A DNA stretch of 46,833 nt, taken from contig DASRLC010000048.1 in assembly GCA_035648655.1 (NCBI GenBank), positions 1 through 46,833 on the forward strand, in the 5' to 3' direction. Source of the DNA: Polyangia bacterium. Lineage in GTDB: Bacteria > Myxococcota_A > Polyangia > Fen-1088. The notes beneath the pieces were generated by a model. It was not told where the DNA came from, searched no databases, and worked only from the letters and a program-made list of their open reading frames with translations. This document shows, piece by piece, positions 1 to 46,833 of the stretch (position 1 is the first letter of the stretch; each line of letters begins with the position of its first letter). The translations under genes and the position numbers were made by a program.

Positions 1-769
1 AACCACCCCAACACCCCTCTCGCCTCCGCCGCTCTCCCACACCGCCGCCCGCACGTCATCCGGCAACCCCATGACCTGGAAGCACCGATGCCAAAGCGCG
101 GGATTCCGGTCGGGCTTAACGCGGGCGGAACGACAGGGAGAACCCACGCGGTCAGCAACGTTACGCATCTTCACGCAGGCAACCAGGCCAACCGGCCGGG
201 CGCGCATCCTTGTCGACGTTTCGACCCTACACAACAATCAAGCGGCCCTGCGACTCGAAGCACCTTCGCCAGAAGGTAGATGTCGGCCCCCATGAGGCGG
301 CTTGGATGATAGCGCAAAAATCACTGTGCCCACGCCGTGCCCAACGGGTGCGTCTTGGTGGCCACGAGCGCGAAGTCAGCGAAAGTCGACGCGCTCGTAA
401 CCCTGCGATTCCGTTGCTCCTGAGCACCCGAGGATGATCACCGCTCCGCGAGGATGCGGTTTTTCCCCGATGCGCTGAACGCTCAGGTCATCGGCGAGCG
501 CCTCACCGAGCGCGCCGAGACCTTCGCGTCTTCGAAGGGGCTACCGGGACCTATACTGATCCGCCTCGCCGGGAAGGAACCAGCAGCCCCGATCCGCACG
601 GCCCGTCGCCGCGGCAACCAGATGTCCAAACGGCCTGGTCGCCGACCGCTCGAACGTCTGAACGTCTGGTGGTCTCGTCACCCCTGCGCCGGACAACGAA
701 CGACGACCTGAAAGGACGGAACGAGGGGAGGGCAGCCGAAGGGCCGAAGGGGGATCCTACGGGGGAGTG

Positions 770-1150
770 TCATTCTTGGGATCTCTCGGTGGACGCGGCG
801 TAGGAACCCCGGCCGATACGCTTGATCTCCCCGCGATCGAACAAGCGTTGGAGAGCCGACTCGACCGAGCCCTTCGCGGGGCGCCCCCCCAACAACGCCT
901 TGAGCTCACCTGCTTTAAAGGACTGGCCCGGCCGGGAACGCAACTGCTGCAAAACCGAACCTTGAACGTCTTCCGTCGCCAGTGGGCCGGGGGACAGGGC
1001 CCCCTCAGCTGGCCGCCGCGGCTCGATAGGTCCTCCGCTCGGCTCAAGCTCTGATTCTAGATCTCGGTGAAGATCTCCCAGTTCTCGTTCTAGCTCGACG
1101 ATCCGGCGGGCCACGGCCAGAACACGTTGGCCTCGCTCAGACAGAGCCAT
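770..1150 (-). CDS. Small putative DNA-binding protein (N-terminal coiled coil, C-terminal winged-helix-like segment)
   Basis: 126-aa ORF. The C-terminal part SVLQQLRSRPGQSFKAGELKALL...LQRLFDRGEIKRIGRGSY looks like a wHTH recognition helix plus wing. The start codon abuts an AT-rich region carrying palindromic GCCTAA boxes. The family was not identified. Confidence 0.5.
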   Translation of the reverse strand: MALSERGQRVLAVARRIVELERELGDLHRDLESELEPSGGPIEPRRPAEGALSPGPLATEDVQGSVLQQLRSRPGQSFKAGELKALLGGRPAKGSVESALQRLFDRGEIKRIGRGSYAASTERSQE

Positions 1151-1160
1151 GATGTCGACT

Positions 1161-1247
1161 TTAGGCGATTCCGCCTAATTGAGCAACTCTTCGCCATTGT
1201 GCCTAATTTATGCTCAATACTGCCTAACGCCTAAATGCTTACCTAAA
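1161..1247. promoter_or_regulatory. Operator-like cluster: palindrome TTAGGCG-ATTC-CGCCTAA plus repeated (G/A)CCTAA boxes
   Basis: Perfect 7-bp-arm palindrome at 1161-1178. Further GCCTAA/CCTAA boxes start at about 1201, 1222, 1229 and 1242. The DNA is visibly AT-rich and lies directly upstream of the minus-strand gene that starts at 1150. Confidence 0.4.
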
Positions 1248-1377
1248 TACGTACCGAGCAGGCGCCAAGGCGCCGTCGCAGCGGTAGCTTACCCATCATC
1301 TAGCGCATTGGCTAATGCATGTTAAATACCTATAATTACTAATCTATATTAGCAGCCAGTGCCGTACGAACGGTGAG

Positions 1378-1646
1378 CGGGCATGTTCGTACAGTTCCGA
1401 CTATGGGGGCAGCTTCCAGCGGCCCCGACGGGCATGTTCGTACGCCTTGCCGCTCAAATTAGGCGGGCACCATGGGCACCCTGCTCAGACGCCGTCGCTC
1501 GGTGGGGGCCAAAGTTATCAACGGGCATCTTCGTACGGGAAAACGGGCATGTTCGTACGCTTCAACGGTCCTCTGGGTACGGATCGACGGGCATCCTCGT
1601 ACGCCAAAACGGGCAGGTCCGTACGTGTCAACGGTCTTCTTCGTAC
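1378..1646. repeat. Iteron-like direct repeats, 15-bp core CGGGCATGTTCGTAC, with six copies phased exactly 22 bp apart
   Basis: Core copies start at 1378 and 1429 (both perfect) and at 1522, 1544, 1566, 1588, 1610 and 1632. The copies at 1566 and 1632 are degenerate. An inverted core GTACGAAC lies at 1364-1371. The ORFs predicted across this stretch repeat the peptide MFVR/IFVR, which is a repeat artefact. Confidence 0.75.
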
Positions 1647-2120
1647 GCCTCTCAGGCGTACTGGCCAAAATCTCGTATGATATCCATCGGTTCTGCGGGT
1701 CGCGTTTCCCCCAGATACTTCTATTCATCTACTCTGATCATTCACTAGACACCAAATCTCAGGGACTGCGCTGCGCGAGGTACTGAACAGACCCCGAGGG
1801 TGGCGGGCTGCGGGAGGGTGGACAGCCCTGCTGGATTCCCTGCGGGAACGGTCCCTTCGGGCCCGCCCTACGGGTCCACAGGCCTGCCCACCCCCCCGGC
1901 CTTCGGCTGGACACGCTGCGCGTGCCCACAGCCCTTGGTCGTCGAAGACGCCGACCACACCCTCGGGGCCCGTTTCAATGGGACCTGATTCGCTATCGCG
2001 CATTTATGAGACCAGAGCGGAGGGGAGATCTACGAGGGGAACCTGAGGAAACACGAAGGGGTTCCTGGACGACAAGACCACCGGAGCCGCGCACCCCGCA
2101 TCCGCCCCGGAGGGTACCCC

Positions 2121-4367
2121 ATGGATCTCATTGTTCTTGAATCGCCCAACAAGGTGAAGGACGTCCAGAAATATGCCGAGGCAGCGGGGTTCACTTGCCG
2201 GGTCACGGCGACCGTCGGGCACCTCCTGGACCTTCCCCCGATGTCGAGCGGCCCCGCTATTGACACCCGAACCTTCGCCCTTGACCAGCTCCAGCCGAGG
2301 GACGGTGGAGCCAGTGATCGGGTCAATCGGCTCAAGGCGGCCATCGGCCAGGCCAGCCGAGTCATCGTAGCGACGGACCCGGATAGGGAAGGGGAGGCGA
2401 TCGCTGCGGAGGTCTGGCAATGGATCCCAGCTTCCAAGGCGTGGCGGGCATCCTTCGAGGAGATTACGCTCGCCGGCGTCGCAACGGGGCTGAGAGCCAT
2501 GCGTCCCGAGCTCAGGACGCCCGCCGTCGAAGCTGCACATGCCCGTCGCGTGATTGACCGCCTGGCCGGATGGCACGGCACGTCTGTCGTGTTCGAGAAA
2601 TTGCGGCAGCACCGGGGATTATCGGCCGGCCGCTTGCAGAGCGCGGCGCTGCGGCTCGTGGTCGAGCGCCATCGCGAGAACCAGGACTTTCGCGCGATCT
2701 CGACGTACGGCGTGCGCCTCAAGGTGAAGGCGCCGGGTGGTACCGAGTTCCTGGCCCGCCTGGTGGCCCAGGACGGCACCCCGATTACGTTCCCGTCGAA
2801 ATCCGATGCGGAGGGGTTTCGCTCTCCGACTATGGTCGGCGTCGCTCAGGTCGACGCCGAAAGGAAGACGCAGAAGCCGCGACCGCCGTTCGAGGCAGCT
2901 TCCTGGCTCCAGGTCGCGTGCAAAGCACTGCGGATCACCGTCAAAGACGCCACGCAAGCCACTCAAAGCCTCTTCGAGGGCGGGCTCACCACCTATCCCC
3001 GGACCGACACCGTCCGTGTCGCCGACGATGCAATCGCCTGGGCTCGCGCTGAGCTCGAGCGGCGGTTCGGCCCGGCATACGTGCCCCCTTCACCCTGGGA
3101 GCACAAGGACCGAGGGGCGAGCGCCGTACAGGGCGCGCACGAAGCAATCCGGCCGACGATTCCTCACGGCCCGCCGTCCGAGCTCGAGGGTCGCCGCGAG
3201 CACGTTTGGGCAAGGGCCTACGCTCTCATCGAAGCTCGTTTCCTTGCGAGCCAGGCCGCCGCCCGCATCGTGAATGAGACCACGGCGCGGCTCGAAGCCG
3301 ACGACGGCGCCGTCTTTCTGGCGAAGGGACAAGTCGAGATCTTCGACGGTTGGAAGCGCGTGGTCACCACCGACGCAGAGGAGGAGGCAGATCACGCGGG
3401 GAGCGGAGCGGCGCCGGTCGCCTTCGAGGACGACGGCGACGACGACCTGCCACCGCTAGCCGCCGGAGATCGCCTCGAGGTGCTCGCGACGGAGATCACC
3501 ACTCACACGACAAAGCCCAAGCCGCTCTTCACGCAAGCGTCGCTCGTGGCCGAGCTGAAGCGGCTCGGAATCGGGCGGCCGAGCACGTACCACACCGTTG
3601 TCCCCCTGCTGCTCGGCCGCGGCTGGGCAACGGAAGAGGCCGCCGCCGGAGGGGAAAAGCGTCGAAAGAAAGTCGATCAGCTGCCCGTTCTGGTGCCGGC
3701 TCTAGTCGGTCTGGACCTGTGCGCCTTCCTGTGCGAGGCCTTCCCAGGGCTCGTCGACTACGACTTCACAGCCTCTATGGAGGCGGCGCTCGACGAGATA
3801 GAGGCAGGGTTCCGGACACGCGCCGATGTCGGAGCCGCATGGTGGTCTCGGTTTGAACCGGAGCTGCTCGCCGCGAGGGTGTTGAAGCCACAGTTTCGGG
3901 AGCGGAAAGATCTCGGGCCATGCCCAAAGTGCGCTGCTGAGGGCCGCAGCGGCCGCCTCCGCCTCATCGAGGGGGTGAACGGCGAGACCAAGAAGGCCTA
4001 CTCCTTCGGAGCATGTGACGCGGAAACCAAGGAGACTCGCCTCTGCGGTACGAAAGCACAGGTCCACGAAGGGGAGCTGCTTCCGTCGGCGCCATGTCCG
4101 AGATGCCGGCAACCCCTCAAGGCGATCAATCGCAAGGACGGGGGCCACTCCTGGAAGTGCGAAGAGCATGGTTGGTTCCTGGCGGATCGACGCTGGCGCC
4201 TGGTGAAGCCTCCCTCGTGTCCGACGTGCAACACCGTCATGACCCACCGCGAGCGCCAAGATCCGAAGGGCGAATTCTTCTGGGCGTGCTTCACGCACAA
4301 AGTCTTCTTGGACTCCGACGAATTCGGAGCCATCGAGAAGCCAAAGAAGCGTCGCGGCAAAACGTAA
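2121..4367 (+). CDS. Type IA DNA topoisomerase (Toprim domain plus C-terminal zinc ribbons)
   Basis: N-terminal Toprim signature LIVLESPNK...ATDPDREGEAIA. Catalytic-tyrosine motif GGLTTYPRTDT. C-terminal Cys pairs CPKC, CPRC and CPTC. 748 aa. Confidence 0.9.
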   Translation: MDLIVLESPNKVKDVQKYAEAAGFTCRVTATVGHLLDLPPMSSGPAIDTRTFALDQLQPRDGGASDRVNRLKAAIGQASRVIVATDPDREGEAIAAEVWQWIPASKAWRASFEEITLAGVATGLRAMRPELRTPAVEAAHARRVIDRLAGWHGTSVVFEKLRQHRGLSAGRLQSAALRLVVERHRENQDFRAISTYGVRLKVKAPGGTEFLARLVAQDGTPITFPSKSDAEGFRSPTMVGVAQVDAERKTQKPRPPFEAASWLQVACKALRITVKDATQATQSLFEGGLTTYPRTDTVRVADDAIAWARAELERRFGPAYVPPSPWEHKDRGASAVQGAHEAIRPTIPHGPPSELEGRREHVWARAYALIEARFLASQAAARIVNETTARLEADDGAVFLAKGQVEIFDGWKRVVTTDAEEEADHAGSGAAPVAFEDDGDDDLPPLAAGDRLEVLATEITTHTTKPKPLFTQASLVAELKRLGIGRPSTYHTVVPLLLGRGWATEEAAAGGEKRRKKVDQLPVLVPALVGLDLCAFLCEAFPGLVDYDFTASMEAALDEIEAGFRTRADVGAAWWSRFEPELLAARVLKPQFRERKDLGPCPKCAAEGRSGRLRLIEGVNGETKKAYSFGACDAETKETRLCGTKAQVHEGELLPSAPCPRCRQPLKAINRKDGGHSWKCEEHGWFLADRRWRLVKPPSCPTCNTVMTHRERQDPKGEFFWACFTHKVFLDSDEFGAIEKPKKRRGKT

Positions 4368-4433
4368 ACCGTTATACTGCGTCTCGCGTCCACCCAGCAG
4401 GACCGACATTCTGCTGCTCAGAAGGACAGCGCG

Positions 4434-6014
4434 ATGGCCAGATCTCCAACCCTCGAATCGCCAACGCTCGTGGGTGATGACACCACGACCCACGGCGAGC
4501 ACCCCGGGCAGAGGTGCCCCGCTCTCACGATGGTTTGGCATCCGGACGTGCGCCGGGTCGGCGCCCGAGCCTTGTTGTCTGATCGTCGGACCGAGATCTC
4601 ACGTCTCCAGCCTTTGTTTGAAGCACCCGAGGGACCGGGGCAGGGCGGGGGCCATCCGCTTGGTGACACCTACATCAGCTCGAAGACTCCCTCGGTGACT
4701 GTCTCTAGGACCGGAGATGCTCTCGAGATCTCGCCGGGGGGAGCCGACGCCGCGGTGAAGATGGATGGCATACCGCTCACCAGTCCCGCCCTGCTGTCGG
4801 TCGCTGACCTCGAACGCGGCGTGCTGCTCACGCTCGCACGTCGGATCGTCCTTTGTCTTCACTACGCACGCGTGGTTCCACCGGTAGCGGCATCGTCACA
4901 GCACGGCCTAATCGGTGTCGGCGACAGCATGCGCATCATCCGGGGTGAAATCGATCGGGTGGCTGACACGATGACACCCGTCCTGATTAGGGGCGAGACC
5001 GGCACCGGCAAGGAGCTCGTTGCCCGCGCGCTGCGCCACGCGAGCCGGCGGGCTCCGGCCGCCTTCGTCGCGGTGAACATGTCGAAGCTCCAGCCAGATC
5101 GAGCCCTGGCAGAAATCTTCGGTTATGAGCGCGGCGCCTTTACAGGTGCGGCTACCAGCTATCCTGGTCAGCTCCGATCGGCCGAGGGCGGAACGCTCTT
5201 CCTCGATGAAATTGGGCTCGCGCTCTTGTCGGTTCAGCGGATGCTCTTGCGCGTCATCGAAGATGGGCTTGTCCAGCCGCTCGGGTCTCCTCACCCGCCC
5301 CGAAAGGTGGACGTTCGATTCATCGCAGCCACAGATACAAATCTGGAACAGGCGATCGAGGCCGGCGAGTTCTCGCCTGCGCTCTTCGAGCGGCTTGCCC
5401 GCTACACGATCAACCTGCCTCCCCTGCGCAAAAGGCGAGAGGATTTCGGGGTCCTCCTTCTCCACCTCCTCCGTCAGCATCTTGCCGCGCTGGGGGAGCC
5501 CGACCGCTTGGGCCAGGCGGATCCTTCAAAGCCGTGGCTCTCCGGCTCGTCGGTCGCCGCCCTCGCCGCGTTTGACTGGCCGGACAACATCCGGCAGCTC
5601 TCAAACGCCGCTGAGCGTATCGTCATCGACAACCGAGGCCGAACCAAGGCGGAGCTCCCGGACGCCGTTCGGGAGAAGATCTCCAAGACTGCGCAGCCGG
5701 CCCTCACCGCGCCGCAGAGTCGGCCGTCTTCCTCCTCTGGAACCCCTTCTGACAAGCAGGTGGCGGAAGCGTTCGATCGCCACGGAGGCAATCTCAAGGA
5801 CGCAGCTGCCTCGCTCGGAGTGTCTCGCACCACCTTCTACGAGCTGCGCCAGCGCAACCCTCTTCTGCCGAACCTATCGAAGATCACGGACGCCGAGTTG
5901 CTCGCGGCGCACGCCGACCACGCCGGCGACGTCGGGCGGATGGCGCAGGAGCTGCGCGTTCCAGTGAAAGCCCTACAGGTTCGGCTCGGCCGCCTTCTCC
6001 GCAAGCGATCCTGA
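4434..6014 (+). CDS. Sigma-54-dependent transcriptional activator (FHA-like N-terminus, AAA+ core, C-terminal Fis-type HTH)
   Basis: Walker A GETGTGKE, GAFTGA motif (ERGAFTGA), Walker B TLFLDEIG. C-terminal HTH GGNLKDAAASLGVSRTTFYELRQR. The start codon is uncertain; an in-frame ATG at 4530 is an alternative. Confidence 0.85.
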   Translation: MARSPTLESPTLVGDDTTTHGEHPGQRCPALTMVWHPDVRRVGARALLSDRRTEISRLQPLFEAPEGPGQGGGHPLGDTYISSKTPSVTVSRTGDALEISPGGADAAVKMDGIPLTSPALLSVADLERGVLLTLARRIVLCLHYARVVPPVAASSQHGLIGVGDSMRIIRGEIDRVADTMTPVLIRGETGTGKELVARALRHASRRAPAAFVAVNMSKLQPDRALAEIFGYERGAFTGAATSYPGQLRSAEGGTLFLDEIGLALLSVQRMLLRVIEDGLVQPLGSPHPPRKVDVRFIAATDTNLEQAIEAGEFSPALFERLARYTINLPPLRKRREDFGVLLLHLLRQHLAALGEPDRLGQADPSKPWLSGSSVAALAAFDWPDNIRQLSNAAERIVIDNRGRTKAELPDAVREKISKTAQPALTAPQSRPSSSSGTPSDKQVAEAFDRHGGNLKDAAASLGVSRTTFYELRQRNPLLPNLSKITDAELLAAHADHAGDVGRMAQELRVPVKALQVRLGRLLRKRS

Positions 6015-6026
6015 CTGAGACCTGAT

Positions 6027-6065
6027 GTTCGGCGGCGCCGAACACTCCCGAACACGAACGAACAC
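6027..6065. promoter_or_regulatory. Candidate enhancer (UAS): 17-bp perfect palindrome followed by three CGAACAC direct repeats at 10-bp spacing
   Basis: GTTCGGCG-G-CGCCGAAC at 6027-6043. CGAACAC starts at 6039, 6049 and 6059. The half-site GCGCCGAAC recurs at about 6146-6154. The cluster lies about 65-80 bp upstream of the sigma-54 -24 element. Confidence 0.4.
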
Positions 6066-6106
6066 GACTTCGTCGCCGACGCGCCCGTGTTTCCGGCGCC
6101 TCGACG

Positions 6107-6121
6107 TGGCACGGCGGTTGC
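6107..6121 (+). promoter_or_regulatory. Sigma-54 (-24/-12) promoter
   Basis: TGGCAC-GGCGG-TTGC matches the consensus TGGCAC-N5-TTGC exactly. It lies 55 bp upstream of the ATG at 6176 and directly downstream of the sigma-54 activator gene. Confidence 0.6.
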
Positions 6122-6175
6122 GATTCCTCCTTTCGTTCCGAGCGCTCAGGGCGCCGAACGAAAGGGGTCACATCC

Positions 6176-6886
6176 ATGCAGCTTGCCACCGCCATCAGAA
6201 CGATCGAGCAACCGGAATGCACCGCCGAGGTCGATCTCGACAGATCCGTCCGCGACGATCTCATCAAGCTCCACTTGCCTTTGGTGACTGGAATCGCGCA
6301 CAGCATCCGCTGCTCATCGCTCGGCAGGGGCATCGAGCTCGACGATCTGCTGGCCTACGGCGCGAAGGGCTTGCTCGACGCCGCCACCCGCTTCGACGCG
6401 GCGAAAGGGGTCGCATTCAGCACCTTCGCCCGACACCGGATTCGCGGCGCGATCGTGGACGGGATCAGGACTCAGCACTGGGTCTCGCGGCGTGTCTACA
6501 AGCGCCTGCGTGAGGAGGAGGCGAGAGCCGCGCAAGCGCCGGACGGTCCATCACAGATCGATTCCGCAACCACCCCGGGCCTGCGGGTTCCTGCGTCCAG
6601 CAGAGGTGGCAACTATGAACACACCGCCCTGACCACGGGCTGGACCGGCGCTCGCTGGAATGGACGAACGATGGCGAACCTGCCCGTCGAAGAGGACGAA
6701 ACCTTGAAGATGGCGGTCGCTTCTCAGCTCCGATTCTTGCCGGATCTCGAGCGGCGGCTCCTCGAGCTTTTCTACTTCGAGGGGAAAGATCTCACCCAGG
6801 CCGGCGCAGTGCTCGGCCTGCAGCGCTCGTGGGCGAGCCGGCTCCATGCCCGCGCCCTCGAAGCCCTTCGCGCTGCCCTCGAGTAG
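6176..6886 (+). CDS. Sigma-70-family alternative sigma factor (group 3, FliA/WhiG-like)
   Basis: Region 2 reads DDLLAYGAKGLLDAATRFDAAKGVAFSTFARHRIRGAIVDGIR. Region 4 HTH reads LERRLLELFYFEGKDLTQAGAVLGLQRSWASRLHARAL. Confidence 0.85.
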   Translation: MQLATAIRTIEQPECTAEVDLDRSVRDDLIKLHLPLVTGIAHSIRCSSLGRGIELDDLLAYGAKGLLDAATRFDAAKGVAFSTFARHRIRGAIVDGIRTQHWVSRRVYKRLREEEARAAQAPDGPSQIDSATTPGLRVPASSRGGNYEHTALTTGWTGARWNGRTMANLPVEEDETLKMAVASQLRFLPDLERRLLELFYFEGKDLTQAGAVLGLQRSWASRLHARALEALRAALE

Positions 6887-6933
6887 CGCCGCCCCTGCGA
6901 CTACAGCAACCGTCTATTCGAAAGGACACGACC

Positions 6934-7716
6934 ATGACCAAGAACAATCATTCCCTGCTCGGCTGTCTCCCGCTCCTCGCCATGATCGGCCTCGTCGGCT
7001 GCCCGACGAAGAGCTCCGGTGAAACCGACAGTGGCGTCGGAACCATAGACTCCGGCAGCACCGACTCGGACGCAGACGGCGTCTCTGTCGCTTCCGGTTC
7101 CAACAAGCCTTTGGCGCTCGGCTGCAGCTCGAACTCGGAGTGCGCCTCGGGCTTCTGCGCCGACGGAGTCTGCTGTGACTCGGCCTGCGGCCAGCCCTGC
7201 TACACCTGCCACACCACCGGGTCGTACGGCACCTGCCTTCCTCAGATCACCGGAGACGATTCGACCGCGACGCCCGCGTGCACGGGCGCCAAGACCTGCG
7301 GCCTGAACCCGACGCCGGCCAACGGCGGTTTCTCCGTCTGCGGTCTGAAGGACAAGCAGGCCTGCACCAGCAACTCAGCGTGCGCCAGCAACACCTGCGT
7401 CATCTACTACGTCGATGCGGACGGCGACGGCTGGGGCAACACTGCCGACCCCATTCGCATTTGCAACGAGCCGAACGCGGCCGCGCCGCCCGGATTCTCA
7501 ACCCGCCCAGGGGACTGCTGCGATACCGACGCTTCAGCTCACCCCGGCGCGACGTCCTATTCCCCGACCCCGGACCTCTGCGGCTCCTTCGACATCAACT
7601 GCGACGGAACGATCGAGATTCAGCCGGGCTGCGCAGGCGATAGCGATCCAACGACCTGCGGCAAGGCCTGCACCGTCAAGAATGCCTTCGATCTGAACCC
7701 CATCGCCTGCCTTTGA
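6934..7716 (+). CDS. Cysteine-rich secreted lipoprotein, paralog 1
   Basis: Signal peptide with lipobox MIGLVGC. Cys-rich module CSSNSECASGFCADGVCCDSAC. Motif VDADGDGWG (MopE-like putative metal-binding motif). The start was chosen at the internal ATG at 6934, preceded by TTCGAAAGGA. Confidence 0.8.
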   Translation: MTKNNHSLLGCLPLLAMIGLVGCPTKSSGETDSGVGTIDSGSTDSDADGVSVASGSNKPLALGCSSNSECASGFCADGVCCDSACGQPCYTCHTTGSYGTCLPQITGDDSTATPACTGAKTCGLNPTPANGGFSVCGLKDKQACTSNSACASNTCVIYYVDADGDGWGNTADPIRICNEPNAAAPPGFSTRPGDCCDTDASAHPGATSYSPTPDLCGSFDINCDGTIEIQPGCAGDSDPTTCGKACTVKNAFDLNPIACL

Positions 7717-7787
7717 CCAGAACTCGGCCCGCCTGGCCCTGGTCGACCACCTCCCCCAGCCGTCCTCATCTTCGAAAGGAACCAATC

Positions 7788-8555
7788 ATGCTCACTCCGA
7801 CTCGCCTTCTAGTTTCCATCCTCCCGATGCTGTTGCTCGCCGGGTGTCCGTCGAATGGCGACAAGAGCGCTGACGCCAGCGTCGACGCCGAGCCCCAGAA
7901 AGAAGACGCGCCCACCATCCCCATCACCGGCCCGCGCAACCCGATCGCCACCACCTGCTCGACGAACAGCGATTGCACCTCGGGGTTCTGCACCGACGGC
8001 GTCTGCTGCGACTCGGCGTGCAACCAGACTTGCTTTTCGTGCAGCACGACGGGGAAGGTCGGTAACTGCGCTCCACTCGCGTCCGGCCAGGACCTCGTGG
8101 CCACCACTCCTTGCGCGGGCTCGGGCACCTGCAAGATCGACGTCGCCACCAGCCTCCCGGAATGCAGGGTCGCCGACCTGCAGGCCTGCCAGACGAACTC
8201 GGACTGCGCGAGCAACAACTGCGTGACCTTCTTCGTCGACGCCGACGGGGACGGCTACGGTACGCCCACCGAAGCGCAGATCTGCACGGAGCTGGGTGCG
8301 CAGCCACCGCCCGGATACGCCGTCCTGAGCGGTGACTGCTGCGACATCGACAGCGGCGCCCATCCGGGTGTCGCTTCGGGCGTCTACTTCGGATTCGCGG
8401 ACGCTTGCGGCAGCTACGACTGGAACTGCGACGGCAAGGTTGAGCAGCAGCAGCAGTGCACCTACAACTCCACCCTCGCCTGCGGAGGGGAATGCACGAG
8501 CACCAGCATCTTCGGCGGCGGGACCATCAACCTCTTTACCGAGGCCTGCCACTAA
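7788..8555 (+). CDS. Cysteine-rich secreted lipoprotein, paralog 2 (tandem duplicate)
   Basis: Lipobox LLLAGC. CSTNSDCTSGFCTDGVCCDSAC and VDADGDGYG are collinear with paralog 1. The same TTCGAAAGGA sequence precedes the ATG. Confidence 0.8.
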   Translation: MLTPTRLLVSILPMLLLAGCPSNGDKSADASVDAEPQKEDAPTIPITGPRNPIATTCSTNSDCTSGFCTDGVCCDSACNQTCFSCSTTGKVGNCAPLASGQDLVATTPCAGSGTCKIDVATSLPECRVADLQACQTNSDCASNNCVTFFVDADGDGYGTPTEAQICTELGAQPPPGYAVLSGDCCDIDSGAHPGVASGVYFGFADACGSYDWNCDGKVEQQQQCTYNSTLACGGECTSTSIFGGGTINLFTEACH

Positions 8556-8562
8556 CAGCGTC

Positions 8563-8585
8563 GCGACGACGACGGTCGCCGTCGC
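8563..8585 (+). terminator. Possible intrinsic terminator hairpin after the lipoprotein pair
   Basis: GCGACGACGAC-G-GTCGCCGTCGC is an imperfect stem with one mismatch. It is followed by TCTTCATT and begins 8 nt after the stop codon at 8555. Confidence 0.35.
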
Positions 8586-8838
8586 TCTTCATTCCGTCGG
8601 CGGTGTTAAGGACGCCGCCACACCCGGCTTCCGGGGCCGCCGAGCCCCGAACGGAGAGGAGCGGAGGACGCTAAGCCCACCCCTCAGCTCCTGCCACCGT
8701 GCCCAAACCCAAATACGGGTGACCACAGCAGCGCCCCCCTCTAAAGCCAGCTTGGACCTACCCCTGAACTTACTCCCACGGTTGTTAGTTCCCCGAAACC
8801 CGAGCACACGCCGTCCCGAATGGAAGGAGCAAGTGGTC

Positions 8839-9192
8839 ATGAGCGTCGACCGCAAATGCGAGCAAGGCCTGCCTGACGAAGACGACACCCTGCCACCCTA
8901 CGAGGAGATCACCCAGACCGATGCGGACTGCCATCGCCCACCCACATCCCCGATTCCCCGGCGCCGGGACGTTCATGTTCTAGATTTCAAGGACGGACGC
9001 AGCGCCGCCACAGTCACCCACGGGCCGCTCGATCCCTCGCGGCTCTGGGTGACCATCGAGAATCAAGAGGTGTACCTGCAACTGTCGTTCGAGGAAGGTA
9101 TCGCGCGCAAGCTCCTGGAACGCCTCCTAGTCGTGCTCGCGACATTCGGCGAGGTCCGCTCGACGCTCGACCACCGGGGGGGCTTGAGATGA
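8839..9192 (+). CDS. Hypothetical protein
   Basis: 117-aa ORF starting at an ATG preceded by GGAAGGAG. G/C is consistently high at the third codon position. The upstream part of the listed ORF 8332-9192 looks off-frame and low-complexity. Confidence 0.55.
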   Translation: MSVDRKCEQGLPDEDDTLPPYEEITQTDADCHRPPTSPIPRRRDVHVLDFKDGRSAATVTHGPLDPSRLWVTIENQEVYLQLSFEEGIARKLLERLLVVLATFGEVRSTLDHRGGLR

Positions 9193-9509
9193 GCACGTCC
9201 CCGATCACCGCCGGCCATCTATTCGCGGGCTTTTCTCAGCTCCCGGATCAGCTGTCGCGCGACTCGGCGAAACCCGGCGGGCGCCCTGCCATGTCCAACA
9301 CCACGAACAACAGCCAGCCGGATCCGACGATGGCCGCCTGCCGCGACCTGCTCGCCCGTGCTTTCGACGCCGGCATCTCAGCCGGCGAGCTCGAAATGCT
9401 CATTCGTGCCGAGGTCCGGCGCTCGCGGCGAGGCGCGCAGACCGAGCCGTGCTCCCACGCGCCGGGTCCGCTTTCCCCAGAGGCGATCGCGCAAGGGCTC
9501 GGACGGTGA
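9189..9509 (+). CDS. Hypothetical protein
   Basis: 106-aa ORF. Its start overlaps the previous stop codon (ATGA), and third-position G/C is high. Confidence 0.5.
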   Translation: MSTSPITAGHLFAGFSQLPDQLSRDSAKPGGRPAMSNTTNNSQPDPTMAACRDLLARAFDAGISAGELEMLIRAEVRRSRRGAQTEPCSHAPGPLSPEAIAQGLGR

Positions 9510-10268
9510 AGTGCGCTGGATCCAGCACTGGAAAGGTCGCGCGCAGAACGAGAGGCCTCCAGCCGCGGAAGGCATCCGGTGCAGGACGGGTCGCAAGACC
9601 GCGCGACGTCTTGCCTCCTGCACCGATCGTCGACGAGGACGGATATCCGCCGTGGCGGCCCTGCAGCGGGCCTCGAAAGGGCACGGCGTGCCCCTGGTCC
9701 GGATGGACGCGCAGCGAGCGCTGTCCTCGCTGTCGCTACGCGGCCAGCCTCTGAGTCCGATGCGCTCGCTCAGCTCCTCGGGCTATTCGGCTCGGGGTTG
9801 GATCACGCGGCCATCGCAATGGTGGTCCGTTGACGCCGCCGCAAAAGATGTCGACTGGCGCCGAAGGATCGCGAGCACTAACGACGCCGGCCGAGCAGGA
9901 CGGCCGAGGCCGTGACGATCGCCCAAGCGACGAGGTTGAGCGTTAGAAGGCCCATCACGGTGAGGCCCAGCGCTTCCAGATCCCAGAACGTCATGTTCGG
10001 CCCCGACGATCACGATAGCACCGTCGTCGTCGATGGGACCGGCCGTTGGTCGCCGAGTCAGCCCGGCCTGGCCGGAGCTCGAATCAGAGTCTTCACCGCT
10101 TCGGCCTCTTGGCATGTGTTGGCGGTCAGCGCTCTCTGCCCACGCGCCCCTTCACGAGTGCTCCCCCCGCTCCGCGCAAAGCCTTGTGCGCGGGGCCCCC
10201 CTCGCTCGGGGAGCTAGGTCGTTCGCTCCCTTTGGGTGACCGCCAACACCCACCAAGAGGCAACCACC

Positions 10269-10733
10269 ATGAAGACAAAACCCGATTCTCTCAGCTCCGG
10301 TCAGGACGCGGCGGATCTCCCGTATCGACCGGAGAGCAATCCTCCTCGGCCCTCATCCGCTCCGCGGCTTGCCGGGGCCAGCGACGTCTACGACCAGCTC
10401 GCTGACATCCGAGGCGCGGACCGAGAACACCTCGTGGTCCTGGAGCTCAACGTCCGCCATCGGCTCATCGACAAACGCGTCGTGGCCATCGGGACGCTGA
10501 CGGGCCTCGAGGCTCACCCGCGGGAGATCTTCAAGCACGCGATCATCAACTCGGCGGCGGCGATTATAATCGCCCACAATCATCCCAGTGGTGATTGCAC
10601 GCCGTCGACCGCGGACCTCGAGCTGACCGGACGGCTCCGCGAGGTCGGATCACTGGTCGGTATCCCTCTCCTCGACCACTTGGTGGTCGCCACAGCCGGC
10701 TACGTTTCGCTCGCCGAGCGTAACTGGCGGTGA
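10269..10733 (+). CDS. radC: RadC-like JAB/MPN domain protein
   Basis: JAMM motif AIIIAHNHPSGDCTPSTADLELT. AAGAGG lies upstream of the ATG at 10269. This is the short form with only the JAB domain, as commonly found on mobile elements. Confidence 0.85.
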   Translation: MKTKPDSLSSGQDAADLPYRPESNPPRPSSAPRLAGASDVYDQLADIRGADREHLVVLELNVRHRLIDKRVVAIGTLTGLEAHPREIFKHAIINSAAAIIIAHNHPSGDCTPSTADLELTGRLREVGSLVGIPLLDHLVVATAGYVSLAERNWR

Positions 10734-10943
10734 CACTAACGGCGCCGGCGCCGCCGGCGCCGCCGGCGACGGTCCAGTTGCACGAGGATGACGGCAGGGG
10801 AGGCGCTGCGCGCTTTCCAGACCGGCGCGCGATGGCGCCGAAGACCCCTCGCATCGCGCTCGGGGCGGCGACCCTGCGGGTCGAGTGACGTCTCGCTGGC
10901 GCGAGACGCTTCGACTGCGATCGGGCTGCACCCGCAGTCGGTC

Positions 10944-11147
10944 TTGGGATTCCTCCTGCGTCTGGCGTCGGGTCACGGGTCGCTCTGCTCGGCGCCCCGA
11001 GGCAAACCCGCTTCGCGGGCGCGTGCCTTGCCTTTTCGGCGCCCCCCGCCTGCTGCGGGTACCCCCCAAAAACGCAGCCCGCGACCTCGGGGAGCCGGCG
11101 GCTCGACCCCTTGAGTGACCCGACGCCAGACGCAGGAGGAATCCCAA
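10944..11147. repeat. Perfect 33-bp inverted repeat flanking a 138-bp segment
   Basis: Left arm 10944-10976 is TTGGGATTCCTCCTGCGTCTGGCGTCGGGTCAC. Right arm 11115-11147 is its exact reverse complement. The right arm contains the AGGAGG ribosome-binding site and ends at the ATG at 11148. Confidence 0.85.
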
Positions 11148-11513
11148 ATGACCAAGAACTGCAACGTCCCGCCCGCAGACGAGATCTTCTCGAGCGGCTC
11201 TTCGAGCCGACATCCAGACCCCCAAGGGCCCGTTCCGGCCCTCTCGCCCCCTCAAGGGGGGCGTTCACCGACCCGCCCCTCAACCTCCGCAGTATCCGGG
11301 GTCAAGCCGGGAAGCCGACCACTCCGACCGTTCCGCGCTGAGGCGTCGCAGGAGATTCGTAGCGCGATCCAAAGGCTGCGGGAGGCACGCCAGAAGCTCC
11401 GAAACGCTGGAGCGAAGCGAGCGGCCGCCGCGGTGGCGCGGGCTCTGAAATCCGCCGAAGGAGCCCTCCGACATTCCGATCGCATCGAGGACGTAGCAGG
11501 GGGTGCGTCGTGA
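11148..11513 (+). CDS. Hypothetical protein (Pro/Ser-rich N-terminus, helical C-terminus)
   Basis: ATG at 11148 preceded by AGGAGGAATCCCAA. It is the first gene of a translationally coupled string of four small genes plus the SprT-like gene. Confidence 0.5.
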   Translation: MTKNCNVPPADEIFSSGSSSRHPDPQGPVPALSPPQGGRSPTRPSTSAVSGVKPGSRPLRPFRAEASQEIRSAIQRLREARQKLRNAGAKRAAAAVARALKSAEGALRHSDRIEDVAGGAS

Positions 11514-11701
11514 GCCGCTCCCGGGTGGTCATCGAGCTGGAGCTAGAAGGGACCGAGGACGACGCGTTTCGGGTGATCGACAACCTTCTTGACGCTGGCG
11601 TGGTCCAGGACGCGATCAACGAGGCTGCCGGCGACCTGGGCCTGGCTCTGGTCGTTATGTCCGCGGTCAGCGTCTTGGTGCCCAAGAAGGGAGGCCGGTA
11701 G
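11510..11701 (+). CDS. Hypothetical small protein
   Basis: 63-aa ORF with a GTG start overlapping the preceding stop codon. The sequence is acidic and plausibly globular. Confidence 0.45.
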   Translation: MSRSRVVIELELEGTEDDAFRVIDNLLDAGVVQDAINEAAGDLGLALVVMSAVSVLVPKKGGR

Positions 11702-11703
11702 CG

Positions 11704-11973
11704 ATGCAGCGGACGGCAGAGGAGTTCGTGCATCAGCTCCCGGAAGGCCGTTGGTTCGTCGGTGATTTCCTGCGCACCGACGAGAAAGGGGAGACCGTCT
11801 ATCTCGTCGAGCTGGGAAGCCTGGCCGTGGGCGAGGAGCTGCCCCTAGCTGCGATCGTAACCCTGAGCCACCTGCCGACTTCTCGGCGGGTTCGGACCTA
11901 TCGGCAGAAGTCGAGCGCCAAGCGAGCGGCGCAGCGGATGATCGAAAGGGTTCTCGGAAAGGAGAGCCCATGA
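11704..11973 (+). CDS. Hypothetical protein
   Basis: 89-aa ORF starting 2 nt after the previous stop codon. Its own stop overlaps the next start (ATGA). Confidence 0.5.
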   Translation: MQRTAEEFVHQLPEGRWFVGDFLRTDEKGETVYLVELGSLAVGEELPLAAIVTLSHLPTSRRVRTYRQKSSAKRAAQRMIERVLGKESP

Positions 11974-12653
11974 CTGGCCCTGTTCTGTTTCGTACGAAAC
12001 AGATAGACTCGAAGGCGATGGAGGGGACTCGCAGCCCGACGAAAGTGCAGTTCACCGCCTACGAGCAGATGTTCGGTTTCTTCAACCGGCGGCTTTTCGG
12101 GGGCGGGTTGCCCGCCTGCCTCCTCAACTTCTCGCGCAAGGCGAAGACCTACGGTTTTTTCGCCCCCCAGCGCTGGAAGCACGAAGACGCCAAGGAGGTC
12201 CGGCACGAGATCTCCCTAAACCCCGCATCCCTGCGAACCCGCAAGCCGATCGACGTGGCTTCGACGCTCGTCCACGAGATGGTTCACCTCTGGCAGCAGG
12301 AGTGCGGACGCCCGAGCAGGACGGGCTACCACAACGCTGAATGGGCCGCCAAGATGGACGAGGTGGGCCTAACTCCCAGCTCGACGGCCGCCCCTGGTGG
12401 CGCGCGCGTCGGCCAGGCGGTTTCGCACTACATCGCGGCAGGCGGTCGGTTCGCGGAGGCCTTCGCGGCGATGCCCTCGAAGTTTCTTCTGCCCTGGTCG
12501 TGCGAGGAGCCGGAGGAGGGGCAGGGCAAAAAGCCGCCGAGCCGCAACAAGGTCAAGTACACCTGCAGCGGCTGCGCGACGAACGTCTGGGGCAAGCCGG
12601 GTCTGTCTGTGGTCTGTGGTGACTGCCAAGAGACCTTCGAGGAGGGCACTTGA
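11970..12653 (+). CDS. SprT-like zinc metalloprotease domain protein with C-terminal zinc ribbon
   Basis: LVHEMVHLWQ is the HExxH motif in a SprT-like context (NFSRKAKTYGFF...ISLNP). The C-terminus carries CSGC...CGDC. Confidence 0.85.
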   Translation: MTGPVLFRTKQIDSKAMEGTRSPTKVQFTAYEQMFGFFNRRLFGGGLPACLLNFSRKAKTYGFFAPQRWKHEDAKEVRHEISLNPASLRTRKPIDVASTLVHEMVHLWQQECGRPSRTGYHNAEWAAKMDEVGLTPSSTAAPGGARVGQAVSHYIAAGGRFAEAFAAMPSKFLLPWSCEEPEEGQGKKPPSRNKVKYTCSGCATNVWGKPGLSVVCGDCQETFEEGT

Positions 12654-12741
12654 TGAGCGGAGGTCGGGCGGCCGAAGGATCGCAGGATCCTGGCCCTCTG
12701 GTGAAATGTCATGGTTGCACAAAACCGCAAACCGTGTCACT

Positions 12742-13032
12742 ATGACAAGCAGGTTACGGGAGCCTCTTCGACCACCGGCCGCGAAGGCTTTACTGGGCGA
12801 AATCCTCGAGAAGGGGAGGGTGGATATCAGTCCGCACGCCTGGAAGGAGATGCAAGACGATGGGATCAGCGTTCAGGACGTATATCAGGTGCTCCGGGGC
12901 GGGATCGTCGAGCCGGCCGAGTTCACCAACCAGTCCTGGCGCTATCGCGTCCGGCAGGGGCGCCGGTTCGTGGTCGTGACCTTCCGCTCGGAGTCATGGA
13001 CCGTCGTCGTAACCGTCTGGAGGACGAAATGA
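12742..13032 (+). CDS. DUF4258-like putative toxin
   Basis: ISPHAWKEMQDDGISVQDVYQVLRGGIVEP...VVVTFRSESWTVVVTVW fits the DUF4258 pattern. The stop codon overlaps the next start (ATGA). ATG 12706 is an alternative start. Confidence 0.55.
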   Translation: MTSRLREPLRPPAAKALLGEILEKGRVDISPHAWKEMQDDGISVQDVYQVLRGGIVEPAEFTNQSWRYRVRQGRRFVVVTFRSESWTVVVTVWRTK

Positions 13033-13541
13033 ATCGCACGAAGAAGAACGCCGACAATCTCTGCGCCGACTGCGGAGGCCGCGTCGAGCACCGGATCGAG
13101 AACTACCGGCTGCCCCTGGTCGGCGAGTGGGGGGTGACCCTCGATCATGTGGAGACGACCTTCTGCGCGAGCTGCGGGGGCAGGGGGGTGTCGATCGACC
13201 GCATGGCTCCGCTCATGCGCGGGGTCGCTGCCGCGGTGGTGCGCAAGCGCGCGCGCCTGGCACCAGCGGAGGTAACGTTTCTGCGGAAGCATCTGGAATA
13301 CACGGGGGCGCGCCTGGCGAAGGCCCTCGGCGTCACGGGACCGACCGTCTCGCGCTGGGAGGGCGGACGGGAGCCGATCGGACCCTCGGCCGATCGGCTG
13401 CTGCGTGTCCTGGTGCTGATGCACGATGGGGAGACGGAGCGGTTCGATCCAGCGCAGTTCGAGGCTATTGAAAACGGGAGCGCTCCGTTACGATTGACTC
13501 TCCGCCGGGACTCACGTGGAAACTGGGCGGAGGCCGCCTGA
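13029..13541 (+). CDS. MqsA-like antitoxin (N-terminal zinc ribbon plus XRE-type HTH)
   Basis: CADCGG...CASCGG zinc ribbon, followed by the HTH LEYTGARLAKALGVTGPTVSRWEGG. Confidence 0.75.
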   Translation: MNRTKKNADNLCADCGGRVEHRIENYRLPLVGEWGVTLDHVETTFCASCGGRGVSIDRMAPLMRGVAAAVVRKRARLAPAEVTFLRKHLEYTGARLAKALGVTGPTVSRWEGGREPIGPSADRLLRVLVLMHDGETERFDPAQFEAIENGSAPLRLTLRRDSRGNWAEAA

Positions 13542-13578
13542 GTACCGGTTTCTTGGAGCTCCATCAGCGAGGTGAACC

Positions 13579-14079
13579 ATGGCCGATTCCGACAATCCTG
13601 GCTGGTACGATCCCGAGGACACCTTGCCCCCGCTTCCAGATGAACCCGAGGACTACGGCCCGTCGATCAGATCCGGAGGGGGAGATTTTCGTTTCAGTAG
13701 GACTACAGGTGGCGGCTGGTCTGACCCAAGCGGTGTCGCGATTAGGCTTCTGTCTGAAGAGGGTTACGCCGTCCATTTCAAAGTTGACCTACCGCTCGCG
13801 GCACGACTGGCCTATGAGCTGCGGTCGCACTTGGCCGCCGACAAACGGAACACTTTGTCGCCCGTCTTCGCTCCCCCGCAGTTACCGAGCTGTCCACCTG
13901 CCGCTCACGACATCCCGCTTGGGTTCGATGCGAGTGACGAGCCCCGGTTGGCGGTCAAGAAGGATGTGCACGACGATTGGTTTTTCGTGGGCCTCCGGAG
14001 CCGGCGCGCGTCGCTGAGCATTCAGATGCAGCAGGGCGTTGCGTTCCATGTGCACAGGTGGCTATCCGACGCTCTGTAG
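13579..14079 (+). CDS. Hypothetical protein
   Basis: 166-aa ORF with a protein-like composition. No recognisable motif. Confidence 0.5.
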   Translation: MADSDNPGWYDPEDTLPPLPDEPEDYGPSIRSGGGDFRFSRTTGGGWSDPSGVAIRLLSEEGYAVHFKVDLPLAARLAYELRSHLAADKRNTLSPVFAPPQLPSCPPAAHDIPLGFDASDEPRLAVKKDVHDDWFFVGLRSRRASLSIQMQQGVAFHVHRWLSDAL

Positions 14080-14118
14080 ACGCCACTGAAGCTCGACTGC
14101 CAAGCCCGAGACGGCCCG

Positions 14119-14451
14119 ATGTCAGATGTCGATCAGCCGTATCCGCGGTTAGCCACCGCTGCAGCGGCACTCGTCGCCGAAGCGCGCCGAGAGGGAAAGC
14201 ACGCACGCACCAGCCGGTACATCGGCGTCTCGTGGTCCGTAGCGACTGAACGGTGGCGCGCCCAGATTACCCACCTCTTCCGGAACATTCACCTGGGCCT
14301 GTTCAGGGACGAGCGCCGGGCAGCGGAGGCGTACGACGCCAAAGCGATCGTTCTGCGCGGTCGGCGTGCACAGATCAATTTTCATCCCTGCACGGGCGAT
14401 GTCGTCACAGGCCAGCGGCTCGGCGATTTCGCGCCAGACGCTGGCGCGTGA
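14119..14451 (+). CDS. AP2/ERF-like DNA-binding domain protein
   Basis: SRYIGVSWSVATERWRAQI...IHLGLFRDERRAAEAYDAKAIVLRGRRAQINF is a typical bacterial AP2-domain pattern. Confidence 0.7.
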   Translation: MSDVDQPYPRLATAAAALVAEARREGKHARTSRYIGVSWSVATERWRAQITHLFRNIHLGLFRDERRAAEAYDAKAIVLRGRRAQINFHPCTGDVVTGQRLGDFAPDAGA

Positions 14452-14626
14452 CGTGGTGCAGATTGACCCGTCGCCCAGACGAGTAGAAAATCAACTCCCA
14501 AACCCGTGGGATCGAGAACTCGGGCGTCGTGGCTACTGAGGCGTGATCCGACGAGCGTGCTCTCCGGCAATGGCGGTCAAGTGGGCTTTCTTCCGGTAAG
14601 CCGACCTGATAGGATTATGCGCAGTT

Positions 14627-14905
14627 ATGCCGCTGCGTTTCCGCCGTTCCCTCCGCCTCCTTCCTGGCGTGAGGCTGAACATCAGCAAGACCGGAACGAG
14701 CGTTTCTGTCGGTGGCCGCGGCGCCACGGCGAACTTTTCGAAGCGCGGAGTCTACGGCACCGTCGGCCTTCCTGGAACGGGAATCAGTGTGCGAGAGCGC
14801 TTGGACGCGCGCTCGCCCGCGAGGCGAAGGTCGGTGCGTCCTTGGTTGATCGGAGTTGGAGCTGTGGTTGCCGCCATCGTTTGGGCCATGCTGAGGGCGC
14901 AGTGA
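14627..14905 (+). CDS. DUF4236-like protein with C-terminal transmembrane helix
   Basis: MPLRFRRSLRLLPGVRLNISKTGTSVSVGGRG fits the DUF4236 signature. The hydrophobic tail is WLIGVGAVVAAIVWAML. Confidence 0.6.
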   Translation: MPLRFRRSLRLLPGVRLNISKTGTSVSVGGRGATANFSKRGVYGTVGLPGTGISVRERLDARSPARRRSVRPWLIGVGAVVAAIVWAMLRAQ

Positions 14906-14938
14906 TGTCGGCTACGGAGCCATCGGGAGATTTCGAGC

Positions 14939-15637
14939 ATGTCTGACCCTACCGAGCAGAAGCCGTTTGCAGATCCATCGCCTTTCGCAGCGGCCGAATT
15001 CGTGGACAATCCCGAGCCGCGGTGCCCTTGTATCCTGCTCGTGGACACGTCCGGCTCCATGGGTGGCGACCCGATCAACCAGTTGAATTCCGGGCTCGTT
15101 ACGTTCAAGGATGAACTGGTCGCGGACGGACTCGCAGCGAAGCGAGTCGAGGTGGCGGTCGTCGGCTTCGGCCCGGTTCGCGTCCTGTCCGACTTCCTCA
15201 CGCCCGACAATTTCCTACCACCGAGCCTTCTAGCCGAGGGCGACACACCGATTGGTGCCGCGATCATCCAGGCGCTCGACATGCTCGACCAGCGTAAGAA
15301 GTCCTACAAGGCCGGCGGGATCTCCTATTACAGGCCGTGGATATTCCTCATCACCGATGGTGCGCCGACGGACGCCTGGAACGAAGCCGCACGCCGTGTG
15401 CGCGAAGGTGAAGAAAAGAAGCAGTTCCAGTTCTTCGCGGTGGGCGTGCAGGGAGCGAATATGGACGTGCTCTCCAAGGTCTCGGTCAGGCAGCCGCTCA
15501 TGCTGAAGGCGCTCCGCTTCCGGGAGCTCTTTGCGTGGCTGAGCCAGTCATTGCAGAACGTGTCTCGCTCGCAGGTCGGCGAGCAGGTTCCGCTCGAAAA
15601 TCCCACGACCCCCAATGGCTGGGCCACGGTTGCTTAA
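14939..15637 (+). CDS. vWA-domain protein, TerY-like (TerY-P triad component)
   Basis: MIDAS motif [11 protein letters not shown]. Size is about 230 aa. A PP2C gene and a kinase gene follow immediately. Confidence 0.85.
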
Positions 15638-15642
15638 CCTGA

Positions 15643-16461
15643 ATGCCTGCGCCGAACGCGAGGCTCCGACCTTGGCGGTATGCCCTCGCCTCCGTGATGG
15701 GCACCTCGCATGTGAAGAGCGGCGATCCTTGTCAAGATGCCGGCGCGTGCGAAGTCGTTGATGGGCCAGACGGCAGCGACGTACTCATAGCAGTCGCGTG
15801 CGATGGTGCAGGGAGCGCGAAGCTTTCTCAAATTGGTTCCGCTGAAACCTGTCGCTTCACCGTACAGCGAATCAAGGAGCTGATGAAGAGCGGCCTTCCG
15901 GTCGTGGACATCACGCAAGAGGTGGCGACGCGGGTCGTTCTCGAGGCGCAGGACAACCTGCGTGCAACGGCCGAGAGCGCTGGGGCCACAGCTCGCGATC
16001 TCGCGTGCACCCTAGTGGCGGGGATCATTGCCCCTGACGCTGCGGCGTTCTTTCAGGTCGGCGACGGCGTCGCGATCGTGGGACAACGTGACGAGCCGGT
16101 CAATGAGTTCTGCTGGGTCTTCTGGCCGGAGCGCGGCGAGTACGCAAACACGACTACCTTCTTGAGCGAGGATCGGGTCGCGGAGCACCTTAAGTACGAC
16201 GTTGTTCGGCGCGGAATCGACGAAGTCGCTCTTCTGACCGATGGCATCCAGGCCCTGGTACTCGACTACAAGGGACATGCCGCTCACGCCCCTTTCTTCA
16301 GCCGCATGATGGCCCCACTCCGGGCGCGGCAAGATGCAGGCCACATAGGCAGCCTCAGCTCCGCGCTCGCCGTCTATCTTGACTCGCCTCCGATTAACGA
16401 TCGGACAGACGATGACAAGACACTTATTCTCGCGTGTCGGCGAACCACGGACGATGAATGA
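15643..16461 (+). CDS. PP2C-family Ser/Thr phosphatase (TerY-P triad component)
   Basis: GTSHVKSGDPCQDA...IAVACDGAGSAKLS fits the PP2C_2-type pattern. The gene starts 5 nt after the vWA stop codon. Confidence 0.8.
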   Translation: MPAPNARLRPWRYALASVMGTSHVKSGDPCQDAGACEVVDGPDGSDVLIAVACDGAGSAKLSQIGSAETCRFTVQRIKELMKSGLPVVDITQEVATRVVLEAQDNLRATAESAGATARDLACTLVAGIIAPDAAAFFQVGDGVAIVGQRDEPVNEFCWVFWPERGEYANTTTFLSEDRVAEHLKYDVVRRGIDEVALLTDGIQALVLDYKGHAAHAPFFSRMMAPLRARQDAGHIGSLSSALAVYLDSPPINDRTDDDKTLILACRRTTDDE

Positions 16462-18401
16462 ACACGCGGCTCACCACTCCAAAGGGCGACCCGCTTCGTT
16501 TCGGGCGTGAACTTGGTCGGGGCGGAGAGGGCACGGTGTTCGACCTCGCCGACTACCCGGAGTTCGTAGCGAAGATCTATCACTCGCCGCCGGACCGATC
16601 GAAGGCAGAAAAGCTGGCAGCGATGGCGAACGGCAGCACCGATCGCCTCCGTCGAATCTCCGCCTGGCCTCTGGACACCATTCACGACGCGTCCAGTGGT
16701 GTAGTCCGCGGCTTTGTCATGCAGCGCGTTGCGAGGCAGAAGGACATTCACGTCCTCTACGGCCCGAAGACACGGCTTCGTGACTTCCCGGATGCGACCT
16801 ACCGATTCCTCGTCCACGTGGCGGCGAACCTCGCACGCGCGTTTGCCGTCGTTCACGAGCACGGACACGTGATCGGCGATGTGAACGAGGGCGGCATGTG
16901 CGTGTCAGTGCAGGGCAAGGTTACCCTCGTCGACTGCGACAGCTTCCAGGTGCGCGGTCCGCAGGGTGAATTCACCTGCGATGTAGGCATTCCCATCTAT
17001 CAGCCGCCGGAGCTTCAGAGCGTTCGCAGCTTTCGTGGCGTGGCTCGCACACCGAACTACGACAACTTTGGTCTGGCCGTCCTCGTCTTCCGAACGCTCT
17101 TCCTCGCGCGGCATCCGTTCGTGGGTCTATTTCAAGGCGACGGCGACATGCCCATCGAGCGGGCGATCCGAGAGCTTCGGTTCGCGTATGGCCGCGATGC
17201 GGCTCAACGACAAATGAAGCAGCCCCCCGGCAGCCTCGGCCTTGGGGCTGTTCCGCCTTCGGTCGCTGAGCTGTTCGAGCGAGCTTTCCTTGAGGCAGGC
17301 GCCCAAGGTAACCGACCAGCCGCGATTGAGTGGGTAACGGCCCTCGATGGATTCATATCAGAGTTACGAAAGTGCTCACGGAATCCTGGCCATGAGTATG
17401 CCCCATCCCTGACGCAGTGTCCGCTTTGCGAGATCGAGGGTCGCGCCGGCGTATTACTCTTCTTGCCATCTCACGAGGCCAGCGTCCAGGGGCCGACAGT
17501 CAACATCGACGATATATGGCATGAGATGGTTCCGATAATCGCATCGGCTCGCTTTCCCGTAGTCTCCCGTGCGAGCGTACCAGCCCTTCCACCGCCCGAT
17601 AGCGTCGTGGAGTTCAAGCGACGACAATTGCGGGCCTCAACGATTTTGTGGGTCGGCATTGGCGTGTCGGTCCTGCTGGCGATGATTTGGAACCCTGTTG
17701 CCCTTGCGGGTGTCGTGGTCTTTCCCGCTCTCGCGCTCGTTGTACGCGGACGTCCACCCGACGAGGCACGGAACGTAGGCAAACGACTGTCCGCCGCGCA
17801 GGAGCGGTTCAACGCGATTCTTCGCCACGTCGAGAGGGAGCGAGCCATTAGCGCCCTACCCGGGCTCGAAGCCAGGGCCGAGGCACTGTACCGGGGGCTC
17901 CGAAATTTCCCACAGCGCCGGTCAGACCGCCTTGAGCAGATGGAGCACGGCCGCTTCGAGCGTCAGATGCGCCGCTTCCTTGACCAGTTCCAAGTGGAGG
18001 ACGCTCGCCTGAAGGGTTTCGGTCGGAGTCTATTCACAACGCTCGAGTCGTACGGAGTCACGACGGCTGACGATGTCACCGAGGCAAGGCTGACAGTAAT
18101 CCGTGGCTTCGGGCCTAAGCGAAAATCTGCGCTTCTCGACTGGCGTCGAACCATCGAAGCCAGGTTCAAGTTCAATCCATCCGACCCAGCAAACGCGCAG
18201 GAGCGGATTGGCGTCGAACGAGAACTTCAACTCGAGTACGCGATGGAGGTCGCCGAACTTCGACGTCTCGCGGAGCAGATCAAGGGCCATGCCGGCCCTC
18301 TTTGCCAGCGTATCGCGGCGCTCAACGGGGAGCTCGGGCAGGCAAAGCAGGAACTAGCGACAGTGCAGGCCGCGGCCGCGGCACTCGGCAAGGCAGCGTA
18401 A
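16458..18401 (+). CDS. Ser/Thr protein kinase with two predicted TM helices and a C-terminal helix-hairpin-helix region (TerY-P triad component)
   Basis: Gly-loop GRGGEGTV, catalytic Lys in VAKIY, catalytic loop HVIGDVNEGG, then LVDCDSF. Hydrophobic stretch ILWVGIGVSVLLAMIWNPVALAGVVVFPALALVV. HhH-like VIRGFGPKRKSALL. The start overlaps the PP2C stop codon (ATGA). Confidence 0.85.
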   Translation: MNTRLTTPKGDPLRFGRELGRGGEGTVFDLADYPEFVAKIYHSPPDRSKAEKLAAMANGSTDRLRRISAWPLDTIHDASSGVVRGFVMQRVARQKDIHVLYGPKTRLRDFPDATYRFLVHVAANLARAFAVVHEHGHVIGDVNEGGMCVSVQGKVTLVDCDSFQVRGPQGEFTCDVGIPIYQPPELQSVRSFRGVARTPNYDNFGLAVLVFRTLFLARHPFVGLFQGDGDMPIERAIRELRFAYGRDAAQRQMKQPPGSLGLGAVPPSVAELFERAFLEAGAQGNRPAAIEWVTALDGFISELRKCSRNPGHEYAPSLTQCPLCEIEGRAGVLLFLPSHEASVQGPTVNIDDIWHEMVPIIASARFPVVSRASVPALPPPDSVVEFKRRQLRASTILWVGIGVSVLLAMIWNPVALAGVVVFPALALVVRGRPPDEARNVGKRLSAAQERFNAILRHVERERAISALPGLEARAEALYRGLRNFPQRRSDRLEQMEHGRFERQMRRFLDQFQVEDARLKGFGRSLFTTLESYGVTTADDVTEARLTVIRGFGPKRKSALLDWRRTIEARFKFNPSDPANAQERIGVERELQLEYAMEVAELRRLAEQIKGHAGPLCQRIAALNGELGQAKQELATVQAAAAALGKAA

Positions 18402-18403
18402 CT

Positions 18404-18661
18404 ATGTGGCGAAAGCTACCTCCTAGTGTTCAGGAAGTCGTCTCGGCGATCTGCGACGGTGCCGCGGGGATCTTGCAGCAGAATCTCTTCCTCGGACGTG
18501 GCGATCTGGCCCGGGAGAAGGCGCGGATATTCGGCAGCGTACGGATGGGCACGAACGTCGTCGTTGTCGCGGCCGTCAATACCCGCACCGACCTGATTGT
18601 GTTGCACGCCCTGAGCGCCGCCGACGGTAGCCAAATGACTTGGAAGGGCGTGGCAGCATGA
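18404..18661 (+). CDS. Hypothetical small protein (85 aa) linking the kinase and helicase genes
   Basis: ATG lies 2 nt after the kinase stop codon. Its own stop overlaps the helicase start. No recognisable motif. Confidence 0.45.
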   Translation: MWRKLPPSVQEVVSAICDGAAGILQQNLFLGRGDLAREKARIFGSVRMGTNVVVVAAVNTRTDLIVLHALSAADGSQMTWKGVAA

Positions 18662-21537
18662 TGCATCCCATCCAGAGGCGCTTCGAGGCGGAAGACCTGG
18701 TCCGCCGTCGCCGGTCCGACGAACAAGCCCGAACCGCTTCCTCGCAGCGCCAGGGCCGGATCGATCCGAACCCGCACCAGATCGACGCGGTTATGTTCGC
18801 GCTCGGTCGGATCCCCGAGGGCGGCTGCATTCTCGCCGACGAGGTCGGCCTCGGGAAGACGATCGAAGCGGGACTGGTCCTCGCACAACTCCGCGCGGAG
18901 GGAAAGCGGCGACTTCTTATCATCGTGCCCAAGCCTTTGCTCGGCCAGTGGCAGAACGAGCTTTTCACACTGTTTGGGATCGAGGCCCGGGTTGGCAGCG
19001 CGCGTCCCGATGGGTTCGACGGCACAGGCGTGTTCATCGTCGGACGGGAGCTGGCGGGTACAGAGACTGTCTCGAGCATCCTGGCGAACGGTGAGCCGTT
19101 CGATCTCGTCGTCATCGACGAGGCACATGAACTCTTCGCCGGCATCTATCGCCGCTATGACCGGCGCGGAGACTACCGGGAGGAGTCGAAGGTCGCGCTT
19201 ATCGCGCAGCGGATACGTGACGCGATCGGCCCCGCACCGGTGCTGCTGCTAACGGCCACTCCGATTCAGAACTCGCTCGCCGAGCTCTGGGGACTCGTCC
19301 AGTACGTGGAACGGACGGGAACGCTACTGGGCAGCCTGGATACCTTCCGCAAGGTCTTCTGCCCGGGCGACGAAGCGATGATCGCGGAGGGTCAGGACGA
19401 CGAGCTTCGCAGGCGCATGTCCTCGGTCTGCCAGCGCACGCTGCGCCGGCAGGCGGAGGAGTTCCTCGAGCGACCGTTCGCTAAGCGCCTCTGCCGGCTG
19501 TTTAAGTACACGATGGACCCCGACGAACGTGCGCTCTACGAGGACGTGACTCGCTGGCTGCTGGAGCCCGATCTCGTCGCGTTTTCTGGGGGCTCGCGAC
19601 ATCTGCTCCTCCTCGGGTTCCACCGACGGATGGCGTCGTCGACGGCGGCGCTTGCCGCCAGCCTTGAGCGCGTCTGCGCACGTCTCGATTACATCGTGCG
19701 CGGTGAGCCGGTCGAGGACGTCGCGGTCCGAGAGTTCCTCGCCGATCTGGAAGAGGACGAAGAGGACATCGAGCCGGAGGTCGCCGCTGCCTCAGCCGCC
19801 CAAGCCGATTCTGGGCGTGCCCGCATCGTGCTCGAGCGGGTGCGCACATTCGCGGGCCGCGCGCGCCGCCTGGGACCGGGCGCGAAGGCCGGGGCACTTC
19901 TGCAAGCGTTAAAGCAGCTTGGGGAGCGCAAGGTGCTCGTCTTCACGGAATCCATTGCCACGCAGGACTTCCTGTTCGAGCTGCTCGTCGCCAATGGATT
20001 CGCGCCAACGGATGTAACGCTCTTCCGCGGTACGAACGACTCTCCGCGGGCCACGCAAGCCCTCGAGTGGTGGCTGAGGGAAAATTCTGCGCGAGAGAAG
20101 GTCGGTCGCGACATCGCTGTGCGCCTCGCCCTAGTTCACGAATTCAAGAATCGTTCCCGGGTGATGATCGCGACGGAAGCTGGCGCCAAGGGCCTGAACC
20201 TCCAATTCTGCGACGTGGTGGTGAACTATGATCTTCCCTGGAACCCACAGCGGATCGAGCAACGCATCGGCCGCTGCCATCGCTACGGCCAGGAGCACGA
20301 CATCGTCACCGTCGTGAACTTCATCTCTACCGACAATGAGGCCGACCAACTCACGTTCGAGATTCTCGCACGGAAGCTGGACCTGTTCGGGCGTGTGCTC
20401 GACGCTTCGGACCACGTCCTGCATGAGCCGGCTACCGATGCGCCCGAGGCGATCGCTGGCTCGCTCGGCCTTGCTGTCGAGCGCGAGCTGGAGCGAATCC
20501 ACGAACAAGCGCGGTCCAAGGAGCAGCTCGTGCGCGAGCTCGAAGGTCTGCGCGACGACGTGGACGGTCGCCGCCGAACGGTCGAAGACGGATGGCATCG
20601 CGCGGCGAGTCTCATCCAGAGCCGGCTCGACGAGGACGTGCAGCGCGTCTTCCGCCGGATCCGCGACGCCCTCCCGGAGAGCCTCGCCGGCGTGGATCGC
20701 GCGGTTGAGCGTGTCGTTTCCGCGTATCTCGAGGCGCGCTCCATTCCACACCACCGCAGCGAGAAGGACGGACGGATCCTTCTCGACGTCGACGGCGCAC
20801 GATTAGTGATTGGCAGCGCCAAGGGGTTCGAGGGCGCTGAGCCGTTGCACCTCGGGCACTCCTTGGTTGGGGAGGCCATCGAGGATGCCCGCCGCGTCAG
20901 CGCCGAAGTGAAGGGGATTCTGGTCATCCCGACGAATGCCTCGCGGAGGGTACGCGAGCTTCACGGCCGGCGCGGACGCCTGGTCATTGCGAAGGTGGCC
21001 TACGCTGGGTTCGAGCCTGTCGATCGACTGATCGTCTTGGCTGCATCTGAGCGGCGCATGCTCGATAGCGAGCTGGCGAGGGAGCTCGTCACGCTTCCGA
21101 TGGAGTCTACCCCCTCAGACATTCCAGCGGACACTCCGGACGAGTTAATTGAAGATGCCATAGACGAGGCTGTCTTCCTCGATCAGGAGGAGGTCGAAGC
21201 CGGCGAGCGCACACGGTTCGATGCGGCGCTCGCTCGCCTTGAGCGCTCGGTGGAAGACCGCATGCTCATTCTGCGGCGTCGCCTTTCGGAGCTTGAGCAA
21301 AGGAAGGGAAACGCCCTGGCTGAGCGAAATCGGGCGCTCTCGGTCGAGGCACGCGAAGGAGCAGAGCGCACCCTGGGGAAGCTTGAAGAGGAAGGTTCCG
21401 AGCTCGAGATGGCGCTGGTCGAGATGGAGCAGCGCACCGAGGAGGCGTACCGCACGCGGCGCGAGTCGCTCACGCTTCGCCGCGCGCCGGCTCCCTCGGT
21501 TGAACGACTCGTGGACGTCAAGTTCGAGATCTCATGA
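18658..21537 (+). CDS. SNF2-family helicase with a long C-terminal extension of unknown function
   Basis: Motif I ADEVGLGKT, motif II VVIDEAHE, motif III LLLTATPIQNSLAELW, motif VI QRIGRCHRYGQ. The C-terminal roughly 370 aa carries no recognised domain and ends in a coiled coil. The start is taken at the ATG at 18658; 18640 is an alternative. Confidence 0.9.
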   Translation: MMHPIQRRFEAEDLVRRRRSDEQARTASSQRQGRIDPNPHQIDAVMFALGRIPEGGCILADEVGLGKTIEAGLVLAQLRAEGKRRLLIIVPKPLLGQWQNELFTLFGIEARVGSARPDGFDGTGVFIVGRELAGTETVSSILANGEPFDLVVIDEAHELFAGIYRRYDRRGDYREESKVALIAQRIRDAIGPAPVLLLTATPIQNSLAELWGLVQYVERTGTLLGSLDTFRKVFCPGDEAMIAEGQDDELRRRMSSVCQRTLRRQAEEFLERPFAKRLCRLFKYTMDPDERALYEDVTRWLLEPDLVAFSGGSRHLLLLGFHRRMASSTAALAASLERVCARLDYIVRGEPVEDVAVREFLADLEEDEEDIEPEVAAASAAQADSGRARIVLERVRTFAGRARRLGPGAKAGALLQALKQLGERKVLVFTESIATQDFLFELLVANGFAPTDVTLFRGTNDSPRATQALEWWLRENSAREKVGRDIAVRLALVHEFKNRSRVMIATEAGAKGLNLQFCDVVVNYDLPWNPQRIEQRIGRCHRYGQEHDIVTVVNFISTDNEADQLTFEILARKLDLFGRVLDASDHVLHEPATDAPEAIAGSLGLAVERELERIHEQARSKEQLVRELEGLRDDVDGRRRTVEDGWHRAASLIQSRLDEDVQRVFRRIRDALPESLAGVDRAVERVVSAYLEARSIPHHRSEKDGRILLDVDGARLVIGSAKGFEGAEPLHLGHSLVGEAIEDARRVSAEVKGILVIPTNASRRVRELHGRRGRLVIAKVAYAGFEPVDRLIVLAASERRMLDSELARELVTLPMESTPSDIPADTPDELIEDAIDEAVFLDQEEVEAGERTRFDAALARLERSVEDRMLILRRRLSELEQRKGNALAERNRALSVEAREGAERTLGKLEEEGSELEMALVEMEQRTEEAYRTRRESLTLRRAPAPSVERLVDVKFEIS

Positions 21538-22694
21538 GTGGGGAGGACGACGTGGCATTCCGATTGCTGCACACCGCCGACTGGCATCTAGGCAAACGTT
21601 TCCCGTCATTCGACGAGTCCGCGGAGAAGGACCTTCGCCGCGCCCGGCTCGATGTCCTCAGCGAGGTCTTCGCCGCCGCCACGCGCAACGTCGTCGATGC
21701 GGTCCTTTGTGCAGGCGATCTCTTCGATGAGCCTAATCCGCCCGCGGACTGGTGGCGTGGGCTCCTGCACATCCTGAGACGGTTGCCGTCGGGCTTTCCG
21801 CCCGTCTTCCTACTTCCAGGAAACCACGACCCCCTGCTGTCCGACTCCGTGTGGATGACTGGACACCCCTTCAGGGCCGGTCTTCCGGGCTTCGTGCGAG
21901 TCGTCGAGCGCGAGGATTTCCGCGAGGAGATCAAGCCAGGGCTGGTGCTCTACGCTGTCCCCTGCTTTTTGAAAGCGGGAGCAGACGATCCGGTCGACAA
22001 GATTCCCCCACGGATGCCTGGCGATGAGTCGGTGCGCGTGGGCCTCGTGCACGGGACAACGTTCGACCTCGCGAACTGCGAGATCCACTTTCCGATCCGC
22101 GCCGGTGGCGCCCGCGCTCGCGGGCTCGACTATCTCGCAATAGGCGACACGCACGGCTACCGTGTGGTGCAGGACGATCCGCCGGTGGTCTACCCTGGGG
22201 CCCCGGAACCGACGGCGTTCGACGAGATCGACGCTGGGCATGTGGTCCTCGTCTGCTTCACGCGAACTCGTGGACGCCCACACCTGCGGAAGGTTCCAGT
22301 CGCGCGCTGGAAATGGCGGTATGAAACGATTCGCGACCTGGGCACGCTGCGGGCGCTCGCCGCCGATGACCTGCACGCGACGGTCCTCCGCATCGCGTTT
22401 GACCTCGACGTCGACCTCCGGGAAAGAGACGAGATAGAGCGCATCCTCGACGGTCTCGCTGGGAACGAGGCCCAACATAGCCGAGTGGGCGTCCTCGACG
22501 CTGACCGAGCGGGTATCCGCATCCGGATTAGCTCGGTTGCCGGTGCATTTCCGCCCAACCTGCCACCCGTGTTGCAAACCGTCGTCGACAACTTACAAGC
22601 GATCGCTGCGGACCGTGATCCAGATGCGGCGCGACGCGCACGGATCGCGCTGTACAAGCTCTCGGCCCTTACCCAGCCACGGAGCCCACGCTGA
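21534..22694 (+). CDS. SbcD/Mre11-like metallophosphoesterase nuclease
   Basis: Calcineurin-fold motifs LHTADWHLG, CAGDLFD, LPGNHD, LVHG and IGDTHG. The start overlaps the helicase stop codon (ATGA). Confidence 0.85.
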   Translation: MSGEDDVAFRLLHTADWHLGKRFPSFDESAEKDLRRARLDVLSEVFAAATRNVVDAVLCAGDLFDEPNPPADWWRGLLHILRRLPSGFPPVFLLPGNHDPLLSDSVWMTGHPFRAGLPGFVRVVEREDFREEIKPGLVLYAVPCFLKAGADDPVDKIPPRMPGDESVRVGLVHGTTFDLANCEIHFPIRAGGARARGLDYLAIGDTHGYRVVQDDPPVVYPGAPEPTAFDEIDAGHVVLVCFTRTRGRPHLRKVPVARWKWRYETIRDLGTLRALAADDLHATVLRIAFDLDVDLRERDEIERILDGLAGNEAQHSRVGVLDADRAGIRIRISSVAGAFPPNLPPVLQTVVDNLQAIAADRDPDAARRARIALYKLSALTQPRSPR

Positions 22695-25600
22695 TGGAGC
22701 TCGTCTCGCTGGACATCGAGCGCTTCGGCCGCATCGCGCGCGCGGGAATCGGGTTCAAGCCGGGACTGAACGTGCTGCACGGCGCGAACGAGGCCGGGAA
22801 ATCGTCAATCGCCCAGGCGATCCGGTTCGCTCTTTTGCTCCCATCGTCGTCCAGCGCGGCCGAGCCGTGGATCCCCTGGGGCGGCGGCGGCGACCCGATG
22901 GTGACCCTCGTGTTCAGGAATGGGGCCGACTACTACCGGGTGACGAAAGTGTTTGGCACGAGCACCGCGTCGCTTGAGCGATCGTCGGATGGCAGCGGAT
23001 GGGCGAATCCAACTCGCGGCCGCGAAGTTGAAGCTCGGTTACGCTCGCTGCTTCAATGGGGGATTCCCGAGCCCGGCGGCGCGAAGGCGCCGAAGGGCCT
23101 GCCCGAGAGCTTCCTCGCGAGCGCCTTACTCGCCGACCAGGACCACGTGGCCAATATCTTCGAACAGGATCTCGATGGAGACGGCGTCGATTCCGGGCGG
23201 GTGCGCGTGCGCGCCGCGCTGCAGGCAATGGCACAAGATCCACTCTTCAAGTCAGTGCTCGATGCGGCCCAAGCGCGCGTGGATGAGGCGTTTACGTCGA
23301 ACGGCGGGCGTAAGCGGGGGGCAGGTGACCCGTTCAAGAAGATGGCAGAGGAGGTCGCCAAACGGCAGCGAGAACGGGATGAGGCCGAGCAAGCCGTCAC
23401 CACCGGTCGGGTGCCAGCGCAGCGGGTCAAGGATCTCCGGCGCGACACCGCCCAGGCAGAGAGCGATCTTCACGAGAAAGCCGCCCAGCGGGAGGCACTT
23501 GAGCGCAGACGCGCTCGGCAAATTACGCTCGCTAAGGCGGCTGATGAACGGAAGAAGGGGCAAGCACGCGTCGACGCAGTGACTGAGGCCGAGAAGAACG
23601 TGAAGGCGGCCGACGACGTACTTGACGACGTCAAGTCCAGCCTTGCGGTCCTGCGAAAGGCAGAGGAGGATGCGCGCCAGGCGCTCGAGGCCGAGACTGC
23701 TTTCGCCTCGGCGGCCAGGGAAAGGCGCAAGGGAGAGCTTGCACAGGAGGAGGCGGGGATCCTCCGGGAGCGCGACGCGCTTCGCACGAGACAAGCGCGC
23801 CTCGCCCTGGCACACGATCTCCGCAAGGCAGGCGACCTTCACCAGCAGGGCGAGGCGATCGAGAAGACGCTGAAGACTCTCGACAGCGAAATCGTGGCGC
23901 TAGAGGCTGTGGAGCCCTGGACCGAACTCCAGACCACCAAGGTGTCGCTCGAGACGGCGATTCAGCGCGAAGCGACCATTGTTGATCTTCTGACCAAGGC
24001 GACGGAATTGCGGTCGGAAGCGGCAACTGAGTGGCCGGCCTCGAGTTCGAATCGGCTTCCGGATGGTAAGCGTCTAGACGAACTCCGCGGCCTGTGCCAC
24101 AGGCTCGATCTGGCGGAGGCCAAGTTGGACGTCGGCCTTTCGGTCGAGGTGCGCGGAGCACCAGCTGCTTTGGTGTCCGTTGACGGTGCCGCGAAAAAGG
24201 CGCAGACATCGCCTTTCGCAGTCCAAGCCCAGAAGGCTGCCGAACTTGACTTTGGCGGTGGCATCGAGGTCGTTATCCGTGGCGGTCAGGCTGCCCACCG
24301 TGCGGAGGCCGAGCGGCTGCACAAGGAATGGCACGACGGGACAAAGTCGTTGTTCGCGAGCGTCGGTGTTACCGACTTTCTTCGGCTCGAAGACGCATGT
24401 CGGCTGGACGCCGAGAAGAAGGCGCGCGCAGAGACCCTGATGGGCGAAGCGGCCAAGGTCGATGCGGAGCGAACTGCTTTGGGGAATCCGGCAGGAGAGA
24501 GAGTCCGGTTTGTCGAGCGAATCGCAGACCTGGAGGGCCGCATCCAAGGAACCGGTACCAGCCTGATCGAAGCGGCCGCGAAGGCGCATGGTTCCAAGCC
24601 GCGGGCGGCTCTCAGCAAGAGGATCGCCGAGCGCGAGTCAAAGCGGTCGGAGCTTGCGCAGCTCCGGGGCCAGGAGTCTGCTTTGCGGGAGCGCTCGGCA
24701 CCGAGCGCGGATGGAACGGTCATCGAAGATGTGGATGCTGAGGCGAGGGCCCTAGCGCGAGCAGCGCAAGATCTCGATAGGCGCGAAAGGGAGATCGACG
24801 GGAAGCGCACGGTTCTAGATGGGCCGCCGCTCGAGAGCAGCGCGCTTGACGAAGTGGCTAAAAAGTCGAAGCAGGCTTTGGAGGTGGCGCTCGCTACGAT
24901 CGTAACCGCGACCAGCGATCACGACAGCTGGAGCGCCCGACTGCAGGAGCGGCGTATGGGATCGGCCAACGTAGACATCACGGCGCTCACGAGGGAAGAG
25001 GAAGCCGCGCGTACGGCCAGCAGCAACGACGGTGCTCTCGTCGAGGAGTCGGCGCTCGCCGAAGCACGAAACGCCGAGGAGACCGCGAGGATCCATCACG
25101 AAGGGCTTCTCGGCGAACTCCGGAAGGCTGAGGGCGCCCTTCAAGCGTGCGGTGGTGCCGCCGCCGATGAAAAGCTACGCGAGCTGGAGGATGCACTGCA
25201 GCGCGCGTGTGAAAAGCAGGCGACTGTGGAGGACGAGTACGAGGCCTGGAAGCTGCTCGCCGAGACGCTGAAGGATGCCGAGCGCACTCAGGCGACGCAC
25301 CTCGGGAACGTGCTCGCCCCCGAGCTCGCTGCCCGCTTACAGGCCCTCGCCGGCGAGCGGTATAGCGGGATCGCGCTCTCGCCACATCTCCGCTTGGAAG
25401 GAATCGATGCTTCTGGGGGACAGCGCGAGCTCGAACGGTTGTCGATCGGCACGCGCGAGCAGATCTCGACGTTGTTCCGCCTATGTCTCGCCGAGCGCTT
25501 ACGGTCCGCATTGCTCCTCGACGATCAGCTGGTGCAGAGCGACCCCGATCGTCTTCGCTGGTTCCGCCGCGCGCTCCGGCAGACGGCCGCGACGGGCGTA

Positions 25601-25699
25601 CAGGTAGTGGTGCTGACGTGCCGTCCCGACGACTACCTCGAGTCGGCCGAGACGCCGCCGCCCCACGTAATCGATCTCGGCACGGTAATCACCGTCTGA
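22694..25699 (+). CDS. SbcC/Rad50-like (YhaN-type) SMC-family ATPase without a CxxC hook
   Basis: N-terminal Walker A GANEAGKSS. A coiled coil of about 800 aa rich in Ala/Glu/Arg. C-terminal signature-like LSIGTREQ and Walker B ALLLDDQLVQSD. No CxxC is present anywhere in the coiled coil. The start overlaps the SbcD-like stop codon. Confidence 0.85.
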   Translation: MELVSLDIERFGRIARAGIGFKPGLNVLHGANEAGKSSIAQAIRFALLLPSSSSAAEPWIPWGGGGDPMVTLVFRNGADYYRVTKVFGTSTASLERSSDGSGWANPTRGREVEARLRSLLQWGIPEPGGAKAPKGLPESFLASALLADQDHVANIFEQDLDGDGVDSGRVRVRAALQAMAQDPLFKSVLDAAQARVDEAFTSNGGRKRGAGDPFKKMAEEVAKRQRERDEAEQAVTTGRVPAQRVKDLRRDTAQAESDLHEKAAQREALERRRARQITLAKAADERKKGQARVDAVTEAEKNVKAADDVLDDVKSSLAVLRKAEEDARQALEAETAFASAARERRKGELAQEEAGILRERDALRTRQARLALAHDLRKAGDLHQQGEAIEKTLKTLDSEIVALEAVEPWTELQTTKVSLETAIQREATIVDLLTKATELRSEAATEWPASSSNRLPDGKRLDELRGLCHRLDLAEAKLDVGLSVEVRGAPAALVSVDGAAKKAQTSPFAVQAQKAAELDFGGGIEVVIRGGQAAHRAEAERLHKEWHDGTKSLFASVGVTDFLRLEDACRLDAEKKARAETLMGEAAKVDAERTALGNPAGERVRFVERIADLEGRIQGTGTSLIEAAAKAHGSKPRAALSKRIAERESKRSELAQLRGQESALRERSAPSADGTVIEDVDAEARALARAAQDLDRREREIDGKRTVLDGPPLESSALDEVAKKSKQALEVALATIVTATSDHDSWSARLQERRMGSANVDITALTREEEAARTASSNDGALVEESALAEARNAEETARIHHEGLLGELRKAEGALQACGGAAADEKLRELEDALQRACEKQATVEDEYEAWKLLAETLKDAERTQATHLGNVLAPELAARLQALAGERYSGIALSPHLRLEGIDASGGQRELERLSIGTREQISTLFRLCLAERLRSALLLDDQLVQSDPDRLRWFRRALRQTAATGVQVVVLTCRPDDYLESAETPPPHVIDLGTVITV

Positions 25700-25803
25700 A
25701 AAGCTGGCCGTTGTTTCTTTCGTCGTGCCGACGGAATATCGGCAAAATTCTCCATGAAGGTCGCGAGGGGAATGCGGCACGCCGACGTCGCGGGGAGAAG
25801 AAG

Positions 25804-26073
25804 TTGACCGCGCCCGTCGGGGCGGCGCCGGGCGAGCCGAAGATCCCTCGGCTAGTGATTGAGCGCTTTCGCGGTATCTTGTCGCTCAGCTGGAACCCCG
25901 GAGCCGCCGTGAAGGTGATTCTCGGAGGTGGCGACGCTGCAGCGGCGCCTCCCGCGAAGTGGGTACTTCGGTCTTTAGTTGACAGAACCATTAATATCAA
26001 CAAAACCCACATGATTCAAAGAGTTAAGTTGCGCACGAAGTTGTCGCGGGCCGATCACAATCTCTCTCTATAG
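25804..26073 (+). pseudogene. Possible remnant of an AAA/OLD-type ATPase N-terminus
   Basis: IPRLVIERFRGILSLSWNPGAAVKVILGGGD matches the beta-strand lead-in to a Walker A loop. The GxxGKS motif itself is replaced by GGGDAAAAPP. The reading frame then runs into AT-rich sequence, and only a TTG start is available. Confidence 0.25.
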
Positions 26074-26114
26074 AGCCTGGGCTGGACCTAGGTTCGGAAA
26101 GGAGGACCCAACCC

Positions 26115-26288
26115 ATGACCAAATTCAAGTTGCTCAACGTCTGGACGGCAGAACGAACTCTGCCGGTCCCGCTCGCCGTGCGGCTCATCGCGCTGTTTCG
26201 GCTCACTGGCAGGCCACACGCCTTCGCCGTCAACGCCGGCCCATCACCGACCGTGACCGTCACGTTCGAGATGGCGACCCTCAGCTAA
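26115..26288 (+). CDS. Small hypothetical ORF (57 aa)
   Basis: Below the cutoff of the ORF track. ATG is preceded by the strong ribosome-binding site GGAAAGGAGGACCCAACCC. Third-position G/C is mostly high. No motif. Confidence 0.35.
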   Translation: MTKFKLLNVWTAERTLPVPLAVRLIALFRLTGRPHAFAVNAGPSPTVTVTFEMATLS

Positions 26289-26597
26289 TCCCGCGCCAAG
26301 GTCCCGAGGCCGCCGGCATCGCGCTGGCGGCCGTTTCGGGCCGACTACTTGTTCTGCAGCCGCTCGGCGAGCGCCAGCGTCGCCTCGACACCTCACTCCG
26401 CGCCGATGCTTGGATCTGCTGCGCACCTTCAGTAGGAAGGTGGCGATCTTATGCTTTCGGCGGATGCCAGCGTTGGTTGGCCAGTCTAATAGCGGCTTCC
26501 TTCAGCCCGCAACCGCAGGTCGTGGCGACGGCTCCAACGGCGGGCCTTCGGGGGCAGGCCTTAAGGTGTGACACACTAAGTCACGATGTGCGACTTC

Positions 26598-26626
26598 TTG
26601 TTTTGCGTCCTCACTTGAGGTACAAA
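26598..26626 (+). promoter_or_regulatory. Candidate sigma-70-type promoter
   Basis: TTGTTT-N17-TACAAA, about 30 nt upstream of the ATG at 26657. It is preceded by the small palindrome GTGTGACACAC at about 26565-26575. Confidence 0.3.
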
Positions 26627-26656
26627 AACAGGAAGTCGCCAGCCGAGGAGAGCCAA

Positions 26657-27379
26657 ATGAGCAAAGCCATTGTCGTTCACGAGGAGTCTAGCGCCGTCAA
26701 ATCCAGGCTCGCTGAGTTGGGGGTTCCCGACGAGCAAATGCTTCGCGACGCCGTCGCCGAGGGCGAGGTGACCAGGGCGTCGTTTCACAAGAACGTGCCG
26801 GGGATGGCGGTCGGTTGCGCCAAGTGGGGCACCATCGTGGGTGGCGTGCGCACGAGGCTCGTCCCGCACGGCTGGATCTCCAGCGGCCGGGGCCACCTGG
26901 AAGAGACCCTCAACCCCGAGACGAAGGTCTCCATCGTTGTGTCGACGGGCGACGATGTGACGGGCGTCAACGGCGACGCCGACCCGAAGACGAAGTATCC
27001 GAAGGGGATGGCCACGAAGGAGGCCATCAAGCAGAACAACGCGCAGTTGGATCTGTGGTCGAGGCTCTACCCGGGCGATCCGGCCTATATGCCCGGGTTC
27101 AAGCCAGACATCTCGCCTGCCGTCACCGCCAACGACGCCGGGACCGCCGCCGACAGCGACGGCATCATGACGTGGGTGCTCTTGGTCGTCCGGACCGACG
27201 ACGAAATCCGTTGCGAGTTGTCGCTCCCATACGGCATCGGAATCGACAATGTCGTCGAGTCGTGGGCGGAGCGGATCATCCTCAAACCCATCCCGCTCGA
27301 CGGCTCGTCGAAGGTCGAGGTCGTGCCGGTCGAGCCGACGCCCGAGATCGACGTGCTGGTCACGCGTCGGAAGTTGTAG
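26657..27379 (+). CDS. Hypothetical protein (240 aa), upstream partner of the XRE-ImmA/IrrE gene
   Basis: ATG preceded by GAGGAG. The composition is protein-like. No family was recognised by eye. Confidence 0.6.
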   Translation: MSKAIVVHEESSAVKSRLAELGVPDEQMLRDAVAEGEVTRASFHKNVPGMAVGCAKWGTIVGGVRTRLVPHGWISSGRGHLEETLNPETKVSIVVSTGDDVTGVNGDADPKTKYPKGMATKEAIKQNNAQLDLWSRLYPGDPAYMPGFKPDISPAVTANDAGTAADSDGIMTWVLLVVRTDDEIRCELSLPYGIGIDNVVESWAERIILKPIPLDGSSKVEVVPVEPTPEIDVLVTRRKL

Positions 27380-27390
27380 GAGAGCTGGTC

Positions 27391-28470
27391 ATGTTCAACC
27401 CCGAACGTCTGGCGCTAGCCCGGCGCCGACGGGGGATGACGAAGAAGGCGCTCGCCGACGCCGCGGAGATGTCCGTCAAGAGCATCTCCGACTACGAGAA
27501 CGATCATGCCGTTCCGTCGGAGGCGGCTGTTGCCGCCATCGGTCAAGCGCTTCGTTTCCCCGTCGAGTTCTTCGAGGGCCCGGACCTTGAATCCCCCACA
27601 GCTGACAACGCGAGCTTTCGCGCGATGTCGGCGATGACGGCCTCGCAGCGCGAGGCTGCCCTCGGCGCGGGCACGCTCGCTATGGTGCTCTGCGACTGGA
27701 TCCAGGCGCGCTTCGACCTGCCGAAGGTCGACGTACCCACCTACCGCGAGATAGACCCCGAGGCCGCCGCGGCATCGGTGCGCTCGGAGTGGAAGATCGG
27801 CGTCGCGCCGATCCGCAACATGATCCACCTGCTGGAAGTGAAGGGCGTCCGGGTCTTTTCGCTCGCCGAGCAGTGCCGCGAGGTCGACGCGTTCTCGCTG
27901 TGGTGGCGTGGGCAGGTGCCGGTCGTCTTCCTCAACACGATGAAGACGGCCGAGCACAGCAGGTTCGACGCTGCCCACGAGCTGGGGCACCTCGTGCTTC
28001 ACAAGAGGGGCACGCACGGCGGGCGCGAGGGCGAGTTGGAGGCCGACGCGTTCGCTTCTGCCTTCTTGATGCCGCGCGAGAGCGTGCTCGCCTCCGCGCC
28101 GAAGTTCGCGAGCCTCGACGCGATCGTGCGTCTCAAGAAGACGTGGAGTGTATCGGTCGCAGCCCTCAATCGAAGGTTGCACGACGTCGGTGCCGTGTCC
28201 GATTGGCACTACCGGAGCCTCTGCATCCAAATCGCGAAGTTGGGCTATCGGAAGAGCGAGCCGCAGGGCATCGAGCCCGAGCGGTCGCAGGTCCTCGAAA
28301 AGGTCCTTCAGGCGCTCAGGGAGGAAGAGATCGGCACGGCGGAGATCGCGCGCGAGCTGAAGCTCTCACGGCATGACGTCGACGAGCTGCTCTTCGGGCT
28401 GGCGACAGTACGAGTCGAAGGGGGAGGGCAGAAGACGCCGCGATCGAGAGACCATCTCCGACTCGTCTGA
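27391..28470 (+). CDS. XRE-family HTH fused to an ImmA/IrrE (COG2856) zinc metallopeptidase domain
   Basis: N-terminal HTH RRGMTKKALADAAEMSVKSISDYEND. HExxH motif in AAHELGHLVLH with downstream EADAFASAFLMP. Confidence 0.85.
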   Translation: MFNPERLALARRRRGMTKKALADAAEMSVKSISDYENDHAVPSEAAVAAIGQALRFPVEFFEGPDLESPTADNASFRAMSAMTASQREAALGAGTLAMVLCDWIQARFDLPKVDVPTYREIDPEAAAASVRSEWKIGVAPIRNMIHLLEVKGVRVFSLAEQCREVDAFSLWWRGQVPVVFLNTMKTAEHSRFDAAHELGHLVLHKRGTHGGREGELEADAFASAFLMPRESVLASAPKFASLDAIVRLKKTWSVSVAALNRRLHDVGAVSDWHYRSLCIQIAKLGYRKSEPQGIEPERSQVLEKVLQALREEEIGTAEIARELKLSRHDVDELLFGLATVRVEGGGQKTPRSRDHLRLV

Positions 28471-28599
28471 CCTAGGGGTGTGCGTGCCCGGAGCCGATCC
28501 CTGAAACGTCGACGAACTGGTCGCCTGGTGCAACAGGAACCCCGACATGGGGGCCGGGCTCATCGGATTCCTCTCATGTTTCGTTCGACGTCTCTGTCA

Positions 28600-29364
28600 T
28601 CACCCGCCCGCCGTCGTCGTCTGCTTCGTTCTGCGCTCTTCCCAGGTCGCCACTAGGAACGCAGCCAGCGAACCCGCGAGGTTAACCGTCAACTCAGCGT
28701 GTCGCGGCGCCGGTCGGACGGCTGCCTTTCCTTTTCCGTGCGCGTCGCTGAGGCGGTTCCGGATCCCCGCTAGTCCGTTTACGACCGTCGCGCAGCCCCC
28801 GAGGATCTGCTTGAAGACCTGCTCGGTGTGCTGACTAGGTGCAAGGTTGAGCGCACCCGCCGTCGCCGTGTATAGCCCCGGCAGTTCGACGTTGTCGCTG
28901 TACGCGACCTGAAGGTCGTCGAGGATGTGCTTGCACACCGTCTCGACGAGAGTCCGCGCCGCAGTGATGGCGCCCTCCGGGTCTCCCGTACGTCTTTCAA
29001 GCATTCGACGCCACGTATCGTGAACACCCTGCTCGTCTAGCGTCCTCAGTGCCAGGTCGGTGGTCCCGGCAAGTGGGGTCGTTTCCCCGCTCTCCAAGAA
29101 CGTGAGGAGCGGGTCGAACTCCGCTCGGATGAAGGCTCGCCGCTCCGCGTAGTGCCTGAATTTCCCCTTGATGTATTCCCAGAAGGCACCGGCATCGCGG
29201 CAGGTGCGAATGAAACGAGGGGCGCGGGCGGTGATCGAGGCGTCGGCGAGCATCTCCCGGCGGATTTCCCAAAAGAGGCGAGCGTCGCTTTCTCCACCGG
29301 TTGCGGCAGCGATGAGCATGTTCTGGAACTGCTCGATCCGTTCGAACTTGGAAAGCTCGGTCAC
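28600..29364 (-). CDS. Abi_C (abortive-infection C-terminal) domain protein
   Basis: GAITAARTLVETVCKHIL...GGCATVVNGLAGIRNRLSDAHGKG...HAELTVNLAGSLAAFL fits the Abi_C pattern. The start codon is GTG. Confidence 0.65.
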   Translation of the reverse strand: MTELSKFERIEQFQNMLIAAATGGESDARLFWEIRREMLADASITARAPRFIRTCRDAGAFWEYIKGKFRHYAERRAFIRAEFDPLLTFLESGETTPLAGTTDLALRTLDEQGVHDTWRRMLERRTGDPEGAITAARTLVETVCKHILDDLQVAYSDNVELPGLYTATAGALNLAPSQHTEQVFKQILGGCATVVNGLAGIRNRLSDAHGKGKAAVRPAPRHAELTVNLAGSLAAFLVATWEERRTKQTTTAGG

Positions 29365-29454
29365 TATTTCACATCTCTCCCGCGTCTCCCGACCTGCTTC
29401 CGTAGCGTTCCCGCGCTGATTCTTGTCCAGTCCGCGCGTTCTTCGACGACAACC

Positions 29455-30477
29455 CTACTCGTCGTTCTCGTCCGCCGGTTCCGGGACGTAGACCCGCTTG
29501 AGCGGGACCATGGCTTTGTATTTCGAGTCGAGTTGCTCGTAGTGCTCGAGGATCAGCTCGACGAGCTCGTCGCCGTCGATGAGGCGCAGATTCGACTTGT
29601 TCCGAGCGAAGGTGATCGCCTGCGGGCTGAAATATCCCAAGGTGACGACAAGGCCGAACTCGGTGGATCCGACTTTGCCGTAGAGCGCGCTCACCTCGGG
29701 ATCACCGACCTTGCCCTCGGTGCTCTTGACCTGGACTTTGACGATCGGAGGTTCGAATCCCAGCTCGTCCCGGTGCGCGACGATGTCAATCCCACCGTCG
29801 GTTCCCTCGGGCGAGACGCGCGTTCGGTAACCCATAGTGTTCAGCACGTGGGCGACGAAGGTAGCGAACGGATGACCCTTCGTCTCTTGCGCGAGCGCCT
29901 TGACGATGAAGTCGCGGGTCGTCTCCTCGACGTCCTGTTTAACCGCGACGATGGAGGTGTCTTCCTTGGCAGAAGCAACCTGCGCCACCGCCTTTCCCTC
30001 GGCGACGGCGCGGTACTCGTCCGCGTAGTTCTTGATCTGGAAGAGGCTGAGCGCCGATCCGATCTCGTACAGCGCTCCCTGCGAGAAGTGCGTACGCGGG
30101 ACGGCATCCAGCCACTTGACCTTGCGAAGGTTGGGATAACCCGGGTCCACCGACGGATCGTATCGGTACTCGTCTTCGACTCGACCGATGTGGATCTTTC
30201 GGTCCCGTTTCGAGGGGTAGGCGACCAGATCGCCCGTCTTCATGACCTTGATGAAGCGGAACATCTGGCCCCCGGTCGTCACCACCCAGAGTGGCTTTTG
30301 CTTCGCTCGGTCGGGCCAGGTCTTCGCGGCCAGGGCCTTGAATCCCTCACGGTCGGCGACCTTCGAGAGATCGCCAGCGTCCGCCCAGCCGATCCCGATG
30401 TAGCCCTTCGAGAGGAAGAGCGTGTCGGCGTCGCCGCTCTTCCCGCCGTGAATGCCCCAGATGACCGTCTCGCCCAT
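29455..30477 (-). CDS. Mrr-family (type IV-like) restriction endonuclease with an N-terminal putative reader domain
   Basis: C-terminal Mrr_cat-like PD-(D/E)xK core GTDGGIDIVAHRDELGFEPPIVKVQVKS. The N-terminal domain of about 160 aa (IWGIHGGK...GDLVAYP...GRVEDEYRYD...VKW) resembles PUA/EVE-like modified-base readers; that assignment is tentative. The start is taken at the ATG at 30477 and not at the upstream extension to 30702. Confidence 0.75.
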   Translation of the reverse strand: MGETVIWGIHGGKSGDADTLFLSKGYIGIGWADAGDLSKVADREGFKALAAKTWPDRAKQKPLWVVTTGGQMFRFIKVMKTGDLVAYPSKRDRKIHIGRVEDEYRYDPSVDPGYPNLRKVKWLDAVPRTHFSQGALYEIGSALSLFQIKNYADEYRAVAEGKAVAQVASAKEDTSIVAVKQDVEETTRDFIVKALAQETKGHPFATFVAHVLNTMGYRTRVSPEGTDGGIDIVAHRDELGFEPPIVKVQVKSTEGKVGDPEVSALYGKVGSTEFGLVVTLGYFSPQAITFARNKSNLRLIDGDELVELILEHYEQLDSKYKAMVPLKRVYVPEPADENDE

Positions 30478-30541
30478 CGTGGGAAGGAATCTTACTCCGA
30501 TCGGCGGACCTGCGGGTATGGCGCCAGCCGGCGCCCGATAG

Positions 30542-33500
30542 GTGGCTATGGACCGTCGAATTCGGTATCCTCCGGAGCTCGTGTCCCCCAACAGCGGCCT
30601 CTCTCCCCGCGATCGTCGCCGAGCCCTGGAGCAGCTTTCCCGCGAACGCCTGTCTGAGTTGACGACTCGGTTTGAGATCGACGTCGCCGACCGGCGGTCC
30701 AACGATTCTCACATCGATGCCATCGTCCGAAAGCGATCGTTCGACTTTGGCCGCGTGCTCGAGGTCCTTCTTCGCGAGGAGCTCCAGGGGGCCTGCGAAG
30801 CTCTAGGACTCGACTCCCGGGGGCGCGAAAAGGCGAAGCTAGTCGAACGCATTCTTGGGCGCGACCAGCACATCCCGCCGGACGAAGCGCCGCCGCCCGT
30901 GGATTCGTCCGAGGTCAAGACTCCCCCCCCGATAGATGCTGTCTCGACCGGCGCGCTGAAGTCGGAGTTGAGACGCTTCGTTGTAGAGGTGGCGGGCGGC
31001 TACAAGAGCCGCGACGCGGGCACGCAATTCACCTCCCGGCTGCTCCGCTGTTTCGGGTGGCCGGATGGGCAGGCCCCGGACGCCACGATGCCGGCAACCC
31101 TTTCGATCGTAGCGAACGGCGAGCGCACCACGAAGGACGTCGCGCTGCTCTGGAAGGCCCGGAGCGTGCTCGTCGAGGTGGTCAAGCATGACGTCATGCT
31201 CGACTTCGCGTGGAAAGACCTGCTCCGCGTGTGTCTTCAGATCGATCCGGTCCCGCAGTACGTAGTGCTGACGAATCAGCGGGATCTGCACCTCTACGAC
31301 CTCGTTCGGGACCGCGAAGCTCCTCGGTTGTCGATCCAGGTCGATGACCTGCCGAAGTACAGCGAGGCTTTCCCTTACCTGTCTACGGCCTGGGTGCCGG
31401 GGATGACGCCGAAGATCATCAACGTCTCCAAGGTCTCGCGCGAGGTTGCCGACCTCGTCGCCCGTCTCTACAGGAGCCTGAAAGAGCAGCACTCGAACCG
31501 CGAGAAAGATGTCGTCCAGTTCACACTTCAGTGCATCCTCACGATGTTCGCTGAAGACATTGGGCTGCTGCCTCAGGAGTACTTCACGACACTCTTATAC
31601 GACGGCGGGCGCGGAGGTGACGCGGAGAAGCGATTGCGCGAGCTCTTCGGCGTCATGGGCACCCGAGACGTCCCGGGACCTCGAGCGGTTCCGTTCTTCA
31701 ACGGTGGCCTGTTCACGGATCCGGTCACGCTCCCGCTCGGGGACGCGCAGCTTGGCGCGCTGACGAAAGCCTCCGAAGCGAACTGGAAATACGTCGACCC
31801 GCACATCTTCGGCAGCGTCTTCCAAGGCATCATGAACGACGCCGAGCGCCACAAGAGCGGCGCGCACTACACGGCACACGACGACATCATGCGCGTCGTG
31901 GGGCCCACGATCGTAGAGCCGTGGCGCCAGCGAATCCGCGGCGCAAAGTCACTCACCGAGCTACTCGAGGTCCGCACGGCACTTCTGAAGTTCCGCGTTC
32001 TCGATCCCGCGTGCGGTAGCGGGAACTTTCTCTACGTCGCCTTCCGCGAGCTCTACCGCCTAGACACCGAACTTCTGGCGCGCATCCGAGAGTTTCCGTC
32101 CACGCAGTCGGACGGCAAAGCGAAGGTTACTTGGGGCGTCGGCATCCAGACCGCGAACTTCTACGGTATCGACATCAACCCCTTCGCCGTCGAGCTAGCG
32201 AAGGTGACGTTGAACATCGCGAAGAAGATCGCCTTCGACGAACGTCGCGAGTTCGCCGCAGACATCGCGGGGCAGATCGAGCTCGATGTCGACCCCTCCC
32301 TTCCACTCGACAACCTGGACAAGAACATCGTGTGTGCGGATGCGCTGTTTTCGGCGTGGCCGGAAGTGGACGCGATCGTCGGAAACCCACCGTTCCTGGG
32401 AGGGCAAAAGATTCGGAAGGAGCTTGGTTCCGACTATCTGCAAAGGCTTCAGGAAACGACTGGTATCGATGGCGTGGTCGACATGGCTTGCTACTGGTTT
32501 CGGCGCGCGCATGACTGCCTGCGCGAAGGCGGTCGTGCCGGCCTAGTCGGGACGAGCGCTATCCGTGTCGGCAAGGCGCGTGAAGCGTCCCTTGACTATA
32601 TCGTTTCTCGCGGCGGCACCATCACGAATGCTGTGTCTTCACGTATCTGGCCTGGCGAAGCTGCTCTCAATGTCTCCATGGTGAACTGGGTGAAAGGGGA
32701 TGCGGTGGGCCCGTTTCATCTGATCGTTGATGACGAGACCTATGCCGTGGCGCGAATCGCTAGCCACCTTCAACTCCACAGCGATGTTAGCGAGACGCGC
32801 GTCATCAAGGCCAACGAAGGCGGCACCACCATGGGCGTGATCTTCGGACATGAGGCCTTCAGGTCAGATTCGGACGGGTTTCCCGTTCCCGACGAATGGA
32901 ACAGGACGTACGTGCGGCCTGTGGCGGGCGGTGATGACATGCTGCGAGGGCTGCTCGATTCTCAGCCCGACCACTGCATCTATCTCGCTGGCTGCGTCAG
33001 CGAGCAATCGGCGCGGGCAGCGGGGGGCGGCGCTTTCTCGCATCTCAAGAAGCACCTATTCCCATGGCTGCAGGAGCGGGCCGAGAGTGGCAAGGAAACA
33101 AACGACTACGCAACGTGGTTTCGCAAATGGTGGAAGCCACAGAAGCCACGCGAGGATTTCTTTGCCAGCCTGACGGGCCGAAGTCGCATGATGGTCTGTT
33201 CGAGTCCCCAGGCTCGGCCGATCTTCGTTTTCCTGTCGACCAAGTTCGTGCCCACGAACACCATGCAGATTTTCGCCTTCGACGACGACTACAGCTTCGG
33301 CATCATCCAGTCTGGGCTGCACTGGGAATGGACGAAGGCGAAAGGCGGGAAAGTTCGGGCAGACATTCGATATACGAGTGCCGTGTGGACAACCTTCCCG
33401 TGGCCGCAGGAGCCAAGCGAGAACGAGGTCGCGACCGTCGCCGAAGGGGCCCGGAACCTTCGCTGTGTCCGCGAAGCGCTCATGAAAGAGAACGGTTGGT

Positions 33501-33766
33501 CGCTCCGAGCGCTGTACCAAGCCGCCGAGATTACCGGTCGGCATCCGCTTAAGGACGCGCAAGCGGCCCTGGACGATGCCGTTCGGCAAGCGTACGGCAT
33601 GCCAGCTGATCAAGAGGCGACCGAGTTCCTCCTCGAGCTCAACAAGCTCGTCACGGAGGACGAAGCGGGCGGCAGGAAGGTTCAGGGCCCCGGCGTGCCG
33701 AAGGGGCTCGACGCACGCGATCCACGCTGGACAAGTGACGACTGCATCGAACCGCCTGGTGCGTGA
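30542..33766 (+). CDS. MmeI/PglX-like gamma-class N6-adenine DNA methyltransferase (type IIL/IIG-like architecture) with an N-terminal SAP-like extension
   Basis: Motif I LDPACGSGNFLY lies upstream of motif IV IVGNPPFLGG. The N-terminal MmeI-like module is QFTSRLLRCFGW...DVALLW...VLVEVVKH...QYVVLTNQRDLHLYDL. The C-terminal part YSFGIIQSGLHWEW...FPWPQ resembles the MmeI C-terminal region. The first roughly 110 aa contain a SAP/HeH-like LQGACEALGLDSRGREKAKLVERIL. The start is GTG 30542 or ATG 30548. Confidence 0.8.
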   Translation: MAMDRRIRYPPELVSPNSGLSPRDRRRALEQLSRERLSELTTRFEIDVADRRSNDSHIDAIVRKRSFDFGRVLEVLLREELQGACEALGLDSRGREKAKLVERILGRDQHIPPDEAPPPVDSSEVKTPPPIDAVSTGALKSELRRFVVEVAGGYKSRDAGTQFTSRLLRCFGWPDGQAPDATMPATLSIVANGERTTKDVALLWKARSVLVEVVKHDVMLDFAWKDLLRVCLQIDPVPQYVVLTNQRDLHLYDLVRDREAPRLSIQVDDLPKYSEAFPYLSTAWVPGMTPKIINVSKVSREVADLVARLYRSLKEQHSNREKDVVQFTLQCILTMFAEDIGLLPQEYFTTLLYDGGRGGDAEKRLRELFGVMGTRDVPGPRAVPFFNGGLFTDPVTLPLGDAQLGALTKASEANWKYVDPHIFGSVFQGIMNDAERHKSGAHYTAHDDIMRVVGPTIVEPWRQRIRGAKSLTELLEVRTALLKFRVLDPACGSGNFLYVAFRELYRLDTELLARIREFPSTQSDGKAKVTWGVGIQTANFYGIDINPFAVELAKVTLNIAKKIAFDERREFAADIAGQIELDVDPSLPLDNLDKNIVCADALFSAWPEVDAIVGNPPFLGGQKIRKELGSDYLQRLQETTGIDGVVDMACYWFRRAHDCLREGGRAGLVGTSAIRVGKAREASLDYIVSRGGTITNAVSSRIWPGEAALNVSMVNWVKGDAVGPFHLIVDDETYAVARIASHLQLHSDVSETRVIKANEGGTTMGVIFGHEAFRSDSDGFPVPDEWNRTYVRPVAGGDDMLRGLLDSQPDHCIYLAGCVSEQSARAAGGGAFSHLKKHLFPWLQERAESGKETNDYATWFRKWWKPQKPREDFFASLTGRSRMMVCSSPQARPIFVFLSTKFVPTNTMQIFAFDDDYSFGIIQSGLHWEWTKAKGGKVRADIRYTSAVWTTFPWPQEPSENEVATVAEGARNLRCVREALMKENGWSLRALYQAAEITGRHPLKDAQAALDDAVRQAYGMPADQEATEFLLELNKLVTEDEAGGRKVQGPGVPKGLDARDPRWTSDDCIEPPGA

Positions 33767-33778
33767 TGGGGGCAGAAC

Positions 33779-36700
33779 GTGGCTGACTCGATCGTCGATA
33801 GCCCGCAGCTGAGCAAGCTCTGGGACGACAAGAAGAACGGGGCGTCGACGGCGGTCCTAGTGCGGAGCTTTCGCCCGGCCTGGTGGCGTTGCGAAAACGG
33901 GCACTCGTTTCAGCGTTCACCGCGGAGCATGCTCAGCGACTCTTCGTGCCCGAGCTGCCGCCGCGGCCCGACCATGAGCTCCATCGCCAAGGCGCGACCC
34001 AACTTGGTCCCGCTCTGGAGCGCCGAGAAGAACGGCAGCCTTTCTCCTGAGACAGTCGACATCGCGCACTCGGCGAAGGTCTGGTGGCGCTGCCCCAAGG
34101 GGCACGACTTTCAGCGCCCGCCGGTCATCATGATGAGGGACGCCGATTGTCCCATCTGCGTCGGCGCCAAGACGTCGCTTAAAGCGATGAACCCGTCGGT
34201 CGCGGCCGAATGGCACCCGACGCGCAACGGCGAAGTCACACCTGCTCAGGTGGATGCCGAACACGTCATGAACACGTGGTGGCTCTGCCCGAATGGGCAC
34301 GAGTACCAGGCGACCGTCCGATCCCGAACGCGGGGAAGCCGCAGCTGTCCCACCTGCTATGGCGGTTGGTCGCTCGAAAACCTGCGGTCGTTCGTTAAGT
34401 CGCTCCTCTCGCATGTCGGCGCGTTCAATCCCAGCGAGATGTTCGCGCTGGCCATGCAGGCGGGGGTCTTCGCGGACAAGGATTCACGGCCTTTCGTCAT
34501 GGCGATCTCCACGGGGCGCTTCCCGCGGGACGAGCTGGAAAAATTTGCCGAGGGCAAGCCCTCGCTGGTCGACGCGTTTGGCGGCGACAAAGAGCTGACC
34601 CTGGAGATCATCGACGGCCGGAGGCCGGATAGACCTGTCGTGCCGGCGGATCCGTTCGCGCTACCGTCGGCGCCGGAGCCGGTCGACGCCGGTGAGCGGG
34701 TAGACGTGGATGTCAGCCGCGAGGTCGACGCCACGGGAGCGACGGCGGCGGTGGCAGCCGCTGACGACGAGATGCCGATCGTCAAGACGCGGGACGCGCT
34801 GGCCGCCCTGGATAGCGACCTCGTCGCGAATGCCGACGCGGAGACCGTGAAGTTCTTGCTCGACAGCGCGAAGGCCAAGCTCTGGCGCCACGCCTACGTC
34901 GCTCCGACGGAAGCCCGCGAGCAAGCGGCTTCGTTCAACGGGGATGTCTACTCGACGCTGGTTCGCGATCGATTCCTGGCCGAGTTCGACGAGGCTGACG
35001 CGCTCCAGCCTCCGGCCGGGTACGCCTTTCGCCCTGGCCCCGGCGCTCCGGTGACCCCGCCGAACCTCATGCAGCGCCGTGTGGCCGTCTCCGTGCGCAA
35101 CGATCGGCGGTTCGGCAACTGGTCCGGGATGGGCGCCGGCAAGACTCTGAGCGCGATCATCGCCACCCGGGTCACGGGCGCCAGTCTCACGGTCATCTGT
35201 TGTCCGAATGCGGTCGTCGACAACTGGGATCAAGAGATCAAGATGGCCTTCCCCGCGTCCGAGGTCGCCAAGAAGACCTGGTATCCCGAGTGGCGCGACC
35301 CGCTGGGTGCGTCGCCGAGATATCTGGTGCTCAACTACGAGCAGTTCCAGCAGCCCAGCTCGGAGAAGGAGCTCGTCGCCTTTCTTGATCGCAACGTCGT
35401 CGACTTCATCGTCGTGGACGAGATTCACTACGCCAAGCAGCGCGAAGCTGGGGCCGAGATGTCGAAGCGCAAGCGGCTCGTACAGGGCCTCATCCTCGAG
35501 GCTGGGAAGAAGTGCCCGGACCTCTGCGTGCTCGGCATGAGTGGGACGCCGGTCATCAACACCCTGCAGGAGGGAAAGAGCCTCGTCGAGATGATCACGG
35601 GCCATCTTCACGACGACCTCGACACGCGGGCCACCGTCCAGAATTGCATGCGGCTCTACCAACGCCTGGTCACGCTGGGAACGCGGTGGAAACCGGACTA
35701 CAAAATTCAGCTTGAGGTCGTCAAGGAGGAGATCGACTGCGAATCTTCGCTCGATGAGATCCGCGCTGTGGGCCGCGGCACCGTGCTCGAGCTGGAACAG
35801 GTCCTCACCCGGCTGCGCGCGCCGACGATCCTGAAGCATCTGTCCCCTGGCGAGAAGACCTTGATCTACACGCACTACGTCGACGGCGTGGCGGATGCCC
35901 TGAGAGACGTGATCCAGAGTGCCGGCTACAGGGTCGGGCTCCTCACGGGTGATACGGACGGCGACCACCTCAAGGAGTTCCTGAAGCCCGACGGCAAGAT
36001 TGACGTGTTGGTGGCGTCGAGCCGCATCGGGACTGGGGTCAACGGGCTTCAGTACGTCTGCAACAAGCTGATCATCAACTCGCTGCCTTGGACGAACGCC
36101 GAATACGAGCAGCTCGTCGGCCGGCTATATCGGCAGGGCAGCCGGTTCGACAAGGTCCGCGTCGTCATTCCAGTGACGTTCGCCAATGTGAAAGGCGAGC
36201 GCTGGTCGTACTGCGATTCGAAGCTGCACCGCCTGGAGTACAAGAAGTCGATCGCCGACGCTGCCGTGGATGGCGTCGTCCCCGAAGGCAATCTTCGGAC
36301 GCCGGCGCAGGCGCAGCAGGACATCATGGGCTGGCTCACGCGTCTGGAGACAGGCAAGGTCGCCGAGGTCCGACGGCCGGTCATCAAGATTCCGCTGTCG
36401 GGCGAGCCGAGCGAGGTCGAGCGCCGGGTCGCACGCTACGGTGACTTCTCCAAGATGAACAACCGCTGGTACTCAGCCTCCAGCGAGTCCACACACGCGC
36501 GGCTCGCGCAGAACCCCGAAGAGTGGGCTCACTACCACACGATGTACCAGCAGCTTCGTGAGTCTTGGCCTGTGATTCCCTACAAGGAGGAGATTCGGTG
36601 GCTCTCCGAGCGGGAGGGTCTGGTGGTCGGCGACTTCGGCTGCGGCGAGGCGCTCATCGCGGCGGCCGTTTCCGATCGCCACCAGGTCCACAGCTTCGAT

Positions 36701-37045
36701 CACGTGGCGATCGATCAGCGCGTCGTCGCCTGCGACATCGCGCATGTGCCTTTGGAGAAGGGGACGCTAGACGTCGCAATCTTCTGCTTGGCCTTGATGG
36801 GCACGAACTTCTCAGACTACCTCCGCGAGGCTCACCGCTGCCTGCGACTCGATGGCTGGCTGCACATCTGGGAGCCCGCCAGCTACTTCGACGACGTGGG
36901 CAAGTTCTGCTCCAGGTTGATCCGCCTCGGCTTCGACGTCATGGCCCCCCAACCCGAAGGCGCCTTCGTGGGCATCTACGCGGTGCGAAACGCGAAGAAG
37001 CCAGATCCGGCGACGGTGCTCCCGTTCCGCGGGAACGGCCAATAG
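33779..37045 (+). CDS. Fusion protein: three DUF4379-type zinc ribbons, an SNF2-like helicase and a C-terminal Rrp8-like (Methyltransf_8) SAM methyltransferase
   Basis: Three repeats of W...N....WW(R/L)C..GH.(F/Y)Q.......CP.C. Helicase motifs GMGAGKT, VVDEIHYAK, MSGTPVINT and QLVGRLYRQG. The C-terminal VVGDFGCGEALIAAAV...VHSFD...VACDIAHVPL...LDVAIFCLALMGTNFSDYLREAHRCLRLDGWLHIWE is collinear with eukaryotic Rrp8/nucleomethylin motifs. GTG start 12 nt after the preceding stop codon. Confidence 0.85.
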   Translation: MADSIVDSPQLSKLWDDKKNGASTAVLVRSFRPAWWRCENGHSFQRSPRSMLSDSSCPSCRRGPTMSSIAKARPNLVPLWSAEKNGSLSPETVDIAHSAKVWWRCPKGHDFQRPPVIMMRDADCPICVGAKTSLKAMNPSVAAEWHPTRNGEVTPAQVDAEHVMNTWWLCPNGHEYQATVRSRTRGSRSCPTCYGGWSLENLRSFVKSLLSHVGAFNPSEMFALAMQAGVFADKDSRPFVMAISTGRFPRDELEKFAEGKPSLVDAFGGDKELTLEIIDGRRPDRPVVPADPFALPSAPEPVDAGERVDVDVSREVDATGATAAVAAADDEMPIVKTRDALAALDSDLVANADAETVKFLLDSAKAKLWRHAYVAPTEAREQAASFNGDVYSTLVRDRFLAEFDEADALQPPAGYAFRPGPGAPVTPPNLMQRRVAVSVRNDRRFGNWSGMGAGKTLSAIIATRVTGASLTVICCPNAVVDNWDQEIKMAFPASEVAKKTWYPEWRDPLGASPRYLVLNYEQFQQPSSEKELVAFLDRNVVDFIVVDEIHYAKQREAGAEMSKRKRLVQGLILEAGKKCPDLCVLGMSGTPVINTLQEGKSLVEMITGHLHDDLDTRATVQNCMRLYQRLVTLGTRWKPDYKIQLEVVKEEIDCESSLDEIRAVGRGTVLELEQVLTRLRAPTILKHLSPGEKTLIYTHYVDGVADALRDVIQSAGYRVGLLTGDTDGDHLKEFLKPDGKIDVLVASSRIGTGVNGLQYVCNKLIINSLPWTNAEYEQLVGRLYRQGSRFDKVRVVIPVTFANVKGERWSYCDSKLHRLEYKKSIADAAVDGVVPEGNLRTPAQAQQDIMGWLTRLETGKVAEVRRPVIKIPLSGEPSEVERRVARYGDFSKMNNRWYSASSESTHARLAQNPEEWAHYHTMYQQLRESWPVIPYKEEIRWLSEREGLVVGDFGCGEALIAAAVSDRHQVHSFDHVAIDQRVVACDIAHVPLEKGTLDVAIFCLALMGTNFSDYLREAHRCLRLDGWLHIWEPASYFDDVGKFCSRLIRLGFDVMAPQPEGAFVGIYAVRNAKKPDPATVLPFRGNGQ

Positions 37046-37389
37046 GACGGGGAGCTTCTTGATGCTCAAGTTGACAGAACTATGGCCATCGACAACTCTT
37101 GCCAGCTAACCCCTGAGTCCGCGCGGACTTACGAATGTCCGATAACAAAGATTCTGTAAACTACCTTACTATTTTTCAATATGGCAGTATTCTAACGGGG
37201 ATTGTTTGCGTCAGCCACGCGCACCGCCGAAGCTCGGGGCTCTCGCACCGGGTCTAGTGTAACCCGTCTACGAGGGGCGTCCTGAAAGCCCTTGCGGGCT
37301 CAGATCAGCCGGGGTAGGCGGGCGGCGGCGTCGATGGCGGACAGGTACCCCGCGATGGGATCGTCACGGACCGAGTAGAATCTCAGTCG

Positions 37390-37773
37390 ATGCCACGCAG
37401 CCGCATGTTCGTGCTGGGCGTTGATGGTACGCCTCTCGAGTGTACGGAGGACCAGTACGACCGGTGGGCCGCCTTCCTGCATTCCATGCACGACACCGCC
37501 GGAGTGAACGGACGCGGCCTCCGCCACGAATGTGCAGACATGAGAATCTTGACCTGGTTTAGGGCTCTTGATGGCAGGCGAGAGGAAGACCTCTCTGGGC
37601 CTCCTCTCCTTTGGGAGACGGCAGTAATCAGAGCACACAGGTGCGGAACAGAACCTCTGCTCGTTCAACTTCACCCGACCGCCAAAGCCGCCCGCGAGTG
37701 GCATCTGCGCGCGCTCCTCGCTTTCACGCGACCGGACCGAACCTGGCGCCGCTGTGACACTGCTGCGTCGTAG
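37390..37773 (+). CDS. Hypothetical protein (phage-like small protein?)
   Basis: 127-aa ORF. RILTWFRALDG...GPPLLWETAVI resembles a motif seen in small phage proteins (...GLD...PLLFETMVF). An antisense ORF (37300-37704) of similar length competes with it. Strand choice rests on composition only. Confidence 0.4.
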   Translation: MPRSRMFVLGVDGTPLECTEDQYDRWAAFLHSMHDTAGVNGRGLRHECADMRILTWFRALDGRREEDLSGPPLLWETAVIRAHRCGTEPLLVQLHPTAKAAREWHLRALLAFTRPDRTWRRCDTAAS

Positions 37774-37806
37774 GGTGCCGACCGCCGCGGCCGCCGCCCT
37801 TGAGGC

Positions 37807-38088
37807 TCAGTTGTCGTGCGTCCGAACCGCACTCCCCACCGGGTGGTATTCCCCCGCTCGCCGATAGAACGGAGCGGGAGCGACGGACTCAATGAACTTT
37901 CGGACCGGTGTACTCTCGCCGGGGAGCAGTGTCACCAGCCTGAAGAGGTTAGGTCTCGCCCCCTCGATGTTTTGGACCACCAACGGCATGCCCTTCACCA
38001 CCTGCGACAACTCATCAGGAACATCCATCTCCATCACGACGAGGGGTTCATCGATCGCTCCGCCTGACCGTGACCGCGCGACGAGCAC
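37807..38088 (-). CDS. Hypothetical protein (possibly the C-terminal part of an SseB-like gene)
   Basis: 93-aa ORF directly downstream of and co-directional with the SseB-like ORF. The composition is plausible. Confidence 0.35.
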   Translation of the reverse strand: MLVARSRSGGAIDEPLVVMEMDVPDELSQVVKGMPLVVQNIEGARPNLFRLVTLLPGESTPVRKFIESVAPAPFYRRAGEYHPVGSAVRTHDN

Positions 38089-38130
38089 GTACGCTGCCCG
38101 GATTCCCGTGTGTGCTTCGAATAGAACGAT

Positions 38131-38520
38131 CTAAGAGCCGCCAGCACCGTCTCTGGCACGGCGTCCCGAGACGGCGGAAGGAGCTCCGACTCCATCGGAT
38201 CGAAGAACCGCCGTGTCGACCCCTGGCGGGGCCAGGAGTGCCGCCACGTCCGCCGGACAGAACGTCCACTGTTCGTCGTCGCCGGCGTTCAGGACGCTGC
38301 GCGCTTTGCTCGCCATGCGAAAAAAGTCCCGCGCCTGCAGCCTGACCCGCCCTACTAGGTGCTTTTCCAGGGCTCCCTCGAGCTTCTTCGCCGACGTGTA
38401 GAAAGGTACGATCATCTCGCCGTTGCTTTCGAACACCACGAGCTTCAGTCCTGCCGCTCCAAGACTTCCCTTCCGTAGCTCCTCCTGAGAGTTCGCGGAG
38501 TGTACCGCGGCTAGTATCAC
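38131..38520 (-). CDS. SseB-like family protein (N-terminal domain)
   Basis: LKLVVFESNGEMIVPFYTSAKKLEGAL fits the SseB N-terminal pattern. The call is tentative. Confidence 0.45.
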   Translation of the reverse strand: MILAAVHSANSQEELRKGSLGAAGLKLVVFESNGEMIVPFYTSAKKLEGALEKHLVGRVRLQARDFFRMASKARSVLNAGDDEQWTFCPADVAALLAPPGVDTAVLRSDGVGAPSAVSGRRARDGAGGS

Positions 38521-38755
38521 CTCGCCGTACTGACTCGGGCGGGCGCCGCTAGCGCTGCAGCGGCGGCCGGCTCCTGAGTCTTCGCGGGATTCGGCGCCGG
38601 CGCCGCTGCAGCTCCGTCGGTGGCACCTTCTATCACTTCGCGCCGACGATCATGTGGATGGTGACTGCGCCCGACGCGACAGCCAGGACCCGCGAGACGG
38701 GGTCGGCCTCGCCGCTAGGTCGAGAATCCTGGCGAACAACCGGCGGTTCTGGCTT

Positions 38756-38929
38756 TCAAGGTCGGGTGACGAGATGTCGAAACTCAGGACGGGAGCCGAT
38801 CGCCGTCGCGAACCCTTCGCCGTCCCGGATCACCTTCGTGTCGAGGGCAAGGAGGCCTTGTTGGACCATCCGTTCCAATTCTTGGCGGGTGACCACCCGC
38901 GCCGGGTTCCCGGTGTCTTGAGCAGCCAT
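38756..38929 (-). CDS. Small GYF_2/DUF4339-like domain protein (tentative)
   Basis: VVTRQELERMVQQGLLALDTKVIRDGEGFATAIGSRPEF matches the general shape of DUF4339 but lacks the usual Trp residues. The start is ambiguous (ATG 38929 or TTG 38968). Confidence 0.3.
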   Translation of the reverse strand: MAAQDTGNPARVVTRQELERMVQQGLLALDTKVIRDGEGFATAIGSRPEFRHLVTRP

Positions 38930-39014
38930 CACCGGGTAACTTATGACGGGGCTGAGACGAACCCTCAATAGGTACTAAAGGCAACCCCGCGAACGGGCCG
39001 TCGCCACCCGGCGC

Positions 39015-39404
39015 CTAACCCGCGTGGCGGACTCGGCCGACGCGCGGCTTGGCCCGACGCCCGGCTTCGATGCCCGCGAGCTTCACTCCTTGGCGGGCCG
39101 CGGCCAGCGTGTTGACCACAGAGATCGGATCGTGGTCGATGAGCGTCAGCAGAGCGCGCGCGGGTCCCTCCGGACGGCGCCGCTTCTGCTCCCAACCCTG
39201 CAGCGTGCCAATTGCGACGCCGAATGCGCGCGCGAAGTCTCCCTGCGACAGCTTCGTCTTCGCGCGTACTGTCGCGACGTCGAGGTCCGGGAATTCATGG
39301 ATCGTCAGGCCGTGCGCCTCGCCCTTGGCGTGTGCGATCGCCTGGCGGAGGCCAGAGGCGATGCCCTCGAAGTTCTCCTTACGCATGTCCTTCTCCTTCT
39401 TCAT
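39015..39404 (-). CDS. HTH (XRE/COG2944-type) antitoxin
   Basis: VATVRAKTKLSQGDFARAFGVAIGTLQGWEQKRRRPEGPARALLTLI is the typical COG2944 antitoxin core. Confidence 0.75.
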   Translation of the reverse strand: MKKEKDMRKENFEGIASGLRQAIAHAKGEAHGLTIHEFPDLDVATVRAKTKLSQGDFARAFGVAIGTLQGWEQKRRRPEGPARALLTLIDHDPISVVNTLAAARQGVKLAGIEAGRRAKPRVGRVRHAG

Positions 39405-39619
39405 CAGCCCTTACGGGCGGTCTTAAGCTCTGTGACCAGCCTTGCGAGCGTGTTTACCTGCGCCTTCGAGAGGTTCTCCTTCTCGTTCTTGGCGAAAACC
39501 TCGAGCAAAAGGACAGGCCACGCGTCGTCTCGCTCATGATCGCGTCGGCTCGCTTGGAATAGTAAGTCGTCTCGGCTATCGCGATCACAGGCAAAGTCTA
39601 CGTCAGTGACCGATATATG
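39404..39619 (-). pseudogene. 5'-truncated RelE-superfamily (COG4737-type) toxin remnant
   Basis: The stop-to-stop frame of 71 codons ends ...DDAWPVLLLEVFAKNEKENLSKAQVNTLARLVTELKTARKG, a typical COG4737 toxin C-terminus. No ATG or GTG is present in frame. The stop overlaps the antitoxin ATG by 1 nt. Confidence 0.45.
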
Positions 39620-40166
39620 TCAATGACGTAGTAGTGGCCGAAGACTTCCTGTCCGCTCCAAATGCGGGGAGGCACCACGACGGCAGGGAGAGCAGGTCTC
39701 CGCCGGAGCGCGTCGCGTCATGAGGCCGATTCGGCACCCACTCGAATGTTAGGAGAGCCTAGCTGGGATCGATCGATCGCGGACTCGACAGCGCGCGGGA
39801 ACGCTCGGGATGGGCAAGATGAGCAGCGTTCAGCGCAGCGAGGCTCTCCGGAGATATCGCCGCGGAATGAAATATCGCCAGGGTGGAACGTTAACGAACC
39901 GATGGGAGCACGGTTCGCCATTCTCGAACGTATCGGACGTCGATCCGCGCCTCCCTTCGTGTCTCACAACAATCGAACCGGCTTCGCGATTGCGGGTGCA
40001 CCGTCCGGCGCGCCTGCCGAGGGTGGGAAGACTGGGAGGCTGTCGCGCAGTTGACGGATCGGAGATTATCGGGCGTTCGGATACCGGCTCGGGCGGGAAA
40101 AACCGCGCTTCTTCCGCCTACCCCTAGTAAAACCAGGATCTTCGCAGCTCGAGGAGGGAGAAACCA

Positions 40167-41084
40167 GTGACTCGCACAAGACGACCTGACTCTGACGCGA
40201 TCCACAGCAGCAAGACGTTTCAGCTGCCACCTCGCGATTGGAACCCCCTCGACGCAGCCGACGATGTCCTTCTAGGGTACGGCTATCCTCGACGGCCAAA
40301 CCCTCATACGCATCCGCGAATCGCGCAACTGTGGACAGAAGTTATGGCTCGGAGGCCGGATATCATCCGGCCCAAGTCGGGCGACCCGATCAGGCCAGGT
40401 CAGAAGCCCATCCGACGGCGCCAAGGACGCGATTTCGGGGTCGCGCAATACAGTTGGGGTGGAGTCCAGGTTGATACGAGTGCAAGCCGACCAGCATATT
40501 ATATATCCGCTAAGTGGCAGGTGCCCGCTATCTGGCCAGCAGCCGGAGATCCCGCAGAAGAGATGTTTGCCGGATTCTGGGTCGGCCTTTCAAGTGGCGT
40601 TGACGACTCGTTGCTTCAGGCGGGTATATATGTGGAGGTCCAAGCCGATCCTTTGAGCGGGCCCCCCAAATGGTCGGCATTTACCGAGTGGTACCCCGCA
40701 GATTCGGAGCCTATAGACTTCGAGATGTCGACGGGTGACCTGATTAGTGTCGTGGTCTGCGCCGACTCTCCGACAACGGCCAAAGCGTGGTTCTACAACT
40801 ACGGCACCAATAAAGGAGCGCCGGCCTGCCCTATTTATGCTCCCACTAATGTTCGTCTCATCGGCTCGTCCGCAGTGTGGGCCGCTGAGGCCGGCTCAAA
40901 CGAGTTGCCGGCGTTCTGTCCGGTGAGCTTCACCGAGTGCATCGCAGCAACTGGAACACAAGAGTTCAACGTGGCGGAGGGAAGTACCTTTGAGATCGAA
41001 AACGATACCTACCAACAAAAGCTGACCAAGACGTCGATCGTGTCGCCCACGACTGTGGTGATTGATTGGGTCGACTTTTCGTGA
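40167..41084 (+). CDS. Peptidase G1 (eqolisin/glutamic peptidase)-like protein
   Basis: Collinear with G1 landmarks: SWGG, KWQVP, FWVGL, LLQAG (catalytic Gln context), FTEWYP (catalytic Glu context) and GDLISVVV. GTG start preceded by GGAGGGAG. G+C is visibly lower than in the flanking DNA. Confidence 0.65.
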   Translation: MTRTRRPDSDAIHSSKTFQLPPRDWNPLDAADDVLLGYGYPRRPNPHTHPRIAQLWTEVMARRPDIIRPKSGDPIRPGQKPIRRRQGRDFGVAQYSWGGVQVDTSASRPAYYISAKWQVPAIWPAAGDPAEEMFAGFWVGLSSGVDDSLLQAGIYVEVQADPLSGPPKWSAFTEWYPADSEPIDFEMSTGDLISVVVCADSPTTAKAWFYNYGTNKGAPACPIYAPTNVRLIGSSAVWAAEAGSNELPAFCPVSFTECIAATGTQEFNVAEGSTFEIENDTYQQKLTKTSIVSPTTVVIDWVDFS

Positions 41085-41147
41085 CTTCATGCGGAAGCTG
41101 GGCTTTATTCATCCTAGCGATCTCGCTGTTCGAAAGGGGGCGTCACC

Positions 41148-41423
41148 GTGACCAAGGTCGAGATCACTAAGAACCACCCGCTGGACCTTGACGCCATTCG
41201 GGCGGCCGCCCACGATGCTCTCGTTAGGATGCGAGCCTCGTTGGGTCTCGATGGATCCTGGCACGGTGATGTCTATGAGTTCAGCAAGCCAACAACGGGC
41301 AAAATAACGATCGCTATTGGCTTCGTCCGTGTTGAGCTCGCCCTCGGCTCGGAAGTCCAGGTGGCCAAAGGCACGGTCGAAAAGCGAATTCGTGGTGCAC
41401 TCGAAAGACTGCTTGGTCGTTGA
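41148..41423 (+). CDS. Polyhydroxyalkanoic-acid-system-family-like small protein (tentative)
   Basis: The 91-aa pattern ITKNHPLD...AAHDALVRM...LGLDGSWHGDVYEFSKPTTGKITI...VRVELALG resembles the TIGR02610-type family. The start codon is GTG. Confidence 0.45.
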   Translation: MTKVEITKNHPLDLDAIRAAAHDALVRMRASLGLDGSWHGDVYEFSKPTTGKITIAIGFVRVELALGSEVQVAKGTVEKRIRGALERLLGR

Positions 41424-41949
41424 TGGTCACTATCGAAGACACGGTGAGGTCGGTCCGGGGAGCGGGGAGACTGGCCTCGTAGTCTTCGGAGCAGCCGAGT
41501 CGTCTGAGCTACCGCGGGGGTCGCGGCGCGCCTCGTCAATCGACGAACGACTGTATATCGCCATCGCGAAGGAGCGGGAGACGGTCGAAGAGGCGGCGGA
41601 CGAGGTGGTCCGGATCGCCCGGCAGCGTGCCGACCAAGTCATCCAGACGGCGCGAGACGACGCCGATGGCGAGCGCCGCCCGCAGTCGACGGCCGCCGAA
41701 GCCAGTCCGAGCTCGAGCGCACCCGAGCGGACGACCTCCTCGAGGACGAGCGATCCAACGCGGATTCCGTGGTCGAGCACGAGCGCGTGGAGCGGCGACG
41801 CTACCCGGACGACTTTCTGGCGGGCGAACGCCAAACCACCCCATCGCGATATCAAGCCGCTACGGGTTCTTCCAGTAGTCGGCGCCCGGGACGTTTCTAG
41901 AGCGCCAGTTGTGACTCGGGCTGACGGAGAGAAGCGGTCGTTGGTCCGT

Positions 41950-42783
41950 TCAGCGATAGGTGACATCCAGTCCGACCACGCTCTGAACGTACGCGAATGG
42001 CTCTCCATCTGGGGCGCCGGCCGGTTTTTTCGTCTTCTGGTGGGAGATACCCAATGTCGCTCCGGCCCCCAGACCGGCGCCAACGACTTTGTGCGTAGGT
42101 AAGGCAATGGCGCCCAGCGCCGCCCCGCTTCCGATGGCTACGAGGCTCCGCACGCTGCGAATGATCGAGACGGTGAACGACTCGCTCATGCTCTTGCAGA
42201 GGTCGGCTATCGCCTTATCGATGTGATCCATCACGGATCGCATCTGCGTCGCCTGATCACCTGCCTTCAGAACTGCTTCCCGCAGACCGTCCATGTGGAC
42301 CCGGAATGCATGGAGTTCGTCCTGGCGCCTCCGCTTGAAGTCCAAGATCGCCGCTATGGGTACCTGTACCGACGGGACAGGAAGACATTCCGTTAGATCA
42401 AAAGCCAGCGCCTCGGTGTCCGGGAAAGGTTCCGGCCAGACGCCCGAGCCGCCGCTGGTCTTCGCGACCGCCCAAGCACCCGGTTCAAGCTGCCGACGCT
42501 GCTGGTACACCACCCCCTCGGATTGAAGAATGGTGTCGCCGAAGATCACGCCGCGGAGGAAGTGGTCGGGAACCGGTGTTCGACTGGCGATGCCTTCGCG
42601 CACCAATTCATCCCACTCGGCGCCGTACTCGATGGGAAGAACGCTCACTAAGGGAGCGTCGATCCGATCCCAGTAAGTGACGAGCCGTCTCAGGGCGGCT
42701 CCCATCTCCTCGCGCCGCTGTTTCACGGCGCGACCCGCCCCAAGGTCGACCCCGAAGAATGAAATGATTCCCCGCAACCTCAT
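41950..42783 (-). CDS. Hypothetical protein with a C-terminal Gly-rich membrane-like segment
   Basis: 277 aa from ATG 42783; the track ORF extends to a TTG at 42894. The C-terminus is LVAIGSGAALGAIALPTHKVVGAGLGAGATLG. Confidence 0.5.
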   Translation of the reverse strand: MRLRGIISFFGVDLGAGRAVKQRREEMGAALRRLVTYWDRIDAPLVSVLPIEYGAEWDELVREGIASRTPVPDHFLRGVIFGDTILQSEGVVYQQRRQLEPGAWAVAKTSGGSGVWPEPFPDTEALAFDLTECLPVPSVQVPIAAILDFKRRRQDELHAFRVHMDGLREAVLKAGDQATQMRSVMDHIDKAIADLCKSMSESFTVSIIRSVRSLVAIGSGAALGAIALPTHKVVGAGLGAGATLGISHQKTKKPAGAPDGEPFAYVQSVVGLDVTYR

Positions 42784-42950
42784 GCCGTCACCAGAGACCC
42801 AGTGTCCGCTCCGACTGTGACGGTCACTTCCAATATTCCCTTTCCATCTCGGCTCGGGTGTCTTCCATCGTGCCCAGAGCGTCGTACCACTCAATCATGG
42901 GATTTAATTTAAAGGGGATGTAGCTCGCCCGGCTGTTCCTATCCATCCGC

Positions 42951-43535
42951 CTATCCTGCGGCCTGGCGGCGTTCATGAGCGCGCGCTGGAGTCCCTGCAA
43001 TCTTCATGGCATCGATCCCGGAAAGGCTGATCGGGGACGATTCCTCTGGAGGGTCTGATCGGACCGCGCGAATTTCGGCCATGATCTTCTCCGCATAGTT
43101 CCGCGATATCCGTCCGGCTGCGATCATCCGGGTCAGCGACAGTACCCGCAGAATGAAATCGTGTTGGGGGGAGATGACCTGATCTCCACATTCCCATTTC
43201 GCGACGGTTTCACGCACGATTCCCATTCGGCTCGCAAGTTCTTCCTGAGTAACCCCGAGCCTGCGCCGGAAGTAACTGGCCTCAATCCCATTCAGCCGTC
43301 TCGGAAACCCTGCGAAGGTGACGACCATGTGATCCATGGCGAGGTTGATCGCGTGCCCGTCAATGGTCTCCCAGCCGCACTTGTCGCATTTCAGCCCGTC
43401 CATTCCCGTGAGGGTGACCTTGAACCCTACGTATTTTGAAAAGTCGTAGGATGCCAGCTTCGCGGGGTGCAGATGACCGCCGCAGTCGCAGGCCATGGGC
43501 CGAGCTACCTTCTTCTTTTGAGCGGCAACTTTCAT
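42951..43535 (-). CDS. MqsA-like antitoxin (zinc ribbon plus HTH), second copy in the window
   Basis: CDCGG...CDKCG zinc ribbon, then the HTH RRRLGVTQEELASRMGIVRETVAKWECG. The start ATG at 43535 overlaps the upstream toxin stop codon (ATGA). Confidence 0.75.
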   Translation of the reverse strand: MKVAAQKKKVARPMACDCGGHLHPAKLASYDFSKYVGFKVTLTGMDGLKCDKCGWETIDGHAINLAMDHMVVTFAGFPRRLNGIEASYFRRRLGVTQEELASRMGIVRETVAKWECGDQVISPQHDFILRVLSLTRMIAAGRISRNYAEKIMAEIRAVRSDPPEESSPISLSGIDAMKIAGTPARAHERRQAAG

Positions 43536-43858
43536 CGCTTCTCCCGTGGAGGAAGGACCGTGCAGAGGACGATCTCCTCCTGACCATCGTTGCCAATGAA
43601 TGCTTCGAATCCCACCGCTATCTCCATCGTCCCGTCGACATTCGAACCGTGCGCCCGCCAACAGGTTCCGTCATGCCTCGACGGCTCATCAAACGGCTCG
43701 ATCGATCTGCATCGCATAAACACGATTGAAACGTCGACGATCGTGACCTGACGCTTCAGGCAGCGCTCGTCGAAATGACGCGACGCGCGGAACCATCCCT
43801 CCTTCATCGCTGTTCGTGCCCATCTTCGTGCCTCCTCCCGCGTCTTGGGCCCTGGCAT
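43532..43858 (-). CDS. DUF4258-like putative toxin, second copy
   Basis: ASRHFDERCLKRQVTIVDVSIVFMRC...MEIAVGFEAF...EEIVLCTV fits the DUF4258 shape. The near-palindrome GTAGTTTAAAGCTAC (43863-43877) lies immediately upstream. Confidence 0.55.
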   Translation of the reverse strand: MPGPKTREEARRWARTAMKEGWFRASRHFDERCLKRQVTIVDVSIVFMRCRSIEPFDEPSRHDGTCWRAHGSNVDGTMEIAVGFEAFIGNDGQEEIVLCTVLPPREKR

Positions 43859-43980
43859 CGCTGTAGTTTAAAGCTACACCACATGCACTGGATTTCAAGC
43901 TCAAAAGGTGGCCTTCGGTGAACGGATCCGGCCGTGCCCGCCAATCGGCCCGCCCATAAGGTGAATTCGTAGAAGAGCAA

Positions 43981-44580
43981 CTAAGGATTGACCCGCGCGA
44001 CCTGAACATCCGTATAGTACGCAGCCATGACACTCCTGATACACATCGACGCGCCGAGGGCGAAGCTCGTGATCCACCTCCGACCCCGGCCGGGCGCCGC
44101 CGTGGCGTGCAACGCCAGAGGCCGACGTGGCAGTCGAGGACTGGCCGCGATCGCCGACGCGGTCTGGTGTGAGAGGCCTCGGCGCGCCACCAATGTGCCC
44201 GCCAAGTTCTCGACGGCGGCCCAGTTGGACGAGATGGCAGTCGCTGTCGCCTTGACGTTGAACTCGACCCCCTCTTTGGCATCCTTGGTCCCTCGGAAAA
44301 AGTCGGCGACGATCCCGAGGTCGCTGTAAGCGCCGGCGAAGAGTTGCCAGTACCATCGCGAGCGGCAAAGCCGAACCGCGACGATCCCACCAAGCGCGAT
44401 TCGGACCGCCTCGTCGTCGCCGCGGCGAACGCTGATTTGGCTCATGGCTCCGTTGGTGTCGGCAGTTCTGGCGAGCGCAACTTCTGCGAACGGACATCCC
44501 TCTTCGACCGCCATCAGCACGTGACCCCCCTCGTGAATGGCCGTGCGCCATCGTCGAGACCTATGGTTGTCCGAGGTCAC
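43981..44580 (-). CDS. HExxH zinc metallopeptidase-like protein (FtsH/M41 peptidase-domain-like)
   Basis: RTAIHEGGHVLMAV resembles the M41 active-site context. The C-terminal third is Arg/Ala/Pro-rich, so the true stop may lie earlier or the gene may be damaged. Confidence 0.5.
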   Translation of the reverse strand: MTSDNHRSRRWRTAIHEGGHVLMAVEEGCPFAEVALARTADTNGAMSQISVRRGDDEAVRIALGGIVAVRLCRSRWYWQLFAGAYSDLGIVADFFRGTKDAKEGVEFNVKATATAISSNWAAVENLAGTLVARRGLSHQTASAIAASPRLPRRPLALHATAAPGRGRRWITSFALGASMCIRSVMAAYYTDVQVARVNP

Positions 44581-44610
44581 GTCTTTTGGCCCCAGGCCCG
44601 CCTACCCGCC

Positions 44611-45102
44611 TCAGTTCACGACTTCCAGGGCCTTCTTACCCTGAAGCCGCTCGACCCATCGCAGCGCCGACTCGCCCCTGGCCCGCGTCTGGAGGATGAC
44701 CTGCCCATCGGACTGGACGACTATGTCCGTCTTCATGCACCGGCCGTGGACATAGTCGGCGTCAAAGTGGAGCTCGCCCCTGACGAACGACAGGCAGTCG
44801 AAGAGATCGGCAACCGTGAACTCGTCCTTTTCCACGAAGTCGGCGTCAGAGTTGCCGCGCGGCCGAGCGTCGTTGAACGACAGTGCGGCCAGCGTGAAGA
44901 TGACCCCGAAGGCACCCCATTCGACTTGATCCTCGCCGTCCCCGCCGTCCAAGCCGCCGAGTTGAAGCGCGATCCGCACGAACGAGGTCTCGCCGTCAGC
45001 CGCAGGCTCAACCTTCGTATCGACGATCTCGAACTCGACGAGCGCACCTGTTTCGATGAGCTTGTAGCCGGCGGGACGGTCAGAACTGGACATGGGATGC
45101 AA
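44611..45102 (-). CDS. Hypothetical protein
   Basis: 163-aa acidic ORF upstream of and co-directional with the HExxH gene. The composition is protein-like and no motif was found. Confidence 0.5.
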   Translation of the reverse strand: MHPMSSSDRPAGYKLIETGALVEFEIVDTKVEPAADGETSFVRIALQLGGLDGGDGEDQVEWGAFGVIFTLAALSFNDARPRGNSDADFVEKDEFTVADLFDCLSFVRGELHFDADYVHGRCMKTDIVVQSDGQVILQTRARGESALRWVERLQGKKALEVVN

Positions 45103-45164
45103 CTCTAGCCAAACGTTCCGCCGTTCGACAGTCCGATCGTCGCGTCGGCGTCGGAACGACCCGC

Positions 45165-45338
45165 TTCGTCGAGCGCGACGAGAATCTCCTGGTGTTCGGG
45201 CTGCCCGGCCGAGGCAAAACCCACGTCGTCGCCGCCATTGGACATGAGCTCGTCCAGCGTGGCTATCGCGTCCTCTTCAAGCCGACCTTCGCCCTCGACC
45301 AGACGCTGCTCGCCGCCAAGCGGGACCTACGCCTCTAA
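45165..45338 (+). pseudogene. IS21-family IstB helper ATPase fragment
   Basis: The frame with no start codon translates to FVERDENLLVFGLPGRGKTHVVAAIGHELVQRGYRVLFKPTFALDQTLLAAKRDLRL*. This is the IstB Walker A region only, with both ends of the gene missing. Confidence 0.6.
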
Positions 45339-45361
45339 CGCGAGCTCGCGTCCCGGGGCGC

Positions 45362-45670
45362 CTAGGCGATTGCGTCCTTCACGGCCTTGACCGGTCGCGC
45401 CTTCACGACCTTCCTCGCGGGCTTCGCTTTAAAGACGGTCGGCTCCTTCGTGAAGGGATTGATTCCCTTTCGTGCCTTCGTGGCGGGCTTCTTCACGACC
45501 ACGAATTTCGCGAACCCAGGTACGACGAACACGCCGGACTTCTTGATCTCCTTGTGCCCCACCGTGACGAGCGCCTCGACGATCGATTTCACCTGGCGCT
45601 TGGTCGTGCCGTCCGTCTGGAGGTTTGTGATGGACTCGATCAGCGCGGACTTCGACAGTGCGGTCGGCAT
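45362..45670 (-). CDS. HU/IHF-family histone-like DNA-binding protein
   Basis: MPTALSKSALIESITN...VEALVTVGHKEIKKSGVFVVPGFAKFVVVKKPATKARKGINPFTKEPTVFKAKPARKVVKARP. ATG is preceded by AAGGAGA. The longer track ORF reaching 46081 is an upstream extension. Confidence 0.9.
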   Translation of the reverse strand: MPTALSKSALIESITNLQTDGTTKRQVKSIVEALVTVGHKEIKKSGVFVVPGFAKFVVVKKPATKARKGINPFTKEPTVFKAKPARKVVKARPVKAVKDAIA

Positions 45671-46043
45671 GCGGTGTCTCCTTAGAGGTGGAAAAGTGCC
45701 GGCGATGGTGCGCGAAGACCTAAATAGCTGTAAAGGGGCCGCCCAGGCCCCAGTGGCTCTGGCTCCTCTGCCGGCGGCCGTTCCATCGTTCGCTTCGGTG
45801 ACCGACACCAAAGGTGCCCTGGTCAATAATTTCGCCGCGGATCTCGAGCTGCGAAATCGGGAGAACGCACTCTCGTCCTCGATCTCCTTCCAGGCGCCGG
45901 CACCGGGAGAGCGCGCGAGGGCGGCATGAGGAGAATTCCGGCGGCGCCAGAAGTAGCTCCGCGACGGCTTCAGGGTCAGTACCTTCCAGCTCCGAGTTCT
46001 GCGAGGCGCGGCCCGTGCGCGCCACCGCCCAACGCGATGGTGT

Positions 46044-46655
46044 TTGCCGCCGCGATTAAGCTCGCCGAGCGCCTCCGGCATCGCTGACCCACCGGCTATC
46101 CCAACTTCGTCACGGGCCCCCCTTGAATGGGCCTGCGCAGCCGTTCAGTATTGCCGGTTCGTGCCTGTCAGCCAGCCCACCCATAAGGTGACCTCCACCA
46201 ATTGCGGCCGTGCCCGGCGCGTCGACGCGTTCTCCGGAGCTTGGTCGAGGGTGGCGTGCCCAGCTTGCCTCGAGGCCTCCAAGCGGCCGCCGCCACCGTC
46301 CGGGCCGAACAACCACAAGGTCCGCTCGACCGCGTGTGGCCTCGCCCGCACTGACGACGTTTTTTCCGGGGACTGGTCGAAGGTCACCTGCGCCGACTGC
46401 ATCAAGCTCTGGCCCGGCGCGCCCGTTCCCACCTGTCGGCACTGCCACGCTCTGGTCACCGGTCGCTGCATCCATGTCACCCTCAAGGACGCATGGCTGC
46501 ATGACACCTGCGTCGACGAGTTCAAACTGACCCCTGAAGGGATCGCCGCTTTCCGGCCTGGGGCAGATCCCTACCTCAACGCCAAGTGCCCTCGCTGCGG
46601 CCGACCCGGAGTCCACCCCGACGGTCGACCCTGCACGGGGCCCCCCGCGCGCTGA
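46044..46655 (+). CDS. Cys-rich hypothetical protein with an internally duplicated motif
   Basis: The repeats are HKVTSTNCGRARRVDAFSGAWSRVACPACLE and HKVRSTACGLARTDDVFSGDWSKVTCADCIK, followed by CRHC and CPRC. Third-position G/C is high. The start is uncertain; GTG 46161 is an alternative. Confidence 0.5.
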   Translation: MPPRLSSPSASGIADPPAIPTSSRAPLEWACAAVQYCRFVPVSQPTHKVTSTNCGRARRVDAFSGAWSRVACPACLEASKRPPPPSGPNNHKVRSTACGLARTDDVFSGDWSKVTCADCIKLWPGAPVPTCRHCHALVTGRCIHVTLKDAWLHDTCVDEFKLTPEGIAAFRPGADPYLNAKCPRCGRPGVHPDGRPCTGPPAR

Positions 46656-46740
46656 CGATCGCCGGCCCGTGCGATCGGCAAAGTCGGCCCGATCACGATC
46701 GAGACCCAAGCGGCGCGAGCCGACAGGACACCCGCTCCCA

Positions 46741-46786
46741 TGACGAATTACCTCAAGTCGACCCACCGGCTTGAGGTGATTCGTCA
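46741..46786 (+). terminator. Strong hairpin, probable intrinsic terminator
   Basis: The arms TGACGAATTACCTCAAG and CTTGAGGTGATTCGTCA form a 17-bp stem. Its single non-Watson-Crick position is a G-U pair in plus-strand RNA. The loop is 12 nt, and the hairpin is followed by TCTTGTT. It begins about 85 nt after the stop at 46655. Confidence 0.45.
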
Positions 46787-46833
46787 TCTTGTTCGACCAG
46801 CTTCGACCGGAGCTCGATCGCGCGGGGGGGCGG

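Follow-up and report, generated by a model that had tools for sequence, protein, structure and literature searches.

The eight open reading frames (ORFs) at positions 14627–25699 of the 46,833-nucleotide stretch of Polyangia bacterium DNA analysed here (contig DASRLC010000048.1, hereafter the window) are probably a mosaic, in which two self-contained and separately mobile modules have recombined inside a defence island. They are probably not one evolved sensor-plus-effector machine. The first module (14627–18401), below called the triad cassette, would be a DUF4236 gene with a 'TerY-P' cassette of the YegL/PphC/YegI type. The second (18658–25699), below called the trio, would consist of a DrmD-like SNF2 translocase, a nuclease of the Mre11/SbcD fold and a Rad50/SbcC-like ABC ATPase.

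Organisation and setting of the array

All eight ORFs lie on the + strand, head to tail over about 11 kb, and seven of them are tightly packed. A 33-nt gap separates the DUF4236 gene from the vWA gene, which is followed after 5 nt by the PP2C phosphatase gene. The phosphatase gene overlaps the kinase gene by ATGA and the kinase gene is separated by 2 nt from an 85-aa ORF (orf85). This ORF overlaps the SNF2 gene by ATGA, as the SNF2 gene does the SbcD-like gene, and the SbcD-like and SbcC-like genes overlap by TGATG. The ORF list and domain searches bear out the genes, domains and junctions given in a preliminary description of this DNA. A coding-type GC1/GC2/GC3 pattern is seen in every gene, orf85 included. 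The sole sigma-70-like promoter match between 13500 and 27000, where 1.3 are expected by chance, is at 14463–14491 (+ strand) upstream of the DUF4236 gene and gives only a weak indication of a promoter. Terminator-like signals are not in excess inside the cluster (9 found, 9.4 expected). The eight ORFs of the array probably share one transcript.

The tight junctions, with no internal promoter or terminator signal standing out, also favour an integrated system of the kind proposed in the preliminary description. In it a membrane-bound YegI-type kinase, with the phosphatase and the vWA protein, would respond to infection or incoming DNA and, by phosphorylation, act as the gate of the SNF2/Mre11-like/Rad50-like machine. 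On the comparative evidence given below we consider this unlikely. The cluster sits within a dense defence island, with RosmerTA (RmrT/RmrA), AbiJ-like, PDC-S02 and type IIG RM genes immediately downstream.

A counterpart of the E. coli YegL/PphC/YegI module

The first gene (14627–14905, +) encodes a small DUF4236 protein (Pfam DUF4236, 3e-20) with a C-terminal hydrophobic helix. It is a facultative fourth member of the cassette, as homologs lie immediately 5′ of the vWA gene at loci P0123 and L169 (75% identity at the latter) and 7 of the 80 distant triad loci have DUF4236. The DNA homology between the window and L169 begins at window position 14624. The vWA protein (14939–15637, +; Pfam VWA, 1.6e-8) is of the YegL/TerY type and carries the MIDAS motif D-x-S-x-S as DTSGS. 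It is followed by a PP2C-type Ser/Thr phosphatase of the PphC/YegK type (15643–16461, +; Pfam PP2C_2, 1.3e-45) and a YegI-type Ser/Thr kinase (16458–18401, +), for which a Pfam search gave no match. This protein begins with its kinase domain, which is followed by a zinc-ribbon-like motif (C-H-C-C), a pair of hydrophobic segments and a coiled coil, and it ends in a helix-hairpin-helix (HhH). JGI labels its homologs 'DNA-binding helix-hairpin-helix protein with protein kinase domain'. Across 17 homologs the G-loop, K39, D141/N143, D159-x-D161 and PPE185 are invariant, as are C306/H312/C321/C324 and G550/G552.

The three proteins match E. coli K-12 YegL (63% identity, E 6e-96), PphC, also known as YegK (33%, E 6e-39), and YegI (33% over the full length, E 1e-114), in the same order, and YegI shares the zinc-ribbon-like motif, the two hydrophobic segments and the C-terminal HhH region of the window kinase. 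By these alignments the triad is a full-length counterpart of the E. coli module, which differs in having yegJ inserted and yegI separate from the rest, and in lacking both DUF4236 and an adjacent DNA-targeting module. YegI has kinase activity and crosses the membrane twice (bioRxiv 10.1101/819920), and it is dephosphorylated by PphC in vitro (bioRxiv 10.1101/303594).

The E. coli module belongs to the TerY-P triads in the sense of Anantharaman, Iyer & Aravind 2012, and together with the Pfam matches this upholds the earlier assignment of the vWA, PP2C and kinase genes to that type. The same vWA, PP2C and Ser/Thr kinase content is found in the anti-phage system Gao_TerY/TerY-P (Gao et al. 2020) and in the TerY-P triads within type II/III-A CoCoNuT McrBC systems. 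Here too triads lie beside DNA/RNA-targeting restriction-type modules, comparable to L169, where McrBC is 3′ of a triad of the same clade as that of the window. The tail of the window kinase, with its TM segments, coiled coil and HhH, differs from both; PMC11090510 gives a C-terminal OB fold for the validated Gao kinase and a zinc ribbon for the CoCoNuT triads. PADLOC matched no model to the window triad. It was equally blind to E. coli YegL/YegI and to a triad from Sphingobium, and therefore provides no test of TerY membership.

The SNF2, Mre11-like and Rad50-like proteins

The first trio gene (18658–21537, +) encodes a DrmD-like SNF2-family ATPase/translocase (Pfam SNF2-rel_dom, 8.9e-24, and Helicase_C), for which RapA is the nearest solved structure. 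It is closest to DISARM DrmD and to the BREX, Hma and Dpd helicases. The identification as an SNF2 translocase stands, whereas the 370-aa uncharacterised C-terminal region that was earlier set apart is not unique to the protein, since DrmD models span residues 145–936, with alignments ending at 930–936. Although these class 1 DISARM models are the best matches and cover the C-terminal region, the scores are far under the equivalog cut-offs (385.7 bits against 950 for NCBIfam DISARM_DrmD_b; 225 against 610), the partners are MR-like proteins, and none of DrmA, DrmB (DUF1998) or DrmC (PLD) is present among the annotated neighbours.

The second gene (21534–22694, +) encodes a metallophosphoesterase nuclease (Metallophos, 3.2e-11) that falls just under the cut-off of TIGR00619 sbcd (E 2.5e-21; 76.6 bits against 77.65). 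Its metal-binding residues D16, H18, D62, N97, H98, H173, D205 and H207 are invariant across 14 homologs. With the AlphaFold2 model (pLDDT 82.8) the top 50 Foldseek matches in the PDB are all Mre11/SbcD, among them full-length T. maritima Mre11 complete with Rad50-binding helices, which supports the nuclease with intact metal motifs proposed earlier. The third gene (22694–25699, +) encodes the 1001-aa ATPase, likewise Rad50/SbcC-like as proposed. AAA_23, AAA_27 and SMC_N match its N-terminal 45 residues, and Rad50 matches are weak. A coiled coil of about 700 residues is present, and the family alignment contains Walker A (GxNxxGKS), signature (LS[VI]GT[RQ][ED]Q), Walker B (hhLDD[QH]) and TC[RH]P motifs; the canonical Walker B glutamate is missing and no CxxC of a zinc hook is conserved.

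The nuclease resembles that of SbcCD/Mre11-Rad50 in its fold, full set of metal ligands, capping domain and paired C-terminal helices. Its partner is likewise a long coiled-coil ABC ATPase, and overlap of the two genes is also a feature of sbcDC-type operons. Sequence similarity to SbcCD/Mre11-Rad50, however, extends over only about 100 N-terminal residues in the nuclease and about 100 in the ATPase. The ATPase has no CxxC hook, has LDD[Q/H] for DE in Walker B and often has Arg for the H-loop His. The trio also has SNF2 as an obligate third partner and is sporadic and apparently horizontally transferred. Lamassu, Wadjet, Gabija, Septu and PARIS share the combination of a coiled-coil/ABC ATPase DNA sensor with a nuclease in defence islands, but the trio nuclease is of the Mre11 type, not Cap4, TOPRIM or HNH, and an SNF2 motor is added. 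The PADLOC matches of the ATPase to LmuB, GajA, PtuA and AriA are mostly confined to the Walker A region (about 45 residues). Those reaching beyond it (mad3 and two LmuB models) are weak, as are all of them (at best 4e-8, about 30 bits).

Conservation and neighbours of the trio

On comparison of loci, the three genes form a conserved and translationally coupled unit in at least five phyla. Their order is identical across loci L001–L024. Wherever the DNA is intact SNF2 lies directly 5′ of the nuclease, aligns to about residue 958 and is conserved over its full length (residues 1–959; 47–84% identical), with matches in pieces only in L001, L012 and L014. The same overlaps of 4 nt and 1 nt are seen in L002, L004, L087, L088, L172 and L175. 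The MAGs that carry the trio belong to Myxococcota, Acidobacteriota, Gammaproteobacteria, Chthoniobacterales and Rokuibacteriota.

An alternative is that the trio serves DNA repair or maintenance as an accessory module, combining MR-type end or hairpin processing with an SNF2 motor, and that it is carried by mobile elements and hitch-hikes near defence genes. Its nearest characterised relatives, SbcCD and Mre11-Rad50, are repair nucleases. Ku adjoins the trio in L172, and RadC is near it in L001, L002 and the window. The neighbours at several trio loci are housekeeping, metabolic or unannotated genes, in some cases metabolic ones only, and on replicons of Rhizobium and Variovorax more distant exonuclease and AAA-ATPase pairs have housekeeping genes around them. 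Against this, the distribution is very patchy (19 of 185,579 species-representative genomes) and no flanking gene family is common to more than two of 21 trio loci. The commonest identified neighbour is a PDC-S37/Hhe-type helicase-nuclease, adjoining the trio in L175, L009, L017 and the P0004 locus, with a relic in the window as a fifth. A Mza-like set (P0004 locus), a Ppl-like ATPase (L016), RM and RosmerTA genes also adjoin it, and the kinship of its SNF2 protein with DISARM, BREX, Hma and Dpd helicases points the same way. A repair module would thus seem rather improbable.

The junction between the two modules

The 85-aa ORF (18404–18661, +) that links the triad to the trio is an orphan, with self-matches only in protein libraries of 5.8 billion and 1.84 billion entries. 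Its residues 7–82 are, however, 48% identical (E 1e-18, same frame) to the C-terminal 75 residues of a 1981-aa protein at L175, which PADLOC recognises as PDC-S37 (1258 bits), a PADLOC candidate, and Hhe (540 bits; Gao_Hhe). The DNA is 76% identical between window 18445–18572 and L175 6921–7048. The earlier description was right as to the junctions and the existence of this ORF, but its status has to be corrected to that of a gene relic, left from the 3′ end of a helicase-restriction-nuclease gene of the PDC-S37/Hhe type. In L175 the intact gene overlaps the SNF2 start by 4 nt, and the ATGA overlap of orf85 with SNF2 is inherited from such an arrangement. Homology to other triad loci stops at window 18343–18397 and that to L175 begins at 18445. 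As orf85 is the relic of a gene of this kind, the triad–trio junction is a recombination scar, and a recent one since the linking ORF is a truncated gene. The triad cassette displaced a PDC-S37/Hhe-like gene that had overlapped the SNF2 start, leaving its last 75 or so codons. The gene is destroyed in the window and therefore makes no functional contribution there.

Distribution of the triad and its partners

The trio is autonomous: none of the L001–L024 trio loci has vWA, PP2C, kinase, orf85 or DUF4236 genes. Among the 22 trio loci whose upstream DNA is long enough to be informative, the triad is absent from about 20, with both modules present in the window and L087 only. Conversely, none of the 80 distant triad loci has the trio. 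The vWA–PP2C–kinase order is kept in these wherever upstream DNA exists, except in L167, and in the 31 with at least 3 kb of DNA past the kinase the next ORF is mostly convergent or distant. Because the trio is absent from all 80, the triad is autonomous, a separately mobile module; in E. coli, too, it occurs alone. Its close relatives have different partners: McrBC in L169, with the triad directly upstream, a ResIII/YagJ helicase in the P0123 locus, and small unknown ORFs with no recognisable effector in L170. The trio of L175 is as tightly coupled, by its 4-nt overlap, to a different upstream gene. The tight coupling is thus poor support for a single system, and the earlier claim that these are 'not two independent neighbours' is not supported; functional cross-talk between the modules may nevertheless occur.

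The co-occurrence in L087 can be read in two ways. As a second locus with both modules side by side it favours an integrated system and counts against the mosaic, the modules being adjacent twice in different arrangements. In L087, however, the triad is inverted and divergent from the trio, without a relic, in contrast to the co-directional modules of the window, and translational coupling of the two is therefore not conserved. Closer trio relatives (84% and 79%) have no triad. The two loci suggest independent juxtapositions, above the expectation for random placement. Also against the mosaic, a triad on Sphingobium pBSY17_2 has a distant SbcD/SbcC-like pair on the same strand. In eukaryotes, phosphorylated Sae2/CtIP stimulates the Mre11-Rad50 endonuclease, a precedent for phospho-control of MR nucleases, and the triad 5′ of McrBC in L169 would fit a front end for DNA-targeting effectors. 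Comparative genomics has likewise proposed that TerY-P triads regulate the DNA-processing and restriction modules beside them (Anantharaman et al. 2012, as relayed in PMC11090510 and PMC4978471); as this is a published theme, the general concept is not new. TerY-P-like triads also protect alone (Gao et al. 2020, as cited in PMC11090510), which counts against the integrated system.

Proposed roles of the modules

In the mosaic that we favour, the first module would provide a membrane-anchored Ser/Thr kinase with a cytoplasmic, DNA-binding HhH tail, a PP2C phosphatase that resets it and the MIDAS-containing vWA protein. In the second, the nuclease, with C-terminal helices of the Rad50-binding type, and the ATPase probably assemble into an MR-type clamp for sensing DNA ends, hairpins or blocked DNA. 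The SNF2 motor would drive the clamp along DNA or strip proteins off it, and foreign or aberrant DNA would be degraded. The coupling of the modules would be recent and facultative, and the triad therefore not a required gate of the trio. The trio is the more novel element of the array: PADLOC 2.0.0 has no model for its nuclease or ATPase, and, in agreement with the preliminary description, it matches no named system there and no description of it was found in the searchable literature. Judging by its neighbours, it is a reasonable candidate for a DNA-targeting defence system.

Results

Arrangement of the gene cluster

The cluster opens with a DUF4236 gene (14627-14905), followed after 33 nt by the vWA gene (14939-15637) and, after a further 5 nt, by the PP2C gene (15643-16461), which shares an ATGA overlap with the kinase gene (16458-18401). 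Two nucleotides separate the kinase from an 85-residue open reading frame (orf85, 18404-18661), and this runs through an ATGA overlap into the SNF2 gene (18658-21537). A further ATGA joins SNF2 to the SbcD-like gene (21534-22694), and a TGATG joins the latter to the SbcC-like gene (22694-25699), the last of the cluster. All eight are on the forward strand; the ORF listing and a direct reading of the junctions agree exactly with the order, coordinates and junctions of the preliminary description. A coding-type GC1/GC2/GC3 pattern is visible in each gene, in surroundings of 64% GC. Pfam and NCBIfam confirm DUF4236, VWA, PP2C_2, SNF2-rel_dom with Helicase_C, Metallophos/sbcd and an SMC/Rad50-type N-terminal P-loop, and the catalytic motifs of the kinase, the phosphatase, the vWA MIDAS site, SNF2, the nuclease and the ATPase (Walker A and signature) are intact in the sequence. 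Pfam, PADLOC and NCBIfam searches with all eight proteins did not place the nuclease, the ATPase or the triad in a named system. Promoter and terminator patterns were found at chance level, with no bearing either way on a single transcript.

Directly after the cluster is a RosmerTA toxin-antitoxin-type pair (26477-28470), formed by RmrT (ORF 26477-27379, forward strand; PADLOC 5e-48 on residues 66-298) and RmrA, an HTH and M78 peptidase protein (ORF 26815-28470, forward strand, with its real start near 27391; 1.8e-153, residues 193-551). Beyond these lie an AbiJ-like/Abi_C gene (28600-29364) and a PDC-S02 Mrr-type nuclease (29455-30702; 6.8e-131), both on the reverse strand, and, on the forward strand, an MmeI-like type IIG restriction-methylase (30542-33766; 1.4e-226, and also DrmMI at 5e-74). 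The last gene within 28600-37045 encodes a 1088-residue helicase-methyltransferase with DUF4379 zinc fingers, an SF2 helicase and Methyltransf_8, for which PADLOC has no good family match. Upstream, the forward-strand genes between 2121 and 13541 are typical of conjugative or integrative elements and include a type IA topoisomerase, a sigma-54 activator, a sigma-70-family factor, RadC (10236-10733), an SprT-like protein (11970-12653) and an HTH/MqsA-like protein (12711-13541). In two comparison loci, L001 and L002, the trio likewise has RadC within 10 kb. The window further carries genes unrelated to the cluster for a Peptidase_A4 family protein (40167-41084) and, on the reverse strand, a DUF6236 protein (41950-42894) and an HTH protein (42951-43661).

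The SNF2, SbcD-like and SbcC-like genes form a conserved unit

The same three genes are present in the same order in every locus examined and their 4-nt and 1-nt overlaps recur across loci, so the trio is a genuine unit, conserved and translationally coupled. Wherever its DNA is intact SNF2 is full length; in L001, L012 and L014 it matches only in pieces. More than 2,300 homologs of the nuclease were found at E <= 1e-5, mostly metagenomic; the species-representative genome set holds only 19 trio loci, all in MAGs, from Myxococcota, Acidobacteriota, Gammaproteobacteria, Chthoniobacterales and Rokuibacteriota. The phage collection gave no SbcD-like match, and the plasmid collection only distant two-gene relatives at about 30% identity without SNF2. 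In these an exonuclease is paired with an ATPase of about 880 residues, on proteobacterial plasmids and chromids, some of the pairs among housekeeping genes and some in defence islands. On the conjugative plasmid pBSY17_2 of Sphingobium sp. RAC03 (L177/L180, 64-78 kb), a one-strand defence island holds, in order, AbiEi/AbiEii, a distant SbcD/SbcC-like pair, DUF4297 with HerA, and vWA, PP2C and kinase genes, the 719-residue kinase being annotated as a 'topoisomerase C4 zinc finger' protein; next come a tyrosine recombinase (integrase) and a GIY-YIG nuclease.

The SNF2 protein is matched best by the DISARM DrmD models, whose alignment extends through residues 930-936. The C-terminal region, previously described as uncharacterised, is thus common to DrmD. 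Even so, its scores fall well short of the equivalog cut-offs (385.7 against 950 for NF038318; 225.1 against 610 for NF038317), the DrmABC genes were not found, and no DUF1998 (DrmB) or PLD (DrmC) protein is present among the window ORFs scanned, a set that takes in part of the small ORFs; class 1 DISARM was accordingly rejected.

The nuclease is, as proposed, of the Mre11/SbcD fold with its metal ligands in place. Asp16, His18, Asp62, Asn97, His98, His173, Asp205 and His207 are invariant in the homolog alignment, and the top 50 Foldseek PDB matches of its AlphaFold2 model (pLDDT 82.8) are all Mre11/SbcD, including full-length T. maritima Mre11 with its Rad50-binding helices. With SbcCD/Mre11-Rad50 it shares phosphoesterase motifs I-V of the calcineurin-like type and an Mre11 fold that includes the capping domain. 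Its scores are below the curated family thresholds (76.6 against 77.65 for TIGR00619; 56.9 against 450 for PRK10966). The 1001-residue ATPase belongs to a family of coiled-coil ABC ATPases of 1000-1260 residues with Walker A and an LS[VI]GT[RQ][ED]Q signature. Rad50 models give it 15-33 bits against cut-offs of 700-1087. In contrast to Rad50, with its CxxC zinc hook at the coiled-coil apex, 16 family members have no such hook, their sole conserved cysteine column being Cys976 in a TC[RH]P motif. Where canonical ABC ATPases have the Walker B Asp-Glu pair and an H-loop histidine, the family has LDD[Q/H], without the catalytic glutamate, and Arg or His at the H-loop position. From these motifs ATP binding is likely and ATP hydrolysis uncertain.

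Lamassu, Wadjet, Gabija, Septu and PARIS were also rejected. The PADLOC matches of the ATPase to these systems are weak and mostly confined to residues 1-50, not full length, and the nuclease, in the place of a cognate effector (LmuA, JetABCD, GajB, PtuB or AriB), has no PADLOC match. The earlier judgement was likewise that the trio is not Wadjet, Lamassu, Gabija, PARIS or DISARM. PADLOC 2.0.0 has no model for the nuclease or the ATPase and, outside Anantharaman 2012 and Krishnan 2020, our literature search found no published defence system combining SNF2 with SbcC/SbcD/Mre11/Rad50; the trio is the part of the cluster for which neither source yielded a name.

No conserved fourth gene was found around the trio. 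When the ORFs flanking 21 loci were compared all-vs-all by BLAST, just four pairs matched across loci, not counting the three triad genes of locus L087 that match the window's own, and no flanking gene family is common to more than two of these loci. Flank annotation covered 18 large ORFs. The neighbours in some other trio loci include an Mza-like set (Dcm, HATPase_c_3, DUF4420, Z1), and elsewhere a Ppl-like ATPase, HsdR-like and UvrD-like helicases, a colicin-DNase/SUKH pair and transposases; some loci have purely metabolic neighbours. This is consistent with a horizontally mobile accessory module whose insertions are often, but not invariably, in defence islands. At L018 a VIT and vWA protein unrelated to YegL (4422-6077, forward strand) is encoded about 900 nt upstream of the trio. 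At L172 a Ku (NHEJ) gene (9241-10089, reverse strand) lies 470 nt downstream of it in convergent orientation. This is a single case, though it bears on whether the trio serves repair or defence; a role in repair, not defence, seems unlikely for the trio.

The triad is of the YegL/PphC/YegI type

The identification of the vWA, PP2C and kinase genes as a TerY-P triad holds, with Pfam VWA and PP2C_2, conserved kinase motifs, and order and junctions verified. In BLASTP against E. coli K-12 the vWA protein is 63% identical to YegL (6e-96), the PP2C protein 33% identical to PphC/YegK (6e-39) and the kinase 33% identical to YegI over 647 residues (1e-114, kinase residues 2-634 aligned). Judged from these alignments the three are full-length counterparts of YegL, PphC and YegI, including the transmembrane part and helix-hairpin-helix (HhH) tail of the kinase. 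E. coli YegI is an active kinase that passes twice through the membrane (bioRxiv 10.1101/819920), and it is dephosphorylated by PphC in vitro (bioRxiv 10.1101/303594). Although it has no Pfam match, the kinase is by its motifs a clear kinase: the Gly-rich loop, the VAK lysine, the HxxGDxN catalytic loop, the D-C-D-S-F metal-binding segment, PPE and a C-H-C-C zinc-ribbon-like motif are invariant in 17 homologs, as are two hydrophobic segments and the C-terminal HhH. The C-terminal half, aligned with YegI, comprises the hydrophobic segments, a coiled coil and the HhH; Pfam PF14520 is present in some homologs, and the JGI name for the homologs is 'DNA-binding helix-hairpin-helix protein with protein kinase domain'.

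The triad is TerY-P in the 2012 sense, vWA, PP2C and kinase all being present; the likeness to the Gao type suggested earlier does not extend to the kinase tail. In PMC11090510 the kinase of the triad validated by Gao et al. is described as ending in an OB fold, and that of CoCoNuT-associated triads as carrying a zinc ribbon; the window kinase differs from both in its predicted YegI-type HhH tail. PADLOC 2.0.0 matches neither the window triad nor, with any relevant model, E. coli YegL/YegI or the Sphingobium triad, and so cannot decide Gao_TerY membership. Triads adjoining DNA-processing or restriction modules were published in 2012 and again in 2024 (Anantharaman et al. 2012, as cited in PMC11090510 and PMC4978471), and the triad itself is already known.

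A metagenome scan anchored on the kinase listed matches only 33-42% identical to it. In the 80 loci listed the vWA-PP2C-kinase order is kept wherever upstream DNA is present, except in L167; none of the 80 (31 with at least 3 kb after the kinase) has an SbcD-like nuclease or SbcC-like ATPase, and the next ORF after the kinase is usually convergent or distant among these matches. In four of these distant loci an ORF of about 190-206 residues begins at -3 to +38 nt relative to the kinase stop (L155 7467-8033, L156 7757-8359, L161 11932-12549, L165 11964-12548), possibly a recurrent fourth gene of YegI-type triads. The closer clade (kinase 69-75% identical) was sampled one protein at a time. At L169 (12079-14980) McrB (AAA_5) and McrC genes lie 135 nt beyond a DUF4236-vWA-PP2C-kinase cassette 72-83% identical to the window's and share its strand, an arrangement that parallels the published CoCoNuT/TerY-P association. 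Other close relatives adjoin a ResIII/YagJ helicase (P0123 locus) or small ORFs of unknown function (L170).

The triad replaced a helicase-nuclease gene upstream of the trio

The triad is within 10 kb of the trio only in the window and at L087, and is absent from about 20 of the 22 trio loci having enough upstream DNA. The triad-less loci include closer relatives of the window than L087: the SbcD protein is 84% identical to the window's in the P0004 locus and in P0011/L172 (the latter with only 1.7 kb upstream covered) and 79% identical in P0025/L175, against 77% at L087, where the triad is on the opposite strand and diverges from SNF2. Triad and trio are each autonomous, partner-changing modules. 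Their tight coupling had been read as a single sensor-plus-effector system; these counts, with none of the 80 listed triad loci holding the trio, do not support that reading. A real phospho-gate, in which the triad controls the trio by phosphorylation, would accord with the tight junctions, and is improbable given so few shared loci. Probably the two are independent but co-transcribed modules.

The origin of the junction is recorded in orf85. It has no free-standing homolog in 5.8 billion or 1.84 billion sequences. Its DNA (18445-18572) is 76% identical to 6921-7048 of L175. In the same frame, residues 7-82 match the C-terminal 75 residues of a 1981-residue L175 protein with 48% identity (E 1e-18); that protein lies directly upstream of SNF2 with a 4-nt overlap and scores 1258 bits to PDC-S37 and 540 bits to Hhe in PADLOC. 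Homology of the window with triad loci stops at 18343-18397, and with L175 it is continuous from 18445 to 25680. By this homology and its breakpoints, the DUF4236-triad cassette took the place of a PDC-S37/Hhe-type gene and left only its end. Recombination produced the junction, and the ATGA overlap of orf85 onto SNF2 is inherited from the older arrangement. A conserved adaptor was rejected for orf85, an orphan in two exhaustive searches whose homology is with the terminal part of a PDC-S37-type gene, and so was an intact PDC-S37/Hhe (DUF4011-SF1 helicase-REase, about 1500-2000 residues), of which the window retains only the 85-residue C-terminal fragment.

Intact PDC-S37/Hhe-like genes, encoding DUF4011/AAA_11/AAA_12/MTES_1575 helicase-nucleases, lie beside the trio in L175 (1186-7131), L009 (1402-6009), L017 (1541-6700) and the P0004 locus, which makes this the trio's most frequent identifiable neighbour. 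It may be a real functional partner of the trio.

Discussion

By analogy with SbcCD/Mre11-Rad50, the ATPase and nuclease would together make up an ATP-controlled clamp of the MR type, able to recognise ends, hairpins or protein blocks on DNA and then to cut. The SNF2 motor, if it behaves as others of its family, would translocate on duplex DNA, delivering the clamp or clearing its path. Lack of the zinc hook, together with the DD Walker B, suggests that the clamp dimerises and cycles unlike canonical Rad50. The triad may act as a membrane-anchored phospho-switch, with an HhH tail that could contact DNA at the membrane. On a bolder and improbable reading the trio would be a new self-sufficient anti-phage or anti-plasmid system with lineage-specific interchangeable front ends (PDC-S37/Hhe, or a membrane-anchored YegI-type DNA-binding kinase switch), the phospho-switch here tuning the MR-type nuclease.

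The interest of the locus lies chiefly in the trio and in how clearly the exchange of modules during evolution can be read from it. The relic ORF records a kinase/phosphatase/vWA cassette replacing a helicase-nuclease gene and inheriting its overlapping junction, and the locus is a warning that translational coupling does not by itself establish functional integration. Should the trio serve in defence, the SMC/ABC-ATPase-based immune machines would gain an SNF2-driven MR-type (Mre11/Rad50-like) nuclease, and the trio would provide a second, simpler context in which to dissect the role of DrmD-like SNF2 proteins. If the phospho-switch does tune the nuclease, this would be a bacterial parallel to the phospho-regulated Mre11-Rad50 of eukaryotes. 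That YegL/PphC/YegI relatives adjoin McrBC, the trio and a ResIII/YagJ helicase points to DNA-related conflict functions, and these neighbours may hint at what the E. coli module does.
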